From: Kofleriaceae bacterium
GTDB lineage: Bacteria; Myxococcota_A; Polyangia; Haliangiales; Haliangiaceae
NCBI GenBank assembly: GCA_965215005.1
Contig: CBDCCZ010000023.1
Location: 64,001-128,000 of the forward strand
Reading direction: 5' to 3'
DNA length: 64,000 nucleotides
Shown one piece after another: positions 1 to 64,000 of the stretch. Position numbers and translations under genes: made by a program. Every line of letters begins with the position of its first letter. Positions within the stretch are counted from its first letter, which is position 1. The notes under the pieces are model-generated. The model was given only the letters and a program-made list of their open reading frames with translations, had not been told where the DNA came from and made no database searches.

Positions 1-261
1 AATGTGCCGGCGGGCTCGCGTTGGAAGGTCATCGGCATCAGCCGTGAGCAATGGCCGCTGTGCATGGCGGCGCTCAGCCTTGGCGGCGATATCCGCGTCG
101 GTTTGGAGGATAACTTCTACCTTCCAGATGGCGAGATGGCGCGCTCCAACGGCGATCTCGTGGACGCCGCGGCTCACATGGTGAAGCTCTCGGGTCGCAG
201 CGTTGCCAGTCTCGAAGAGACCAAGCAGCTTCTCTGGCCCAACGGCGACGGCAACTTCTAA
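1..261 (+). CDS. 3-keto-5-aminohexanoate cleavage enzyme (BKACE family), 3' part; truncated by window edge
   Basis: [27 protein letters not shown] is the typical C-terminal BKACE/DUF849 motif. Confidence 0.85.
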
Positions 262-276
262 CCGAGGACACGAGCC

Positions 277-1503
<1,227 letters not shown>

Positions 1504-1673
1504 ACTTCTATCCGCTCTGGATGCAGAGCCGGCGAAGGTCGCGTTGTCGCTGGACCGGAACCAGGGCTGCACGGGCTCGGCGATGCTCCAGCCCTCGGAG
1601 CGCGCGCAATTCAGAGGTTTTCGAGAGAGTGGTTCGCTTCTGGGCGTGACTGCGCTGACGGCGCCGCTTACAG

Positions 1674-2336
1674 CTAAACATGTGCCGGCGGCGAGGTGGC
1701 GCAGCGCTGGCAGACGTTGCCATCGCACGCAAGGCAGATGAAGCTTTCGCAACTCACGCACGGCAGCTGACAATCTCCACAGATGGAGTGACCGCTGGCG
1801 CAGCGCTCGAGCGCCACACTGCTCGCCGCGCAGTTGGCGCAGAGAGCGGCGACGGGCATCTGGGATGCATCCTCCAAGTCGACGAAGAACGGCTGCCGAT
1901 CGGTGGGAACTCGCATCGGGTGCTCGGCGACCCATTGCGCTGCCCGGCCGTTGAGCGGGCTCTTGAGATTGTAGCTCTGCAGCGCCAGCATCTCGCCCAC
2001 CCTTTGAATCAAGTTGTCGAGCGACTCGCTGGCAGTCCAGTGGTCGCCTATGCACACCGCGTGCGGCGCGATGTTCGGGTGGAAGACCGGCGTGAGCATG
2101 CGAAATACCGGGGCATCGCGCGGATATCCATGGCCAAGCACGACCTCCACCCGATGGTCGATGGCCTCCACGATCTGCCCGACAATTTCGCGCAGGGACG
2201 CCACTCGCAAGAGCAGCCGATACCGCTCCGGCGGATTGCCCTGCACGCCCTCGATGTCGATGCGCGGGTGCCGGGTGACCAGGCGTCGGACGGCTTCGTA
2301 ATCTGACTGTAGGCGCAACAAGCGGGCTCGGCTCAT
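1674..2336 (-). CDS. Ubiquitin-conjugating enzyme E2 (UBC-like) with C-terminal Cys-rich RING-like Zn finger
   Basis: RLQSDY...YPRDAP...TPVFHPNIAPHAVCIGDHW...PLNGRAAQW (UBC signature, HPN plus catalytic Cys); start MSRARL overlaps the upstream stop (ATGA). Confidence 0.9.
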   Translation of the reverse strand: MSRARLLRLQSDYEAVRRLVTRHPRIDIEGVQGNPPERYRLLLRVASLREIVGQIVEAIDHRVEVVLGHGYPRDAPVFRMLTPVFHPNIAPHAVCIGDHWTASESLDNLIQRVGEMLALQSYNLKSPLNGRAAQWVAEHPMRVPTDRQPFFVDLEDASQMPVAALCANCAASSVALERCASGHSICGDCQLPCVSCESFICLACDGNVCQRCATSPPAHV

Positions 2337-3592
2337 GGGTGAGGGACTCCGTTCGGGTTGAGCGCCGGCGCAACGAGGAGCTCCGGCAGCGCGTCTCGTT
2401 CGATGGCATCGACGAGCAGCTCCATGGTTGCGGCGGGTAGACTGATCCCCTTGGGGCCGTTCTCGAAGCGCGTCCACGTATTGAGACCGACCAGCTCGCC
2501 GTGCTCATTGTACAGGCCGCCGCCGCTGTCTCCGGGAATGACCGGCAGGTCGGTGAACAGCAGGCTGCATGCGCCAGCCGGGCTGTCGTAGGTTTTCTGG
2601 TGCAGAAGCAGCCCATGATGGACGAGCCAGCCATTGCGGTACGGGTTGGGTAGGAAATACAACCGCTCGCCCGGGGCCACGGCGTCGGCGGCGCGAGCCA
2701 CCACGACCGCTGCCGGCGGATCCTCGATGCCTACCTCGAGGAGCGCGAGGTCGAGCGGTGGTGGTGCCAACCAACGGACGTGGGCGGGGGCGTGGCGACC
2801 GTCGGCGAGCTGCAGCCAGACCGGCGCGATATCGGCCGGTTCCTTGGGCGAGGACACCGCAGCGCGCGGATCGACCACGTGACGATTGGTCACCACCCAG
2901 GCCCGCCGGTCCTCGGCGGCGACGACCACACCCATGCCCAGCGCCGAGTCGCGCGCATCGCCATCGACGGCGCCGGCGACGATCACCACGGTTGCATCCA
3001 CGACAGGTGCCTCCGCGGCCCACAATCCATGGCCGTAGGACCGCGCTGGCATGTCCAAATAGCGCAACGTGGAGCTGTTCGCGCCGAGCATGCCGAAGAC
3101 GCCAAGCAGCACGGCGGCGGCGCCGATCACCGACGCTGTGAGATACGCTGCCCGACGCGGGAGCCGAGCCATGCCCCGCCCGCGATGCAAGTAGAGCAGC
3201 AGCCCACCCAAGAGCAGCGCCGCGATGCCCGCGAGAAGCGCTCGCACCGCGCGCTGCTCCGCATGCGCCAGTAGCGACTCGAGCGGACCGAGCTCGAGCG
3301 GCTCTCGCATCGCCAACATCGCCAGCACGGCCAGCGCCGCGACCGTCGCCGCCGCCAGTGGCGCCAGCCAACCAGCGACGCGATGTGGCCAACGGCAGGT
3401 CTCGAGCTTGCGCCGTGCCCGCGCGGCGGCCTCGAGCGCGGCGGCATCGATGACCAATGGCTCATCGCTCCACGTCTGCCAGGCGGCCGCGGAGCGGCAC
3501 GCCGCACACGATTCCCCCGCGACCAGCCGCACCACCGATCGGACGCCGCAGGAGGGGCACCGATCGATGCGGGCCGGGGACGCTGCGCCCAC
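2333..3592 (-). CDS. Membrane-anchored trypsin-like (S1) serine protease with N-terminal Zn ribbon and ~3 TM helices
   Basis: VVTNRHVV (His), LDLALL (Asp), PGDSGGG (Ser); CPSC...CAAC; hydrophobic segments; GTG start inferred. Confidence 0.85.
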   Translation of the reverse strand: MGAASPARIDRCPSCGVRSVVRLVAGESCAACRSAAAWQTWSDEPLVIDAAALEAAARARRKLETCRWPHRVAGWLAPLAAATVAALAVLAMLAMREPLELGPLESLLAHAEQRAVRALLAGIAALLLGGLLLYLHRGRGMARLPRRAAYLTASVIGAAAVLLGVFGMLGANSSTLRYLDMPARSYGHGLWAAEAPVVDATVVIVAGAVDGDARDSALGMGVVVAAEDRRAWVVTNRHVVDPRAAVSSPKEPADIAPVWLQLADGRHAPAHVRWLAPPPLDLALLEVGIEDPPAAVVVARAADAVAPGERLYFLPNPYRNGWLVHHGLLLHQKTYDSPAGACSLLFTDLPVIPGDSGGGLYNEHGELVGLNTWTRFENGPKGISLPAATMELLVDAIERDALPELLVAPALNPNGVPHP

Positions 3593-3593
3593 C

Positions 3594-4130
3594 TCAGAGC
3601 CCCAGCGCCAACAGCAAGCCGACCAATGCGTAGACGCCGCCGATGGTGGCGCTGCCATAGCCGATGGCCAGGTAGGTGCCGTTCTCGCCCTCTAAGAGGC
3701 GGCGTTTGAGGTACGCATACACCCCAGCGATGGTGCCGGACAGCGGCGCGACCACCCCGGCGAGACTGATCACGAACAGCACCGTGAGCCAGCGCTTGGC
3801 CTTGGCGATGGCGCTCTGCTCGGCGAGCCAGCCGCGATATTCGGATTCGGTCATCGGGTCGGCGTATGGGAATCGCGCTCCGCAGGTGCACAACAGCAAG
3901 CTTGCGGCGATCTCGTCATCGCAGCGGGGACACTGTTTGCTATCGCCCCAGCCGAGCGAGACGCTGGTCGGCGGCGTCGGCTTCTCGGCCACCGCCGCGT
4001 GCTCACATCCGTAGGTTCCGCAGCCGCCGATGTCCTCCCAACAGCGCTGGTGATACACCTGCGTGCACGAATCGCACTGAGTGTCGGCTTCGCCTTCGGC
4101 GATCTTCGTGTAACAAATCGCGCAGCGCAT
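3594..4130 (-). CDS. Prokaryotic RING-like (E3-like) protein with Zn ribbon and C-terminal TM helices
   Basis: CAIC-x13-CDSC-x4-HQRCW-x5-C-x4-C pattern (Prok-RING type); CPRC...CTCG ribbon; hydrophobic C-terminus. Confidence 0.8.
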   Translation of the reverse strand: MRCAICYTKIAEGEADTQCDSCTQVYHQRCWEDIGGCGTYGCEHAAVAEKPTPPTSVSLGWGDSKQCPRCDDEIAASLLLCTCGARFPYADPMTESEYRGWLAEQSAIAKAKRWLTVLFVISLAGVVAPLSGTIAGVYAYLKRRLLEGENGTYLAIGYGSATIGGVYALVGLLLALGL

Positions 4131-4157
4131 GATCGATTGCCTTTCTCGTTGCACAAG

Positions 4158-4574
4158 CTACGGGGTGGCGCTGCCGGCCAGGAGCGAACGCGCCAGCCCT
4201 AGGAACACGACGGCGACCGCAATCGCCTGCATCCACCAGCGCACCGCAGGTCGATCCGCTAGCGCCGGCGCGCGGCGCGCCAGTGCCATGAAGGCGGTGA
4301 GCGCAAAGATTCCCATCGCCAAGAACAACATCGGTCCTGCCGGATGCCAGATGAACGCGGCACCGATGTCACCATGCGCTAGCGCCACGAAGCTGCGGGT
4401 GAGACCGCAGGTAGGGCAAGGCACGCTCAACCACTGGCGCAGCCAGCACGCGGGACCCATGGCAGCGCCGTTAGGCGCGGCCACCTCGGCTCCCACGGGC
4501 ACCAGCAGCCGCGCCGCGATCAACGTCAGCGCGAAGCCGTTCGCCAGCACCAGGTCGAGCGCGTGGTCTTTCAC
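4158..4574 (-). CDS. DUF2752-family membrane protein
   Basis: CWLRQWLSVPCPTCGLTRSF...GDIGAAF..HP motif; GTGA overlap with upstream gene. Confidence 0.85.
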   Translation of the reverse strand: MKDHALDLVLANGFALTLIAARLLVPVGAEVAAPNGAAMGPACWLRQWLSVPCPTCGLTRSFVALAHGDIGAAFIWHPAGPMLFLAMGIFALTAFMALARRAPALADRPAVRWWMQAIAVAVVFLGLARSLLAGSATP

Positions 4575-5149
4575 ACGCCTGTTAATCGCAGTACCAACGC
4601 GACTCCCCATAACACCAGCGCGATGATTCCGATGATCTGACCGGCGGTGGCGTAGCCCTCACCTTTGAGCTCGGGATTGGCGGCGATGAGCTCTTTGGCC
4701 TCCTTGCCCTTCACGAATGCGACGATGCCGAGGATCATGCCGCAGACGAACAGCCCGGCGATGCCGAAGATCAATGAGCTGACGGCCCCTGGAGCGTTCT
4801 TCGGCTGAGAACCGGAAAGTCCATCGGGGCGGTCCAAGCGATAACAGCGCGCACACGCGGGGTCATCCGCGGGCGTCTGGCCGCCGCAGTGCCGGCAGAA
4901 GCGATTCCCGGGTGTCAACTGCGCCTCCGCTGCCGCCGCGCTCACCTCCGGCGCGAGCTGGCGAAGCGGCGCGTTTTGGCAACTCACGGTCGCGCAGCCC
5001 TGCTTCTCGTCCCAGCACGTGGCGTGCGCCGGCGACTCGCAGGACGTACAGACTGCGCAGTCGACACCGAGGGACAGAGGCGACTGGCACCAGCCGCACG
5101 GTTGCCCATGCAATTTCACGTTCGCTCGCAATCGTCGACTCGATTCCAT
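4571..5149 (-). CDS. Prokaryotic RING-like domain + Zn ribbon + DUF4190 TM domain protein
   Basis: CGWC...CTSCESPAHATCW...C....C; CRHC...CARC; AVSSLIFGI...KGEGYATAGQIIG (DUF4190); AGGGAG RBS before ATG 5149 (alternative GTG 5170). Confidence 0.8.
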   Translation of the reverse strand: MESSRRLRANVKLHGQPCGWCQSPLSLGVDCAVCTSCESPAHATCWDEKQGCATVSCQNAPLRQLAPEVSAAAAEAQLTPGNRFCRHCGGQTPADDPACARCYRLDRPDGLSGSQPKNAPGAVSSLIFGIAGLFVCGMILGIVAFVKGKEAKELIAANPELKGEGYATAGQIIGIIALVLWGVALVLRLTGV

Positions 5150-5244
5150 CTCGATCTCCCTTGTATCCACCTGGTTGCGCTGCGCGATGACTGGCCATCA
5201 GTGGCCCCCAACGGGCGCAACCGCGCAGTCAACCGGCCGCCTTA

Positions 5245-6606
5245 CTAGCGGTCGTGGCTTTGTCGCTCCTCGAACTCGAGCACTGTGCCGCCGAGTACGA
5301 GCTGATCCCCGGAGGTGAGCCGGGCGCGCCGCACCTGCCGGCCGGCGATGCGCGTGCCGGCGCGGCTGCCGTCATCTTCGAGCTCGTAGGCGTTGCCGAC
5401 TCGATGGATGATGGCGTGGCGGCCGTCGATCTCAGCATCCTTAAACAGATAGATGTCGGCGTCCGGAGAGCTGCCGATGACGGTGGGCGTCTTGTAGAGC
5501 ACGAACGACTTGCCGGCGAGCGGGCCGGTGCGCACGCGCAGCCAAGCTTCGCGCGAGAGGCGCTCGACCAGCGCCACGAACAAGCCGACCATGAGCCCAA
5601 CGGCGAGCAAGCCGATCAGGCGAGAGAGGCCCGCGTCCGCGAACGCCGACTGCGGGATGAAGCGGTCGATCGGATCAAAGAACATGCCTCCGACCGCACC
5701 GCCCATTGCGCCGCCGACCACCGAATTGCGCAGCTGCTTTTTGGTGGTCCTGGCGATGTTCATGCCCAAGCCGAGCGCCGCCCCAATCACCGCCCACGCG
5801 GCGCTGCGCAGCGCCATCATGCCCAAGAACGCCCATGGCGCCACGGCTTCGGGGTTGACGAAGAAGGCGTCTTCGGGCGTGCCGGCTAGGGCCAGCGGAT
5901 CGAAGAACTGGAAGATGACGCCGGCTGGGACCATACCGGCAAACGACAGCACCAGCGCCAAGAACGAACCAACGATGGTACGGGACACCATGCGCGACCA
6001 ATTCCGGGTCGACAGGCCCTCGGCCAAGAGCAGGAAGAACGCTACAGCGACACCAGTGAGCGGGAACAAGAGCATCAGCGGCCAATCGAGCTCGCTCTGC
6101 TGGTGATCGCGGACGCCGTTCGCGTAGCCTGGCGACACCGGCCGCAGCGCCGTGGCCACCATGCTCGCTCCGGCGCCTTCGCTCGTGTAGCCGACCGCCT
6201 CGATGGTGACGCCGGTGTCGAGCTCCTCGAAGGAGAGCGCCGCCTCGTCCTCGGGTCCCGGCAACAGCTCGGTCACGCCCTCGACAATGATCACCTCGGT
6301 GGTGTTGACGGTGAGGGAGATCGCGTCGCCTTCGGTGAGGAACGGGTCGCCGTTGAACAGCGAGATCTGCCCGGCGACCCGGGCGTAGTCGTCGATCTTC
6401 GGCTCGAGGAATGCGTAGACGAGCAGCGCCCCGAGCAGCGCCGCCAGCGGCAGATAAAAGAGGCTGTTGTTCCAGAGGCGCCGCAGGGGCGAGATCGGCT
6501 GCTGCGGCGGCGCTGCGCGACCCTGCAGCGCACGGCTCCGCGCCAGCGCTTCATCCACCCCTTTGCTGAACAGCTCGTCGCGGCCGATATCGATTCGCTC
6601 GCTCAT
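5245..6606 (-). CDS. Polytopic membrane protein with C-terminal FHA domain
   Basis: Multiple TM segments; AWLRVRTGPLAGKSFVL...IGSSPDADIYL...RHAII...LTSGDQLVLG FHA fold pattern; GAGG RBS. Confidence 0.85.
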   Translation of the reverse strand: MSERIDIGRDELFSKGVDEALARSRALQGRAAPPQQPISPLRRLWNNSLFYLPLAALLGALLVYAFLEPKIDDYARVAGQISLFNGDPFLTEGDAISLTVNTTEVIIVEGVTELLPGPEDEAALSFEELDTGVTIEAVGYTSEGAGASMVATALRPVSPGYANGVRDHQQSELDWPLMLLFPLTGVAVAFFLLLAEGLSTRNWSRMVSRTIVGSFLALVLSFAGMVPAGVIFQFFDPLALAGTPEDAFFVNPEAVAPWAFLGMMALRSAAWAVIGAALGLGMNIARTTKKQLRNSVVGGAMGGAVGGMFFDPIDRFIPQSAFADAGLSRLIGLLAVGLMVGLFVALVERLSREAWLRVRTGPLAGKSFVLYKTPTVIGSSPDADIYLFKDAEIDGRHAIIHRVGNAYELEDDGSRAGTRIAGRQVRRARLTSGDQLVLGGTVLEFEERQSHDR

Positions 6607-6608
6607 GG

Positions 6609-7853
6609 CTACCGTACCTCGCTGCGAGGGGATGGTTTGGCGATAGCGCCGGCACCCGTCGCTGCCGCCCCGGCCTCGCGATAGCGAGCGGCGTTGCCGG
6701 GATCGATCTTCGTCGCAACTGCCAGCAGCCGTCGCGCTCGCGCCGAATCGCCGGCAGCGACCGCTTCCCGCGCATTCTCCAAGTAGAGGTTGCCAAGGGC
6801 GGTGCGATACAGCGCCATCTCCTGCTCGAGCTGCCGCTCACCGCGGCTCTTACGCGACGCTGCACGTTCGAGCTCGCGCAGGAAAACGCTGGCGCTCGCA
6901 TATTGCTTGCGTGTGCGATCGAGGGCGTCGCGCGCGGCGGCCAGACGCTCACGCGGCAGCGCGTCCTCGGCATCTTCATTGAGCGCGGTCTCGGCGGACG
7001 CGAGCAGCGCCGCCGCTTCACCCAGTTGGCGATCGAGCGCCTCTTTGTCCATGGTGGCTCGCCAGACTCGCAACAGCTCGTTTTCCAGCTCGCCGATGGC
7101 GTCGGCGGCGCTGCTGATGGCGGCGCGATCGGCTGTCGGCGGCCCCTCGAGCGGAGCGCGCCGCAGGACCCAAAACCACAGCACGGCGCCGCACACGCTG
7201 AGAATCGCGGCAAACGCGGCGATCCCGAGCCAATCGGCACCGCGCGGCGGAGCCTCGGCGGGCGCGGCAGCATTTGGGCTGCGCTCGGCGACGTCAGAGA
7301 TCGGGGCGGAGACGCTGCGGTCGCCATCCCAACTGTGCGGATGGCCATCTACCCAATACAGCCGCGCCCGCCGCAGCTCGCCCCGCTGCCAGGTGAACGT
7401 GCCATGATCCTTGCTGCGCGGGTCATAGACGAAGGCGATTTGAAACGGGAGATTAAAGAAGCTCTGGTGGATGAACTGATCGCGGTCGGATAGGAACACG
7501 CCAAACCCGGGATGCGTGTGCCACCAGCCGACCACCGTTTTGTTCTTGTGCTTATCGTCGAGCTCTCGATTGATGTGATCCCACGTTTTGTGGGTAAAGG
7601 TTAGCTCGGCGGCCTTCTCGTCAGCGTGCAGCGCGTCAATGGAGGCATCGATGTGAATGTAAGGGCCGGCGTCGTCTCGGCGCACTTCGCCGACCAACAC
7701 GCCGCCGACCTCGCGGTCGAGCTCAGCATTGCCGCGGGCAATGATTTGGTCGAAGACCGCCTCGTCGATGAAGATGCGGAAGTCCATGCGCCCCGCTGGT
7801 GCGGGCCGATGGCGCAGCGTCGTGGTTTCGATCGCTCGGGCATCAAGCTGCAT
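6609..7853 (-). CDS. JAB/MPN (JAMM) metallo-isopeptidase with TM helix, coiled coil and TPR-like C-terminus
   Basis: EVGGVLVG...VVGWWHTHPGFGVFLSDRD (E...HxH...S..D); TM WLGIAAFAAILSVCGAVLWFWVL; GGAGG RBS before ATG 7853. Confidence 0.9.
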   Translation of the reverse strand: MQLDARAIETTTLRHRPAPAGRMDFRIFIDEAVFDQIIARGNAELDREVGGVLVGEVRRDDAGPYIHIDASIDALHADEKAAELTFTHKTWDHINRELDDKHKNKTVVGWWHTHPGFGVFLSDRDQFIHQSFFNLPFQIAFVYDPRSKDHGTFTWQRGELRRARLYWVDGHPHSWDGDRSVSAPISDVAERSPNAAAPAEAPPRGADWLGIAAFAAILSVCGAVLWFWVLRRAPLEGPPTADRAAISSAADAIGELENELLRVWRATMDKEALDRQLGEAAALLASAETALNEDAEDALPRERLAAARDALDRTRKQYASASVFLRELERAASRKSRGERQLEQEMALYRTALGNLYLENAREAVAAGDSARARRLLAVATKIDPGNAARYREAGAAATGAGAIAKPSPRSEVR

Positions 7854-9081
7854 GGGGCACCTCCGCATCGAGCCATCTCCGCCAGCCGGCGTCGGCATCC
7901 ATCAGGGCGGCTTCGGCGTCGCCCGCCAGGAGCCAGTGCTCCTCGGCCTCGAGACCGCGGCGTGCGACGACGATGTCGAAGGGCGGCACACCGATATCAG
8001 CGAGCGTTCGCTGTGGGTCGAGCTGGCTGACGCGCGATAGCGAGCTCGTGAAGTCGACGACGCAGTGGACGCCGCAGTGGTGGCAGCGAGCATCTGCCTC
8101 GGTGAGAGTCCCGAGGGCGGCACCGCAGGCGCGTTGCCACGAGCAGGCCGGACAACGCATCGAGGTAGCCACATCCCGCGACAGCTCGATGACGGCGCCA
8201 TCGCCAAGGCGGGATTGAGCCCGGTCCAGGAGCTGCGCGATGGTGGTTTGCGCGGCACCCAGCTCGACCCGCGTCGGCCCTGGCAGCACCTCGTGGGCCG
8301 GACAGCTGGGCTTGCGGGGGTAGCGAACGCGGTTCACCTGCGCCAATAGGCCATCGACATGCAGTCCTTCGCCAATCAAGACTGGCTGCCCGTGCAGGTG
8401 TTTGATGGCTTCCTGCACTTGCAGGGCGCCGATGATGGAGGCGGCCACGGCGCTGGTTGGCGCGTGACCGCGCGCGGCCGCGTTGCGAGCCAGCATCGCG
8501 CACGAGCGCCGCTCAGCCAGGATCTGTCGATCCACCGCGTTCATCGTGCACTCGTAGCAGGCCGAGTTGCCGGGATCGAAGGCGCGAACGACGCCGGCGA
8601 AGCCTTCGATGGCGCCGTCAATCCACACGCGGCCCAGACGCGCCGCCACGGCGTTGATGAAGACCCGAGCCTCGCGATTATCGACCGCGCCGATGATGAC
8701 GTCGGCCCAGGCCAGCACTCCCAAGCCAGCGCTCAATACGTTGTCGGCGCGGGCACTCACCTGTACCGACGGATTGAGCTCACGCATCCGCTGCGCTGCG
8801 ACTTCGGCTTTGTAGCGACCCTCGTCGCCGTCGCGGAACAACACGCTGCGCGATAAGTTGGAGCGTTCAATGCGATCGCCATCGAAGACGAGGACGTGAC
8901 CAACGCCGACCAGCGCGAGCAGCTTGAGCACCTCGTTGCCGATGGCACCAGCGCCGACGACGACGACGCGGGCGCGGCCTACCCGCTCCTGCTCCCACCA
9001 CGAAATCAACGTCTGCCGGTGATAGCGCTCGTCGACCTCCTGGCCGTCGATGGCGCTCGCCGCGGCCCCTTCAGTAGACAC
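7843..9081 (-). CDS. Ubiquitin-activating E1-like (ThiF-family) enzyme with C-terminal Zn ribbon
   Basis: RYHRQ, VVGAGAIGNE, DRIERSNLSR, DNREAR, CYEC...RRSC (putative catalytic Cys), CPAH, CPAC...CHHC. Confidence 0.9.
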   Translation of the reverse strand: MSTEGAAASAIDGQEVDERYHRQTLISWWEQERVGRARVVVVGAGAIGNEVLKLLALVGVGHVLVFDGDRIERSNLSRSVLFRDGDEGRYKAEVAAQRMRELNPSVQVSARADNVLSAGLGVLAWADVIIGAVDNREARVFINAVAARLGRVWIDGAIEGFAGVVRAFDPGNSACYECTMNAVDRQILAERRSCAMLARNAAARGHAPTSAVAASIIGALQVQEAIKHLHGQPVLIGEGLHVDGLLAQVNRVRYPRKPSCPAHEVLPGPTRVELGAAQTTIAQLLDRAQSRLGDGAVIELSRDVATSMRCPACSWQRACGAALGTLTEADARCHHCGVHCVVDFTSSLSRVSQLDPQRTLADIGVPPFDIVVARRGLEAEEHWLLAGDAEAALMDADAGWRRWLDAEVPHAA

Positions 9082-9346
9082 CGGCAGTTATCTCCGGCTG
9101 AATTCGCACGACGTCGCCGTCCACCACCTCCTGGGCCAGGAGCGTGGCCTCGTCAAGGAGCTGCATACCCAGGCGCCGATGGTGCAGCTTATAGCTCATG
9201 AGCTGGCCATCCGGTGCGTGCTTTGGCAATTGCAGCTTGTCCGCCAGCACATAGAGGATGCGCTCGACCTCGACGTCATCAGGAACTCTCACCGTGACCT
9301 TCTTGTTACCGGTGATGTCCCACACCATGAGATCCAAATCCGCCAC
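9071..9346 (-). CDS. Ubiquitin-like (beta-grasp, EsaB/YukD-like) protein
   Basis: 91 aa; ...TLLAQEVVDGDVVRIQPEITAGVY resembles the Ub 'TL..v.dgd.l.l' C-terminal pattern; GGGAGG RBS; first gene of the E1/JAB/E2 operon. Confidence 0.85.
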   Translation of the reverse strand: MADLDLMVWDITGNKKVTVRVPDDVEVERILYVLADKLQLPKHAPDGQLMSYKLHHRRLGMQLLDEATLLAQEVVDGDVVRIQPEITAGVY

Positions 9347-9370
9347 GCGTCCTCCCTCGCTCGGTTCGGC

Positions 9371-9392
9371 GCCTCACCCGTAGAGGTGAGGC
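9371..9392. promoter_or_regulatory. 8-bp inverted repeat just upstream of the Ubl RBS
   Basis: GCCTCACC-cgtaga-GGTGAGGC. Confidence 0.35.
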
Positions 9393-9883
9393 CCGTGTTT
9401 CTATCGCGATGATTCACAACTCTCTACGGAAAAGGTTGGCAAACCGCAGGCAGCATCCACCGTTGCCGCTACTGGTGCAGAACGTGTTCTAAGCAAACCA
9501 GCATGCGTATCGGCGCAGGTGCCGACGCGGTTTCCCACTATCGTCATAGTTGTTCACGGCGGAAGCCGTGACGCCCGGAACAGCAACATAACGAAGCCAA
9601 GGCACGCGTAACGCCGCCGAACGTTGCCGTCGTGTTCATCTCCGGCGCGCGCGCTTCGGCGACCGTCGACATGGAGTGGTTCACGAGAGGGGGCACTCAA
9701 GCCGGTGGCGCGACGGTTGCGACGCCGCTCAACCCAGCGACAGACCGTGCCACGTTCAAGTTGCCGTACGACCTTCAGGCGCGCTGTTCCGGCTGTTTCG
9801 AGTTGCGATGTTGGCGCCCTTCGGTCGGACTTCTCGCGGCCCGGCGGTTCGCGGTCCGGATGGGAGACGGTCGCGATGAAACC

Positions 9884-9899
9884 TGACATGAGGGTGTCA
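9884..9899. promoter_or_regulatory. Putative WYL-regulator operator upstream of GST
   Basis: TGACA-N6-TGTCA palindrome; the 10-mer AAACCTGACA recurs upstream of the WYL gene (11252-11261). Confidence 0.5.
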
Positions 9900-9972
9900 A
9901 AACGCGATGCGATGGTCGGTCTTGGCGCGACGGTGCGCCATCAAAACCATCAGACTTCAAGGAGAATTCGCG

Positions 9973-10590
9973 ATGAGTCTCACGTTCTATTACGCTCCCA
10001 TGTCCACCGCCTCAACCGTGCACTGGAGCCTCGAGGAGCTCGGCCTGCACTACGAAGCGGTTCGCGTCGACATCCAGAGCGACGCGGACAAAAAGCAGAA
10101 GCTCGGGCCGGTGAACCCAAACCTCAAGGTGCCGGTGTTGGTGCATGACGGGGTCGCTATTTTCGAGTCGGCTGCGATCCAGATCTATTTGGGCGAGACC
10201 TTTGGCGTGGACAAAGCTCTCTTCCCGGCGCCTGGGCCAAAGCGAGGCCAAGCACTCGGATGGCTGGTCTGGGCCAACGTAACGCTTGGCGAGGCGGTGG
10301 GCCGGTGGTTGCGCCACACGGGCGACACCGTCGATGCCGCCCTGCAGAACGCGCGCGCCGGCGAGGAAGCGCGCGGCGAGCTCGATCAGCTCGTGGCATT
10401 GCTCGAGGAGCAGCTCGGTGCCGATTACCTGCTCGGAAGCGGCCCGTCCCTGGTGGACTTCCACCTGGTTTCCTTCTGTCGGTGGATGGGGTACTGCGGC
10501 ATCGACGTCGCCGCATTCCCCAAGGTGCGGGCATGGATCGAGCGCTGCTCGGCGCGGCCCGCGAATCAGAAGCTCATGACGGCGGCTTAA
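9973..10590 (+). CDS. Glutathione S-transferase family protein
   Basis: VNPNLKVPVL, FESAAI, YLLG..PSLVD, FPKVRAWIERCSARP; AGGAG RBS. Confidence 0.93.
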   Translation: MSLTFYYAPMSTASTVHWSLEELGLHYEAVRVDIQSDADKKQKLGPVNPNLKVPVLVHDGVAIFESAAIQIYLGETFGVDKALFPAPGPKRGQALGWLVWANVTLGEAVGRWLRHTGDTVDAALQNARAGEEARGELDQLVALLEEQLGADYLLGSGPSLVDFHLVSFCRWMGYCGIDVAAFPKVRAWIERCSARPANQKLMTAA

Positions 10591-11243
10591 CCGACCGGCT
10601 CGCGGCGCAGAAGCTGGGCGCGCGCGATGCGGTCGAGGCGAAAGTGGCGCCGCTCGCCACTGTCGAGGTCTTCGCCGTCGATGCGCGTCTCGTGTCGCTC
10701 CATGACGATCGTGCAGATGCGAATGCGCCGCTTGGTCTCAACGAAGTTGCCGTCGACATAGACAATGGCGAGCGGCTTCTGCTCGAACCAGGCCTGCTCG
10801 ATGGCTGAACGGACGCCCTCGGCGTAGGGCAACGCCGGCACGCCGAGAAAACTGAGCTCGTCGAGTCGGTTGAGTAGCTCGCGCTGCGCCGAGGTCGAGA
10901 GCGCGGCGCGAACCTTGTCGAGCGCTGTCGACAGGGTTGCCGTGAATGGCACGAGCCGCATCGTAATGGCGTGATTGCCGACGGCGATGAGGAGCGCCGC
11001 CTCACGCGCTGTAAAGTTAACCGGGGGCAGGCTGTAGTGTCGATCGAGGGCATAGCCGCCCCCGCGCCCGCGCTCGGCCGCCACCGGCAGCGCCGCCTCA
11101 CGCAAGGCATCGAGGTCGCGGTAGATCGTGCGAACCGTAACCCCGAAGCGCTCGGCGAGGGCTTCGGCAGTGACTCCGGTGCGCCGACCGCGAAGATACT
11201 CGGTGAGCGCGAAAAGCCGCTGTGTACGTCGCATCGCTTGCAT
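10587..11243 (-). CDS. HTH-WYL transcriptional regulator (YafY-like)
   Basis: TAEALAERFGVTVRTIYRDLDAL, GRGGGY, RHFRLDRI; start may be 11234. Confidence 0.92.
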   Translation of the reverse strand: MQAMRRTQRLFALTEYLRGRRTGVTAEALAERFGVTVRTIYRDLDALREAALPVAAERGRGGGYALDRHYSLPPVNFTAREAALLIAVGNHAITMRLVPFTATLSTALDKVRAALSTSAQRELLNRLDELSFLGVPALPYAEGVRSAIEQAWFEQKPLAIVYVDGNFVETKRRIRICTIVMERHETRIDGEDLDSGERRHFRLDRIARAQLLRREPVG

Positions 11244-11404
11244 GCTGACGCAAACCTGACAGCGCTGCCAGCCCTGCGCGCTCGGATGGCGCCAGAACGC
11301 TTGCGATGCACGGTGAAGCTTCGTAATCAGCTCGCTTCACGGCGCACCATGGGCTGCATGGGTCGCGACAATCGTCGGCATCTCAGTGCTCCCAGAGCGC
11401 TGCA

Positions 11405-11582
11405 ATGCCGAAAGCAGGCAAGTACTTGCGCATCCTGCACCTAGCCGCGTCCACGATGGAGACCGATGTCGAGGCTGCGCTCATGGTGTTGCTCAAGGTC
11501 GACGAGGCGATCAGCAGCGACGCCGTCAAAGCACTCGTTGCGACCGTGACACCGCCATCGGTTCCGCAGATGGCGCCGCTCG
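11405..11582 (+). mobile_element. Probable IS21-family transposase (IstA) C-terminal remnant
   Basis: YLRILHLAASTMETDVEAALMVLL...AVKALV...PPSVP resembles IstA C-termini as I recall them; ends where the pmbA duplicate begins. Confidence 0.5.
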
Positions 11583-11924
11583 GGCGCGAGTGACCTCGGG
11601 ATCGAATACGATCGGCATCTCGCTGGTCGGCACTCTTCGCGAGCCGAGCGTGGCAACCGTGCGCCGCGCCGCCTCTCTGCCCACCGACTCGGGAGCGTCG
11701 AGCGCTTCGAGGATGCGCCCGGTCGTCCACCAGTACCCATTGCGCTTCTTGCCGCCTTCGTCATCGCAGAGCGGCTCCACATATAACGAGCAGTAACTGC
11801 CGCGATACCCAACGACGAAGCCGGCGGTGTTGACGAAGGCGACGCTGCCGAGATTGCGTGAGAACGTGGCGCCTTCGGAGTTGCTGACCCTGGGATCGGA
11901 GGCGAACGCGGCCTTTTCGCCCGC
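11583..11924 (-). pseudogene. Internal pmbA/tldE fragment, direct copy of 15430-15771
   Basis: ~342-bp near-identical match (AGEKAAF...PIVFDPEV) with no start or stop context. Confidence 0.92.
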
Positions 11925-12127
11925 GCTGACGACCTTCAATCGGGCTCGCTGATGACCTTCAGTCGGGCTGATTGTTTGTGCGGACGATCCTCCGGCTTCG
12001 CACCAACGCCACAATAAATCTGTTGGTCGTTCGATCGATAGGCGTGCTGACGACCTTCGGTCGGGCTGTTCCGGGCTGTCTCGGTCTCGGCTGTCTCGCG
12101 CCGCCTGACGATCTTGGGGTCGGGCTG
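11925..12127. repeat. Four degenerate ~23-bp repeats GCTGACGACCTTCRGTCGGGCTG
   Basis: Copies at 11925-11947, 11948-11970, 12046-12068 and ~12104-12127; internal CGACC-ttc-GGTCG hairpin. Confidence 0.7.
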
Positions 12128-12214
12128 TTTGATTCGGGCTATTCGGCTGTTTCGCTTGGTGCGCCGCGGCGCCGCGACCGCCCGAAGGCAGCCGCGGCAC
12201 GCGGAACTTCTAAT

Positions 12215-12373
12215 TCACTTCGTATGGCAAATGAGTCCGTAGGTGTTGCCACTACCTCCGGGGTGGATCCAGCCGCCGACCGCGTCCTGCATTTGCTCCT
12301 GGTCAAGTGGCTGGCTCAGCCATTTGACCGTCTCCCGGTCTAATTTGAGCTTTCGAATTGTTTGCTTCTTCAT
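12215..12373 (-). CDS. Putative RiPP/bacteriocin precursor peptide (double-glycine leader)
   Basis: MKKQTIRKLKLDRETVKWLSQPLDQEQMQDAVGG|WIHPGGSGNTYGLICHTK; AAGGGAG RBS. Confidence 0.7.
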   Translation of the reverse strand: MKKQTIRKLKLDRETVKWLSQPLDQEQMQDAVGGWIHPGGSGNTYGLICHTK

Positions 12374-12634
12374 AACTACTCCCTTGTATGGGCGGATCAG
12401 CGCCCGTGTGTCGTTTTCAGTAGCACGATTGACTGCAGGGAAAGCAGGCAACTAACGAAACAGGTCGGCAGAGGTCGGCAGTCTTCGTTACGGTGTAAGA
12501 GTCCGGCAGCACCCAATAAAATTAACAGACTCCATTATGGCCTCGACGTAGGTTCCGACGAGGACCGCCGCCGCATCCGTCACGAGAATGGCGCGCAAAA
12601 TTTCCGATCAAGTCAGTCTCTATGGTTTATCTGT

Positions 12635-12678
12635 GCTTAACGTCAGCCCGGCAAGCGCTTAACGTCAGCCCGGCAAGC
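12635..12678. repeat. Perfect 22-bp tandem duplication
   Basis: GCTTAACGTCAGCCCGGCAAGC x2. Confidence 0.9.
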
Positions 12679-12695
12679 TGCGCATCGCGACGAAT

Positions 12696-12912
12696 CTCAC
12701 CAAAGAAGACGAGAGCATGACCGCTGCCGAGGCAAGGGCCAGCCAGCGGTGTGGCGTGGGCCCACCGAGTGCGCGGTGGCGGCGGTGCAACTGATGGGCG
12801 GCAGCGGCGAAATGCAGCAGGAGTATCGGGTCTATCTGCTCCTGCGCGATGCCGAGCTGTTGCAAATCGGCGGCGGCACTGATGGAACACGTCAACAACG
12901 CGCTGTCTGCTT
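12696..12912 (+). pseudogene. Degenerate copy of the 3' end of the acyl-CoA dehydrogenase gene (1255-1479)
   Basis: CTCACCAAAGA...GAGCATGACCGCTGCCGAGGCAAG...CTGTTGCAAATCGGCGGCGGCAC...GCTGTCTGCTT aligns with indels. Confidence 0.88.
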
Positions 12913-12954
12913 GGCGAGTGAGACAGTGGCGCGCGTTGACGATACATTGCCCTC

Positions 12955-13467
12955 GTGCTCGGCAACATCTATCGAGAGTTTCGCGAGTTTGCGGTCCGCG
13001 GCAACGTCGTCGACATGGCGGTGGGAATCGTTATTGGTGCCGGCTTGGCGGCCATCGCCAAGTCCATCGTCGATAACCTGCTGATGCCTCCCGTCGGCCT
13101 CGCCACGGGCGGCGTGGACTTTCAGGACCTGTTCATCGTCATTGCCGATGGCAAGCCGGCAGCGCCCTACTCCACGCTCGCGGCTGCGCAAGCCGCGGGC
13201 GCGGTGACCATGAATTATGGGCTCGTCATCAATAGCATCCTAAGCTTCTTCTTGGTGGCGCTGGCGGCGTTCGTCCTGGTGCGCGGCGTGAACCGGCTGC
13301 GCCGGGAACAGAAGGATCCAACCACGCCACCGGTCGAGTCGCACTCACGGACGTGCCCCTTCTGCATCGCCGAGGTGGCCGAGGCGGCGACGCGTTGCGG
13401 GCACTGCACGTCAGAGCTGCCGCCGCGGTCCCAGACGGGTGCTGTGCTAGGCTCCGCCCCGCAATGA
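12955..13467 (+). CDS. mscL: Large-conductance mechanosensitive channel with C-terminal Zn ribbon
   Basis: EFREFAVRGNVVDMAVGIVIG; NYGLVINSILSF; CPFC...RCGHCTS tail. Confidence 0.95.
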   Translation: MLGNIYREFREFAVRGNVVDMAVGIVIGAGLAAIAKSIVDNLLMPPVGLATGGVDFQDLFIVIADGKPAAPYSTLAAAQAAGAVTMNYGLVINSILSFFLVALAAFVLVRGVNRLRREQKDPTTPPVESHSRTCPFCIAEVAEAATRCGHCTSELPPRSQTGAVLGSAPQ

Positions 13468-14300
13468 GCTCCTCTGGTGAATTCGAGCGCGAGCTCGCAG
13501 TGGCCGAGCAATTGGCGCGGGAGGCCGGCGCGCTGATCCTCAAGTATCGCGACGGCGACCTCGAGGTCGAGCGCAAAGCCGGCGATGAGCCGGTGACGGC
13601 CGCCGATCGCGCTTCCTCGGCGCTGATTGTCCGCGACCTCGCTCAAGCCTTCGCCGATGACGTCATCATCTCCGAAGAGAACAAAGACGATCTGCGACGC
13701 CTAGAGGCGCGTCGCACCTGGTACATCGACCCCATCGATGGCACCAAAGACTTCATCCGCGGCGAATCCGGGTTCTCGGTGATGATCGGATTGTGTGTCG
13801 ACCACCAACCCAAAGTGGGCGTGGTGTATCAGCCGATCGGTGACCGGATGTTTTGCGGCTCCGACGCTGGAGCGTTCTTCAACATCGGAAACGCGGCGTC
13901 CGAGCCACTTGTTGTCTCCGAGGTGGATAGCCTCAGCGAAGCACGGCTGGTGGCTTCCAAATCGCATCGCGACGAAACCATCGATAGGGTCAAGAGCGCT
14001 TTGGGAATTCAAGATGAGCTCAACATCGGCTCGGTCGGCCTCAAGCTCTCGCTCATCTCCTTGGCGGAGCGCGACCTCTACGTGAACCCGGCGCCGCATT
14101 GCAAGTCGTGGGATACCGCCGCGCCGCAGGCCATTCTCGAAGCAGCGGGCGGCACGATGACCGATCTCCACGGCAAGCCGCTGCGCTACGACGAGCGCGA
14201 CACGCTGCGCAGTCGCGGCATGGTGGCCTCGAATGGTCGCATTCATGGCGCCGTGATCAACAAGCTGCGGCCGCTGTTTCCCGAGGATCGAACCCGCTAG
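13464..14300 (+). CDS. cysQ: 3'(2'),5'-bisphosphate nucleotidase CysQ / inositol monophosphatase family
   Basis: EPVTAAD, SEE, IDPIDGTKDFI, WDTAAPQAILEAAGG. Confidence 0.88.
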   Translation: MSSSGEFERELAVAEQLAREAGALILKYRDGDLEVERKAGDEPVTAADRASSALIVRDLAQAFADDVIISEENKDDLRRLEARRTWYIDPIDGTKDFIRGESGFSVMIGLCVDHQPKVGVVYQPIGDRMFCGSDAGAFFNIGNAASEPLVVSEVDSLSEARLVASKSHRDETIDRVKSALGIQDELNIGSVGLKLSLISLAERDLYVNPAPHCKSWDTAAPQAILEAAGGTMTDLHGKPLRYDERDTLRSRGMVASNGRIHGAVINKLRPLFPEDRTR

Positions 14301-14312
14301 AGAGGAGCTCGC

Positions 14313-14762
14313 TTGGCTACGCCGTCGGACTTGCGCCCTACCCACCAACTCGTGCTCTACGACGGCGTCTGCGGGCTGTGCAACCGGTTCGTCCAGTTCC
14401 TGCTGCCGCGCGATCGCCACGACCGACTGCGATTTGCATCGTTGCAGAGCAGCGTTGGCCGCGCGCTGCTCACGCGACACGGCCGCGATCCAGAGGCTCT
14501 CGACACTGTCTATTTGGTGGTCGAGCCGACGACAGAGCGCGAACGACTGCTCACCCGAGGCCGCGCGGCATTGGCGATCTTGCGCAGCCTCGGTGGCGGC
14601 TGGCGTGCTCTCGCGCTGTTTCGCATCGTCCCGACGGTGGTGCTCGATGCCCTCTACCGCTTCGTCGCGCGGAATCGCTACCGTTGGTTTGGCAAGCTCG
14701 ACGCGTGCCCGTTAGCAGCGCCCGAACAACGCGGCAAGTTCATCGTCGACGACGCCTCGTGA
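14313..14762 (+). CDS. DCC-family thiol-disulfide oxidoreductase (DUF393)
   Basis: YDGVCGLCN, FASLQS, YRFVARNRYRWFGK...C. Confidence 0.9.
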   Translation: MATPSDLRPTHQLVLYDGVCGLCNRFVQFLLPRDRHDRLRFASLQSSVGRALLTRHGRDPEALDTVYLVVEPTTERERLLTRGRAALAILRSLGGGWRALALFRIVPTVVLDALYRFVARNRYRWFGKLDACPLAAPEQRGKFIVDDAS

Positions 14763-14814
14763 ACGCGTGGCACCCGGCGGCTCAGCCGCCGGATGTGAAC
14801 CTCGACGCGTACGC

Positions 14815-16176
14815 TCAGCTGCCGGCGATGGTCATGCGCGAGACGCGGAACGTCGGCGCAGCCGTGGAGCTGCGAAGCACCAGGTCATCGGCCACGGCGT
14901 CGATGCGGCCGAGCAAGTCGTCGAAGTTGGCCGAGATCGTCACCTCGCTCACGGGATAGCTGAGCTTGCCGTTTTCGATCCAGAAGCCCTGCGCACCACG
15001 CGAGAAATCGCCAGTGACCGGATTGAAGCCAAATCCCATCAGCGACGTGACGTAGAGCCCCTCGCCGGTGTCCGCAAGCAACGCCTCGCGCGTCATCGAG
15101 CCCTTTTCCATGATGAGGTTCGACGTGGTCGGGCTGGGATTGCCGCCGACTCCACGACCCGCGGAGCCGGTGGACTGGCGGCCGAGCTTGCGCGCGCTGT
15201 AGACGTCGCACATGACCGTCTCGAGGATGCCATTGGACACGATGGGATTGCGCCGCGTCGGCAATCCGTCGCCGTCGAACGGCCGCGAACCTGGGCCGCG
15301 CGGAATCAACGGGTCGTCGATGATGGTGACCAAATCAGACGCGATGGAAGTGCCTTCGCGGTCGACGAGATAGCTCGAGCGGCGATAGAACGACGCACCA
15401 TTGGCGACAGAGAAGATCATTCCAACGATGGCACGAGCGACCTCGGGATCGAAGACGATCGGCATCTCGCTGGTCGGCACTTTTCGCGAGCCGAGCGTTG
15501 CAACCGTGCGCCGCGCCGCCTCTCTGCCTACCGACTCGGGATCGTCGAGCGCTTCGAGAAATCGCCCGGCCGTCCACCAGTACCCATTGCGCTTCTTGCC
15601 GCCTTCGTCATCGCAGAGCGGCTCGACATATAACGAGCAGTAACTGCCGCGATACCCACCGACGAAGCCGGCGGTGTTGGCGAATGCGACGCTGCCAAGA
15701 TTGCGTGAGAACGTGGCGCCTTCGGAGTTGCTGACCCTCGGATCGAAAGCGAACGCGGCCTTTTCGCCCGCAATCGCGCGCCGCAGCCCCTCGGCGGCAT
15801 CCAGCGTCTGCACGCGCTCGTCGTAAAGATCAAGCTCGGGAAGCGTAGAAGCCATTTCGCTGGCGTCGGGAAGATGATTGAGCTCGTCGGGCTCCGACAG
15901 CGCCGCGAGCTTGACGCTCTCGCCGATAAACGCCTCGAGAGGCTCAGCGCGCATATCGGAGGTGTAGGTGACGGCGCGCCGCTGGTCCTTGAAGATTCGC
16001 AGACCCAGCGCGCGGCTTCCCGCCTCCTGAACCAGCTCGGGCTCGCCCATACGCACCTTGGCAGTGAGCTCGGTGCCATCACGCAGGAGCACCTCTGCGT
16101 CGTCGGCACCGGCGCGCCTAGCCATCTCGCAGGCACGTTGCGCGAGTCCGCTCAGCTCTTTGACGATGTCGCTCAT
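14815..16176 (-). CDS. pmbA: TldE/PmbA metalloprotease subunit
   Basis: SRPFDGDG, NPVTGDFSRGAQGFWIENG, PVSEVTIS; coupled to tldD. Confidence 0.93.
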   Translation of the reverse strand: MSDIVKELSGLAQRACEMARRAGADDAEVLLRDGTELTAKVRMGEPELVQEAGSRALGLRIFKDQRRAVTYTSDMRAEPLEAFIGESVKLAALSEPDELNHLPDASEMASTLPELDLYDERVQTLDAAEGLRRAIAGEKAAFAFDPRVSNSEGATFSRNLGSVAFANTAGFVGGYRGSYCSLYVEPLCDDEGGKKRNGYWWTAGRFLEALDDPESVGREAARRTVATLGSRKVPTSEMPIVFDPEVARAIVGMIFSVANGASFYRRSSYLVDREGTSIASDLVTIIDDPLIPRGPGSRPFDGDGLPTRRNPIVSNGILETVMCDVYSARKLGRQSTGSAGRGVGGNPSPTTSNLIMEKGSMTREALLADTGEGLYVTSLMGFGFNPVTGDFSRGAQGFWIENGKLSYPVSEVTISANFDDLLGRIDAVADDLVLRSSTAAPTFRVSRMTIAGS

Positions 16177-17624
16177 GCTCGCTCCGTTCCGCCGACGGTG
16201 ATGCTCGAGATCTTTACCGTGGGCGTCCCAACGCCGACCGGCACCGACTGACCATCCTTGCCGCACGTCCAGATGCCGTCGGAAAGCTCATAGTCGGAGC
16301 CGAGCATCGTCACCCTGCGAAGCACCTCAGGACCGTTGCCGATCAAATTGACTCCCTTGAGCGGCGCGGTGAGCTTGCCATTCTCAATCAAGTAGCTCTC
16401 CGTTAGTGAGAAAACAAAATCTCCATTGGAGATGTTCACCTGGCCACCGGAGAACCGCTTGGCGAAGATCCCGCGCTCGACCGAGCGAATGATCTCTTCG
16501 GGGTCATGACTTCCCGGCCGCAAGCTGGTGTTGGTCATGCGCGGCATCGGCATCGAGCGAAATGACTGTCTGCGGCCATTGCCAGAGGCCTTGACGCCGA
16601 AGTGCCGCGACGACAACCGGTCGTGCATATAACCGACCAGCTTGCCGCCTTCGATGAGAACGTTCTCCCGGCCGGGATTGCCTTCATCATCAACGTTGAT
16701 GGAGCCACGCGAGTGCGAGAGAGTCCCATCGTCGACGACCGTGCACAGCTCAGAGGCAACCATCTGCCCGAGCTGATCGCTGTAGTTCGAGGTCTTCTTG
16801 CGATTGAAGTCGGCTTCGAGACCATGCCCCACCGCCTCGTGCAGCAAAATCCCCGAGTCGCCCGCGCCTAACACCACCGGCAGCTCGCCGGCCGGTGCTT
16901 CGCGGGCATCGAGCATGGCAACCGCGATGCGCACCGCTTCGCGTCCGTGCGACTCGGCGTCCCGCTTATCCGCTTCAAAGTACTCGAGACCGTAGCGCCC
17001 GCCGCCGCCGCTAGAGCCGGACTGACGCTTGCCGCCCTCTTCCGCCACAGCACGCACACCAAACCGAATGAGCGGCAGGCGATCGCGCACCAAGCTACCA
17101 TCAGAGGTAACCACGAGCGTCTCGCGCAGCTGCTCGCCAAACGAGGCTTCTACCTTGACCACCCGTGAGTCGGCGGCGCGGGCGGCGCGATCGGCGGCGC
17201 GCAGCAACGCAAGCTTCTGCTCGGGCGGCACCGCGATGGATACGTTGCCCACCGGATAGAAGTCCGGCACTCGAATCGGGTGAATCTCGACCGGCTGCAC
17301 CGAGCCGCCGCCGAGCGCGATCTGCCCCGCCGTGCGCGCGGCGTGGGCCATGCGATCGAAGGCCAGATCTTCGGCGTAGGCATAGCCAGTGGCATCGCCT
17401 TTGATGACGCGGACACCGAGGCCCATGGTGATGCCGCGGCCGACGGTCTTGATCTGTTCCTCTTCCAAGACGTAGTCGGCGCTGATGCGATATTCGAAGA
17501 ACAGGTCGGCGTAGTCGCCGCCGCGCTCGAGGGCGATCGAGAGCAAACGCTGCGCGATCGCAGCGTCCACTTCGGTTTCGCCTCCTGGCGCAAACGGCGC
17601 CAGATGGTCTGCGTTCGGGTTCAT
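16173..17624 (-). CDS. tldD: TldD metalloprotease
   Basis: LLHEAVGHGLEAD, GNGRRQS..PMPRMTNT, CGKDGQSVPVGVGTP. Confidence 0.95.
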   Translation of the reverse strand: MNPNADHLAPFAPGGETEVDAAIAQRLLSIALERGGDYADLFFEYRISADYVLEEEQIKTVGRGITMGLGVRVIKGDATGYAYAEDLAFDRMAHAARTAGQIALGGGSVQPVEIHPIRVPDFYPVGNVSIAVPPEQKLALLRAADRAARAADSRVVKVEASFGEQLRETLVVTSDGSLVRDRLPLIRFGVRAVAEEGGKRQSGSSGGGGRYGLEYFEADKRDAESHGREAVRIAVAMLDAREAPAGELPVVLGAGDSGILLHEAVGHGLEADFNRKKTSNYSDQLGQMVASELCTVVDDGTLSHSRGSINVDDEGNPGRENVLIEGGKLVGYMHDRLSSRHFGVKASGNGRRQSFRSMPMPRMTNTSLRPGSHDPEEIIRSVERGIFAKRFSGGQVNISNGDFVFSLTESYLIENGKLTAPLKGVNLIGNGPEVLRRVTMLGSDYELSDGIWTCGKDGQSVPVGVGTPTVKISSITVGGTERA

Positions 17625-17921
17625 TGGGTTACCGTACCTTCCCCTATCAGAACGTCCACCGACGCGGCGCCGAACGTGCAAAGACGTTGGCGAACGGATC
17701 GGTGCAAGCGATGCGCACCGCGATGGTGACGAGTACCGAGAGCCGACGTCATGCTACTCGCTGCTGCTGACGTCCAGCTCACGGATTCGCGTGCAGTGGC
17801 CACGAGCCCACCACGGTACACCGCCGCGCCAAGCCGGTCGAGGCGCTGAATGCCTGCGCGACTCGATGCGGGCCCCACGGCCGAGGTGCACGCGAGAGGT
17901 GCGACGCTGTGTGCGCCGCGC

Positions 17922-19535
17922 TCAAGAGCGCCGAGATCCGCCCTTGCCGCCCTTGCCGCCCCCGCGCGCCGGCGAACTCCCTCGGCCGCGACCCGACGAC
18001 GATGCGCCGCGACCCAACGACGACGATGACCCGCGGCCCGACGACGACGATGACCCGCGACCCGACGACGACGATGACCCGCGACCCGACGACGACGATG
18101 ACCCGCGGCCCGACGACGACGATGCTCCGCGACCCGATGACGACGATGCGCCGCGACCCGATGACGACGATGCGCCGCGACCCGATGACGACGATGCGCC
18201 GCGACCCGATGACGACGATGACCCGCGACCCGATGACGACGATGACCCGCGACCCGATGACGACGATGACCCGCGACCCGATGACGACGATGACCCGCGA
18301 CCCGATGACGACGATGACCCGCGACCCGATGACGACGATGACCCGCGACCCGATGACGACGATGCCCCGCGACCCGATGACGACGATGCGCCGCGACCCG
18401 ATGACGACGATGCGCCGCGACCCGATGACGACGATGCTCCGCGACCCGACGACGATGCTCCGCGACCCGACGACGATGCTCCGCGACCCGACGACGATGC
18501 TCCGCGACCCGACGACGATGCCCCGCGACCCGACGACGATGCTCCGCGGCCCGACGACGACGATGACCCGCGGCCCGACGACGACGATGACCCACCACCG
18601 CGCGGAAACGACGACGCAACCGCCGGCGACTCGTCACCGAGCCCCGCCTTCAGACGCACCTTGTTGGCGGCGCGTTTCCGTCCTTGCAGTCTCAGCTCGC
18701 GCTCGGTGTCATCGACCCCGCGGTCGCGCGCCCGTGCGCGCCGCGCCAGGTCGGTGTCTTCACGTCGCGCGCTCCAGGTTCCGCGCGACACCGTGCTGCG
18801 ATCGAGGCCGACCGTGGCGCGCAGTGTATTGACCTCGGCTTGCGTAAGCTCCCGCGCATCGCCGACGCGCAGGCCCTCGAAGGTGAGCCCCGCGTAGCCA
18901 ACCCTCTGCAGCTTCTGCACCTGATAACCAAGCCCCTCGAGCATCTGATGGATCTGCCGGTTTTTGCCCTCGGTAATGGTGATGACCAACCAGTCGTGCT
19001 TGCTCGGCGCTCCCAAACTATCCACCTTCGCCGGCCGCGTGCGCCGACCATCCTCCAACCGCACCCCCGCCCGCAGTTGGTCGAGATGGCGAGGCCGCAC
19101 CTGCCCGCGAATCTTGGCGTGGTACGTCTTCTCGACCTCGTAATCGGGCGACTGCAGCCGCGCCGACAGCTCGCCGTCGTTGGTTAGCAGCAACACCCCT
19201 TCCGTGTAGTAATCGAGCCGACCAACAGGCGCGATCTGCGCCGGCACGCCGCGCAAATACTCCATCACCGTCTTCCGACCGCGCGGATCAGAAACCGCCG
19301 TGATGCACCCTTTGGGCTTGTTGAAGAGGACATAAAACTTATCCTCCGGCACCACCACCACGTCGTCGACACGCACTTCATCGCGACCGGCGGTGACCTT
19401 GGTGCCGAGCGTGGTCACGACCTCGCCGTTGACCTGCACCGAGCCGGCGGTGATGAGCTCTTCGCACTTGCGGCGCGCTGCGACGCCGCAGTCCGCCATA
19501 AACTTCTGCAATCGAACCTCGGCCACGTCGTTCAC
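17922..19535 (-). CDS. rluB: 23S rRNA pseudouridine synthase (RluB/RsuA family) with long Ser/Gly/Arg repeat tail
   Basis: RLQKFMA (S4 domain), [21 protein letters not shown]; follows scpB. Confidence 0.9.
17986..18591. repeat. ~26 tandem 24/21-bp units encoding (S/A)SSS(S)GRG in rluB
   Basis: CCGCGACCCGA(T/C)GACGACGATG(A/C)N units, no spacers. Confidence 0.95.
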
Positions 19536-20455
19536 ACTTCCGCGGGCGTCTCTGGCGGCCCCGCGTCCTCATCGTCGGTGTTGTCGTCTTCGGTGCTGCC
19601 GCTGGGCAGCTCATCGCTATTCGCGTTCGCAGAGCTCTCGCGCAGCCCCGCGTCGCTGGCGGCATCGGCCAAACGCGCCGCGGAAACCGGTGCTTCCTCG
19701 TCGTCCTCATCCGCGCTTGCTGTCGGCTCGGCGCGATTCTTCAGATCGGAGAGATCCATGCCGGCCTTCTTTACCTCACGCAGGCTCTCTTCGGTAAGCT
19801 CGTGATACTCACGCAGCGTCGGCAGATCGCGCAGCTCCGACAAGTTGAAGAACTCGAGGAAGTCGCGGGTGGTGCCGTAGAGCAATGGTCGTCCCGGCTC
19901 TTCCTTCTTGCCGAGCACGCGAATAAGGCTGCGGTCGAGCAGCACCCGCAGTGTCCCGCCCGAGTCGACGCCGCGAATTTCGTCAATCTCCGGGCGAGTG
20001 ATTGGCTGCCGGTACGCGATGATCGCCAGCGTCTCGAGCTGCGCCCGCGACAGCCGCACCGGCTTGCCGGCTACGAGCTGCTGCACGCAGCTTGCGCAAC
20101 TCGGGTGCGTGCGCAGCTGATAGCCGCCGGCAACGTCGTGCAACACGATTCCTCGGCTCGCGTAATGAGACTCAAGCGATTCGATCGCCGCCCGCACCTG
20201 CTCGAGGTCGGGCTGTCCTGTGAGCTGAGCGATGCGCTTGATGGGCAGCGGCTTCTCCGAGGCAAACACCAGGCTCTCGACCAACATCTCGAGGCGCTTG
20301 CCTTCCGGCACGCCCGCCTCCTCCGACTCGCTGTCGTCGACCTGAGCGTCCTCCACTCCTGCCGAAAGCTCACGCTCCTCTTGATCGCCCGGAGTCTCCG
20401 CCTTCGACGCTTCGCGCTCCTGGGCGGCGCTGCTGCCGCGCCCCTTGCGACTCAT
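19532..20455 (-). CDS. scpB: SMC-Scp complex subunit ScpB
   Basis: [44 protein letters not shown]. Confidence 0.95.
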
Positions 20456-21291
20456 CGATAGTCGTCCTTGCTTGCCACCACGCCGGCGACACGCGCGCGC
20501 ACCTCGCTGGTGGCGCGCGCGATGAGGATTTCGTCATCGCCGTCGACTTGCGTGATCGTGATGAGGCGCAGCTTGGCCATCTCGAGAATGGCCAAGAACG
20601 TCACCACCGCCTCGTGACGAATTTCCTCGAGCGAAACCTCGGCACCTTCCTCGAGAAACGAAAACAGCGACAAGAACTCGAAGCTGCGCTCACGCTCGAG
20701 CCGGTCAGCCAGCTCGCTGATGCGCTCCGCGACCGACAGCCGGTCGACCACCACGTTGTGGGCGAGCTTGACCTTGGCCCGCCGCAGCGCCCGATCGAGG
20801 GCCTCTACGAGCTTGATGATCGGAACCTCGGCGAGCGGCGCCAACGTGTCGGCGTCGACATTCTCGCTCAGCGCTTCTTCCTGCGGAGTCCCTCGCGGCC
20901 AGACGTTGCGACCAACCACCGGTCGGTGGCCTAAATGCGTTGCCGCCTCTTTGTACTTCTGATACTCGAGCAAGCGCCGAATCAAATCGGCTCGCGGGTC
21001 GAGGTCATCGTCGCTGTCGAGCTCGTCGGGCTCCACCAAACTGGGATCCGGCGGCAGCAGCTGGCGCGACTTGATGTGCGCCAGGGTCGCCGCCATCAAC
21101 AAGTACTCGCCGGCGACGTCTAGATTGAGCGAGCTCATCAGGTCGAGGTACTCGAGGTACTTCTCGGTGATGAAGGAGATCGGGATGTCGAGAATCTCGA
21201 GCTCGTGCTTCTTGACCAAGTGGAGGAGCAGATCGAGCGGCCCCTCGAAGACATCGAGCTCGACCTCGAGTCCGGCGCTGCGTGTGTTCAT
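20452..21291 (-). CDS. scpA: Segregation/condensation protein ScpA
   Basis: [39 protein letters not shown]; start MNTRS overlaps upstream stop. Confidence 0.93.
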
Positions 21292-21962
21292 CGGAGCCCG
21301 AGCAGGCCGAAGAGAGTCTTGCCGAGAAACACCGCCGGCTCGATGAAGATGCGGCTGAGCCCGGGGATGAAGATGACCGCCATCAACACGAACGGCCCAT
21401 ACACCGCCAGCTTTTCGTATGTCGGCAGATATCGGTTGGGCAACATTCCGGCGAGCACGGTGCCGCCATCGAGCGGCGGCGCCGGAATGAAGTTGAAGAA
21501 CATCAAGATGAAGTTGAGCAGCACCGCATAGCGCAGCGCCTCGTTGAGGGCGTGGGTCGGCTCGAGGATGCCCGTCCTTATAAGGATCAGGTTGACCACC
21601 GCGATGACCACACCAAAGAGCAGGTTCATCAGCGGCCCGGCCGCGGCCACCAACATGTGCAGCGTTCGCATCGACCAGTTCTTGAAGCGAAACTGCACCG
21701 GCTGCACCTGCACCGGCCGGCCCCAACCAAATCCAAAGCCCGCGCCGCCGGTGAACGCCAGGCCGACCAGCGGAAACACCAAGGTGCCGATGGGGTCCGC
21801 GTGCGCGAGCGGATTGAGAGTGACGCGCCCCTGGCTCGCGGGCAGCCGATCGCCAAACTTGTGGGCAATGATCGCGTGGCCAAACTCGTGAACGGCGATC
21901 GAGAGGATGAGGATGATCATCCCCTGGACGATCAGCCGCATCTCCAGGGCGGACAGTTCCAT
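21288..21962 (-). CDS. Site-2 protease (M50 family)
   Basis: [24 protein letters not shown]. Confidence 0.93.
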
Positions 21963-22042
21963 AGGTCGGCAACACTATGGCGGGCGTATGACAGCCCTGC
22001 AAGCCCCTTATCCGGGGATCTACCCGCGCCAACACTTCGGAA

Positions 22043-22651
22043 TCACTTGTACATGGCCGTCGCCGTTCCCGACAGAACCACCGCCGCGGCGGCTCGCAGT
22101 CGGCCGCGATACGCGCGCTCATCGAGTGGCGCCCCGGCTCCATAGCACGCGCCGTGCGCGCCGCGCAAAAGCAACGCGACGGCACTCTCGACCGAGTGAG
22201 GCGGCTCGGGCATCCAGGCGCCGCTGGCCGCAAGCTCGGCCAAAAGCCCCTGCAGGATGGCCGCGTAACGACCGTCAGCGGCGGCGAAGACGGGCGCACA
22301 AAGGGCGTTTTTCGAGTCGATGAGCTCGGAGGCATGCGCGCTCGTGTGCACCAGCTCGTAGAGCGTCCAGAACTTTGCCATGAGAGCCGCGGTGACGCGC
22401 TCGACGGGACTGCCGGCGCTGCCGGCGGCACTGGCGGCGGCGTCGACCAACTGCGTTGCCAGCCGCTCCGCGACCGCCACGAAGACCGCCTTCTTGCTGG
22501 GAAACTCGAGATAAATTGAGCCCTTGGCCACGCCGGCGGCCCTGGCGATGTCGTCCACCGCCGCGCGCTTATAGCCATAACGGGCGAACGTAGCCGCCGC
22601 CGCATCGAGGAGGCGCTCGCGGCGCGAAGAGCTCATGGCGCCATCTTCCAT
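22043..22651 (-). CDS. TetR-family transcriptional regulator
   Basis: LLDAAAATFARYGY...DIARAAGVAKGSIYLEFPSK. Confidence 0.92.
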   Translation of the reverse strand: MEDGAMSSSRRERLLDAAAATFARYGYKRAAVDDIARAAGVAKGSIYLEFPSKKAVFVAVAERLATQLVDAAASAAGSAGSPVERVTAALMAKFWTLYELVHTSAHASELIDSKNALCAPVFAAADGRYAAILQGLLAELAASGAWMPEPPHSVESAVALLLRGAHGACYGAGAPLDERAYRGRLRAAAAVVLSGTATAMYK

Positions 22652-22715
22652 CGCGGGGTCGGCACCATCAACCGCAATTCTTTCAGCTCCTTAGCTGCAT
22701 CACTGAAATTCGAAT

Positions 22716-22739
22716 TGACCAATTGAGTAAAATTGGTCA
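22716..22739. promoter_or_regulatory. Palindromic operator between divergent tetR and MRJP-family gene
   Basis: TGACCAATT-gagtaa-AATTGGTCA in an AT-rich intergenic region. Confidence 0.75.
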
Positions 22740-22783
22740 TTCAGTAAATAGATTTGCCCTCGCACCGCCGGACCGGAGTTCTC

Positions 22784-23926
22784 ATGCGTCGATTCAAGCT
22801 CGTGCTCTTTGCCCTGACAGGCGCTATCGCTGTCCTCGCGCTCGTCGTCGCGCTCACGCTCAGGCTGCGCTACGGCGGCGGTGAGCCCTACCCCGATCTC
22901 TCGGAAGAACCGCTCTTTGCCGGAGACGTTCTCGAGCCGGTGGTGGTGAGCGAGGAGCCCATTGGCAACGTCGCGGTTTCCTCCGACCATCGCATCTTCT
23001 ACACCATTCACCCCGAGAGTCGGCCGACCGGCGCCAAGCTCCTCGAGTGGCGCGATGGGGCTGGCGTGCCGTGGCCGAGCGCCGCCGCGCAGCAGCGTTT
23101 CGACACGGTGCTCGGTGTGGCCATTGATGCGCAGGAGCGGCTTTGGACCATCGACCACGGCAATCACGCCACCGGCACGCCGCGGCTTCTTGCCTTCGAC
23201 ATCGCCACGGGTCAGCTCGTGCACGAGCACCAGTTTGCCCGCGACCTTGCCCCGCTCGGCTCCTTTCTGCAGGACCTAAAGGTCGCCGAGGATGGCGACA
23301 CCGTCTACATCGCCGACGTCAGCTTCTGGCGTAAGCATCCCGCGATCATCGTCTACGACCGCGCCAGTGGCCGTGCGCGCCGGGTGCTGCAAGATCATCC
23401 CTCGGTATCGCCGCAGGATTGGATCGTCGAAACTCCAGCAAAGAAAATGACCTTCTTCGCCGGCCTCGTGGCCCTCAAAGCGGGCGTCGACGGGCTCGTG
23501 CTATCGACTGCAGGCGACTGGCTCTATTACGCGGCCATGAGTCATAGCGGCCTATTCCGCGTTCCGACCGCAGCGCTTAGCAACCCCGCGCTCAGCGCTG
23601 TCGAGCTCGCGCAGCGGGTCGAGCGTGTCGGCGCGAAGCCGCTTTCCGATGGCCTCGGAATCGACGCACAAGGCAACGTCTTGGTGACCGACGTCGAGCA
23701 CGGGGCGGTCCTACGCATCGCCAGCGACGGCACGCGCCAGACGCTCGTCGCCAGTTCCAAGCTTCGCTGGGCAGACGCGGTTACCTACGGACCCGAGGGC
23801 TGGCTCTACATCGCCGACAGCGCGATTCCCGAGCAGATGTTGCAGAGCAAGGACCACATCCGCGCCAGCGCGCCGTACTACGTCTGGCGCTTCCGCCCTG
23901 ACATCGCCGGGCACTCGTTCGAGTAG
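22784..23926 (+). CDS. Major royal jelly protein/yellow-like beta-propeller (SMP-30/gluconolactonase-like), N-terminal anchor
   Basis: GNVAVS, LWTIDHG, VYIAD, DGL...WLYY, SDGLGID..GNV, LRWAD; GGAG RBS. Confidence 0.8.
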   Translation: MRRFKLVLFALTGAIAVLALVVALTLRLRYGGGEPYPDLSEEPLFAGDVLEPVVVSEEPIGNVAVSSDHRIFYTIHPESRPTGAKLLEWRDGAGVPWPSAAAQQRFDTVLGVAIDAQERLWTIDHGNHATGTPRLLAFDIATGQLVHEHQFARDLAPLGSFLQDLKVAEDGDTVYIADVSFWRKHPAIIVYDRASGRARRVLQDHPSVSPQDWIVETPAKKMTFFAGLVALKAGVDGLVLSTAGDWLYYAAMSHSGLFRVPTAALSNPALSAVELAQRVERVGAKPLSDGLGIDAQGNVLVTDVEHGAVLRIASDGTRQTLVASSKLRWADAVTYGPEGWLYIADSAIPEQMLQSKDHIRASAPYYVWRFRPDIAGHSFE

Positions 23927-24055
23927 GTCGGTGAGAACGGCCAACGTAGGCTCATTGGGACAAACGACGCGGCAATCTTCGTCTGGAAGCGGCAAGATGC
24001 GGTCGATTTCTACCGCGCGGATACCGGCGCATGCGCACCCCTCTATAGTGCCGCG

Positions 24056-24892
24056 GTGCCATCGCTTCACGATCCCCCAGCCGCCTCCGAGTCGGCGAAC
24101 GTCATCAGTGACACCAAGCGAGCGGAGCTCCAGCGCCGGCTCGATGCACTCGACTATCAAGCCGGCAACTTACAGCGAGACCTGAAGGAGGCGATGCGAC
24201 CGCCGCCACACGTGGTTTGGCGGCGTCAACTCATCCTGTTCGGCGTTCCAGCCGCGGCACTTACCGTTGGTTTCGTGGTCGCCGGCTTAAGAGGGCTGCT
24301 TGCTGCTCTCGTGGCTTGCGTCGCGCTGCCGATCATGGCCGTCATCGTCGCCGGTCCCGTTGCACGCCTCGTTGGCGGCCCAAGGCGGAAGGTCGGCGAG
24401 CTGCGGTATGCCGTCGATGTGGCCGCCCATGCCTTGGTGATCGACGATGACGGCGCCGACGGTGCCCGCGCACTGATGTCGCTGGCGTTGGTCCACCTTC
24501 TCCTCGGCAGGTTTGCCATGGGCTGGCAACTGTCGGCGCACGGCGCCGCATTGCTCGCTGCACTTACCGCCATCGCTGAGGCGCCGGGACCGGTCGCGGG
24601 CAACGACTGGATCGTCCGGCGCAGCCAACTTCCCCAGCAAGAAAAGCGGCTGACGGTTTGGCGCGATCGGCTCGGCATCAGCGCCGATGCTTCCTTCACC
24701 ATCGGCGGTCCCGGCATCGATCCGCAACACGAGCTCAACGCTTGCCTCGCCCTCGCACGCGACGCCGCCGCCGATCCCAGCGGCGCCTTCGCCGCGGCCC
24801 TTCGCGAGCTGGTCGCGCAGTGGCAGCGTCCTCCCTATGAGGCCAAGCACAGGTATCTTCGCCGCGCCGCGCGACACCTCGAGCGCCGGTAA
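24056..24892 (+). CDS. Hypothetical membrane protein
   Basis: 278-aa ORF with N-terminal coiled segment and two hydrophobic helices; no family recognised. Confidence 0.5.
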   Translation: MPSLHDPPAASESANVISDTKRAELQRRLDALDYQAGNLQRDLKEAMRPPPHVVWRRQLILFGVPAAALTVGFVVAGLRGLLAALVACVALPIMAVIVAGPVARLVGGPRRKVGELRYAVDVAAHALVIDDDGADGARALMSLALVHLLLGRFAMGWQLSAHGAALLAALTAIAEAPGPVAGNDWIVRRSQLPQQEKRLTVWRDRLGISADASFTIGGPGIDPQHELNACLALARDAAADPSGAFAAALRELVAQWQRPPYEAKHRYLRRAARHLERR

Positions 24893-25185
24893 CGATACCG
24901 CGACACCGCGACCGCCGACGGTTTGACCCCGCCGAGCTTCGCGCCCGCGTCACCGATACACTCCTGCCGTTAGCGCTGCGTGCGCCGCAGCAGCCGCGGA
25001 TTACGATGATGACCGACCGCGGCGTTCACAACAGGGCCCTTATGAGCGCAGGCATGCGCAGAGCCCTTCGATGGGGTCAACCTTGGTACGAGCCTCCCCG
25101 CCGACGAAGCCAGCGTGAGTGATAATTCGCTCGCGCGACAGGGAGTCAGCGTGGGTGACGCGACTCGCTCGCGCGACAGGCTGTC

Positions 25186-26079
25186 TCAGGCGCGCGGGTG
25201 GTGCTCGAGATAGAGCTCGACGAGTCGGGCACGCGAGACGTGCGTGTAGATTTGCGTGGTGCTGATGTCGGCGTGACCGAGCATGGCTTGCACGGCGCGC
25301 AGGTCGGCGCCGTGCTCGAGCAGGTGGGTGGCGAACGAGTGGCGCAGCTTGTGCGGTGAGATGTCGGCGCGGATGCCGGCGGCGCGGGCGTAGCGGCGCA
25401 GTAGCTTCCAAAAGCCCTGCCGCGTCATGGGAGCACCGCGTGCGGTGAGAAATAGGGCCTTCTGCCGCGGGTTCTTGTGAAACACCGGCCGCGCCTGCGC
25501 CACGTAGCTGTCGATGCGTTCGACGGCGACCTCCCCGAGCGGCACGAGCCGCTGCTTGCGCCCCTTGCCAGTCACTTTCAAGTAACCAGCGGTCAAGTTG
25601 ACGCTATCGGCCGGAATCGAGACCAACTCGGTGACGCGAAGGCCGGTGGCGTAAAGCGTTTCGATCATCGCGGCGTCACGAAGCCCACGCGGCGTATCGA
25701 GCGGCGGCGCCGCCAGCAGGCGCTCGATGGCCTCTTCACCGAGCACGTCGGGAAGCTTGCGGTGGGTCCGCGGCGCATCGAGGGTCTCGGTGGGATCGAC
25801 GGCGATTAGTCCTTCCGCGAGCAAGAAGCGAAACCAACCGCGCATTGCTACCAGCGCCCGTGCGCGGCTGCGGGCGCCGAGCGACTCGCTCGCCAGATGC
25901 AGCAGATAGTCGGTAAGATCGGCGGTGCTGACGGCGTCGACTTCGTCGCGCCCGCGCGCGAGCAAAAACCGCCGGAGACGCGTTAGGTCACGCCCATAGG
26001 CTTCGAGCGTGTTGACCGCTAGATCGCGCTCGACCTTCAAGTGCTCGAGAAAGCGATCGCTGGCCCGGTCGAGATCCAC
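25186..26079 (-). CDS. xerD: Tyrosine recombinase XerD
   Basis: [78 protein letters not shown] start inferred. Confidence 0.93.
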
Positions 26080-26281
26080 CGTCGCACGCTGCCATGGCCG
26101 ATCGCGCACCGCAATTTTATGACGGCCGAGGGCCGCAGTCACTTCTGCGAGAACGACACGTGCATTCGCTGTTCAGCGAAACGCCGCAACCCACCATGGC
26201 TCCTGCGTCGACATCGCGAACCGAGCGAAGCTCTATCGAGTCCCCAGCGATGGTGGCAACGTAGGGCCGCGCGCCGTATTC

Positions 26282-28315
26282 TTGCCGCCGTTGCAACCGC
26301 GGCAGCGACATAGGCAGCGATGGCGACCGCGAGCGGTGATCGCGCTGCTCGTTTTGGCCGCGTGTACGCGAGCCGCGCCCCCGCCAGCGAAACCGGTTCC
26401 GGTGCCCACCGTAGGCCGCGTCGTCATCCGATCGCTGGTGCAGCTCCGCGGGCTCACGAGCGCGCCGGGCCTGGGATTGATTCTCAACACAGACGCCAAC
26501 GGCGCAGCTGCGATCTTGCCGCTATCCTCGGACGAGCTCGTCACACTCGCCGCGCCCTGGTCTTCGCGTGTCGATCCGAGCCAGCGTGGTCTCACCGCTC
26601 TGCAGCTGGGCGCGTCCCCGCAGCACGCACCACAAGTCGCGGTCACCGCTTCGGGCGCGGAGCCAAGATGGCTGGCCTCGGTCTGGAATGCCGCCATGGC
26701 CGCTAGTGCCACGCTAAACAAGGATCTCGATGCGGTTGGCTTCTCCGCAACCGCTGCGGTCGCGCTCGAGCCGCTTGCTAGCGCTGGCGCTGCAGCTGGA
26801 TTTCTGGCCGCACTCACCGGCGCTCCAGCCGACTCGCGGGCGATCGTGCTTGGCATCCTGTTGCCCGACGGCACCATCGGCCCGGGCCCAAAACTAAAGG
26901 AAGCGATCGCCGCGGCAACGGCCTCAGGGCGGACCCGCATCGGTGTGCCGGCCGGGTGGTCGCAGGCAAACCGAGGAAGCGCCGCGGCGACGCTCCAGAT
27001 CACTCCCCTGCGCGATCTTCGCGATGCCTACGCCCTCCTCACCCATCGCGCCTTGCCCGTGCCCATCGCCCTGCCCTCGGAGGCGATGGCACTCACCACG
27101 GCCGAACAAGCGCATTTCGCAAGCGCCTATCTCAAGTGGCAAACGCGCCTTCGCGCGCTTTGGCCGCAGTTGTTGATTCTACAAAACGCTGGACGTTTGC
27201 CGCGTCAAATCGCCGTGTCAGCTACTCAGGCGCACGAAGACGCTCGCGCCGCCGAGGCGCTGCTTGCACAGGGACAACCCGCCCTCGCCTATCTTCGTTT
27301 GATCGACGCGGTGACGCTGGCGACCACCGTGACCACGTCGCATGCCGTGATCGATGCCGTTCGCCGCGGCACCGGACTGCGCGCCACACTCGATGCGCTC
27401 GCGACGCTGGGCGATATCGAAGAGCTCTCTTCTGCGTCCACTGCACCGCCGCACCTCCTGGGCTACGCGCAGCACCTCGAAGCGCTTCAAGCAGCGGTTG
27501 CGGGGCGACTCTACCGGCAGCACGGGCTGGCGCTGCTCGCGCCGCTACGTGCCCGTCTTGCTGCGCCAAAGATTCGCGCGCAGGAGGTCGAAGACGCCGC
27601 GGTGCTTTGGCAAGCCGTGGCGCCGGTGGTGCTTGCGCTTGCCCGCGGCCGCGCGAAATCGCTGGTTGCGCGCGAGGTGCTCGAGCTCGCCTCCGACAGC
27701 GACCCCATCGCCTACGAGCTCGACGCCAGCGCTGCTGAGCGGTTGGCAACGACTCATGCCGCGTCCGCAGCGGCAGCCCTCGCGGCTATTCGTGAAGCCG
27801 AGGCGTTTCAGCTCGGCTATCTCGAGGGAGGCGCGGCCGGCTCCGGTAAGGAGCTGCCTCGAGATCAACGCCTCGCGCTCGCCGAGGCCCTCTTGGCCCA
27901 GCGACAAAGCAGCATCCGGCTCGCAATGGACTCGTCACTCCGACCGCAACGCGCGCCACTCAGCGGCCGGGCGGTCGCCACTCCTGAGGCCCAATTCCTG
28001 GCTTCTCTGCTCGACAACGCAGCACGTGCGGCGCGGCAACATGCGGCCGCGGCGAGCGTCGTAGCCAACGCGGTGCCGCTGCTGGCACGGCTGCACTATC
28101 TACGAGCGCGCCAGCTGGCCACCACCGGCATCCGCGGCCGTCTGGCGGCGCTGGAAGCACTATGGCAAAGCTCGCAAAGCTCGCAGCTCGTCACGCTGCT
28201 GGCTCGCAACGTGAGCCTGCCGCCCGCGCTGGCCCCTACGACTCACGAACGCTGCGCCGATCCTGGTAGCGAAGCACCTCAGCCATCTCCTTCTGCCCGT
28301 GCTGCGTGTCGATGA
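26282..28315 (+). CDS. Lipoprotein with Lon-type (S16) protease-like domain
   Basis: LAAC lipobox; PLASAGAAA...GILLPDGTIGPGPKLKEAIAAA..G...I.VP; start uncertain (may be GTG 26336). Confidence 0.6.
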   Translation: MPPLQPRQRHRQRWRPRAVIALLVLAACTRAAPPPAKPVPVPTVGRVVIRSLVQLRGLTSAPGLGLILNTDANGAAAILPLSSDELVTLAAPWSSRVDPSQRGLTALQLGASPQHAPQVAVTASGAEPRWLASVWNAAMAASATLNKDLDAVGFSATAAVALEPLASAGAAAGFLAALTGAPADSRAIVLGILLPDGTIGPGPKLKEAIAAATASGRTRIGVPAGWSQANRGSAAATLQITPLRDLRDAYALLTHRALPVPIALPSEAMALTTAEQAHFASAYLKWQTRLRALWPQLLILQNAGRLPRQIAVSATQAHEDARAAEALLAQGQPALAYLRLIDAVTLATTVTTSHAVIDAVRRGTGLRATLDALATLGDIEELSSASTAPPHLLGYAQHLEALQAAVAGRLYRQHGLALLAPLRARLAAPKIRAQEVEDAAVLWQAVAPVVLALARGRAKSLVAREVLELASDSDPIAYELDASAAERLATTHAASAAAALAAIREAEAFQLGYLEGGAAGSGKELPRDQRLALAEALLAQRQSSIRLAMDSSLRPQRAPLSGRAVATPEAQFLASLLDNAARAARQHAAAASVVANAVPLLARLHYLRARQLATTGIRGRLAALEALWQSSQSSQLVTLLARNVSLPPALAPTTHERCADPGSEAPQPSPSARAACR

Positions 28316-28754
28316 TCGCGACGTCATTATCGCCGTCATGACCGCTTTCCTCGAGCCAAAGCTCGAGCGCCCGACGAGCACCGATGAGTCCGGTGGCACG
28401 CCCCGGCGGCTGCAGCGCATAGGAGCTCACGCCGGCGCGGCCGACGACGTCGCGAATCCACCGCGCGTGCTGGCGAAACGTCTCGTCGTCAAAGCTATCT
28501 GATCGGCCCAGACCAAACAGCACCAGCCGACGAAACGTCAGTCGCCGCCCCGGCGGCAGCATCATGGTTTCGCCGCGCTCACCACTCATGCGCTGCGCAC
28601 GAATGAGCTGCGACAGACGTCCACACAGGCGCCAGTCGGCCAAGCCCGCAGCTCCGCGCAGCGGACGCTCGTCGGCAAAGAAGGTAACCACCAGCGTGTC
28701 GACCTTTGCGGTGTCCCAACGCCGAAGCTCACTCGACAAAAACGTCACCGCCAT
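28236..28754 (-). CDS. Standalone M17 leucyl-aminopeptidase N-terminal-like domain protein
   Basis: DERPLRGAAGLADWRLCGRLS...GET.ML...RLVLFGLG. Confidence 0.75.
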   Translation of the reverse strand: MAVTFLSSELRRWDTAKVDTLVVTFFADERPLRGAAGLADWRLCGRLSQLIRAQRMSGERGETMMLPPGRRLTFRRLVLFGLGRSDSFDDETFRQHARWIRDVVGRAGVSSYALQPPGRATGLIGARRALELWLEESGHDGDNDVAIIDTQHGQKEMAEVLRYQDRRSVRES

Positions 28755-28793
28755 CGCCGCTACCCGCTAGAAGCTCGCGTCAGTCGCATTGCC

Positions 28794-29228
28794 TCATTCG
28801 CCTCGCAACGATTGTCCAATGCGATCGAGAATGCCATTGACGAAAGCCGGAGACTCGCTGGTACCAAACCGTTTGGCAAGCTCAACCGCCTCGTTGATTA
28901 CCACCTTGAGCGGGACCCCTTCGCCATGGCGCAATTCGCACGTCGACATCCGCAAGATGTTCCGATCAACGCGCGACATGCGCTCCAAACGCCAGTTTCG
29001 CGACGCGGCGGCGATGACGTCGTCGACCTCTGATTGGTGCTGCACCGTGTTCTGGACCAGTAGGCGGGCAAACTCGCGGGTTGGCTCGTCAAGCTCGACC
29101 TCGAAGACCTGCGCATACTCTTGCAGCGCCCCCTCGAGCTCGACAGCTTGCGCATCGGGGTTTAGATCCAACGCGTACAACACCTGCAGTGCAAACCGGC
29201 GCGCGCGCCTGCGTGACCCCGGCGGCAT
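28794..29228 (-). CDS. nusB: Transcription antitermination factor NusB
   Basis: RRRARRFALQVLY, WRLERMSRVDRNILR, INEAVELAKRFG, FVNGILD. Confidence 0.96.
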   Translation of the reverse strand: MPPGSRRRARRFALQVLYALDLNPDAQAVELEGALQEYAQVFEVELDEPTREFARLLVQNTVQHQSEVDDVIAAASRNWRLERMSRVDRNILRMSTCELRHGEGVPLKVVINEAVELAKRFGTSESPAFVNGILDRIGQSLRGE

Positions 29229-29229
29229 C

Positions 29230-29703
29230 TTAGGCGGCCTCGATCTTGCGAAACAGATCAACCATTTCAATGGCAGACATCGCCGCGTCAAATCCTTTAT
29301 TGCCTGCTTTGGTGCCGGCGCGCTCGATCGCCTGTTCGATGGTATCGGTGGTGATCACGCCAAAACTAACCGGAACCTGCGCCGTCGCGGCTACCGAAGA
29401 AACACCCTTGGCCGCTTCGCCGGCGACATACTCAAAGTGTGGCGTGGCGCCGCGGATGACCGCGCCAAGGCACACCACCGCATCCACCCCGCCACGATCG
29501 ACCACTCGCCGCAGCAGCTGCGGCAACTCGTACGCACCGGGACATCGATAGATCACCACGTCGGCATCGGCGCCACCGGTGCGCAAGAATGCATCCACGG
29601 CGCCATTGATCATCGGGTCGACGATGAAGCCATTGAACCGACTGGCGACGATAGCCAGCTTCAATCCAACACTCGAAAGCTGCCCTTCAATGATCGTTGG
29701 CAT
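29230..29703 (-). CDS. ribH: 6,7-dimethyl-8-ribityllumazine synthase
   Basis: IVASRFN, PGAYELP, LGAVIRGATPHFEYV, RAGTKAGNKG. Confidence 0.97.
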   Translation of the reverse strand: MPTIIEGQLSSVGLKLAIVASRFNGFIVDPMINGAVDAFLRTGGADADVVIYRCPGAYELPQLLRRVVDRGGVDAVVCLGAVIRGATPHFEYVAGEAAKGVSSVAATAQVPVSFGVITTDTIEQAIERAGTKAGNKGFDAAMSAIEMVDLFRKIEAA

Positions 29704-29705
29704 CG

Positions 29706-30887
29706 TCACTCTCCTGCCGAGCGGGTCGCCAGGCGCACCACTCGACCACCCTGAGCAGGTTCTTTGATCGCCACTCGCTCGACCACCTCGATGCCAAAGC
29801 CCTCGATACCGACGATGCGCCGCTCGCTGTTGGACATCAGCCGAATACGCTTGCAACCGAGATCCGCCAACACCTGCGCCCCTAGCCCAAAGTCGCGCAA
29901 GACCTCACTAGAAGGCGATGCCGCCGGCTCGGCGGGCTCGCGCTGAAGGACATGACGCTCAAACGAGCGCTCTAGGCTGGTGCGTGCCTTGTTGAAGACA
30001 TACAGGAAGACGCCCACCCCCGCCTCGTCGATCGCGGTCAAAGCGGCATCTAAATTCGGACGCACTGCGAACGGATCCGCCAGCGGATCGAGCGACTGCA
30101 CGCGCACCAACACCGCTTCGCCGCGGGCGCACGCCGACCGCACATCGCCGCGAACCAACGCCATGTACTCGGTATCCTCGACATCGGTTGCATAGAAGTA
30201 CGCACGCAGCGCCTCGCCGCTGCCAAGGATCCCCGGTCGCAGCTCACCTTCGGCCTTGGGCCGTACGATTCGCTCGCGCTGCAGCCGATAGGCAATCAGC
30301 TCGGCCACCGACACGATGCGCAGCGAATGCTCATTGGCAAACAGCTCCAGATCGGGCATGCGAGCCATCTCGCCGTCATCGCGCATGATCTCGCAGATAA
30401 CGCCCGCCGGCTTGAGACCTGCGAGCCGCGCCAAGTCTACCGAGCCTTCGGTCTGGCCGGTGCGCACCAGCACCCCGCCAGGACGCGCCTTGAGCGGAAA
30501 CACGTGCCCCGGCGACACCAGATCTTCGGGACGCGCGTCGTCGGCGATGGCCACCTGCACCGTGTGGGCGCGGTCGCGTGCGGAGATGCCAGTGGAGACG
30601 CCGTGCCGCGCTTCGACCGAGACCGTGAACGCGGTGCCAAGCGAGGCCTGGTTGTCGCGCACCATCATCGGCAGCTTGAGCTGATCGATCTGCGCTTCAT
30701 CGAGGCTGAGACAGATGAGCCCGCGGCCGTGCGTGGCCATGAAGTTGATCGCCTCGGGGGTGACCTTCTCGGCGGCCAACACCAGATCGCCTTCGTTTTC
30801 ACGGTCCTCGTCATCCACGAGGATGACCATCTTGCCCTGGCGAATGTCTTCGATGGCGCGTTCGACGCGGTGAATGGCACTGTTCAT
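29706..30887 (-). CDS. ribBA: DHBP synthase fused to a degenerate GTP cyclohydrolase II domain (RibBX-type)
   Basis: [36 protein letters not shown]-domain [10 protein letters not shown] but no CDC Zn motif. Confidence 0.92.
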
Positions 30888-31486
30888 GAGCGGCTATATC
30901 CCCCGAGAAGCTTCTCGACGTACTTCCCGATGATGTCGACCTCGAGGTTCACGCGCTGGCCGAGCGTCTTGCGCGCTAGGGTCGTGCTGGTAACCGTGTG
31001 TGGAATGAGCGCGACCGAGAAGCAATAGTCGTCCACGTGGTTGATCGTCAAGCTGATCCCGTCAATACAGATCGAGCCTTTCTCGACCACGTAACGCAGC
31101 ACCTGGCTGCTGCACGTGAACGCGAGCTCGAGGTTGGCGCCGCGGTCACGGCGCTCGCGCAACTCTCCGAGGCCATCGACGTGGCCCGACACCAAGTGGC
31201 CACCGAGGCGCGCGCCCACCGCCAACGCTCGCTCGAGATTGAGCGCCGCATCGACGACGAGCTCCCCGAGCGTGGTTCGCCGCAGGGTTTCCGCGCCCGC
31301 CAACACGGTAAAAGTGCGCGCGTCAGTGGCAGTGACCGTGAGGCACGCGCCGTCGCACGCAACGGATTCACCGAGCGTTAGCTCGGCCACCGGCATCGCC
31401 GTCGGCTCGATCACGAGCTCGAGGGCATCCGCGTGGTGCGTCGCGCGCGCGATGCGCCCGACATCTTCGACCAGTCCTGTAAACAC
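30884..31486 (-). CDS. ribE: Riboflavin synthase alpha chain
   Basis: MFTGLVE, GACLT, NLERAL..RLGGHLVSGHVD, VNLEVD. Confidence 0.96.
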   Translation of the reverse strand: MFTGLVEDVGRIARATHHADALELVIEPTAMPVAELTLGESVACDGACLTVTATDARTFTVLAGAETLRRTTLGELVVDAALNLERALAVGARLGGHLVSGHVDGLGELRERRDRGANLELAFTCSSQVLRYVVEKGSICIDGISLTINHVDDYCFSVALIPHTVTSTTLARKTLGQRVNLEVDIIGKYVEKLLGGYSRS

Positions 31487-31734
31487 GGAACTTCGCTATC
31501 CTTTACAGTTCGGCGCGCACTGTAGCACGGCCCCTTCGCAGCGGCGCCAAGCAGCCACAGCGAGGCACTTGAGCCCGCTGCAAGCGCGCCCTGCTCCGCC
31601 ACCGTGCGAGCGCCGCAGCGCATACCGCGGCTGCACGCCAGGCCTCGAGAGTGACCTCGAAACCAGAATCGACTGGTACGGGCCTTGTATCCGCCCGTCG
31701 TCGCGAAGCGCTTCCCCGACTTGGAGACGAATCA

Positions 31735-33510
31735 ATGCATGCACTGCGCCCTTCCACCATTGCCCTTGGCGCCTTGACCGGCGATGGCGGCGTGACCTTT
31801 CGACTGTGGGCGCCCACCGCCGAGAGCGCTGCTCTACACCTAGAAGGTCACGCGCCCAAGCCCATGGAGCCAGCCAAGGGCGGCTACTTCGAGCTAACAA
31901 CCCGAGCCCAGCCCGGCACGCGCTATCGCTTGCAAGCTGGCGATGAGCCGCGTCCCGATCCAGCGTCGCGGTTTCAGCCCGATGGTGTTCACGGTGCTTC
32001 GCAAGTCGTCGATCCAACGGCGTACCGCTGGCGGACCGAAGACTGGCGCGGGCGGCAACAGCGCGAGCTGGTGTTCTACGAGCTTCACGTGGGCACCTTT
32101 ACCCCCGCCGGCACCTTCGCGGCTGCCGCCGAGCGACTGCCCTATCTTGCAGAGCTCGGCGTCACCGCCGTCGAGCTGATGCCCGTGGCTGACTTCGCCG
32201 GCCGCTGGAACTGGGGCTACGACCATGCCGCGCTCTACGCCCCCAGCCGCGCCTACGGCACGCCGGATGCGCTGCGCGCCTTCGTCGACCAAGCGCATCG
32301 CCTCGGCCTCGCGGTGTTCCTCGACGTCATTTACAACCACTTTGGGCCCGACGGCGCCTACGCCGCTGCGTTCGCCCCGTTTCATACCGATAAACACACC
32401 ACCCCATGGGGCAGCGCCATGAATCTCGATGACGAGCATGCCGCGGGGGTGCGCAACTTCTTCATCGACAACGCCCTTCACTGGCTACGGGAGTATCGGG
32501 TGGATGGCTTGCGGCTCGATGCGGTGCACGCGCTGGTCGACGACAGCCCAACGCACTTTCTCGCCGAGCTCAGTGATGCCGTTGCGGCCCTGCCTGGCCC
32601 CCCGCGTTATCTCATTGGCGAAGACGAGCGCAACCTGCGCACGCTGATCGAGCCAACCTCGCGCGGCGGCATGGGTCTGCACGGGGTATGGGCCGATGAC
32701 TTTCATCATCAGGTGCGTCACGTGGTTGCTGGCGACCGCCAAGGCTACTATCGCGATTTCGAAGGGACCACGACCAGCGAGCTGGCAACCACGTTGCGGC
32801 AAGGCTGGTTTTTCAGCGGCCAAACCAGCCGCAATCGCGGCGAAGCGCGTGGCACCGACCCCAGCGGCCTAGCGCCCGAGCAGTTCGTGGTGTGCATCCA
32901 AAACCACGACCAAGTTGGCAATCGTCCCACTGGCAGTCGGCTCCACCACGAGGTCGAGCTGTCGCTATACCGCGCAGCATCAGCGCTGCTGTTGTTCGCA
33001 CCGCAAATGCCACTCTTGTTCATGGGTCAAGAGTGGGCGACGACCGCGCCGTTTCTCTTCTTCACCGATCACAATCCCGAGCTCGGCGCATTGGTGACCG
33101 AAGGCCGCCGGCGCGAGTTCGAAGACTTCGAGGGCTTTGGCGGCGACGTTCCCGATCCGCAGGCGCCCGAAACCTTCGAGCGCAGTCGACTGCCCTGGCA
33201 GGAGCAAGAATTCGCTCCGCACGCCGGAATTCTAGCGCTTTATCGCGACCTCCTGGCGCTGCGAGCCAAGCTTACGGGCTCTCTCGAGACCCGTGCCGTC
33301 GGCGACCGCGGTCTCATCGTACGCCGCGGCGCTCATTCTCTCTACCTGGCCCTCGGCCCGGATGTCACGCTGCCGATGCGAACCCGCGATACCTTGCTGC
33401 TGCACACTGAAGAGCTGCGTTACGCCGCCCCCAGCGAGCCCCCCGTATTCGACGCCGGCGACGTCCACTTCAAGGTCGCCGGCGCCGCCATTACGCACCA
33501 GGCCGACTAA
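31735..33510 (+). CDS. treZ: Malto-oligosyltrehalose trehalohydrolase (GH13)
   Basis: PDPASRFQPDGVHG, YELHVGTFT, DVIYNHFGP, GLRLDAVH, QNHDQVGNR, LFMGQEW. Confidence 0.95.
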   Translation: MHALRPSTIALGALTGDGGVTFRLWAPTAESAALHLEGHAPKPMEPAKGGYFELTTRAQPGTRYRLQAGDEPRPDPASRFQPDGVHGASQVVDPTAYRWRTEDWRGRQQRELVFYELHVGTFTPAGTFAAAAERLPYLAELGVTAVELMPVADFAGRWNWGYDHAALYAPSRAYGTPDALRAFVDQAHRLGLAVFLDVIYNHFGPDGAYAAAFAPFHTDKHTTPWGSAMNLDDEHAAGVRNFFIDNALHWLREYRVDGLRLDAVHALVDDSPTHFLAELSDAVAALPGPPRYLIGEDERNLRTLIEPTSRGGMGLHGVWADDFHHQVRHVVAGDRQGYYRDFEGTTTSELATTLRQGWFFSGQTSRNRGEARGTDPSGLAPEQFVVCIQNHDQVGNRPTGSRLHHEVELSLYRAASALLLFAPQMPLLFMGQEWATTAPFLFFTDHNPELGALVTEGRRREFEDFEGFGGDVPDPQAPETFERSRLPWQEQEFAPHAGILALYRDLLALRAKLTGSLETRAVGDRGLIVRRGAHSLYLALGPDVTLPMRTRDTLLLHTEELRYAAPSEPPVFDAGDVHFKVAGAAITHQAD

Positions 33511-33777
33511 GCCCGTAAGATGCGAGGCGCCGAACAACCCGAACAACAATGCAATGAACGGTTGCTGGACGCACGTGAGAGGCAGCTTACGAGGGTTACG
33601 ATCATCGCCCGGCGGCTCTCGAGGCCCTCCGCTACTATTGCTTGACCGCGGCCGCCGCGACTGCGATCTAACGTGCTGCGTGTGGGCGTTCGGGCGAGCA
33701 TTTCAGCGAAGCGGCAGAATGGTATGGGCTGAGCTGCCTCGCCGCGCGCTCGTGCGAACACAACAGAGGAGCGCCTC

Positions 33778-35391
33778 GTGATTGGCCGTCGCATCTTCGG
33801 CAACTACACCATCACCGCGCTGCTCGGAGAAGGCGGCATGGGCGCCGTCTACCGCGCTTCCCACGATTCGCTCGGTCTCCACGTCGCGGTCAAGGTGCTG
33901 CTTCCCGCGCTCGTTGCCCACGAGAGCATCGTTGCCCGCTTCATGGCCGAAGCACGCGCGGCGAGCTCCATCAAGCATCCAAACATCGTGAAGGTCCTCG
34001 ACATGGGAACCTTCGCCGACAGCGGTCAGCACTACATCGTTCTCGAGTTCTTAGAAGGATACCCGCTCGATCGAGCCGAGCTTCCCCTGCCGCTGGACGC
34101 GATCCTTTCAGATCCTGGTGCAGGTGTGCGCCGCCCTCGAAGCGGCCCACGCACAAGGCATCGTTCATCGCGACCTCAAGCCAGCCAACTTGTACGTAAC
34201 TCCCCTGCCAGGCTCGCCCTACTTCACCAAGATCCTCGACTTCGGCATCGCGAAGCTGATGGGAACAGCGGCCAATCCAGCGGTCCATACCAACACGCAC
34301 CTCGTGATGGGAACAGTGGGATTATATGTCGCCGGAGCAGGCGCGGGGTGCCGCCCACGTCACGTCCTTAACCGACGTTTACGCGCTCGGCGTCATCCTC
34401 TATCAGCTCGCAACAGCGCGATTGCCCGTTCACTGCAGCCAATCCCGGCGATCTGATCGCCGTCCAAATGACCTCACGTCCCATCGACCCAACCTTGCTG
34501 CGCACCGACCTTCCCGCCGCGTGGGCCGACGTCATCCAGGCCGCGCTGGCATTCGATCCCACCATGCGTCCGCGATCGGTGCGCGACTTCGCTGAGCTGC
34601 TCATCGAGGGATTGCCAGGGGGCGCCGAGCTCGCTCGGGCGGTGAGCTTTCAGCCGGTGGGTGGTGCCACGCTTCCCGTGGCTCCCTCCGACAACGCGCC
34701 GCCTAGCGCTGCTGTCAAAACCACGCTGTCCACGACCAGCGGCGAAACCTCCAAGCAAGCCAAAGCGACTCAGCGGCGTTGGATCCTGATTGCCGTGCCA
34801 TCTATGTTTCTGCTCATCGGCGCGGCCGTCGCAGGCCGCCTTGTCGCCCCGCCGCAGAGCTCACGCGCCGCCACCGCCGAGGCAACGTTACCAACGCCGT
34901 CCACCGCCAAAACGACGCCAGCGCTATCTTCCACCGCCTCGCCCAATGCCAGGGATGCCCGGCTCGGCAACCGCGGTTCGGTCTCTCGCGCGGTGCCGAC
35001 TCTCGATGCAGGCGTGGCCGATGCTGCGCGGCTGGCGACGATGCGGCTAGAAACCGTTCCACCCGGCGCCCAACTCTTCGTCAACGGCAAGGCGCTAGGC
35101 GCGGCGCCGCAACGCCTCGAGCGCCCACTTGGGCAGAGGGTGATGCTGCGGGTAGAAGCGCCCGCCCATGAGCCGCACGCCGAGGAGCTCGAGGTGACCG
35201 CGGGCAGTAAACGAATCGTACTCAAGCCTGCAGTTACTACACCCAAGAAGCGTCAGCGACGTGCCCAGCCGTCGCGCAAACCGGCAGAGAGTGGCAAAGG
35301 TCGTACGCAACGGCCCGCAGACTCAAAATCTCCTTGGCAAGTACCACAAGACGATGATGTATTCCGCGTTCCCAAGGGAGAACGCTACTGA
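33778..35391 (+). pseudogene. Hanks-type Ser/Thr kinase with TM and PEGA domain; three +1 frameshifts (possibly sequencing errors)
   Basis: [44 protein letters not shown] lie in successive frames; LETVPPGAQLFVNG (PEGA). Confidence 0.85.
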
Positions 35392-36247
35392 TGCGCACCA
35401 CCATTCTGATCGCTTTGCTGCTCGCGGGCTTGCCAAGCGCGGCCCGTGCAGACGAGCCGGAGGCAAAGACCCGAACCGTTCTCGTCTCTGGAGAGGCCGG
35501 ACAGTTCACTCTGGTGACGAGCCCGCGCTTCGTCTCGACAATCTACCTGCCGAGCGATGTCAAGCGGGTACTCGCATCCGACCAAGACGCGTTTACTGTG
35601 CGCTCGCTCGGCGATGCGGGTAGCGGGTGCGCCCAAATCGCGGCGATGACAAATTGACCGCCAATCTCGTGATCGAGACAGCCGAGCTGAAGCTCACGAT
35701 CATCTTGAAGGTCACAAATGATCCGGCCAAAGCCGTAGCACAGGTCGTCGTCAAAAAGGAAGACGCGGAGCGCGAGTTTCAGCGCCGCATCTCCATTGAA
35801 GTGGATAAGCAGCTCGCGATTCACGAGCGCGAGCTCAAAGCTCAGTTCGAGGTCGAGCTGGCTGAGCGGGTGGCGCAGCACACCGCGATGCACGAGCACC
35901 GCAACGCCGAGCGCAACAGCGATCACATCATCGTGCGCGTCACGCAGCTCGTGCGCATCGGCGATCGCGGCTACTTGTTCTTCACCATTCAAAATCGGTC
36001 GCGCCAGAGCTATCGACTTGCCAGTGTCAAAGTGATCGGTGCCGGAGGAGACATGGCAGGCACCGTGGTGTTTGCCGGCAAAGCGGCCTCTGGCGAGGTC
36101 CTCGGCGAGGTGCAAGCGGGCGGTACCGCCGCGGTGATGGTCGCGGTTCCTGCGCTCTTGCAACTTTCTAAAGACGCCGTGGACCTGCAAATCAGCGAGC
36201 CACGCGGTGCACGCGCGGTGCGCGTGGCGAACGTGGATCTGCCGTGA
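35391..36247 (+). pseudogene. DUF2381 / VirB9-TrbG-like secreted protein, frameshifted at ~35620
   Basis: Signal peptide; LVTSPRFVSTIYLP...[shift] VRP...TANLVIET..L.I.L; coiled coil; YLFFTIQNRS. Confidence 0.6.
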
Positions 36248-36888
36248 GTCGCCTGCTTTGCCTCGGAGCCAGCATCGCCACCCTGTTTGGCCATGCGGCC
36301 ACCGCCCGCGCAGACGCCGATGAGGCCTCGCTCCATCTCCAAATGCTCGCAGGGGTCGCCAAGGTCGCCGATCCGGTCGACTCGTCGAACGCGCAATCCG
36401 CAACCGTCGCCGGCGGCTCCGTGCGCGCAACGATTGCCCTGCGCGACTGGCTCGCGTGGGAGGTCGAGGGCTACGCGCTCGGAGCGAGCTCCATGGCGCA
36501 TCGCGCGGTGGTCATCGAAGAGACGGCTCGTGACGTCGAGCGCGGTGTCTCCACGTTTGGTCTCGAGGTTGGCGCCACCGGACGCTTTGGCGTTCAGATT
36601 GTGCCAACCATTTCCCTTGCTCTGGGGCCGCAGCTTCGCTACTTCGGTACCACGCCGGCAACGGAGCCAAATACGAATCTCGCCACGGGTGTCGTCGACA
36701 AAGCCGCCGATCTCGATGTGGCCGCTCGCGCGTCGCTGGGCCTCGATCTACGCCTCCACCCGCGGTGGATGGTGGGGCTTCGAACCTCGGCGCGGCAAGC
36801 GCTCGGGCTCAGCGGCAGTCGCTGGCAATCTCTGGAGGGAGCGGTATGGGTTGGCTACTACTGGTATCCCGGCATTTGGTCGTTCTGA
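36244..36888 (+). CDS. Outer-membrane beta-barrel protein
   Basis: Signal peptide (ATARA), alternating beta-strand pattern, aromatic C-terminus VGYYWYP. Confidence 0.65.
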   Translation: MSRLLCLGASIATLFGHAATARADADEASLHLQMLAGVAKVADPVDSSNAQSATVAGGSVRATIALRDWLAWEVEGYALGASSMAHRAVVIEETARDVERGVSTFGLEVGATGRFGVQIVPTISLALGPQLRYFGTTPATEPNTNLATGVVDKAADLDVAARASLGLDLRLHPRWMVGLRTSARQALGLSGSRWQSLEGAVWVGYYWYPGIWSF

Positions 36889-36904
36889 ATAAAGGTAGGA
36901 ATTC

Positions 36905-39562
36905 ATGATGATGAGATGGCTTGGAGTCCTGATCGTGGCTGCCGTCGCCGGCGCGTGCGGCGACGACGCAGAGAAGTACCAGTTTGCTGATGGGTTGGTG
37001 GAAGGAACCGCGCTGCTGTCTACGCCGATCGCCGGCGCCAACGGCAAAGCGATTCTCATGGAGAACGACGGCGGGCAGCTGGTCGAGAAGGAGATCGTCG
37101 ACTTCAAGACCGACGAGCAAGGCCACTTCTCGTTTCGCACGGGCGTCGACTTCGGCATGCTCCTGGTGGAGATACGCGGCGGAACGACGCAAGATCTCGG
37201 CTCGGAGGAGGTCATCGAGCTCGACGAGTCTACGCGGCTCGCGGCGGTATTCTACATGATGGCCGGCGAAGAGCTCGACATCACGATCAATCCGGTGACC
37301 ACCATGGCCAAAGCGCTGGGAGATGCGCGTCTGGCGCGGCAAGACAAGGAACAAAGCTATCGCGAGGCGCACGAACGGGCGCTCGAGCTGATCGGTGAGC
37401 ACTTTGGGCAGCTTTCGGAGCCGGTGGTGAGCGTTCATCCGGCCGACGTCACCGATGCGGCGGGCGCCGCGAGTGTCGATGCGGTGCGCTATGGCGTGGT
37501 GCTTGCCTCGCTGGCGCGTCTGGCCCAGGACGTGGCCAACGAGTCGGGTCTGCCCGCAAGCGAGCTCAACACCGCCAGTTTGCTGCAAGCGCTGGTGGAC
37601 GACCTCAGCAGCTCCGATGCGCTGTTCAACGGCGTGGGCGTCAATGGGCCCGTGCTGCTCGGCGCGTGCCCCATGTCATCGGAGGCCGACTGCCCCAGCT
37701 GTTCCACCATCTGCAACGTCGGCGCGCGAACCGTGCGCAATGATCTAGCCAATGCCATCGGCGGCTTCATCGATTCGCAGCTCAATGCCACTGGCTTAGG
37801 GGCCGACGATCTGGCCACCATGAAAGCGCGCATCGCCAAGAACACCGAGCCGGAGCTGTTTGGCGACGAGGCCGACGTAGAGCTTGACCCGCCGGCCGTC
37901 ACCATCGACAGTGACCACTTCGTGGTCGACGCGGGCGTTTGGTGGTCGCGGGATGCGGCCTTGATTCTCTCGGGAAGCGTCGTTTCCGCCTCCAGTGGCG
38001 CGATTCGCGTGCTCGTAGACGTCAATGATCAAGCCGGCCTGCCCGCGGAGATTGTTGGTGACCGTTGGCAGCTCGCGGTGCCGCAAGAGCTGTTGCGCGA
38101 GGCTCCGGCCAGCAATGCCATCCGCGTCACCGCCGTCGACAGCCTTGACAATCGCGCCACTCTCTCGCGGGCGATCAACATCGATCGCGTTCCGATTTCG
38201 CTCGAGTTCAGTCCCACCGCAGTCCGCGACGAAGCAGGCGACGTTATCGACTTCAGCACCCCGCGCCCAACCCATAATCACCTGGGTTCCACGCTCAACA
38301 TCGGCGGCCCCGGCTGTCCCAAGGTCAACAAGCACGTGACGCTGATGGACGGCAACGACAATCCGCTCGTGCTCAACTTCACCGCCCGAGACGTGGGCAT
38401 CGGCGTCGCACCAGACTCCATCCAGTACCGTCTGCGCCGTCAGGGCGGCGACTGGCTTGGCGAGTGGGCACCCCTCACCGCCGCCGAAGAGCGCCCCGAT
38501 GCGTTGGCCTATTCGCTTCCGCTGCAAACCCGCACCTTCCCAGCGCTCGGCACCACTAGCGGCAGCTACGAGCTCGTGATTCGCGGCCAAGACCGCCTCG
38601 GCCAAGCCTCCGAAGCCGCCGCCTGCTGGCAGCTCGAGCTCCTGCCCGCGCCCCTCCAGGTCACCAGCATCACCTCCGGCGTCTCGCTCGGCGATCCGGC
38701 TCGGGTACAAAGCAACAAGTTGGCCAGCTTGGGCCTGCCGCAAAACAACATGGCCGCCATCTTGAATGGCTTGAGCCCCGAAGATGGCGTGGGCGTCATG
38801 CTCTTCGACGTCGTCAATTATCACGACACGCCCACCTACTTCGACGTGAGCTGGACGCAGCCCGATGTTAGCGGCAGCAAAGAGTGGCAGAGAGCGGCGC
38901 TCGCACAGCGAAGTCAACCAGGCATCCGGTACTGTGGAACAAGCCCCTGCAGTGAATTGCCGCGGACGGAGCAGCGAGAGGAAGCCATCAACATTCCCCA
39001 ACTCATCAACGGTGTTCGCGTCTTTGACATCAGCGAAGGCTCCAACGCAGTCGAGCAGCTCCCCTGCGCCGGTTGTCCGCCCAGGCGCTTCCGCATCGAA
39101 GCCAAACCCAACAGCACCACCTCGCGCCGCTACCGAGTTCTGCTGGTGGCAAGCGACCTCCGGCCGCTCTCGCCAGCCGGAATCCGTGACAACGAAGACT
39201 ATCGAATCAACCGCCTCGGCGTGAACTACCTGCTTACTGGAACGCGTACAAATGGAAATGCATGTACCCGGCAGAACGACGACCCCTATCCCCGGGGATG
39301 CTGCGTACGCGGTCAGCGCTGCAACACGCCGCCTAACGAGCCGCCTAACTGGTGCGATACCGCGGGCTACAGATGCTTCGAGAGTGCTGATTACATCTAC
39401 TACACCGCTCTCACGCGTGCGAGATTTACCGTAGGCGACACACAAGCAAACGTAGCAGGCAGTGTCGGCAACCAAAGCGAGAGCTATGCGCTACCTTCCC
39501 TGCCGCAACCACAGATGCGCGTTTTCAATTGGACTACGACAGAAAGCCCACTCCCCAACTAG
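36905..39562 (+). CDS. Large lipoprotein with Ig-like domains and Cys-rich C-terminal region
   Basis: VAGAC lipobox; AGGA RBS; D..PP.V.I and IRVTAVDSLDN Ig-like motifs; multiple Cys pairs. Confidence 0.75.
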   Translation: MMMRWLGVLIVAAVAGACGDDAEKYQFADGLVEGTALLSTPIAGANGKAILMENDGGQLVEKEIVDFKTDEQGHFSFRTGVDFGMLLVEIRGGTTQDLGSEEVIELDESTRLAAVFYMMAGEELDITINPVTTMAKALGDARLARQDKEQSYREAHERALELIGEHFGQLSEPVVSVHPADVTDAAGAASVDAVRYGVVLASLARLAQDVANESGLPASELNTASLLQALVDDLSSSDALFNGVGVNGPVLLGACPMSSEADCPSCSTICNVGARTVRNDLANAIGGFIDSQLNATGLGADDLATMKARIAKNTEPELFGDEADVELDPPAVTIDSDHFVVDAGVWWSRDAALILSGSVVSASSGAIRVLVDVNDQAGLPAEIVGDRWQLAVPQELLREAPASNAIRVTAVDSLDNRATLSRAINIDRVPISLEFSPTAVRDEAGDVIDFSTPRPTHNHLGSTLNIGGPGCPKVNKHVTLMDGNDNPLVLNFTARDVGIGVAPDSIQYRLRRQGGDWLGEWAPLTAAEERPDALAYSLPLQTRTFPALGTTSGSYELVIRGQDRLGQASEAAACWQLELLPAPLQVTSITSGVSLGDPARVQSNKLASLGLPQNNMAAILNGLSPEDGVGVMLFDVVNYHDTPTYFDVSWTQPDVSGSKEWQRAALAQRSQPGIRYCGTSPCSELPRTEQREEAINIPQLINGVRVFDISEGSNAVEQLPCAGCPPRRFRIEAKPNSTTSRRYRVLLVASDLRPLSPAGIRDNEDYRINRLGVNYLLTGTRTNGNACTRQNDDPYPRGCCVRGQRCNTPPNEPPNWCDTAGYRCFESADYIYYTALTRARFTVGDTQANVAGSVGNQSESYALPSLPQPQMRVFNWTTTESPLPN

Positions 39563-39589
39563 TATGCTTATTCTAGGAAAATCATAGAG

Positions 39590-40015
39590 ATGAAAATGAA
39601 CAACGTAACTCGTGGTTGCTTTCTTGCGGCTTGTATTTTAGCAGCGCTGCTCGTCTCTTGCGATGAAGACAATCGAGCTACTGTCGACGCCAGTACCGGA
39701 TGCGACTGCGAACCTGCCGAACCTGCCGAACCTGCCGAACCACCGTTGGCTGGTCGCATCGTTTCCTTGCGAGATAGCAGGGAAATCCCCGCGGATCGAT
39801 ATGGTGACAACCTAATAGCCTGCGATCCGGGCGGGATCTTGCTCGGCGGCTCGTGCGACGTGGAGTCATTGGGAAGGGTCTTATTAGTAAAGGCAACCGA
39901 GGCCAGCGAGGGATCTACAACCTGGATCTGCGGCTGGTTCAACGACACCGCCGAGCCGGTAGTGGTCACAGCCGTCGCCAAGTGTCTGATGGAAGAAGCG
40001 CCCGAATCCCCTTAA
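39590..40015 (+). CDS. Small Cys-rich lipoprotein
   Basis: LLVSC lipobox; EPAEPAEPAEP 9-bp repeats; ACDPGGILLGGSC...WIC...AKC. Confidence 0.65.
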   Translation: MKMNNVTRGCFLAACILAALLVSCDEDNRATVDASTGCDCEPAEPAEPAEPPLAGRIVSLRDSREIPADRYGDNLIACDPGGILLGGSCDVESLGRVLLVKATEASEGSTTWICGWFNDTAEPVVVTAVAKCLMEEAPESP

Positions 40016-40035
40016 CGTTCACTACCCGCCGGCCC

Positions 40036-40064
40036 GGTGCCTCGCTTGCTCGCAGCGAGGCACC
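40036..40064 (+). terminator. GC-rich hairpin after the lipoprotein operon
   Basis: GGTGCCTCGCT-tgctcgc-AGCGAGGCACC 11-bp stem, 20 bp after the stop; no U-tract. Confidence 0.45.
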
Positions 40065-40499
40065 CAGGGCTGCGATCGCGATGCGGAATAGCACGCCCCA
40101 CCGCGCCTTCCGTTGTATCGCGGTTGCTCTGATACATCAATTCCGTGACGTGCAGAGCAGTCGTTCGCCGCAGGTCGTCTGCATCGCAACTGTTGTCACT
40201 AGCCGTGCTCGCCACGCCATCGATTGGCCAGTGACGCTGGTAATCTCTCCCCTCGCCTCCAATGAGCGGCTCCTGCCCTCAAACTAGCCCGCCAAGAGCA
40301 ATTAAAGACGCATCACGCGGTAGATTCACGAGGCGCATCTCGTACTAGACATCGTAATGTTCGGCAGGCGAGAGAGGCGCGCGCGTCTTCACCCGAGACG
40401 CGCGAAGAGGACGAGGCCGATGAAGCGAGCCAGAGCTAACGGGTTCTATACGATGAGCGAACCGTTCGCCGTGCCACGAGGCGGCGCAGGAGGGGGAGC

Positions 40500-43400
40500 A
40501 TGAAGCGATATCGGCCAAGGGGTGAGCGCGGCGAAACGCCGGCGGCGGAACAGCGGCAAGGAGTGCCGGGCAAGGGCAACCGGGCGGCCGAGCTCGCCGA
40601 GATGCAGTGGCGCGGCGGAGGGCCGAACCCGCTTCTGCCGAGCCACCTGCAGGCGCGCGGCAGAAGCGGCGTTGACTGGCGCCGTTGGGGCCGGGAGGCA
40701 TCGGGGGATGCGGTGCAGCAGCGCGAATCCGCCGATGCGAGTAGCAGCGCCGAAGTGGAGCCGCTGCTCGACGCGCGGCAGCTGACGCGGGCGCAGCGTC
40801 TCAATCCGCGTGGGCAAGAGCGGCGCGGTTGGCAACCCGAGCAGCTCGATGCCGCGGGGCTGGAGGTCGCCAGCACGGCCTTTGCGCTGCGCATTGCGCA
40901 CTTTCAACGTGAGCGTGGGCTCGTGGTCGATGGCATCGTCGGGCCCGAGACCTTGGGCGCCGCTGGCGTCGCACCGGCGGCCGGTCGTGCACCAGCGGGC
41001 GCCGCGACTACCGCGACGGATGCGGCATCCTCGACGACCGCGCCAGCAGCCGCATCCGCGGCAACACCGATGACTCCTACGACCGCGCCAGCAGCCACAT
41101 CCGCGACGACACCAACGACTCCGGCAGCAGCCGCATCAACGAAGCCAGCAAACACCGCCGACGACCAGCTCTGGCTCGCGGTTGCCACGTACGAGCTCGG
41201 CGATACTCGTCTTGGCCGCGCCCATTGGGAGGCGTATCTGCAACAGCTGGGCGCCGACCACTGGCGCAGAGTGCTCGAGCTCGACGGGCTTGGCGTCGAT
41301 GGTTGGGTTGAGAGAGCCAATGCCCTCGAAGAGCTCGAGGGCGGCCCGCCGCCTCCGGTCTCCGCCGCAGAGAAAGCACGGCGAGAAGCCGCCTCTAGGC
41401 TCGAGCTACTGTTTACCACCCGCGATCGGGCCAACAAATTAACGCACGAGCTTCGGGGCCGTTTGACTGCCGACCTACGTCGTCGGGTGCTGGGCCCCGA
41501 CACCAAGATGATTCGCGCCGGCCTCTATCTCGGCATGCAGAGCGCCGCCGTGAGCACCGGCGTCGAGGAAGTGCTGGCGGCAGCCGACGAAACCGTGGGC
41601 GCCGTTTGCGCGCTTCTCGCCGAGGTCTACGCCCTCCACTGCAAGTCCGCCGAGCTCGAGCAGCTGCGCGCCCAAACCGTCCACAGCCTGGAAATCTTGC
41701 GCGCCCACGGCCTAACCGGCCAGCTTCCGGGCGCGTTTCCACGGCAACGGAGCGGTCCCACGCCCGAGCTCGGCGATCGACCCGGCGACGCCAACGTGCG
41801 GCCCAATCGCCGCGCGCCGTCCCGCTCCTCGGAGCTCGGCGACCAAGCCGGCGATGCCATCATCATCCATGAGGGCCCCGCCGCGGAGCGCATCGATGTG
41901 GCGGCTCTCGGCCTCGATCCCTCGGCGCCCGAGTCCTACGATACCTATCGCGCCCGCGGCCTCGCCGCCTACGGTGCCGGCAACGATGAGCTCGCCGCAG
42001 CCTACGGCCTGCTGATGGATCGCGCCGCCGCTCGCGAACGCGGCGAATCGGCGCGCGCGCCCGTGCAGCGCCGCAGCAATGCGATCGCTGCCGAAGACGT
42101 GCAAGCCGCGGCCGCCGAAGGCATTGCCACGCCGGCGCAATCGCTGCCCCACCTCGAGCGCCTGCAGCCCGCCTTCCAAGGCCACGACTTAACCACCATT
42201 GCCGCCCACGTCGGCTCCGACGCCGCCCGCTCCGCAAACGCCATGGGCGCCGAGGCCTACGCCACCGGCGAGCACATCGTCTTCGCCAACACGCCAGACC
42301 TCGAAACCACCGCACACGAGGTTACCCACGTCCTTCAGCAACGCCAAGGCGTCCAGCTCCGCAGTGGTATCGGCCAGGTCGGCGATCCCTACGAGCGCGA
42401 GGCCGACGCCGTTGCCGCCAACATCGTCCAAGGACGATCCGCTGCCCTTACCGCATCGGCCCCATCCGCCGTCCCCGGCACCATTCAGCGCCGTAGCTGG
42501 GAAATGGATATCAAGACCGACCTCTACGTCGCGATGTCCGGCTGGGGCACCAACGAAGACGCCATCTATCGCCGACTCAGCCATGCCACCCTGCCCGAGC
42601 TCCGCCAAGTCCTCGCCGACTCCAAATTGATGGCCGAGCTCCGTAGCACCCTCAGCGCCAGCGAGCTGCCCCGCGTCCTCGATCTATTAAACGCCCCGCT
42701 CGCCGGCGGCTCAGACGAGCAGAACGCTCTATCAGAAAGCGCGACCACGGCCAGCAGCGTCCAGCGCAAACAAGCCACCACCGGCCACGCTTCCGTCACC
42801 GCAGCGCAAACACTTCTGCGCGCCGCCGCTCGCGACGCCGGCGACGGGCTCGCGGATCCCGACATATCCTCCGCGCTTCACGCCGCTCTTCGACTGCACC
42901 AGGCGGCCGAGGCCGTTGCCCTGCTACCGCACGACGTCGTGAGCCGGCTCTACGTCATTGCTGACTTAGCGATCTCTCGCGCAACCTGGCTAGAGGCACA
43001 TTGGCGCGTCCATCAGCCAAGCGCTGCAAAGGATCTTCAGGCTGCAATCCATGCCATATCCGGCGCCCTCGAGCCCAGCGGCTGGAAACCCAGCAACATC
43101 GCTCCGGATAAAGAGCCTCGCAGTCTCCGCGGCCGTGGCGGCGAGAAATCGGTCTTCAAGCGAGACGATAGCGTCCTTCGCACCAGCTTTGCCGCGGTCC
43201 GCGAGACGCTGCACGCCCCCGCCAGCGCCACCAAGACGCATCTTGGGTCGCTAGCCGCACAGGCCATACCACACTTGCGAACCGTTCTTGAGACTCTCCA
43301 GCTTCCCGAGTATGCAGCCCCTGCTCGTCGTGTGGCATGGACCGCCGAGCTGCAACGAACCACCGCTGCCATCGATGCCTACGCGCAGTTATTGCGGGCT

Positions 43401-44786
43401 TCGAACCACGGCCGCAACGACGCCATCAGCGAGCTATTTGCCGCCGAACGCCGCATCCACACCACCATCGGCCTCACCACCGGCGATCTCGAAGAGCGGC
43501 GCTGGCTAAGCATCCGCAGCACCAACGCCGCAAACACGACAAATGACATTCTCGACGCGGCAAGTGGCGGCGACGGCCCCACCGAATATGCCACCAAGAT
43601 GGGCGCCGTCGACGCCATCCAAGCAACCATTCTGGCGTTCGTAGACATGAAACGCACCGCACTCGAAGAGCTCCAGGTAGCGCTAGACGAGCCAGCCCCA
43701 CCCAAGGAGCGAAACACCCTCGACATCGTGGCCGAGATCTTCGTCAACATACTTCTCTCCGCCACCACCGGCTACCTCGGCGGCCTTATCGGCACCCAGT
43801 TGGGCCGCGCCTTCCAAGCCGCCGGCTCCGTCGCCGCGTTGCCGGTCCGGTACCAGCAAGCCAACGAGCTAATCGCGGCGATGAATCAAGCCGTCAAGCC
43901 TCCAGCGACGACCAACGACGCCGTCAAGAAGGTCTTCCAAGACCTGTACTCGAATAGCGCCAAGGCAGCCCTCAACACCAAAGCCGCAGCGCGAGACGGC
44001 GCCGCCAGCGAGACGAACGCTCCCAACGCCCACGCAATGGGCTTGGTGCGAACGCCGAAGAACGTATTCCTCTCCATTCAGCGGCAGAAGCTCGACCAGA
44101 TGCATCTCAGCATGCACCTAAGGATGCTCGGTCTGCGCGAAACTCTACTCCTTGACCTAGATCTTCAGACCCTCAACGCCATCGTACAGGAGCTAAGTAG
44201 TATCAAAGACGACGTTATGGCAGCGGGGCTAGCAGGCGATGTGGCAACAACGTGGCTCAACTTCAAGGCCCAGCTCGCCCATGGCTCAAAGGACGACCAG
44301 AACCCGCAACGAGGCATCAACATCCCTGAGGGCCTCGCGCCCGGCCACTATCACGGACACGCCCACGGCGTGCTGCTCATCGATTTTGGTTACAGGGACA
44401 ACCGGCTCATCCCCCGTCGCATGTCGCTCGGCGGCGCCGAACCGAGCATCCACGAGTACATTCGGAGCCAGGAGTCGGTCGCTAATTTACCCATCAACCG
44501 CGTCTACACCGTCGAGGGTCCCGTAGCCTTGTCGACGTACGAGGGACCGGTGCGAGCTCCGGTGTTGGGCCTACAACGCAAGATCACCATCCTTCAGAGG
44601 CCCGACGGCAGTATTACCGTGCAATCCAATTCCTCCGGCGATAATCTGCTCGTCGCCATCGGCCTTGGTATCTCTGAGCAGGAGGCGACGCGCTATCGAA
44701 ACTCGGAGCCCACCGCTCCGCTCGCGGGCGCGCGAACCATCACGAGCGTCGCCGGCGCGCTTTCTCCAAAGGACATCCAACAGTGA
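40500..44786 (+). CDS. Large DUF4157 (eCIS-core-type) protein with peptidoglycan-binding and annexin domains; putative polymorphic toxin
   Basis: HFQRERGLVVDGIVGPET (PG-binding); GAEAYATGEHIVF...AHEVTHVLQQ...YEREAD (DUF4157, HExxH); LYVAMSGWGTNEDAI (annexin); GGGGGAG RBS. Confidence 0.85.
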   Translation: MKRYRPRGERGETPAAEQRQGVPGKGNRAAELAEMQWRGGGPNPLLPSHLQARGRSGVDWRRWGREASGDAVQQRESADASSSAEVEPLLDARQLTRAQRLNPRGQERRGWQPEQLDAAGLEVASTAFALRIAHFQRERGLVVDGIVGPETLGAAGVAPAAGRAPAGAATTATDAASSTTAPAAASAATPMTPTTAPAATSATTPTTPAAAASTKPANTADDQLWLAVATYELGDTRLGRAHWEAYLQQLGADHWRRVLELDGLGVDGWVERANALEELEGGPPPPVSAAEKARREAASRLELLFTTRDRANKLTHELRGRLTADLRRRVLGPDTKMIRAGLYLGMQSAAVSTGVEEVLAAADETVGAVCALLAEVYALHCKSAELEQLRAQTVHSLEILRAHGLTGQLPGAFPRQRSGPTPELGDRPGDANVRPNRRAPSRSSELGDQAGDAIIIHEGPAAERIDVAALGLDPSAPESYDTYRARGLAAYGAGNDELAAAYGLLMDRAAARERGESARAPVQRRSNAIAAEDVQAAAAEGIATPAQSLPHLERLQPAFQGHDLTTIAAHVGSDAARSANAMGAEAYATGEHIVFANTPDLETTAHEVTHVLQQRQGVQLRSGIGQVGDPYEREADAVAANIVQGRSAALTASAPSAVPGTIQRRSWEMDIKTDLYVAMSGWGTNEDAIYRRLSHATLPELRQVLADSKLMAELRSTLSASELPRVLDLLNAPLAGGSDEQNALSESATTASSVQRKQATTGHASVTAAQTLLRAAARDAGDGLADPDISSALHAALRLHQAAEAVALLPHDVVSRLYVIADLAISRATWLEAHWRVHQPSAAKDLQAAIHAISGALEPSGWKPSNIAPDKEPRSLRGRGGEKSVFKRDDSVLRTSFAAVRETLHAPASATKTHLGSLAAQAIPHLRTVLETLQLPEYAAPARRVAWTAELQRTTAAIDAYAQLLRASNHGRNDAISELFAAERRIHTTIGLTTGDLEERRWLSIRSTNAANTTNDILDAASGGDGPTEYATKMGAVDAIQATILAFVDMKRTALEELQVALDEPAPPKERNTLDIVAEIFVNILLSATTGYLGGLIGTQLGRAFQAAGSVAALPVRYQQANELIAAMNQAVKPPATTNDAVKKVFQDLYSNSAKAALNTKAAARDGAASETNAPNAHAMGLVRTPKNVFLSIQRQKLDQMHLSMHLRMLGLRETLLLDLDLQTLNAIVQELSSIKDDVMAAGLAGDVATTWLNFKAQLAHGSKDDQNPQRGINIPEGLAPGHYHGHAHGVLLIDFGYRDNRLIPRRMSLGGAEPSIHEYIRSQESVANLPINRVYTVEGPVALSTYEGPVRAPVLGLQRKITILQRPDGSITVQSNSSGDNLLVAIGLGISEQEATRYRNSEPTAPLAGARTITSVAGALSPKDIQQ

Positions 44787-45358
44787 CCCATGTCTGGCTG
44801 GTAGGCTCCGTGCTCCTCTTAGCATCGACTAGTTGCAAGAAGGGAGAGGAGCCTTATCGAGCTAATCTCGATAAGGCGTACGGCGAGGGCGTCGTAGGAG
44901 TCATGCAGGATATTGAGTGGAAGCTCGAAAGGCACTGCGGCTTTTTCAGGGTGACCCGCGAACCAATAACCAAAGAGCATATACTCTACCGGGCAAGGCG
45001 TCTCCTATGGGAAGGCACGGATGAGACGATCAACTGCCGTGACACCGTTACGAATGGCATGGTTCAAGTCTCGGCAATGCAGTACGACCGTCGCCCGTAC
45101 TACTACTGGCGCATCGGACGGGTTCAAGTTCCGGTGCGTCAATTACTAGAACGGACCTATTACTATCTCGAAGACTCCTTATCACCTCAGGAGCGCAGGG
45201 AGTTCCGTCATCGCCTCGATACCCGCCCGCTCGACAGTCGACGCGAGCTCTGGAGGATCGGCCCCTTAAAGGTCTCACTTACGGCTTCCACCGGACCAGG
45301 CGGTGCCTTCGTCACCGTAGAGCGCAACCTCTTGAAACTCCCGGAATCCAAGAGCTAA
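44783..45358 (+). CDS. Lipoprotein, candidate immunity protein
   Basis: LASTSC lipobox-like; GTGA overlap with upstream gene; lower GC by eye. Confidence 0.6.
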   Translation: MTHVWLVGSVLLLASTSCKKGEEPYRANLDKAYGEGVVGVMQDIEWKLERHCGFFRVTREPITKEHILYRARRLLWEGTDETINCRDTVTNGMVQVSAMQYDRRPYYYWRIGRVQVPVRQLLERTYYYLEDSLSPQERREFRHRLDTRPLDSRRELWRIGPLKVSLTASTGPGGAFVTVERNLLKLPESKS

Positions 45359-45382
45359 TCACCACTCCCGACGTCTGTCTCA

Positions 45383-47206
45383 ATGGACCTAACCACCATC
45401 CGCGCCCACGTCGGCTCCGATGCCGCCCGCTCCGCCACCGCCATGGGCGCCGAGGCCTACGCCACCGGCGAGCAGATCGTCTTCGCCAACACGCCCGATC
45501 TCGAAACCGCCAGTCACGTCCACGAGGTCACACACGTCCTCAACGCCATTGAGCTGCCCCGCGTCCTCGCTCTGTTAAACGCCCCGCTCGACAAGCAGGC
45601 CGACGAATTAGACAAGCAGAACGATCTATCAAACAGCGCGACCGCGGCCAGCAGCGTCCAGCGCAAGCAAGCCACCACCGACGTACAGGCCCCAACTGAT
45701 CGCCTCTATCCCGTCAAGGAGGAGCTCGACTTTGGCAACTTTGAACTTGGCCGGGGCGCTCCCTGGCCACAGCTACACGTCGTTATCAAGAACCCTACAG
45801 CGCTTCCGCGTGCCTTACGTCTCTTGCGAGCCTCGCCCCCCGATGCAGGCGTTGCATTCCGCTTCAGCGCGCCCGCGCAGGTCCATCCGCGAGCGTTGGA
45901 GCCTGTGAAAATGGAGTTGCTGTTCACGCCACCGGGACCGGGCCGCTATCAGGGCGTGCTCGACTTCGGCGAATTCCAGTTGGCGCTCAAAGGCAGGTGC
46001 CAAGCTGCCGGATGGCGAGAGGCAGAAGCCAATACAGAAGAGCAGCGCCGTTTGGCCGAGCAGCGGCAAGCGCTGAGTGAGATGGCGGTTCTTCCACCGG
46101 AGCAAATGGCTCAGCGGGAACAGGAAGTCGTCAGAACTCGCTCCGATGGCCGCCAGCTCTCAATCCGCGAGCTCTACAACCAAATCTGGGCGATGTACTC
46201 CCATCTCGGCGATGCGCAACAACAAGGAATCGACGTCCTCGAGGCGCATCTCGCTGCTCATAAAGAGGCCGATCCCATCAATTGGTCCACCGAGCTCTTG
46301 GGCCTCGCCATCGACGTAGCAACCGCAGGCGCGGTCGGCTTCATTGGCTCTATCGTCGCCCGAAGAGTCGAAAAGGTCGCCACCCGCTACGTCAACAAGC
46401 GCATTGGCGAGATGACCGGCGATGCGAGCAAATCGTACAGCGGAAGCGGCGTGAAGCTCCTTGCCGATTCCATCAAGGACGCCACCAAAGCTGCCGTCAA
46501 GCGCTATGCGCCGTCCTCGGCCGCAAGCTACTCAGGCATGCCAGCAACCAGCGCATTCTGCCTCGGCCAAAAGCGAACCATCGGCAAAGCCATCATGGAC
46601 GCCGAGAGCGTCCATATCGCTTCCATGGACGAAATGCTCAGCCTCCCCGACGCCCCTGAACAGCTCGCCGCCCTCTACGATGCTCTCGTAGCCGCCCGCG
46701 ACGAAGCCGAGGGCATCCAATACGCCGAATCCCTCCGCCAATGGAGCTACAAGCTCGCAGGCCTCACCGCCAAAGGCACCGCTCCAGAGGGACGGGTGGG
46801 CGAGAACCTAGATCTACAAAAGGGCGCGATCGAAATCACCGTCTCGCTCGCAGACCCCCTCGCCTCCCCAGAGATCGTTCAAGCGCGGTGGCCCGGTATC
46901 CCCGCAGCGTCCATCCAATCTCTCCGAATGAGCCACGGAGACCGCCCACTCATGGAGCTACACCCCGCGCTGCGCTTGAACGCAATCCTGCCTCTAGCAA
47001 GACGCAAAGAGCCTATCACGCTAATCCGATATGGTGCTGGCATGGTGCGCGACGTGCCTAAGAGTGACTTCGCTGCCATGCAATTCCTCGCCTCGAGAGG
47101 AGAAGCGATTGCAGGTCCACGCGCGCCGGAGATTGCTGCCGAGACGGGCGCAAACGATCTGCTGATAAACGTTCTACTCCGGAGGCTAAACGAGGTGTTC
47201 CAATAA
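45383..47206 (+). CDS. 5'-truncated DUF4157 cassette with Ig-like (ASH/PapD-like) domain and alternative C-terminus
   Basis: Starts mid-DUF4157 (copy of ~42186-42333 joined to ~42652-42782); LDFG...IKN...FTPPGPGRYQGVL Ig-like pattern. Confidence 0.75.
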   Translation: MDLTTIRAHVGSDAARSATAMGAEAYATGEQIVFANTPDLETASHVHEVTHVLNAIELPRVLALLNAPLDKQADELDKQNDLSNSATAASSVQRKQATTDVQAPTDRLYPVKEELDFGNFELGRGAPWPQLHVVIKNPTALPRALRLLRASPPDAGVAFRFSAPAQVHPRALEPVKMELLFTPPGPGRYQGVLDFGEFQLALKGRCQAAGWREAEANTEEQRRLAEQRQALSEMAVLPPEQMAQREQEVVRTRSDGRQLSIRELYNQIWAMYSHLGDAQQQGIDVLEAHLAAHKEADPINWSTELLGLAIDVATAGAVGFIGSIVARRVEKVATRYVNKRIGEMTGDASKSYSGSGVKLLADSIKDATKAAVKRYAPSSAASYSGMPATSAFCLGQKRTIGKAIMDAESVHIASMDEMLSLPDAPEQLAALYDALVAARDEAEGIQYAESLRQWSYKLAGLTAKGTAPEGRVGENLDLQKGAIEITVSLADPLASPEIVQARWPGIPAASIQSLRMSHGDRPLMELHPALRLNAILPLARRKEPITLIRYGAGMVRDVPKSDFAAMQFLASRGEAIAGPRAPEIAAETGANDLLINVLLRRLNEVFQ

Positions 47207-47790
47207 TGCGGCGGCGTCTTCTGATCCTTCCTTGCCTCTCCATCCTCCTCCTAGGGGCCTGCCACAGCAATGAATATAAGGTAGCGGAGCTCGAAATCGA
47301 AATCGAATCCACCATCGAAGAACAACCCACCATCATCCTCATCAGGCTTCATGAAAATGGAAGTCTGACTCTAAACGACTTGCCGCTATCCCTTTATCGT
47401 ATGACTTCGTCGGGCTTGAGCGATCACAATGGGGATGGAACGGCGCTTTGGTACTTCCGGGAGGATGGGGTACTTGTCGCTCGCGAGTCCGGCCATACCG
47501 CGGAGATCGTGCACCGGGACCGTCTCATCGGAAACCGCATAACGCAGCTAGCTCAGGATGGCTTCCCCAGCCCCCTTGGAAGCGGACTGCTGTCTATAGT
47601 AGGCCCATTCGATCGGCCGGACTTCGTCCTCGAACCCGACGGCACCGTGACAGGGGCCCGCAGCAAAATCGTCATCAGGCCCATGTCAAAAGACATGCGC
47701 AAGACCGCTATGCTCCTGCTCCTTCTCGTCGATAACTTCGTACTCGCTGACGGACGCTACAAGTTGAGAAGCGGGAGACCGCGGCCCTAA
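47206..47790 (+). CDS. Lipoprotein, candidate immunity protein
   Basis: MRRRLLILPCLSILLLGAC lipobox; TAATG overlap with upstream stop. Confidence 0.65.
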   Translation: MRRRLLILPCLSILLLGACHSNEYKVAELEIEIESTIEEQPTIILIRLHENGSLTLNDLPLSLYRMTSSGLSDHNGDGTALWYFREDGVLVARESGHTAEIVHRDRLIGNRITQLAQDGFPSPLGSGLLSIVGPFDRPDFVLEPDGTVTGARSKIVIRPMSKDMRKTAMLLLLLVDNFVLADGRYKLRSGRPRP

Positions 47791-47840
47791 TCGTCACTGC
47801 GACAGGCGCGGCGATCGCAGGTCCACACGTAAATGAAACT

Positions 47841-49004
47841 GTCTACCCGGTTCGCGGCGGTGTTCTACATGATGGCCGGCGAAGAGCTCGACATCACGAT
47901 CAATCCGGTGACCACCATGGCCAAAGCGCTGGGAGATGCGCGTCTGGCGCGGCAAGACAAGGAACAAAGCTATCGTGAGGCGCACGAACGGGCGCTCGAG
48001 CTGATCGGTGAGCACTTTGGGCAGCTTTCGGAGCCGGTGGTGAGCGTTCATCCGGCCGACGTCACCGATGCGGCGGGCGCCGCAAGTGTCGATGCGGTGC
48101 GCTATGGCGTGGTGCTTGCCTCGCTGGCGCGTCTGGCCCAGGACGTGGCCAATGAGTCGGGCCTGCCCGCGAGCGAGCTCAACACCGCCAGTTTGCTGCA
48201 AGCACTGGTGGACGACCTCAGCAGCTCCGATGCGCTGTTCAACGGCGTGGGCGTCAATGGGCCCGTGCTGCTCGGCGCGTGCCCCATGTCATCGGATGCC
48301 GACTGCCCCAGCTGTTCCACCATCTGCAACGTCGGCGCGCGAACCGTGCGCAATGATCTAGCCAATGCCATCGGCGGCTTCATCGACTCGCAGCTCAATG
48401 CCACCGGTCTGGGGGCCGACGATCTGGCCACCATGAAAGCGCGCATCGCCAAGAACACCGAGCCGGAGCTGTTTGGCGACGAGGCCGACGTAGAGCTTGA
48501 CCCGCCGGCAGTCACCATCGACAGTGACCACTTCGTGGTCGACGCGGGCGTTTGGTGGTCGCGGGATGCGGCCTTGATTCTCTCGGGAAGCGTCGTTTCC
48601 GCCTCCAGTGGCGCGATTCGCGTGCTCCTAGACGTCAATGATCAAGCCGGCCTGCCCGCGGAGATTGTTGGTGACCGTTGGCAGCTCGCGGTGCCGCAAG
48701 AGCTGTTGCGCGAGGCTCCGGCCAGCAATGCCATCCGCGTGACCGCGGTCGACAGCCTCGACAATCGCGCCAGTCTCTCGCGGGCGATCAACATCGATCG
48801 CGTTCCGATTTCGCTCGAGTTCAGTCCCACCGCAGTCCGCGACGAAGCAGGCGACGTTATCGACTTCACCACCCCGCGCCCAACCCACAATCACCTGGGT
48901 TCCACGCTCAACATTGGCGGCCCCGGCTGTCCCAAGGTCAACAAGCACGTGACGCTGATGGACGGCAACGACAATCCGCTCGTCCTCAACTTCACCGCCA
49001 GAGA
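47841..49004 (+). repeat. 1.16-kb direct duplicate of 37228-38391 (internal part of the large lipoprotein gene); truncated ORF 47833-49029
   Basis: Near-identical DNA at constant offset 10613, with scattered, mostly synonymous substitutions; lacks signal peptide and C-terminus. Confidence 0.95.
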
Positions 49005-49387
49005 GGACGTTCTACAAGAATCCCAATGAATTGTTCGCTTCCAATGGCAAGCGTTTCACCATCAGCAATTGGTACAAGACGTTTATGTACCATGATGAAG
49101 AAGTGGTGAGCCAGCGGGTCGCCGACTATGCGCTGTACGCTCCGGCAGAGTTCTTCGCCGAAGCCTATACCGTCTTCTATGAGGAGGCGGGACGACCAGG
49201 CATCGCGGACGAAGACCTAAACCGACTGGTGCGCAATAGCTCGTGGCGGGACTGGATTCGCAACAACGTACACAATCGCGGCCATGGCCCAGGCACGCCG
49301 CGCGACGGATTAGCGCCTGCAGCGAACGGCTCCGTCACTACCGGTGGCGCTCGCTTCGGGCGGGCGTCTCGCAACCCGGGCCCCTAG
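49004..49387 (+). pseudogene. Orphan C-terminal fragment resembling a zincin metallopeptidase toxin tip
   Basis: VADYALYAPAEFFAEAYTVFY (YA..E.FAE motif); frame is open back to the repeat junction. Confidence 0.5.
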
Positions 49388-49402
49388 AAGGCAGACGCTT
49401 CA

Positions 49403-50295
49403 ATGGGCCTATTTTTCCGCTGTCATCCATTCTCACGAGTTGCCTTGCTAGCGCTTCTAGCAGCATGTTCAAGTCGCGGTCAGCAAAGCTCGGGAGCTGG
49501 CGAACGTCCTATTGATGACGAACAGGACGTGGCCTCGGAACGGCCTACCACTCCAAAGATACAAGCCGCTCAGATTGCTAATTCGGAACCGAACCATCCA
49601 GCTTTCAAGACGGTACGGGAGGCACTCTTAGCGTTCCCTCCACTTGCTAGTAAGCACGGCTCGGAATCCGGAGATTTGGCGGCAAGCAGCGGCAGTGGTC
49701 GCAAGCCCAGGAGAGGTCCTCCAGGCAAGACCACGTCTCCCTCGGTGCGAACGGAGAATCATTCAGACCGGAACCAACAAGGAACATCGGAAAGCGAAAA
49801 ATGTATAAAATATTCACTAGAGCTCGCGACGCATTTATGCGACACGCAGCTAAAGTCTTAAAAGCAGAGCCCGAATCCATTTTCCTCCTGCCAGCGGATC
49901 CCGAGCTGGATCCGGATGACAAGGCTGGCCGGGTTGGGCGCTTTTGGCAGTTCGATGCGAGCGCAGGATCTCTCGCAGGAGAGCGACTACGAGGGTCGGC
50001 TTCGGCCGACGGAACGGTGGTAACTCCGCAGAAGAATCTAGCTCGATTCCTCGAGGAGGCAGGGCTTTGGAAGAACGGCTCGGTTGACGCCGATCAGCTT
50101 GCCGATCAACTGGCTTGGAGCTTGATAGGCCATGATCGGGTCGCGGGATCGACGCTAGAGAGAACCTCTCCCGGAGAAGGACGCCTCATCTTCGTGACCG
50201 AATACGTGGAGCCTGGAACGGAACACCTGCATCCTGGGCCAGAGGAGCGCTTCAGCACACGCTCGAGTTCAAACGCGATCACTCGGTCGTCCTAA
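49403..50295 (+). CDS. Lipoprotein(s), possibly one frameshifted gene (ORFs 49403-49861 and 49801-50295)
   Basis: LALLAAC lipobox; overlapping same-strand ORFs; lower GC by eye. Confidence 0.4.
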
Positions 50296-50964
50296 CCACG
50301 GTGGAGACGGCGGTTCCCCTATAGAAGCGTCTTCGCACCGCGCCGTGCGTAATGGATCCGGCCCAGTCGAGTCTGCCTGGCAGTCGTCGGGTCAGGTGGC
50401 GCTGTACGTGTATTGCTAGGTCTTCGAGAACGACGGATGTCGCTAGCTCGGGTGCACTTACGACGTCGGTCCGCACGATGACGACGTCGGTCGGATCGAG
50501 ACCTCGAGTTGGCGCTGCCCGAATGACGACGAAGCGCTGCCCCCGCCGGCTCCGAAGCCCACCGCGCTCGTGACGGCGCCGTCGATGAACGTGGCGTCCT
50601 CAGTTGCTGCCAGCTACAGACTGCCGGCGCGCATTGGAGCGTGCTGGCTGTTGCATTCTGCAGGCGCAGGTTCTGCCAAACACGCGCTCGCGAGCAAGGT
50701 GTCGGTTGCCGCTCCGTTCTACCGAACGAGAGATGCCTGCCGAAAGACGTGACTGGAGCGTGCCTTTGCAAGAGCAGACGGTAGGCGAAACCGTACGAGC
50801 AGGGAGCAATGGGCACTCTAGCCTACAGCGGGACCGTGCAACGCATAGTATCTGCCTCCATTCTGCAAGTCGGTAGTGGTGCTCCGTCCGCTTGCTGTCG
50901 CAGCGGAAAATTTCAATCAAGCAACATAACGGCTGAAGCTATGAGGGCGAGCGGCCGATGTCGC

Positions 50965-52740
50965 ATGGGAATGCAGCTTCGTTCGATTTGGCGACTGGCC
51001 GCCATCTTTAGCATTCCGGTGCTGGCTGTGGTCGCGAGCAACATGGCGGATCTTGAAGCTGGGCGCCGGCAGCACCGCGCGGAGCTGGCCGTGCTGGCGG
51101 CGGAGCAGGCAATCGGGGAGGCGAACCTACTGTTGCGACTCGCGCTCGACGCGGAGACGGGTGAGCGTGGATTTGTCATTTCGCACGACGAGGTGTTTCT
51201 CGAGCCTTACCTTGCCGGCACAGAACGCTTCGATGACGTGTATGTAGGGCTCGTCGCTCATGCAAGTAGTGAGGAGCAACGGCGTCGTCTCGGGCAGGGA
51301 CGGCGGCTGTTTGGCAATTGGCACAGCTCGGTGGCCGAGCCGGTGATTGCGCACACGCGCCACGGCGCGTTTGCGGAGGCGGAGGCGCTGGTGGCCAGTG
51401 GCGCAGGCAAGCGGCTCGTCGACCGCATGCGGGTGTTGATCGACGAGTTCATCGCCGCCGAGGAGGTTCAGCTGCGGCTGGTGCTCGAACAGGTGCAGCG
51501 AACTCGGCGCGTGGCGACTCTCACGCGGCTGGCCTCGGCCGCATTGGTGCTGGTGGCGCTGGGGCTGGCGTTCGTGACGGTGGTGCGATTTGCGCGTCGA
51601 GCCGCGGTGGTCGCCGACGCGGCGGCACGGCTAGCCGCTGGCGAACGAGGAACCCGAGTCACGATTTCCCACGATGACGAGGTTGCGGTGCTAGGCAGAG
51701 CGTTCAACGAGATGGCCACCGAGCTCGAGCGTCGCGCGCGCGAAGACGAGCATATCGGGCGGCTGCACGATGCGCTCCACGCATCGCTCAGCTTCGCGGA
51801 GGCCTCAGAGGCAATCCAGCAGCTCGCCCGCCACGTGTTCACCGGCGACTCAGGTCAAGTGTATCTACTGAGCGCGTCGCGCGATCAACTGCGCTGGCTC
51901 GCCGGCTGGGGTCCGCATGGCGAAGACGCGCGGCCGCCCTTGGCGCCTGAAGAGTGTTGGGCGCTGCGCCGCGGACGCGCCCACGTGCACACCGAATCCG
52001 GCGCTAGCCTCCGCTGCGCGCATCTGGAGGAATCCGCCGAGGCCACGATCTGCGTACCGCTAGCCGCGCACGGCGAGACGCTCGGGCTGCTCGTGATACG
52101 GCCACCGGCCGCCGACGCCGCTCGCATCGCCGCGCGCACGGAGGTCATGGCGGAGACGCTATCGATCTCGCTGGCGAACCTGCGGCTGCGGGAAGCCCTG
52201 CGCCACCAAGCGATGCGCGATCCACTCACCGACTGTTTCAATCGCCGCTTCATGGAGGAGACGCTGAATCGCGAGGTCGCGCGTGCGATGCGCACCAAGC
52301 GCGCTCTGGCGGTGCTGATGCTCGATGTCGATCACTTCAAGCGCTTCAACGATCGCTTCGGCCATCCCGGCGGCGATGCCGTGTTGCGTGACTTGGGCGC
52401 GTTGATGGGACGGACGTTCCGCGGCACCGACGTGGTGTGTCGCTATGGCGGTGAAGAGTTCGCGGTGATCTTGCCCGATTGCGATGCGGCGGCAGCAGCA
52501 ATGCGCGCGGAGGAGCTTCGGCAAGCGGTGCGTACTATGGTCGTGAACGTCGATGGCCGTCCGCTCGCCGCGGTGAGCATTTCGGTGGGCGTAGCCGAGC
52601 TTGCGGCTCACGACGTCAGCGGACCGAGATTGGTCGCTCGCGCCGACGAGGCGCTGTATCGCGCCAAACAGGCGGGACGTGACCGAGTGGTGCTCGCGGC
52701 AAGCGCGGTCGACGTTGCAGCGGTCGAGCAAGCGCACTGA
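50965..52740 (+). CDS. Diguanylate cyclase (CHASE3-HAMP-GAF-GGDEF)
   Basis: DAETGERGF..FLEPY (CHASE3), DEVAVLGRAFNEM (HAMP), CWALRRG (GAF), DPLT..NRR, DVDHFKRFND, RYGGEEF. Confidence 0.93.
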   Translation: MGMQLRSIWRLAAIFSIPVLAVVASNMADLEAGRRQHRAELAVLAAEQAIGEANLLLRLALDAETGERGFVISHDEVFLEPYLAGTERFDDVYVGLVAHASSEEQRRRLGQGRRLFGNWHSSVAEPVIAHTRHGAFAEAEALVASGAGKRLVDRMRVLIDEFIAAEEVQLRLVLEQVQRTRRVATLTRLASAALVLVALGLAFVTVVRFARRAAVVADAAARLAAGERGTRVTISHDDEVAVLGRAFNEMATELERRAREDEHIGRLHDALHASLSFAEASEAIQQLARHVFTGDSGQVYLLSASRDQLRWLAGWGPHGEDARPPLAPEECWALRRGRAHVHTESGASLRCAHLEESAEATICVPLAAHGETLGLLVIRPPAADAARIAARTEVMAETLSISLANLRLREALRHQAMRDPLTDCFNRRFMEETLNREVARAMRTKRALAVLMLDVDHFKRFNDRFGHPGGDAVLRDLGALMGRTFRGTDVVCRYGGEEFAVILPDCDAAAAAMRAEELRQAVRTMVVNVDGRPLAAVSISVGVAELAAHDVSGPRLVARADEALYRAKQAGRDRVVLAASAVDVAAVEQAH

Positions 52741-52800
52741 GCCGAGGCCGCTCTCGCCTCGCACAACACCCTAAGAAACGCAGCGCGCTCCCTGCGGCCG

Positions 52801-54018
52801 TTATTCCGAGGAACCCGCGGGTTGCGCTCCGCGGAGGCGGCGCAAACGCAGACGCAAATCGCTGCCCAGCGGCAAGGCGGGTTCATGGAATGAAAAGCGC
52901 GGAGCTTGCGCAAGGCTTGCGACCTCCGAGCCGCCGAGCCATGTCGGCCCGCCAGCGGCGCGACCGCCGAGCGCGAGTGGCGCCAGGTACAAGCACAGCT
53001 CATCGGCCAGGTCCGCGGCGATGAAGCTGGCGTGAGCTTCGGCGCCGCCTTCGACGAGAAGCGTGGTCACGCCAGCGGCCGCCAAACGGCTCACTAGGGC
53101 ATCGATCGCAACCCGGTCGTGGTGCGCCGGCAGCTGCCAGACTTCGGCGCCGGCATCTTCGAGGCGCCGGCGTGCCGCGCGATCGTCGCTGGTGGTGGCG
53201 ATGACGCAGCTGGCGTCGCTGGAGGTGTTTTGTGGGAGCAGCCGCGCGGTGGGCGGCGTCCGCAATCGCGAATCGAGCACCACGCGCAGCGGATCGCGCG
53301 TGCCCGAGCCGCGCGCGGTGAGCCGCGGATCATCGGCGAGCACGGTGCCGATACCAACGCAGATCGCGTCGAGCCGATCGCGCAGCAGGTGACCGTCGGC
53401 GCGCGCCTCGGCGCCGGTGATCCACTGCGACTCTCCCGAGCGCAGCGCGACGCGTCCATCGAGCGTGATCGCCGCCTTCAGCACGGTCCACGGGCGTCGC
53501 TCGCGCGCCCAGGTAAAGAAGCCGCGATTGAGCTCGACGCACTCGGACTCGAGCACGCCGGTGCAGACTTGCACGCCGTTGCTCGCCAGCCAGCGCGCGC
53601 CCCCGGAGTGCGACGCGATGGGATCGATGGCCCCGAGAACCACGCGCGCAAGGCCCGCGTCGAGCAGCCGCGGCGCGCACGGCTCGGTTCGCCGGCGCCC
53701 GGTGTGAGCACAGGGTTCGAGGTTGACGTAGAGCGTGCAGCCTGGTGCTCGGAAAGCGAGCTTGGCGAGGGCGTCGGCTTCCGCGTGCGGGTCGCCAGCG
53801 CGGCGGTGAAAGCCTTCTGCGATGACGTTGCCCGCGGGATCGACGACCACGGCACCGACCATTGGATTGGGCGCGGTGCGCCCCTCGGCGGCTCGTGCGA
53901 GCTCGATACAGCGCGCCATCATGGCTTCGTCAATGCGGTGGGCTGCATCATCACGTGGCACGTCACGACCGTCGCTAGAGCGTCGGCGGGGCCCGGCAGC
54001 TCGCTTCTTGAACCCCAT
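52801..54018 (-). CDS. ribD: Bifunctional diaminohydroxyphosphoribosylaminopyrimidine deaminase/reductase
   Basis: TAPNPMVG, HAE, LEPCAH..PC, SQWITG, VLADDPRL, VEGG. Confidence 0.96.
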   Translation of the reverse strand: MGFKKRAAGPRRRSSDGRDVPRDDAAHRIDEAMMARCIELARAAEGRTAPNPMVGAVVVDPAGNVIAEGFHRRAGDPHAEADALAKLAFRAPGCTLYVNLEPCAHTGRRRTEPCAPRLLDAGLARVVLGAIDPIASHSGGARWLASNGVQVCTGVLESECVELNRGFFTWARERRPWTVLKAAITLDGRVALRSGESQWITGAEARADGHLLRDRLDAICVGIGTVLADDPRLTARGSGTRDPLRVVLDSRLRTPPTARLLPQNTSSDASCVIATTSDDRAARRRLEDAGAEVWQLPAHHDRVAIDALVSRLAAAGVTTLLVEGGAEAHASFIAADLADELCLYLAPLALGGRAAGGPTWLGGSEVASLAQAPRFSFHEPALPLGSDLRLRLRRLRGAQPAGSSE

Positions 54019-54021
54019 CGA

Positions 54022-54474
54022 CTATTGCCGTTTCAAATCCGCCAGTTCTTTGACGAACTCGTCGATGTCGCGAAAGTCGCGGTAAATCGACGCGAAGCGG
54101 ACATACGCGACCTCATCGAGCGCTCGCAAACGCGGCAGCACCCGCTCACCGATATCGCGCGACCGCAGCTCTTTGACACCAAGCTCGGTGATCTCGCGCT
54201 CGATTTCCTCAGACAGCGCCTGCAGATCGTCAAAGGCCACCGGCCGCTTGGCGACGGCGTGCAGGAGCCCTTTGACGATCTTGTTGCGATCGAATGGCTC
54301 GCGGCTGCCGTCGGACTTGACCACCACGGGCAAGGCGTCCTCGATACGCTCATAGGTCGTGAAGCGACGATCGCAGGAGATGCATTCGCGGCGTCGGCGA
54401 ATTTCGCGGCCCTCTTTGGACTGCCGCGAATCGATGACCTTGTCTTCCATCGCGCCGCAAAATGGGCAGCGCAC
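54022..54474 (-). CDS. nrdR: Transcriptional repressor NrdR
   Basis: [34 protein letters not shown]. Confidence 0.97.
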
Positions 54475-55011
54475 TTAATCTCGCTCGCCCGACTCCGAGC
54501 CTGGTGACGCGCTGGCCTCACCGCTCGCGCTACTCGCGGGCTGCTCGACGTGGCTATCGACGCCGCTACGGCTCTCGAGCGCCATCATCTTGCTGATGCG
54601 CCGCTCGTGGCGACCGCCCTCGAACTTGGTGTCGCGAAACACGCGCAGCGCCGACTCTGCGACCCCCGGGCCGATGACGCGCGCGCCCACGCAGAGCACA
54701 TTGGCGTCGTTGTGAGCGCGGGCTGCTTGCGCGGTGAAGGCATCGGTCACCAGCGCCGCACGAGCGCCAGCAACCTTGTTGGCGGCCATGCAGATGCCGA
54801 TGCCAGTACCGCACACCAACAGCCCGCGAGCGTTGCCATCGGAGGCGACGACGCGCCGCGCTACCTTGGCGCCGAAGTCGGGATAGTCGACGGATCCTTC
54901 CTCGCCGTCAGTGCCGATATCGACGACGTCATCGCCGATCTCGCGCAGACGCTTTACCAAGTAGTCCTTGAGCTTGTAGCCAGCGTGATCTGAGCCCGCG
55001 TACCACTTCAT
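54475..55011 (-). CDS. rpiB: Ribose-5-phosphate isomerase B
   Basis: GSDHAG, VDYPD, CGTGIG, HNDANVL, FEGGRH. Confidence 0.97.
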
Positions 55012-55013
55012 CG

Positions 55014-56261
55014 TCAGTCTCCCTGATAACGACGCAGAACCAGCGTCGCGTTGGTGCCACCGAAGCCAAACGAGTTGGACAGTGCAACGTCGACACGGGC
55101 GTCGCGCGCCTCATTTGGAACGACGTCGAGCTCACACTCGGGGTCCGCCGTGGCGTAATTGATGGTCGGCGGCAACACGTTGCGCTCGATGGCCAGAGCG
55201 CAAACCGCCGCTTCGACGCCGCCGGCGGCTCCCAGCATGTGACCGGTGCACGACTTGGTCGACGAAACCGGCAGCGATCGGCCGCCAAACACCGCCTGCA
55301 CGGCAGCCGCCTCGTTCTTATCGTTGAACGGCGTCGAGGTGCCGTGCGCATTGATGTAGCCGACTTCGCTCGGAGCCATGCGCGCGTCGGCTAGCGCCCG
55401 CTTCATACAGCGCTGCGCGCCGAGATGATCGGGCGCGGGCGCGGTGATGTGATGGGCATCGGACGTGGCGGCATAGCCGATGACCTCGCTATAGATATGG
55501 GCGCCGCGCTGCTTGGCGTGCTCGAGCTCTTCGAGCACCACGATACCGGCGCCTTCGGCGATGACGAAGCCGTCGCGGTCGCGGTCGAAGGGGCGGCTGG
55601 CCTGCTCCGGCGCCTCATTGCGAGTCGAGAGCGCTCGCATCGCATTGAAGCCGCCAACGCCGAGCACGCTGATGGTCGACTCGGTACCGCCAGCGAGCAT
55701 CGCGGTAGCTTCGCCCCAGCGGATCAGTCGCGCCGCCTCGCCAATCGCGTGCGCCCCGGTGGAGCACGCCGAAACGTGTGAGAGGTTGGGCCCGCGGGCG
55801 CCGGTTCGAATCGACAGCAGCCCGGGCGCCATATTGATGATGATGTCGGTGACGAAGTACGGCGAGAAGCCGTGCCGCGGGCCCTTTTCACGAACCCGCA
55901 GGTGCGTGCTCTCGATGGTCGCCACGCCACCGAGTCCGGCCCCCACGTAGACGCCCCAGTCATCCTCTTGCCCCTCGGGAACCCGATGATCGGCAAACCC
56001 CGCATCTTCCATGGCCATCAGCCCGGCCGCTACACCGTACTGCAAGAACAGGTCTAGATGTTTGATTTCGCGCTTATCGATATACGAGGTGGGATCGAAC
56101 CCTTTTACCTCGCACGCGAACTTGGTGGCATAGTCCGAGACGTCAAAGCGGGTGATGGGCGCTGCCCCGCTCTTGCCTGCAACGAGACCGTGCCACGTCT
56201 CTTCCAGATTGTTGCCCACCGGGGTGAGAAGCCCGATTCCGGTGATGACGACACGGCGCAT
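55014..56261 (-). CDS. fabF: 3-oxoacyl-ACP synthase II
   Basis: [42 protein letters not shown]. Confidence 0.97.
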
Positions 56262-56435
56262 GCGCAGTTCCTCGGCAAGCGATGGGCGCGCTCGGAGCTC
56301 AGCCGCGAGCGCTCGTCGGCGTCGTGCTCATGGGCTAGCGAGGCGCAGGCAGGAATGAGCGGACCGCTTCCCGCTGCTGGCCCTCGCCAAGCCGTCGAGC
56401 GCGACGAAGGTGTTCATTGACCGTCGCGAATGTGC

Positions 56436-56675
56436 CTAGGTGTGGGTCTTGACGTAGTCCGTGGCGTCTTTGACGGTTTTGATCTGCTCGGTGTCCTCGT
56501 CGGGAATCTCGATATTGAACTCCTGCTCGAGCGCCAGGACGAGCTCGACCACCGCGAGCGAGTCTGCTTTGAGGTCATCGACGAACGAAGCGCTCGGCTT
56601 GAGCTGCTCTTCGGAGACCTCGAGCTGCTGGCAAATGAGCTCTTTGACCTTGGCTTCCTTTTCCTCTGGAGACAT
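56436..56675 (-). CDS. acpP: Acyl carrier protein
   Basis: [28 protein letters not shown]. Confidence 0.96.
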
Positions 56676-56713
56676 GGCTTTGATTCCTTTCGAGCGGTGC
56701 CGTTGCACCGTGA

Positions 56714-57478
56714 CTACATGAGCATCCCGCCGTTGACGCGGAGCACCTGACCGGTGATGTACCCTGCCTCAGGTCCCGCGAGGAAAGCAACCGCGTCGGC
56801 CACTTCGGCAGCCTCGCCGATGCGGCCGAGCGGGATCTCGCCGGTGAGCTTGGCGCGCTGCTCTGGCGGCAAATGCTGCTCGGTCATATCGGTCTCGATG
56901 AAACCGGGGGCGACGGCATTGACGCACACGCCACGGCCGGCGAGCTCGCGCGCGAGCGACTTGGTGAGACCGATGAGCCCCGCCTTGCTCGCCGCGTAGG
57001 CCGCTTGTCCAGCGTTTCCCATCTCACCGACCACCGAGGTGACGTTGATGATTCGACCGCGACTCTTGGCGCGCAGCAAGTGGCTGGCCGCCGCGCGCGA
57101 CACGAAAAATGCGCCCGCCAGGTTCACGTCGAGCGTTCGCGCCCATTGCTCATCCTTGAAACGCAGCAATAGGCCGTTGATAGCAACCCCAGCGTTGTTG
57201 ACGACGATGTCGAGGCTGCCGTGGTCCTTGGCAATGGCCTTGATCGCTGTGTTTACCGCCTCGGAATCGGCCACGTCGAAACCAACGATGATCGCGCGGC
57301 CGCCGGCCGCTTCGACCTGCTCCGCGGTCTGCTTTGCAGCGTCCTGGCGAGCGGCGTAATTGACGATCACAGTGGCGCCGCGACGGCCAAGCGCTTCGCA
57401 GATCGCCCGGCCAATGCCGCGCGAGCCGCCCGTGACCAATGCGACTTGTCCTTCGAGAGCTCGATCGACGATTGCCAT
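56714..57478 (-). CDS. fabG: 3-oxoacyl-ACP reductase
   Basis: [26 protein letters not shown]. Confidence 0.96.
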
Positions 57479-58404
57479 TACGATTCCTCCGACGCGCGCA
57501 CGTGCTCGGGCTCGGCTACGCAGTGAACGGCGATGGCCGGCGCGATCCGACGCACGAGGCCACGCAAGACTTGCCCAGCACCCAGCTCGTAGGCGCGCCC
57601 GACACCGAGCCGTTCGAGGGTTTGAACCGATTCTTCCCAGCGCACCGGGTGGGTAACCTGCTCGACTAGCAGCCCCTTGACCCGCGCCGCGTCTTGATTG
57701 GGCTGGGCGTCGACGTTGGCCACCACTGGAAACTCGAGTGGACGCACGTCGATCGACTCGAGCGCGGCCGCAAGCGCCACGGCTGCAGGCTGCATGAGCG
57801 AGCAATGAAACGGCGCCGATACCGCCAGTTTGACTGCCCGTTTGACGCCAAACTCTTTCGCTCTAGCCACCGCCGCATCGATCGCGTCGAGGTGGCCAGA
57901 GATGACGATTTGCCCGCCGCCGTTGAGATTGGCGGGCGCGCACGCCAGCTCCCCGCGAACCGCCTCGCACAGCGCCGCCGCACCGGCAGCATCTACCCCC
58001 ATCAACGCCGCCATGCCGCCCTGCCCGGCCGCCACGGCCTCTTGCATGGCGTTGCCGCGCAGCCGCACCAGTCGCACCGCATCGACGAAGTCCAGCGCGC
58101 CAGCCGCGACCAACGCGGAAAATTCGCCCAGCGAGTGGCCGGCAGCGACCGCCGCCGTCACGCCGGTTTCGGCAGCCCAAACCCGCCACGCCGCGATTGA
58201 GGTGGTGAGGATGGCCGGCTGCGTGGTCGCGGTCAGCGTCAGCCGCTCCGCAGGCCCTTCGAAGCAAACGGTGGAGAGCGCGTAGCCGAGCGCTTCGTCG
58301 GCTTCTTCGAAGGTGCGGCGCGCGACGGGAAACTCGCTGGCGAGTGCCTTGCCCATCCCGATCGTTTGCGATCCCTGGCCGGGAAACAAAAGAGCGGTCT
58401 TCAT
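57478..58404 (-). CDS. fabD: Malonyl-CoA:ACP transacylase
   Basis: [22 protein letters not shown]. Confidence 0.97.
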
Positions 58405-58416
58405 GCGGCCCCTATA

Positions 58417-59475
58417 TCACGCGGAGCCGCTCGCGGTGACGTCGGGGGCTTGCCAAAGTCGGGGCTGGCGCGCGATCGCTGCGCCGAGCTCCGCCGTGAG
58501 GCCGGCACGCACGAAACGATCGGCGCCTTTGATGGCATTCTTGATGGCGTTGAGATCGCTGCGGCCGTGACAGATGCTCACTACGCCATCGACGCCGACG
58601 AGCAGCGCGCCGCCGACCTCGGCGTAGTCGATGCGCTTGGCGACGTCGTTGAGCGCGGGGCGGATGAGCGCGGCGCCAAGCTTGCCGCGGGCACTGCGAT
58701 CGAGGGATGCAGCGACCATTCGCAACATCGCCTCGGCCATGCCTTCGGCCAGCTTGAGCACGACGTTGCCGGTAAATCCGTCGGTCGCCACCACGTCGAC
58801 GTCGCCGCTCCATAACGCCGAGCCCTCGATGTAGCCGCGATAGTCGAAGGCGGCACCATCGACCGCGGCGGCGTGGCGAAGCAGCTGATCGGCGACGCGG
58901 GTGATGGCGGTGCCTTTTTTCGCTTCGGTGCCGTTGGCGAGGATGGCCACGCGCGGCCGCGGGCGGCGATGGACGACGCGGTCGTAGCACGCGCCGAAGA
59001 CGCCGAACTGCGCGAGCATCGAGGGCTTGATGTCGACGTTGGCGCCGACATCACAGAGCACCAGCGAGCGCACCGGCGTAGGCAGAACCGTGATGATGGC
59101 CGGGCGCTCGACGCCGGGAAGCCGGCCGAGCACGAAGATGCCGTGCGCGAGAACCGCCCCGGAATTACCGGCGGAAACCACCGCATCGGCCGCGCCGCCC
59201 TTTACGAGCTCGAACGCGATGCGCAGCGAGGAGTCGCGTTTGTCGCGGAAGGCGCGCCCAGGAGCATCATCGCCGCCGATGACTTGACTGGCGTGTCGCA
59301 CGCGGACGCGGTCGCCGGTGCGGGCACCGAGGGTTTGCAACTCCTGGCGCAGCCGCGGCTCATCGCCAACCAGAACCACCTCGGCAGGGCTTTCGCGCAC
59401 GGCGGCGAGGGCACCGGCGACCTCGGGCATAGGCGCGTCGTCGCTGCCCATCGCGTCCAAGGCAATGACGGTCAT
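58417..59475 (-). CDS. plsX: Phosphate acyltransferase
   Basis: IALDAMG, SAGNSGA, DVGAN, TDGFTGNVVLK, CHGRS. Confidence 0.96.
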   Translation of the reverse strand: MTVIALDAMGSDDAPMPEVAGALAAVRESPAEVVLVGDEPRLRQELQTLGARTGDRVRVRHASQVIGGDDAPGRAFRDKRDSSLRIAFELVKGGAADAVVSAGNSGAVLAHGIFVLGRLPGVERPAIITVLPTPVRSLVLCDVGANVDIKPSMLAQFGVFGACYDRVVHRRPRPRVAILANGTEAKKGTAITRVADQLLRHAAAVDGAAFDYRGYIEGSALWSGDVDVVATDGFTGNVVLKLAEGMAEAMLRMVAASLDRSARGKLGAALIRPALNDVAKRIDYAEVGGALLVGVDGVVSICHGRSDLNAIKNAIKGADRFVRAGLTAELGAAIARQPRLWQAPDVTASGSA

Positions 59476-59661
59476 CGCGCCGCAGGGTCGCGCCAGCGCC
59501 AGCGGCTGTCCAGCACTGGATGGCTAAATCCTCTACACCATCGCATTGGCGCCGGCGTTGCCGCATCGCGCAACGCGCGGTCGCTTTCGCCGCACCTGCC
59601 GAAAACGACGACACCGCCGGCTCAGCGCCCCGGCGGCTGATCGCCTCAGCGGTGGTGGAAG

Positions 59662-59865
59662 CTATTCTTCGTCGGCGCCGGCGCCCATTTCGGCGACGAC
59701 GCGGTCTTTATAGAAGCCGCAGCTCATGCACACGCGATGCGGTATGCGCGGCTCGCCGCAGTTGGTGCAGCTCGACGCGGTGACTTTTTTGAAGGCATTG
59801 CGCATCCACGAGGAACGGCGGTGGTGGATGCGGGCGGGGCCCATGCGGCGTTTCTGAAGGGGCAT
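59662..59865 (-). CDS. rpmF: 50S ribosomal protein L32
   Basis: CTNCGEPRIPHRVCMSCGFYK; between yceD and plsX. Confidence 0.93.
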   Translation of the reverse strand: MPLQKRRMGPARIHHRRSSWMRNAFKKVTASSCTNCGEPRIPHRVCMSCGFYKDRVVAEMGAGADEE

Positions 59866-59877
59866 GTCGAACTCCTG

Positions 59878-60456
59878 CTAGACCTTGAAGTCTTTCAGTG
59901 CGGCGAGGCGCGGATCTATCACTGCACGGTCGCACTCGCAAGCGCTGTCGTTGAGATTGGTGCCGCATTTGGGACAAAGCCCCGCGCACGCATCGCTGCA
60001 AACGGCCGCGAACGGCATCGCGAGCACTAGCTGCTCGCGGAATAGCGGCTCGAGGTCGACCCGCTCACCGTCATAGGGATATACATCGAGATCGTCAGCG
60101 GCGACCTCGACCTCGTCCTCTTCGGAGGGGTCGACGTCTGCAGGCATCGACGCCGCCGGCATATAAGTCACCGCGAGAGGCTCGTCCACGCCAACCCGCA
60201 CCACCGACAAGCAGCGGCTACAGGCAATCTCGAAGTGGCCGCGAAACGAGCCACGGACGAAGACGTTGGCGTCGTCGGCGTGCAGCTCGACCTCCGCGGT
60301 TGCGGCCCCCGCCTCGGCGTCGTCTTCGGGCCGATCGAGGGCATCCCGCAGGGTCATCCCCTGGAGTGCCTCCCGTACGAACCTCGCATCGAGCTCAAAC
60401 GTGCGCTCGGTAGGCAGCTCGGTAACGCGAACCGTATAGGCAGTGTCTTGCTTCAT
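59878..60456 (-). CDS. yceD: DUF177/YceD family protein
   Basis: CSRCL, C..DCAGLCPKCG.NLN...C.C..IDPR.AAL. Confidence 0.92.
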   Translation of the reverse strand: MKQDTAYTVRVTELPTERTFELDARFVREALQGMTLRDALDRPEDDAEAGAATAEVELHADDANVFVRGSFRGHFEIACSRCLSVVRVGVDEPLAVTYMPAASMPADVDPSEEDEVEVAADDLDVYPYDGERVDLEPLFREQLVLAMPFAAVCSDACAGLCPKCGTNLNDSACECDRAVIDPRLAALKDFKV

Positions 60457-60543
60457 GAGAAACGAAGGGCAAGAGTATGGGGAGCCCTCCTGGCGCTGTC
60501 AAGATGCGCCGCTTCTTGTCGCTGACCAAGCACTGCCTCGCGC

Positions 60544-62124
60544 TCACTCCGTCGCGCCCGCGATCGCCGAGCCACCCACCGTGAGCAGTGCCGCGAGATC
60601 CTCGTCGTTGAAGCGCAACATCGCGCCCAAGAAGTAATCGCGACCGAAGCGAAACTTCTCGAACGAGATGGGGATGTCGAAGTTCCCGGTGTCGATGACC
60701 AACTCGTCGGGCTCGTTGAGCGCTTCGTCGACGCCGCCCAAGATGTAGAGGTTGCGAAACACCTCGAAGGCGCCGCTCATCTTGAGCCGCGGCAGTTGAT
60801 CGAAGCTGGCATCGAAGACATCGACCGAAAATCGCAGCGATCGCTCCCACCAGCGCCGCTCGAGGTCCATGCCGACACCACCCGTCGATTCCTTCATTCC
60901 ATAGCGGAACGTGGCCCACCCGAGCCGCTTGGCGATCTGAAAGGTGTAGCGAGTCTCGTCTTGAATCGTGGCGCGACGAATCCACTGATCGCGATCGATG
61001 GTTGGATCGTAGACCAAGGTGACCTCGGGGAAGCCGCCTCGCGGGCCGCGCTCGAACTCGATGAGATAGTACTTGTCCGGCCGCGTGTGCAGCTCGATGG
61101 ACACATAGTGCCGCGCCAGTCGCGCGAAGACGTTGTACTCGCTGCGCAGCCCCACGTAGGTCTGCATGCCGAAGAGCCCCCCGAGGAAACCTTTCGCGTC
61201 CTCCGTGATCTCCTCGACGTTGTCGGCGATGGTCGGGTCGTTGACGAGCCGACCAAGGGTGCCCTGATCATCGTCAATCTTGCGCGTGATCGATTCGGTG
61301 TTGACGAGCACGTCGTCTACCAGGTCGAGCTTCTCGCGGACTTTTTCGCCGGTGACCTCGACCTCTTCGCGCGCCGTGACCACCAGCGTGCGGGCTTCGG
61401 CAGAGGCTTGGTCGAGGTTCTCGAGGATCCGCAGCACCTTATCGTCGGCGGTCGAGGTGACTGAGCGAATGTCGGCGGTGATTCGTTCGATGCGCTCCAG
61501 CGACACCGAGGCGCTCTGGAGAATGTCGCTCACGGTCTCTGCCTCGCTCTGCACCAGATCGTCGATGCGGTTGGCGGTGGAGGAAAGCGGGCCGTTGACC
61601 ACGCGCCGCAGGTCCTCGGACAAATCGCGCACCGATAACAGCACCGCGTCAACGTTGGGCAGCGTCTGGTCCATACGGCGCATCAGCTCATCGACGGAGG
61701 TTGCTTCGACAACCGTTGGCACCTGCTCACCGCTCTCAAGCCGTTGGTTTTGCACCGTTACACCGGCCGCATTGACGCTCTCGGGTGAGCCTGGGTCGAG
61801 CTCTAGGTAGTAGTCGCCGAGCAGCGACGACGATTTTTTGTAGACGACGGCATTGTCGTAAATCGGCACGTCATCACGGAGCTGAAACTTCACGCGCGCG
61901 TAACGGCCGGCGATCTCGAGGTCACTGATCTCCCCCACGGGAAGCCCCGCGACCACCACCCGTGAGCCTTGCGGCAAGCCAGAGGCGTCGCGAAACTTGC
62001 CCCAGAGCGCGTAGTCACTCGAGCCGCTGGGACTGGTTCCCAGGCTGCTGTACACGACCCAGCCGCCGACCACGACCAAGACGACCAAGATGGCGACCTT
62101 GACGCCCTGCGAAAGATGCTTCAC
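60544..62124 (-). CDS. mlaD: MCE/MlaD protein with long helical region and beta-rich C-terminal domain
   Basis: N-terminal TM; FRDASGL..GSRV..AGLPVGEI; SLLGDYYLELDPG; GTLGRLVND. Confidence 0.85.
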   Translation of the reverse strand: MKHLSQGVKVAILVVLVVVGGWVVYSSLGTSPSGSSDYALWGKFRDASGLPQGSRVVVAGLPVGEISDLEIAGRYARVKFQLRDDVPIYDNAVVYKKSSSLLGDYYLELDPGSPESVNAAGVTVQNQRLESGEQVPTVVEATSVDELMRRMDQTLPNVDAVLLSVRDLSEDLRRVVNGPLSSTANRIDDLVQSEAETVSDILQSASVSLERIERITADIRSVTSTADDKVLRILENLDQASAEARTLVVTAREEVEVTGEKVREKLDLVDDVLVNTESITRKIDDDQGTLGRLVNDPTIADNVEEITEDAKGFLGGLFGMQTYVGLRSEYNVFARLARHYVSIELHTRPDKYYLIEFERGPRGGFPEVTLVYDPTIDRDQWIRRATIQDETRYTFQIAKRLGWATFRYGMKESTGGVGMDLERRWWERSLRFSVDVFDASFDQLPRLKMSGAFEVFRNLYILGGVDEALNEPDELVIDTGNFDIPISFEKFRFGRDYFLGAMLRFNDEDLAALLTVGGSAIAGATE

Positions 62125-63020
62125 GAAACGTGCTCCCGATGCTCTTCCCGATGCCTGTCGATCTGCACGCCCGAGGTGGTGATGAACGACTGCAGGTAGG
62201 GGTCAGGGTGGTTGCGGATCTCCTCGACTGTGCCTGCCGCGAGGATGCGCTTATCGCGCAGCATGGCCATGCGATCGGCGACGCGAAAGACCGACGCCAT
62301 GTCGTGCGAGATCACCACGGAGGTGACGTTGAACCGCTCCACTGTGCCGAGAATCATGTCGTCGACGTTCTTGGTAGCCAGGGGATCGAGCCCCGTGGTC
62401 GGCTCGTCATAAAGGAGGATCTCCGGTTCCAACACCAAGGCTCTCGCTAGCCCCACGCGCTTGCGCATGCCGCCAGATAGCTCGCCGGGGAACTTTTTCT
62501 GAGTTCCGTCTAGTCCGAGAGCATCGAGGCGGTCGCGAACGATCTCGGAGATCTCGGTGTTGCTCTTCTTGGTGTGCTCACGCAGCGGAAACGCGCAATT
62601 CTCTTCGACGGTGAGCGAATCGAATAGCGCGGCGAATTGAAACACCATGCCGAACTTGCGGCGAAACGACGCCAGGTCTTGGGAGTCGAGCGAAAAGATA
62701 TCGACGCCGTCAACCCAAACGGCGCCTTCATCGGGGCGTAGCAGGCTCATGAAATGTTTGATGAGCACCGACTTGCCGGCGCCACTGGCGCCGATGATCA
62801 CGTTGACCGACCCGCGCTCGATGTCGAGGTTGACGTGCTCGAGAACCGAGTTATCGCCGAAGCGCTTGCAAAGGCCGCGAATGCGGATATGCCACTGCGG
62901 ATCCGGCTTGGTCAGATCTTCATTGGCGGCCGCAGCGTCCCCGCGCACTGCCGTGGGAGCTTCCTCGGCAACCGCCGTGGGCTCGTCGTCATGCATGTCG
63001 TTGCCAGCGGGCAAACTCAC
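62121..63020 (-). CDS. mlaF: ABC transporter ATP-binding protein (MlaF/Ttg2A)
   Basis: GASGAGKS, FQFAALFDS, LSGGMRKRVGLARAL, YDEPTTGLDP. Confidence 0.92.
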   Translation of the reverse strand: MSLPAGNDMHDDEPTAVAEEAPTAVRGDAAAANEDLTKPDPQWHIRIRGLCKRFGDNSVLEHVNLDIERGSVNVIIGASGAGKSVLIKHFMSLLRPDEGAVWVDGVDIFSLDSQDLASFRRKFGMVFQFAALFDSLTVEENCAFPLREHTKKSNTEISEIVRDRLDALGLDGTQKKFPGELSGGMRKRVGLARALVLEPEILLYDEPTTGLDPLATKNVDDMILGTVERFNVTSVVISHDMASVFRVADRMAMLRDKRILAAGTVEEIRNHPDPYLQSFITTSGVQIDRHREEHREHVS

Positions 63021-63892
63021 TCCGGCTGCGGCAAGAGGTCGAGCAAGAGCTCGGTGAGAAAATAGTCAAACACCAACACTGCCACCGAACCGATGACAAC
63101 GGCGCGCGTGGTGCCGATGCCGACGCCGCGACCACCGCCGGTCGCGTTGTAGCCCTGGTAGCAGCCAATGGTTACCACGACCACGCCAAAGAAGGCACTT
63201 TTGATCAGGCCTTGCACCACGTCCACGACGTGCAAGATGTCTTTGGCATTGAAAACGTACTGGCCGTGGTCGACGCCCATGTTCACCACAGCCACCAAGT
63301 ACGCGCCCGCCATCGCCACGATGAAGAACACCAGCGCCAAGATCGGCGCCACGAAGAGGCCAGCGACGATGCGCGGCAGCACCAAATACTGAATGGGGTT
63401 AACGGCCATCGACTCGAGCGCGTCGATCTGCTCAGAGATGCGCATCGTGCCGAGCTCAGTGGCGATGCCGGCACCGGCGCGTCCCGACAGCATGAGCGCG
63501 GTGAGAACCGGGCCGAGCTCGAGCGCGATGGCTTTGCCGGTGGTGCCTCCGGCGACCGACTCGAGCCCAAAGCTGCTGAACGCGACCACCGACTGCAGCG
63601 AGGTAACCGCGCCGGTGAAGGCGCCGACCAAGATGACGATCGGCAGCGAGCCAAACCCGATGTATTCGGCAGCCTCGAGATAGTTGCCAAGCCGATACGG
63701 CCGCCGTGGAAGCCACGAAAGCGCCTTGGCGGCCAAGATGATGTGGGCGCCAAAGGCGTCTAGGAGGCGCACCACCGGCAGAAATGCGTCGCGGACGCCG
63801 GTGACGACGGCGCGGCCGGCCCGTTTGGCGGGTGGGGGTTCGGGTGTAGCCGAGATTTCGGCCGGGTCCGATGTCTTGTTCGAGTTAGCCAT
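63017..63892 (-). CDS. mlaE: ABC transporter permease (MlaE)
   Basis: ELGPVLTALMLSGRAGAGIATELGTMRISEQIDALE; GGRGVGIGTTRAVV. Confidence 0.94.
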   Translation of the reverse strand: MANSNKTSDPAEISATPEPPPAKRAGRAVVTGVRDAFLPVVRLLDAFGAHIILAAKALSWLPRRPYRLGNYLEAAEYIGFGSLPIVILVGAFTGAVTSLQSVVAFSSFGLESVAGGTTGKAIALELGPVLTALMLSGRAGAGIATELGTMRISEQIDALESMAVNPIQYLVLPRIVAGLFVAPILALVFFIVAMAGAYLVAVVNMGVDHGQYVFNAKDILHVVDVVQGLIKSAFFGVVVVTIGCYQGYNATGGGRGVGIGTTRAVVIGSVAVLVFDYFLTELLLDLLPQPE

Positions 63893-64000
63893 ACACGCGA
63901 GGAGCTCGCTTGGATATACCGCAGGTGACTTCGTATTGCGTGAGCTGAGCGCGCTCAGCGAGCTCGGCAGCGGAAATATGCTCGTCGGCTTGGGTTCCCA

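Follow-up and report, generated by a model that had tools for sequence, protein, structure and literature searches.

The window analysed here is a stretch of 64,000 nucleotides from a Kofleriaceae bacterium. Between positions 1674 and 9346, the ORF map and Pfam searches identified a tight block of nine genes, all in one direction on the minus strand. All nine genes that a sequence-only reading of this DNA had placed here on one strand are present. The end of the Ubl gene and the start of the E1 gene share 11 nt, and gaps of 2-3 nt separate the JAB gene from the FHA gene and the DUF2752 gene from the RING2 gene. On the ORF map, an intergenic leader and promoter region (9347..9906, no strand assigned) lies between the operon and a divergent GST gene. 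It contains a GC-rich hairpin (8-bp) at 9371-9392, and no sigma-70-like site was found in 9347..9906. The profile searches proposed by the reading (YukD, ThiF, JAB, FHA, DUF4190, DUF2752 and UQ_con) all returned matches.

The first gene (9071..9346, minus strand, GTG start preceded by the ribosome-binding site GGAGG) encodes a 91-aa ubiquitin-like protein (Ubl) that belongs to the YukD-family beta-grasp proteins (Pfam YukD, 2.5e-8, 35 bits for a cut-off of 27). Its mature C-terminus is predicted to be ...PEITAG, ending at Gly89, with two further residues (VY) encoded as a tail. Across 26 aligned Ubl sequences A88 and G89 never vary, and ...PEI(T/I)AG was found in 50/50 orthologs: it is the C-terminal end in 10 of them and is followed by tails of 1-44 aa in the remaining 40, all unconserved in sequence past AG. 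A C-terminal glycine that is processed and can be conjugated would be expected to show this pattern.

The adjacent E1 gene (7843..9081, minus strand, 412 aa; Pfam ThiF, 1.8e-51) encodes a ThiF/Uba adenylation domain (residues 26-262) and then 150 aa at the C-terminus that include a CxxC...CxxC zinc ribbon. The nearest solved structures are the active adenylation domains of eukaryotic UBA7/UBA1 (8.9e-27), with ThiF behind (2.1e-23). Residues G43-G48, D134/N135/R136, C175xxC178, C194, C260, H263, C310xxC313 and C333xxC336 are shared by at least 90% of 46 sequences. The CxxC segment aligns with the CxxC of UBA3, and the conserved Cys194 sits 16 residues past it. The JAB/MPN+ peptidase gene (6609..7853, minus strand; ORF 6609-7898) has candidate starts at 7853, 7868 and 7898 and matches Pfam JAB (2e-10) and Prok-JAB (8.1e-8). 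Its product starts with an Rpn11-like domain, continues with a single TM helix and ends in about 180 aa of helical tail. The nearest solved structures are the Rpn11-like protein 6fjv (9.1e-8), which we take to be a C. subterraneum protein, and Rpn11. The complete motif E...HxH...S..D is conserved, and at least 90% of 45 sequences retain E48, H112, H114, S122 and D125 (counting from the start at 7853). Exactly one TM helix is predicted in 45/45 JAB sequences. Its flanks show no charge bias (mean K+R of 1.44 vs 1.77, n=39), so that any placement of the JAB tail on one side of the membrane stays inferential.

The last gene (1674..2336, minus strand, 220 aa; ORF 1674-2477) encodes an E2 whose true start is the ATG at 2336, in an ATGA overlap with the protease stop (Pfam UQ_con, 1.1e-7, 32 bits, cut-off 27). 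It presents a classical UBC core with H86-P87-N88 and the catalytic C95, which are invariant in 14 E2 sequences, and a C-terminal Cys/His module of 12 ligands (C166...C212). Its profile matched UBE2C among solved structures (2.1e-9), and the structural model (pLDDT 81.7) adopts a UBC fold for which the Foldseek matches listed are all E2 enzymes.

Two genes encode RING-like proteins. RING1 (4571..5170, minus strand; likely start at the ATG at 5149, behind GGGAG) matches Pfam Prok-RING_1 (7.6e-7, 29.4 bits) and DUF4190 (1.3e-10), and is composed of a C4HC3 RING-like finger (C25...C64), a zinc ribbon (C92xxC95...C106xxC109) and a DUF4190 two-helix membrane anchor. Its ligands are invariant in 15 sequences, and its profile matched the EL5 RING (0.01) and the L32 zinc ribbon (2.8e-4). 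RING2 (3594..4154, minus strand, 186 aa) contains the C4HC3 finger C11xxC14-x12-C27xxC30-x4-H35xxC38W-x5-C45-x4-C50, followed by a zinc ribbon (C75PxC78...C89xC91) and two hydrophobic helices; its best structural match is the EL5 RING-H2 (7.7e-4), and Arkadia also matched (0.012). All eight C4HC3 ligands are conserved in both families, and the two proteins are paralogs with a C4HC3 RING/zinc-ribbon/2-TM organization. The sequence-only reading made its case dependent on the E2 and RING ORFs matching or folding as UBC and RING domains. The E2 matches and folds as a UBC domain, and RING1 passes the Prok-RING_1 cut-off of 29.1 by 0.3 bits, whereas RING2 stays below that cut-off (1.4e-5, 25.3 bits). 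The weak Pfam PHD, C1 and FANCL matches of RING2 also count against the RING reading, as does the C4HC3 pattern, which PHD fingers share. In both RING proteins, the loop that connects the two arms of the hydrophobic hairpin carries basic residues, which leaves the membrane topology of RING1 and RING2 uncertain. Between them lies the gene of a 150-aa DUF2752 membrane protein (4158..4610, minus strand; Pfam DUF2752, 1.2e-14), whose motif C55...C65-P-x-C68-G...R72-S73-F74 is shared by at least 90% of 47 sequences. In other lineages, the DUF2752 gene is located behind E2.

The FHA protein (5245..6606, minus strand, 453 aa; Pfam FHA, 4.6e-12) has six helices. A beta-rich loop domain (75-156) separates helix 1 from helix 2, and an FHA fold (352-448) makes up the C-terminal part; the AlphaFold2 model of the protein has pLDDT 85.6 and pTM 0.80. 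The FHA fold superimposes on GarA over 97 residues (Z 19.2, rmsd 1.2 A; Foldseek 1.4e-8). Relative to GarA, however, GR is changed to GS, SRRHA to DGRHA and SLNGT to SRAGT, and the canonical phospho-threonine-binding residues are absent in 22/22 aligned FHA orthologs. This weakens a kinase-signalling reading and suggests that the domain is probably a docking module rather than a kinase reader. The membrane serine protease (2333..3658, minus strand; alternative GTG start at 3592) matches Pfam Trypsin_2 (4.4e-19) and consists of a four-Cys N-terminal zinc ribbon, three TM helices (predicted in 54/66 sequences) and a trypsin/HtrA-like domain. At least 90% of 66 sequences retain the zinc ribbon (C34, C37, C51, C54) and the catalytic triad (H260, D303, S378). 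Mean K+R counts are 3.23 before TM1, 1.39 in loop 1-2, 3.32 in loop 2-3 and 1.32 after TM3 (n=31). These loop charges fit an N-in/C-out orientation and therefore predict that the protease domain is periplasmic, in line with the extracytoplasmic protease proposed earlier. Based on hydropathy, TM segments are found in the JAB, FHA, RING1, RING2, DUF2752 and protease products, the same six that had been described as membrane-anchored; none are found in the Ubl or the E2. Hydrophobic stretches flagged in the E1 are Rossmann strands, not TM segments.

For the conservation of the block, we ran tblastn (1e-4) on 50 loci in other genomes, each with 7.5 kb or more of sequence ahead of the E2 gene. Upstream of E2 and in the same order, we found the Ubl, E1 and JAB genes in 47 loci each, the protease in 46, RING2 and FHA in 45 each, RING1 in 37 and DUF2752 in 30. 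Myxococcota, Acidobacteriota, Planctomycetota, Riflebacteria and other groups all have loci with this order. Identical gene order in dozens of genomes of several phyla puts the nine-gene arrangement far beyond chance. We searched 80 loci for a conserved flanking gene or a recurrent defence neighbour and found none; without a conserved flanking gene, the block is self-contained. The full Ubl/E1/E2/RING/JAB set first read from the sequence is borne out by Pfam and the alignments, with catalytic motifs intact and conserved: the operon is a real, complete ubiquitin-style tagging set with parts at the cell membrane.

Burroughs, Iyer and Aravind (Mol Biosyst 2011) reportedly predicted operons of E1, E2, Prok-RING_1, JAB and YukD-like Ubl genes by comparative genomics. 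We assign the operon, whose type is widespread, to this class, which is reported to combine, as the operon does, a YukD-family Ubl, a ThiF-type E1 with a C-terminal extension, a classical HPN E2, and membrane-anchored Prok-RING_1 fingers together with a JAB peptidase. The 2011 class consists of predictions only, and Prok-RING_1 is Pfam entry PF14446. A 2023 preprint cites the 2011 work for the rare E3 proteins of the RING type that bacterial operons encode, and terms the RING-containing operon families uncharacterised (PMC10557695). The view that this architecture is uncharacterised is correct in that we found no experimental study of the operon type in the searchable literature, but its kind had already been predicted from genomes in 2011.

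In eukaryotes, Hrd1/gp78 (ERAD) and the MARCH C4HC3 RINGv ligases tag membrane proteins with a cytosolic RING on a membrane anchor, and the DegS/HtrA site-1 proteases carry a membrane-tethered periplasmic trypsin fold that cuts from the other side. The likeness to both lies in the way of working, and nothing points to shared ancestry with one eukaryotic E3 in particular. Unlike these systems, the operon encodes no retrotranslocon and no AAA unfoldase, and its protease has no PDZ domain and scores far under the NCBIfam DegP/DegS/HtrA cut-offs. The same enzyme set (Ub, E1, E2, small RING, Rpn11) is found in the Caldiarchaeum subterraneum/Asgard operon, which is reported to have been reconstituted in vitro (PMC5654768, PMC6043591), its tag being made as a precursor and processed by an Rpn11-type JAB (PMC5654768). 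That system, however, uses soluble proteins and a true ubiquitin with a Gly-Gly end, whereas the operon has a YukD-family tag with an Ala-Gly end, membrane proteins for six of nine products, and an additional FHA scaffold, DUF2752 protein and periplasmic protease. Bil (BilABCD), type II CBASS Cap2/Cap3 and Bub likewise combine a bacterial Ubl, E1, E2 and JAB and are reported to perform real conjugation (PMC11601603, PMC10557695, PMC11601596). These sources describe neither a RING E3 nor membrane anchoring for them; the E2s there are diverged or fused, and Bub has a DUF6527 protease.

We consider it probable that the operon is a membrane-organised Ubl conjugation/deconjugation machine of the E1/E2/RING/JAB/YukD-Ubl class. 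Alternatively, the same chemistry could serve an anti-phage or other conflict system similar to Bil, in which infection or envelope damage would trigger Ubl tagging of an invader protein at the membrane, or of a host target leading to abortive infection. We regard this as possible but unlikely. In a collection with one genome for each of 185,579 species, 323 matched stretches encode a relative of the E2, and the E2 family contains 1629 protein clusters. Searches of genomes related to this one found E2 in 2/24 from the same family and in 0/16 from more distant relatives. This sporadic distribution would suit an accessory or conflict system no less than a housekeeping one. The E2 tree contains a well-supported clade of 34 rows that mixes Myxococcota (18), Acidobacteriota (10) and Planctomycetota (2), which is compatible with transfer between phyla, but it is largely coherent within phyla (11 label changes vs a shuffled mean of 30). 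Defence is the role of those bacterial Ubl systems that have been characterised (type II CBASS, Bil), and authors expect the same of uncharacterised ones (PMC10557695, PMC11601603). Against this, PADLOC gave generic partial matches to the E1 and JAB only; it did not match the Ubl, the E2, the RINGs and the other four operon proteins at all. The flanks in the window are also housekeeping genes (acyl-CoA dehydrogenase, GST, TldD/PmbA, ScpA/B) rather than a defence island, and the 80 loci yielded no recurrent defence neighbour.

The chances are slim that the Ubl acts mainly non-covalently, as a YukD/type VIIb-like assembly factor that would sit on the FHA domain and stabilise a membrane complex, with the enzymes only regulating or anchoring it. 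Type VII secretion (YukD and the FHA domains of YukB in T7SSb; the ubiquitin-like domain of EccD and the protease mycosin in T7SSa) resembles the operon in its YukD-family beta-grasp, an FHA domain carried by a membrane protein and a serine protease anchored in the membrane, all of which cooperate there. YukD is reported to bind FHA domains with no need for phosphorylation (PMC12637312, PMC1779556), and in B. subtilis its binding to those of the membrane ATPase YukB is described as required for complex assembly (PMC12637312). The FHA domain lacking phospho-threonine contacts is as expected of such a docking module, and the Ubl and FHA genes mostly occur together. The founding YukD reportedly does not undergo conjugation (Iyer et al. 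2006, PMC1779556), which counts against the conjugation machine that we consider probable. Type VII secretion has no E1, E2, RING or JAB; conversely, the block contains no FtsK-like ATPase and no WXG100 substrate gene. The invariant Ala-Gly with unconserved tails is hard to explain without C-terminal processing and activation, and the intact catalytic residues of the E1, E2 and JAB equally so. Finally, it is very unlikely that the Ubl and E1 form a ThiS/MoaD-type sulfur carrier with the remaining genes as unrelated neighbours. The E1 does match NCBIfam ThiF (7.3e-41) and MoeB (4.4e-38), but all equivalog scores fall far below their cut-offs (e.g. 139.8 vs 275) and the protein is nearer to eukaryotic UBA7/UBA1 than to ThiF. 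Furthermore, the E2, two RINGs and JAB are fixed neighbours in 45-47/50 loci, and no rhodanese or sulfurtransferase domain was found with Pfam.

For the membrane-organised machine that we favor, each biochemical step is an inference, and so are its topology, targets and biological role. The membrane-tethered Rpn11-like JAB would trim the tail of the Ubl (VY here), exposing Gly89, and would probably also strip Ubl from its targets. The E1 would adenylate Gly89 and load the Ubl onto Cys194, from which the HPN E2 would take it over on Cys95. RING1 and RING2 would then act as E3s on the cytoplasmic face of the inner membrane, directing the Ubl to lysines of proteins in or near the membrane, among them possibly the system's own subunits. 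The six-helix FHA protein would serve as a scaffold whose phospho-independent FHA domain may dock a partner, plausibly the Ubl, and the zinc-ribbon/3-TM protease would link cytoplasmic tagging to periplasmic proteolysis. What is new here is the ...PEI(T/I)AG end of the Ubl with its variable tails, the FHA domain without phospho-threonine contacts and the side of the protease predicted from loop charges. In the bacteria that carry it, such a machine may contribute to membrane protein control, envelope signalling or defence.

All nine ORFs of the operon lie on the minus strand of positions 1674-9346 and could be assigned with Pfam, in agreement with the nine co-oriented genes described in the sequence-only reading. 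These genes encode the Ubl (9071-9346; YukD, 2.5e-8, above the cut-off with 35 bits vs 27), the E1 (7843-9081; ThiF, 1.8e-51), the JAB peptidase (6609-7898; JAB, 2e-10, above the cut-off, and Prok-JAB, 8.1e-8), a membrane FHA protein (5245-6606; FHA, 4.6e-12, and Yop-YscD_cpl, 8.6e-12), RING1 (4571-5170; Prok-RING_1, 7.6e-7, and DUF4190, 1.3e-10), a DUF2752 protein (4158-4610; 1.2e-14), RING2 (3594-4154; Prok-RING_1, 1.4e-5), a protease (2333-3658; Trypsin_2, 4.4e-19) and the E2 (ORF 1674-2477; UQ_con, 1.1e-7, 32 vs 27 bits). The overlapping start and stop codons that had been claimed were found as well: the E2 start codon at ATG 2336 overlaps the protease stop as ATGA. The GTG start of the E1 falls within the final codons of the Ubl gene, and the spacing is 2-3 nt for both JAB/FHA and DUF2752/RING2. 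The sequence GGAGG is located just upstream of the GTG start of the Ubl, and RING1 most likely starts at ATG 5149, with GGGAG upstream. Finally, a Kyte-Doolittle scan yielded membrane-length hydrophobic segments in all six products for which transmembrane helices were proposed (one in JAB, about six in the FHA protein, two each in RING1 and RING2, three each in DUF2752 and the protease), and none in the Ubl and the E2.

The operon is bounded on one side by a convergent acyl-CoA dehydrogenase gene (277-1503, plus strand). On the other side, a divergent GST gene (9907-10590, plus strand) faces it across a 560-nt leader and is followed by an HTH/WYL regulator, beyond which we identified TldD/PmbA, an inositol monophosphatase, a pseudouridine synthase, ScpB/ScpA and a Xer-type recombinase. 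The setting of the operon in the window is therefore one of housekeeping genes and not a defence island. A sigma-70 scan found no sigma-70-like promoter, and terminator-like sites occurred at chance level (5 vs a shuffled mean of 4.7). The leader contains an 8-bp GC-rich hairpin with six GC pairs and a 6-nt loop (9371-9392), which ends roughly 25 nt before the start codon of the Ubl and may be a regulatory stem or a terminator for the divergent side. Several features of the neighboring genes were also observed. The middle domain of PmbA/TldD stands alone in a 224-aa ORF (11526-12200, minus strand), which may be a gene fragment, a few kb from the full TldD/PmbA gene pair (14815-16266 and 16173-17681, both minus strand). 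The ScpA homolog (20452-22605, minus strand) is 717 aa long, with the ScpA domain confined to residues 463-695 and an N-terminal extension of about 460 residues without a family match at 1e-5. The ScpAB genes are adjoined by a gene for a member of the major royal jelly/yellow family (22754-23926, plus strand; MRJP, 3.4e-22).

The beta-grasp Ubl claimed from the sequence is borne out by its YukD match and by a C-terminal glycine that appears to be processable. Ubl identity across phyla ranges from 53 to 78%, and the motif (I/L)QPEI(T/I)AG was found in 50/50 of the orthologs identified. The protein ends exactly at this glycine in 10/50 orthologs, and the other 40 carry an unconserved tail of 1-44 residues (VY in the window). 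A88 and G89 are invariant in an alignment of 26 rows, and K15 and K53 are nearly so. Judged from sequence, this pattern is characteristic of a modifier with a C-terminal glycine that would be exposed by processing and then activated. When the Ubl profile was compared to solved structures, ubiquitin was the only match, with weak hits at 0.011. The glycine signature of the operon Ubl contrasts with the founding YukD, which is reportedly not conjugated (Iyer et al. 2006).

The three enzymes that would act on such a modifier were identified as proposed. The E1 is of the ThiF type. At least 90% of 46 sequences retain its adenylation motifs (G43-A-G-A-x-G48, D67, R78, K91 and D134-N135-R136), two CxxC/CxxH pairs and a further CxxC...CxxC ribbon. 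Among solved structures, it is closest to the active adenylation domains of eukaryotic UBA7/UBA1 (8.9e-27 to 1e-23), with ThiF just behind (2.1e-23). Cys194, found in at least 90% of the 46 sequences, lies 16 residues past C178. The CxxC segment of the E1 aligns to that of UBA3 and the alignment ends before Cys194, which by its position is a candidate for the crossover-loop catalytic cysteine. The 150-aa C-terminal region of the E1 has no Pfam family match beyond weak zinc-ribbon ones (E up to 10).

The E2 is a UBC protein with the HPN motif, as had been claimed: its UQ_con match is above threshold, and H86, P87, N88 and C95, the counterparts of the HPN motif and the cysteine of UBE2C in the alignment, do not vary among 14 sequences. 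The profile of these 14 homologs recovered UBE2C at 2.1e-9 and 90 E2 sequences at or below 0.01 among solved structures. The E2 ORF thus matches UBC in Pfam and also folds as such in prediction, since its AlphaFold2 model (pLDDT 81.7) gave a Foldseek probability of 1.00 and target-normalised TM values of 0.5-0.67, with E2 enzymes throughout among the matches listed. The model is approximate (rmsd of about 5 A to E2 enzymes). The last 55 residues of the E2 (1674-1841, minus strand) form a module with 12 conserved Cys/His ligands, which is single in the window; most homologs (the E2 homologues P0023, P0025, P0042 and others) carry it as a tandem duplicate whose copies are separated by a variable Pro/Ala-rich spacer. 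Searched alone against solved structures, this tail yielded weak GATA-finger matches (6.8e-4 overall, single stretches 1.3 and 6.6). The GATA-type likeness is weak and covers the first half of the tail, which is at most a hint of a treble-clef zinc finger.

The Rpn11-like character proposed for the JAB protein is supported by a complete E...HxH-x7-S-xx-D site (E48, H112, H114, S122 and D125, each retained by at least 90% of 45 sequences), and among solved structures it best matches an Rpn11-like protein (6fjv, 9.1e-8) and Rpn11. Exactly one helix is predicted in 45/45 JAB orthologs, and no charge bias was detected in its flanks. The helical tail is tentatively placed in the periplasm, since the catalytic domain has to reach the Ubl in the cytoplasm. 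Pfam scans at E up to 10 yielded no usable match for the E2 tail, the JAB tail or the membrane part of the FHA protein.

The RING1 and RING2 proteins are paralogues with a common layout, in which a linker joins a C4HC3 finger to a four-Cys zinc ribbon and a two-helix hydrophobic hairpin follows. All ligands, those of the zinc ribbon included, are conserved, and the C4HC3 pattern is kept in 26 RING2 and 15 RING1 sequences. The earlier description of two RING-like zinc proteins holds for the ligands and their spacing; with respect to the family threshold of Prok-RING_1 (29.1 bits), RING1 barely reaches it (29.4 bits) and RING2 falls under it (25.3 bits). Among solved structures, the RING2 profile best matched the RING-H2 finger of plant EL5 (7.7e-4), followed by Arkadia and RNF165, and the RING1 profile matched EL5 at 0.01. 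Because PHD fingers share the C4HC3 pattern, the two RING proteins are putative E3s. Complex prediction for the E2 core (1-155) with RING2 (1-100) gave a score of 0.21, vs a mark of 0.32, in an uncontrolled run from which we draw no conclusion on binding. In some Planctomycetota, represented by four of the homologous loci fetched from other genomes (L045, L059, L063 and L084), the best RING1 match falls inside the protease ORF, and the N-terminus of the protease is therefore RING-like there rather than a plain four-Cys ribbon.

The two remaining membrane proteins with a recognizable domain are the FHA protein and the protease. In the confident AlphaFold2 model of the FHA protein (pLDDT 85.6, pTM 0.80), six long helices precede a C-terminal FHA domain, and a beta-rich domain (residues 75-156) is inserted between the first two of them. 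In this model the FHA domain is certain as a fold (Z 19.2 against GarA, rmsd 1.2 A over 97 residues). The six helices separate a short conserved N-terminus from the FHA domain, which places both ends on the same side of the membrane, presumably in the cytoplasm with the loop domain outside. This loop domain is absent from many orthologs of Planctomycetota and Riflebacteria. Searching the ESM Atlas with the membrane part of the protein returned FHA-annotated clusters alone (0.79 and 0.77, below the lead threshold), and FHA domains filled the match lists of both fold searches made with the whole model.

The trypsin-like nature of the protease is confirmed by a Trypsin_2 match at 4.4e-19 and a conserved His/Asp/Ser triad (H260, D303 and S378, in at least 90% of 66 sequences). 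The protein consists of a conserved four-Cys zinc ribbon, predicted helices and a trypsin-fold domain, in this order. A crude prediction method gave three helices in 54/66 orthologs, two in 8 and four in 4. The mean number of Lys and Arg residues (n=31) is 3.23 ahead of helix 1 and 3.32 in loop 2-3, compared to 1.39 in loop 1-2 and 1.32 beyond helix 3, which fits a predicted topology with the N-terminus inside and the protease domain outside. The DUF2752 protein harbors the conserved motif C...CPxCG..RSF, and we found no paper on DUF2752 in the literature.

We further analyzed the distribution of the operon. Relatives of the E2 were found in 1629 protein clusters at E ≤ 0.001, with sources including Kofleriaceae, Haliangium, Planctomycetota and Acidobacteriota. 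Scanning one genome per species (185,579 species) yielded 411 matching stretches, 323 of which encode an E2 relative. A survey of gene neighborhoods, suggested in the sequence-only reading, was conducted on the best 80 of those matched, using tblastn (1e-4, E2 strand only) with the nine proteins of the window as queries. The gene block and its order recur in loci of other genomes as Ubl-E1-JAB-FHA-RING(s)-[DUF2752]-RING-protease-E2. Among the 50 loci with at least 7.5 kb upstream of the E2, we detected the Ubl, the E1 and JAB in 47 each, the protease in 46, RING2 and the FHA protein in 45 each, RING1 in 37 and DUF2752 in 30. DUF2752 usually comes after the E2, together with an extra RING, in Planctomycetota and Riflebacteria. 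The zinc-ribbon membrane protein set is expanded in the Planctomycetia versions of the operon: the gap between FHA and RING (5035-7685 in L072, and also in L074-L076 and L081) holds several double-zinc-ribbon membrane paralogues without a RING, together with a DUF2752 gene overlooked in the tblastn search. Because these genes escaped tblastn, the counts of RING1 and DUF2752 represent lower bounds. Comparing the flanking ORFs across the fetched loci revealed no conserved flanking gene; the commonest one encodes a Ser/Thr kinase, in 10 loci and mostly downstream (L017, L019, L024, L030, L033, L035, L036, L039, L076 and L084). These kinases, of a type widespread in the phyla concerned, are not a fixed member of the operon.

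Among 40 relatives of the window genome, the E2 was found in 2/24 genomes of the same family and in 0/16 more distant ones. We reconstructed a FastTree phylogeny of 81 E2 cores, in which the E2 of the window belongs to a well-supported clade of 34 rows (18 Myxococcota, 10 Acidobacteriota, 2 Planctomycetota, 1 Pseudomonadota and 3 without a group). The nearest row is a MAG titled Haliangium sp. (72% identity). Phylum labels change 11 times on the tree vs a shuffled mean of 30. The tree and the distribution indicate that the system is old within phyla and patchy, and that it has probably moved between phyla on occasion.

Several alternative roles were weighed against these data. An FHA domain could act as a reader of phospho-threonine. 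Canonical FHA domains contact the phosphate through an Arg (GR), a Ser (SxxH) and an Asn (NG). Relative to GarA, the operon domain replaces GR with GS, SRRHA with DGRHA and SLNGT with SRAGT. The position of the Arg was never Arg in 22/22 aligned orthologs (Ser in at least 90%), that of the Ser was Pro, Gly or Ala, and that of the Asn was variable; the His alone is kept. This argues against a phospho-threonine reader, and because the phosphate contacts are lost, the FHA domain is probably a phospho-independent docking module. A link to kinase signaling was considered but is not relied on, for the same reason and because Ser/Thr kinase ORFs flank the operon in only those 10 loci. The protease does not appear to be a member of the HtrA/DegS group: Pfam detected no PDZ domain, and the NCBIfam models of DegP, DegS and HtrA scored 33-47 bits against cut-offs of 357-720. 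Membership in one of the known bacterial Ubl systems (Bil, type II CBASS or Bub) was also considered and fails. These systems are defined by their own Ubl, E2 and accessory proteins (BilA/B, the Cap2 fusion, DUF6527), whereas PADLOC matched only parts of the E1 and of JAB and none of the other seven proteins, and Pfam found no match to DUF6527 in the operon.

Burroughs, Iyer and Aravind are said to have predicted in 2011 a class of systems with Prok-RING_1 RINGs, often membrane-anchored, together with an E1, a classical E2, a JAB and YukD-like Ubls. The operon fits this class, and its architecture had therefore been anticipated in silico. A 2023 preprint cites that prediction for rare RING-type E3s of bacterial operons and describes the operon families with a RING as uncharacterised. 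Literature searches, 2025 onwards included, returned no experimental study of such an operon, in line with the sequence-only reading. In their introduction, Gong et al. (PMC11601603) name type II CBASS, Bil and Bub alone as systems that have been studied. Those systems are soluble and lack a RING E3. In contrast, the operon family presents a full eukaryote-style set, sited at the membrane and with a predicted periplasmic protease.

We infer a mechanism from the known functions of these families, the sequence features being the part directly observed. JAB would trim the tail of the Ubl, the E1 would activate Gly89 and the E2 would carry the Ubl on Cys95. The membrane RING proteins would then promote its attachment to lysines of targets in or close to the membrane, a step that JAB would reverse. 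The FHA scaffold would organise the complex, and the zinc-ribbon protease might link cytoplasmic events to periplasmic proteolysis. In T7SSb, the Ubl YukD is reported to be required for assembly and to bind, independently of phosphorylation, the FHA domains of YukB, a membrane ATPase (PMC12637312). Since a YukD-family Ubl adjoins a phosphate-blind FHA domain in the operon, the analogy with YukD/YukB suggests that this domain may bind the Ubl. A bolder reading, which we consider unlikely, is that the operon encodes a bacterial counterpart of eukaryotic membrane-protein ubiquitination, in which the degenerate FHA domain of the scaffold would be a dedicated Ubl receptor, as those of YukB are for YukD. 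The scaffold would read the tagging of membrane proteins by the RING E3s on the cytoplasmic face and couple it to cleavage by the protease in the periplasm. If true, bacteria would possess an ERAD-like, Ubl-dependent degradation or signaling pathway, and this lineage could be one from which the logic of membrane RING E3s reached early eukaryotes.

The operon is real, complete and well conserved. Its E1 is closest to UBA1/UBA7 and is combined with a Ubl that appears to be processed, an E2 with the HPN motif, RING fingers and a peptidase resembling Rpn11. Members of this operon family occur across hundreds of species, among them Myxococcota, Acidobacteriota and Planctomycetota. The operon will come as no surprise to specialists and constitutes a clean, testable system. 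The invariant Ala-Gly followed by variable tails and the FHA fold without phosphate contacts are added observations, both open to direct and cheap experiments. The targets, once known, would show what E3-dependent tagging does in a bacterium and would also bear on the origin of the eukaryotic E1-E2-RING cascade and of membrane E3 ligases.
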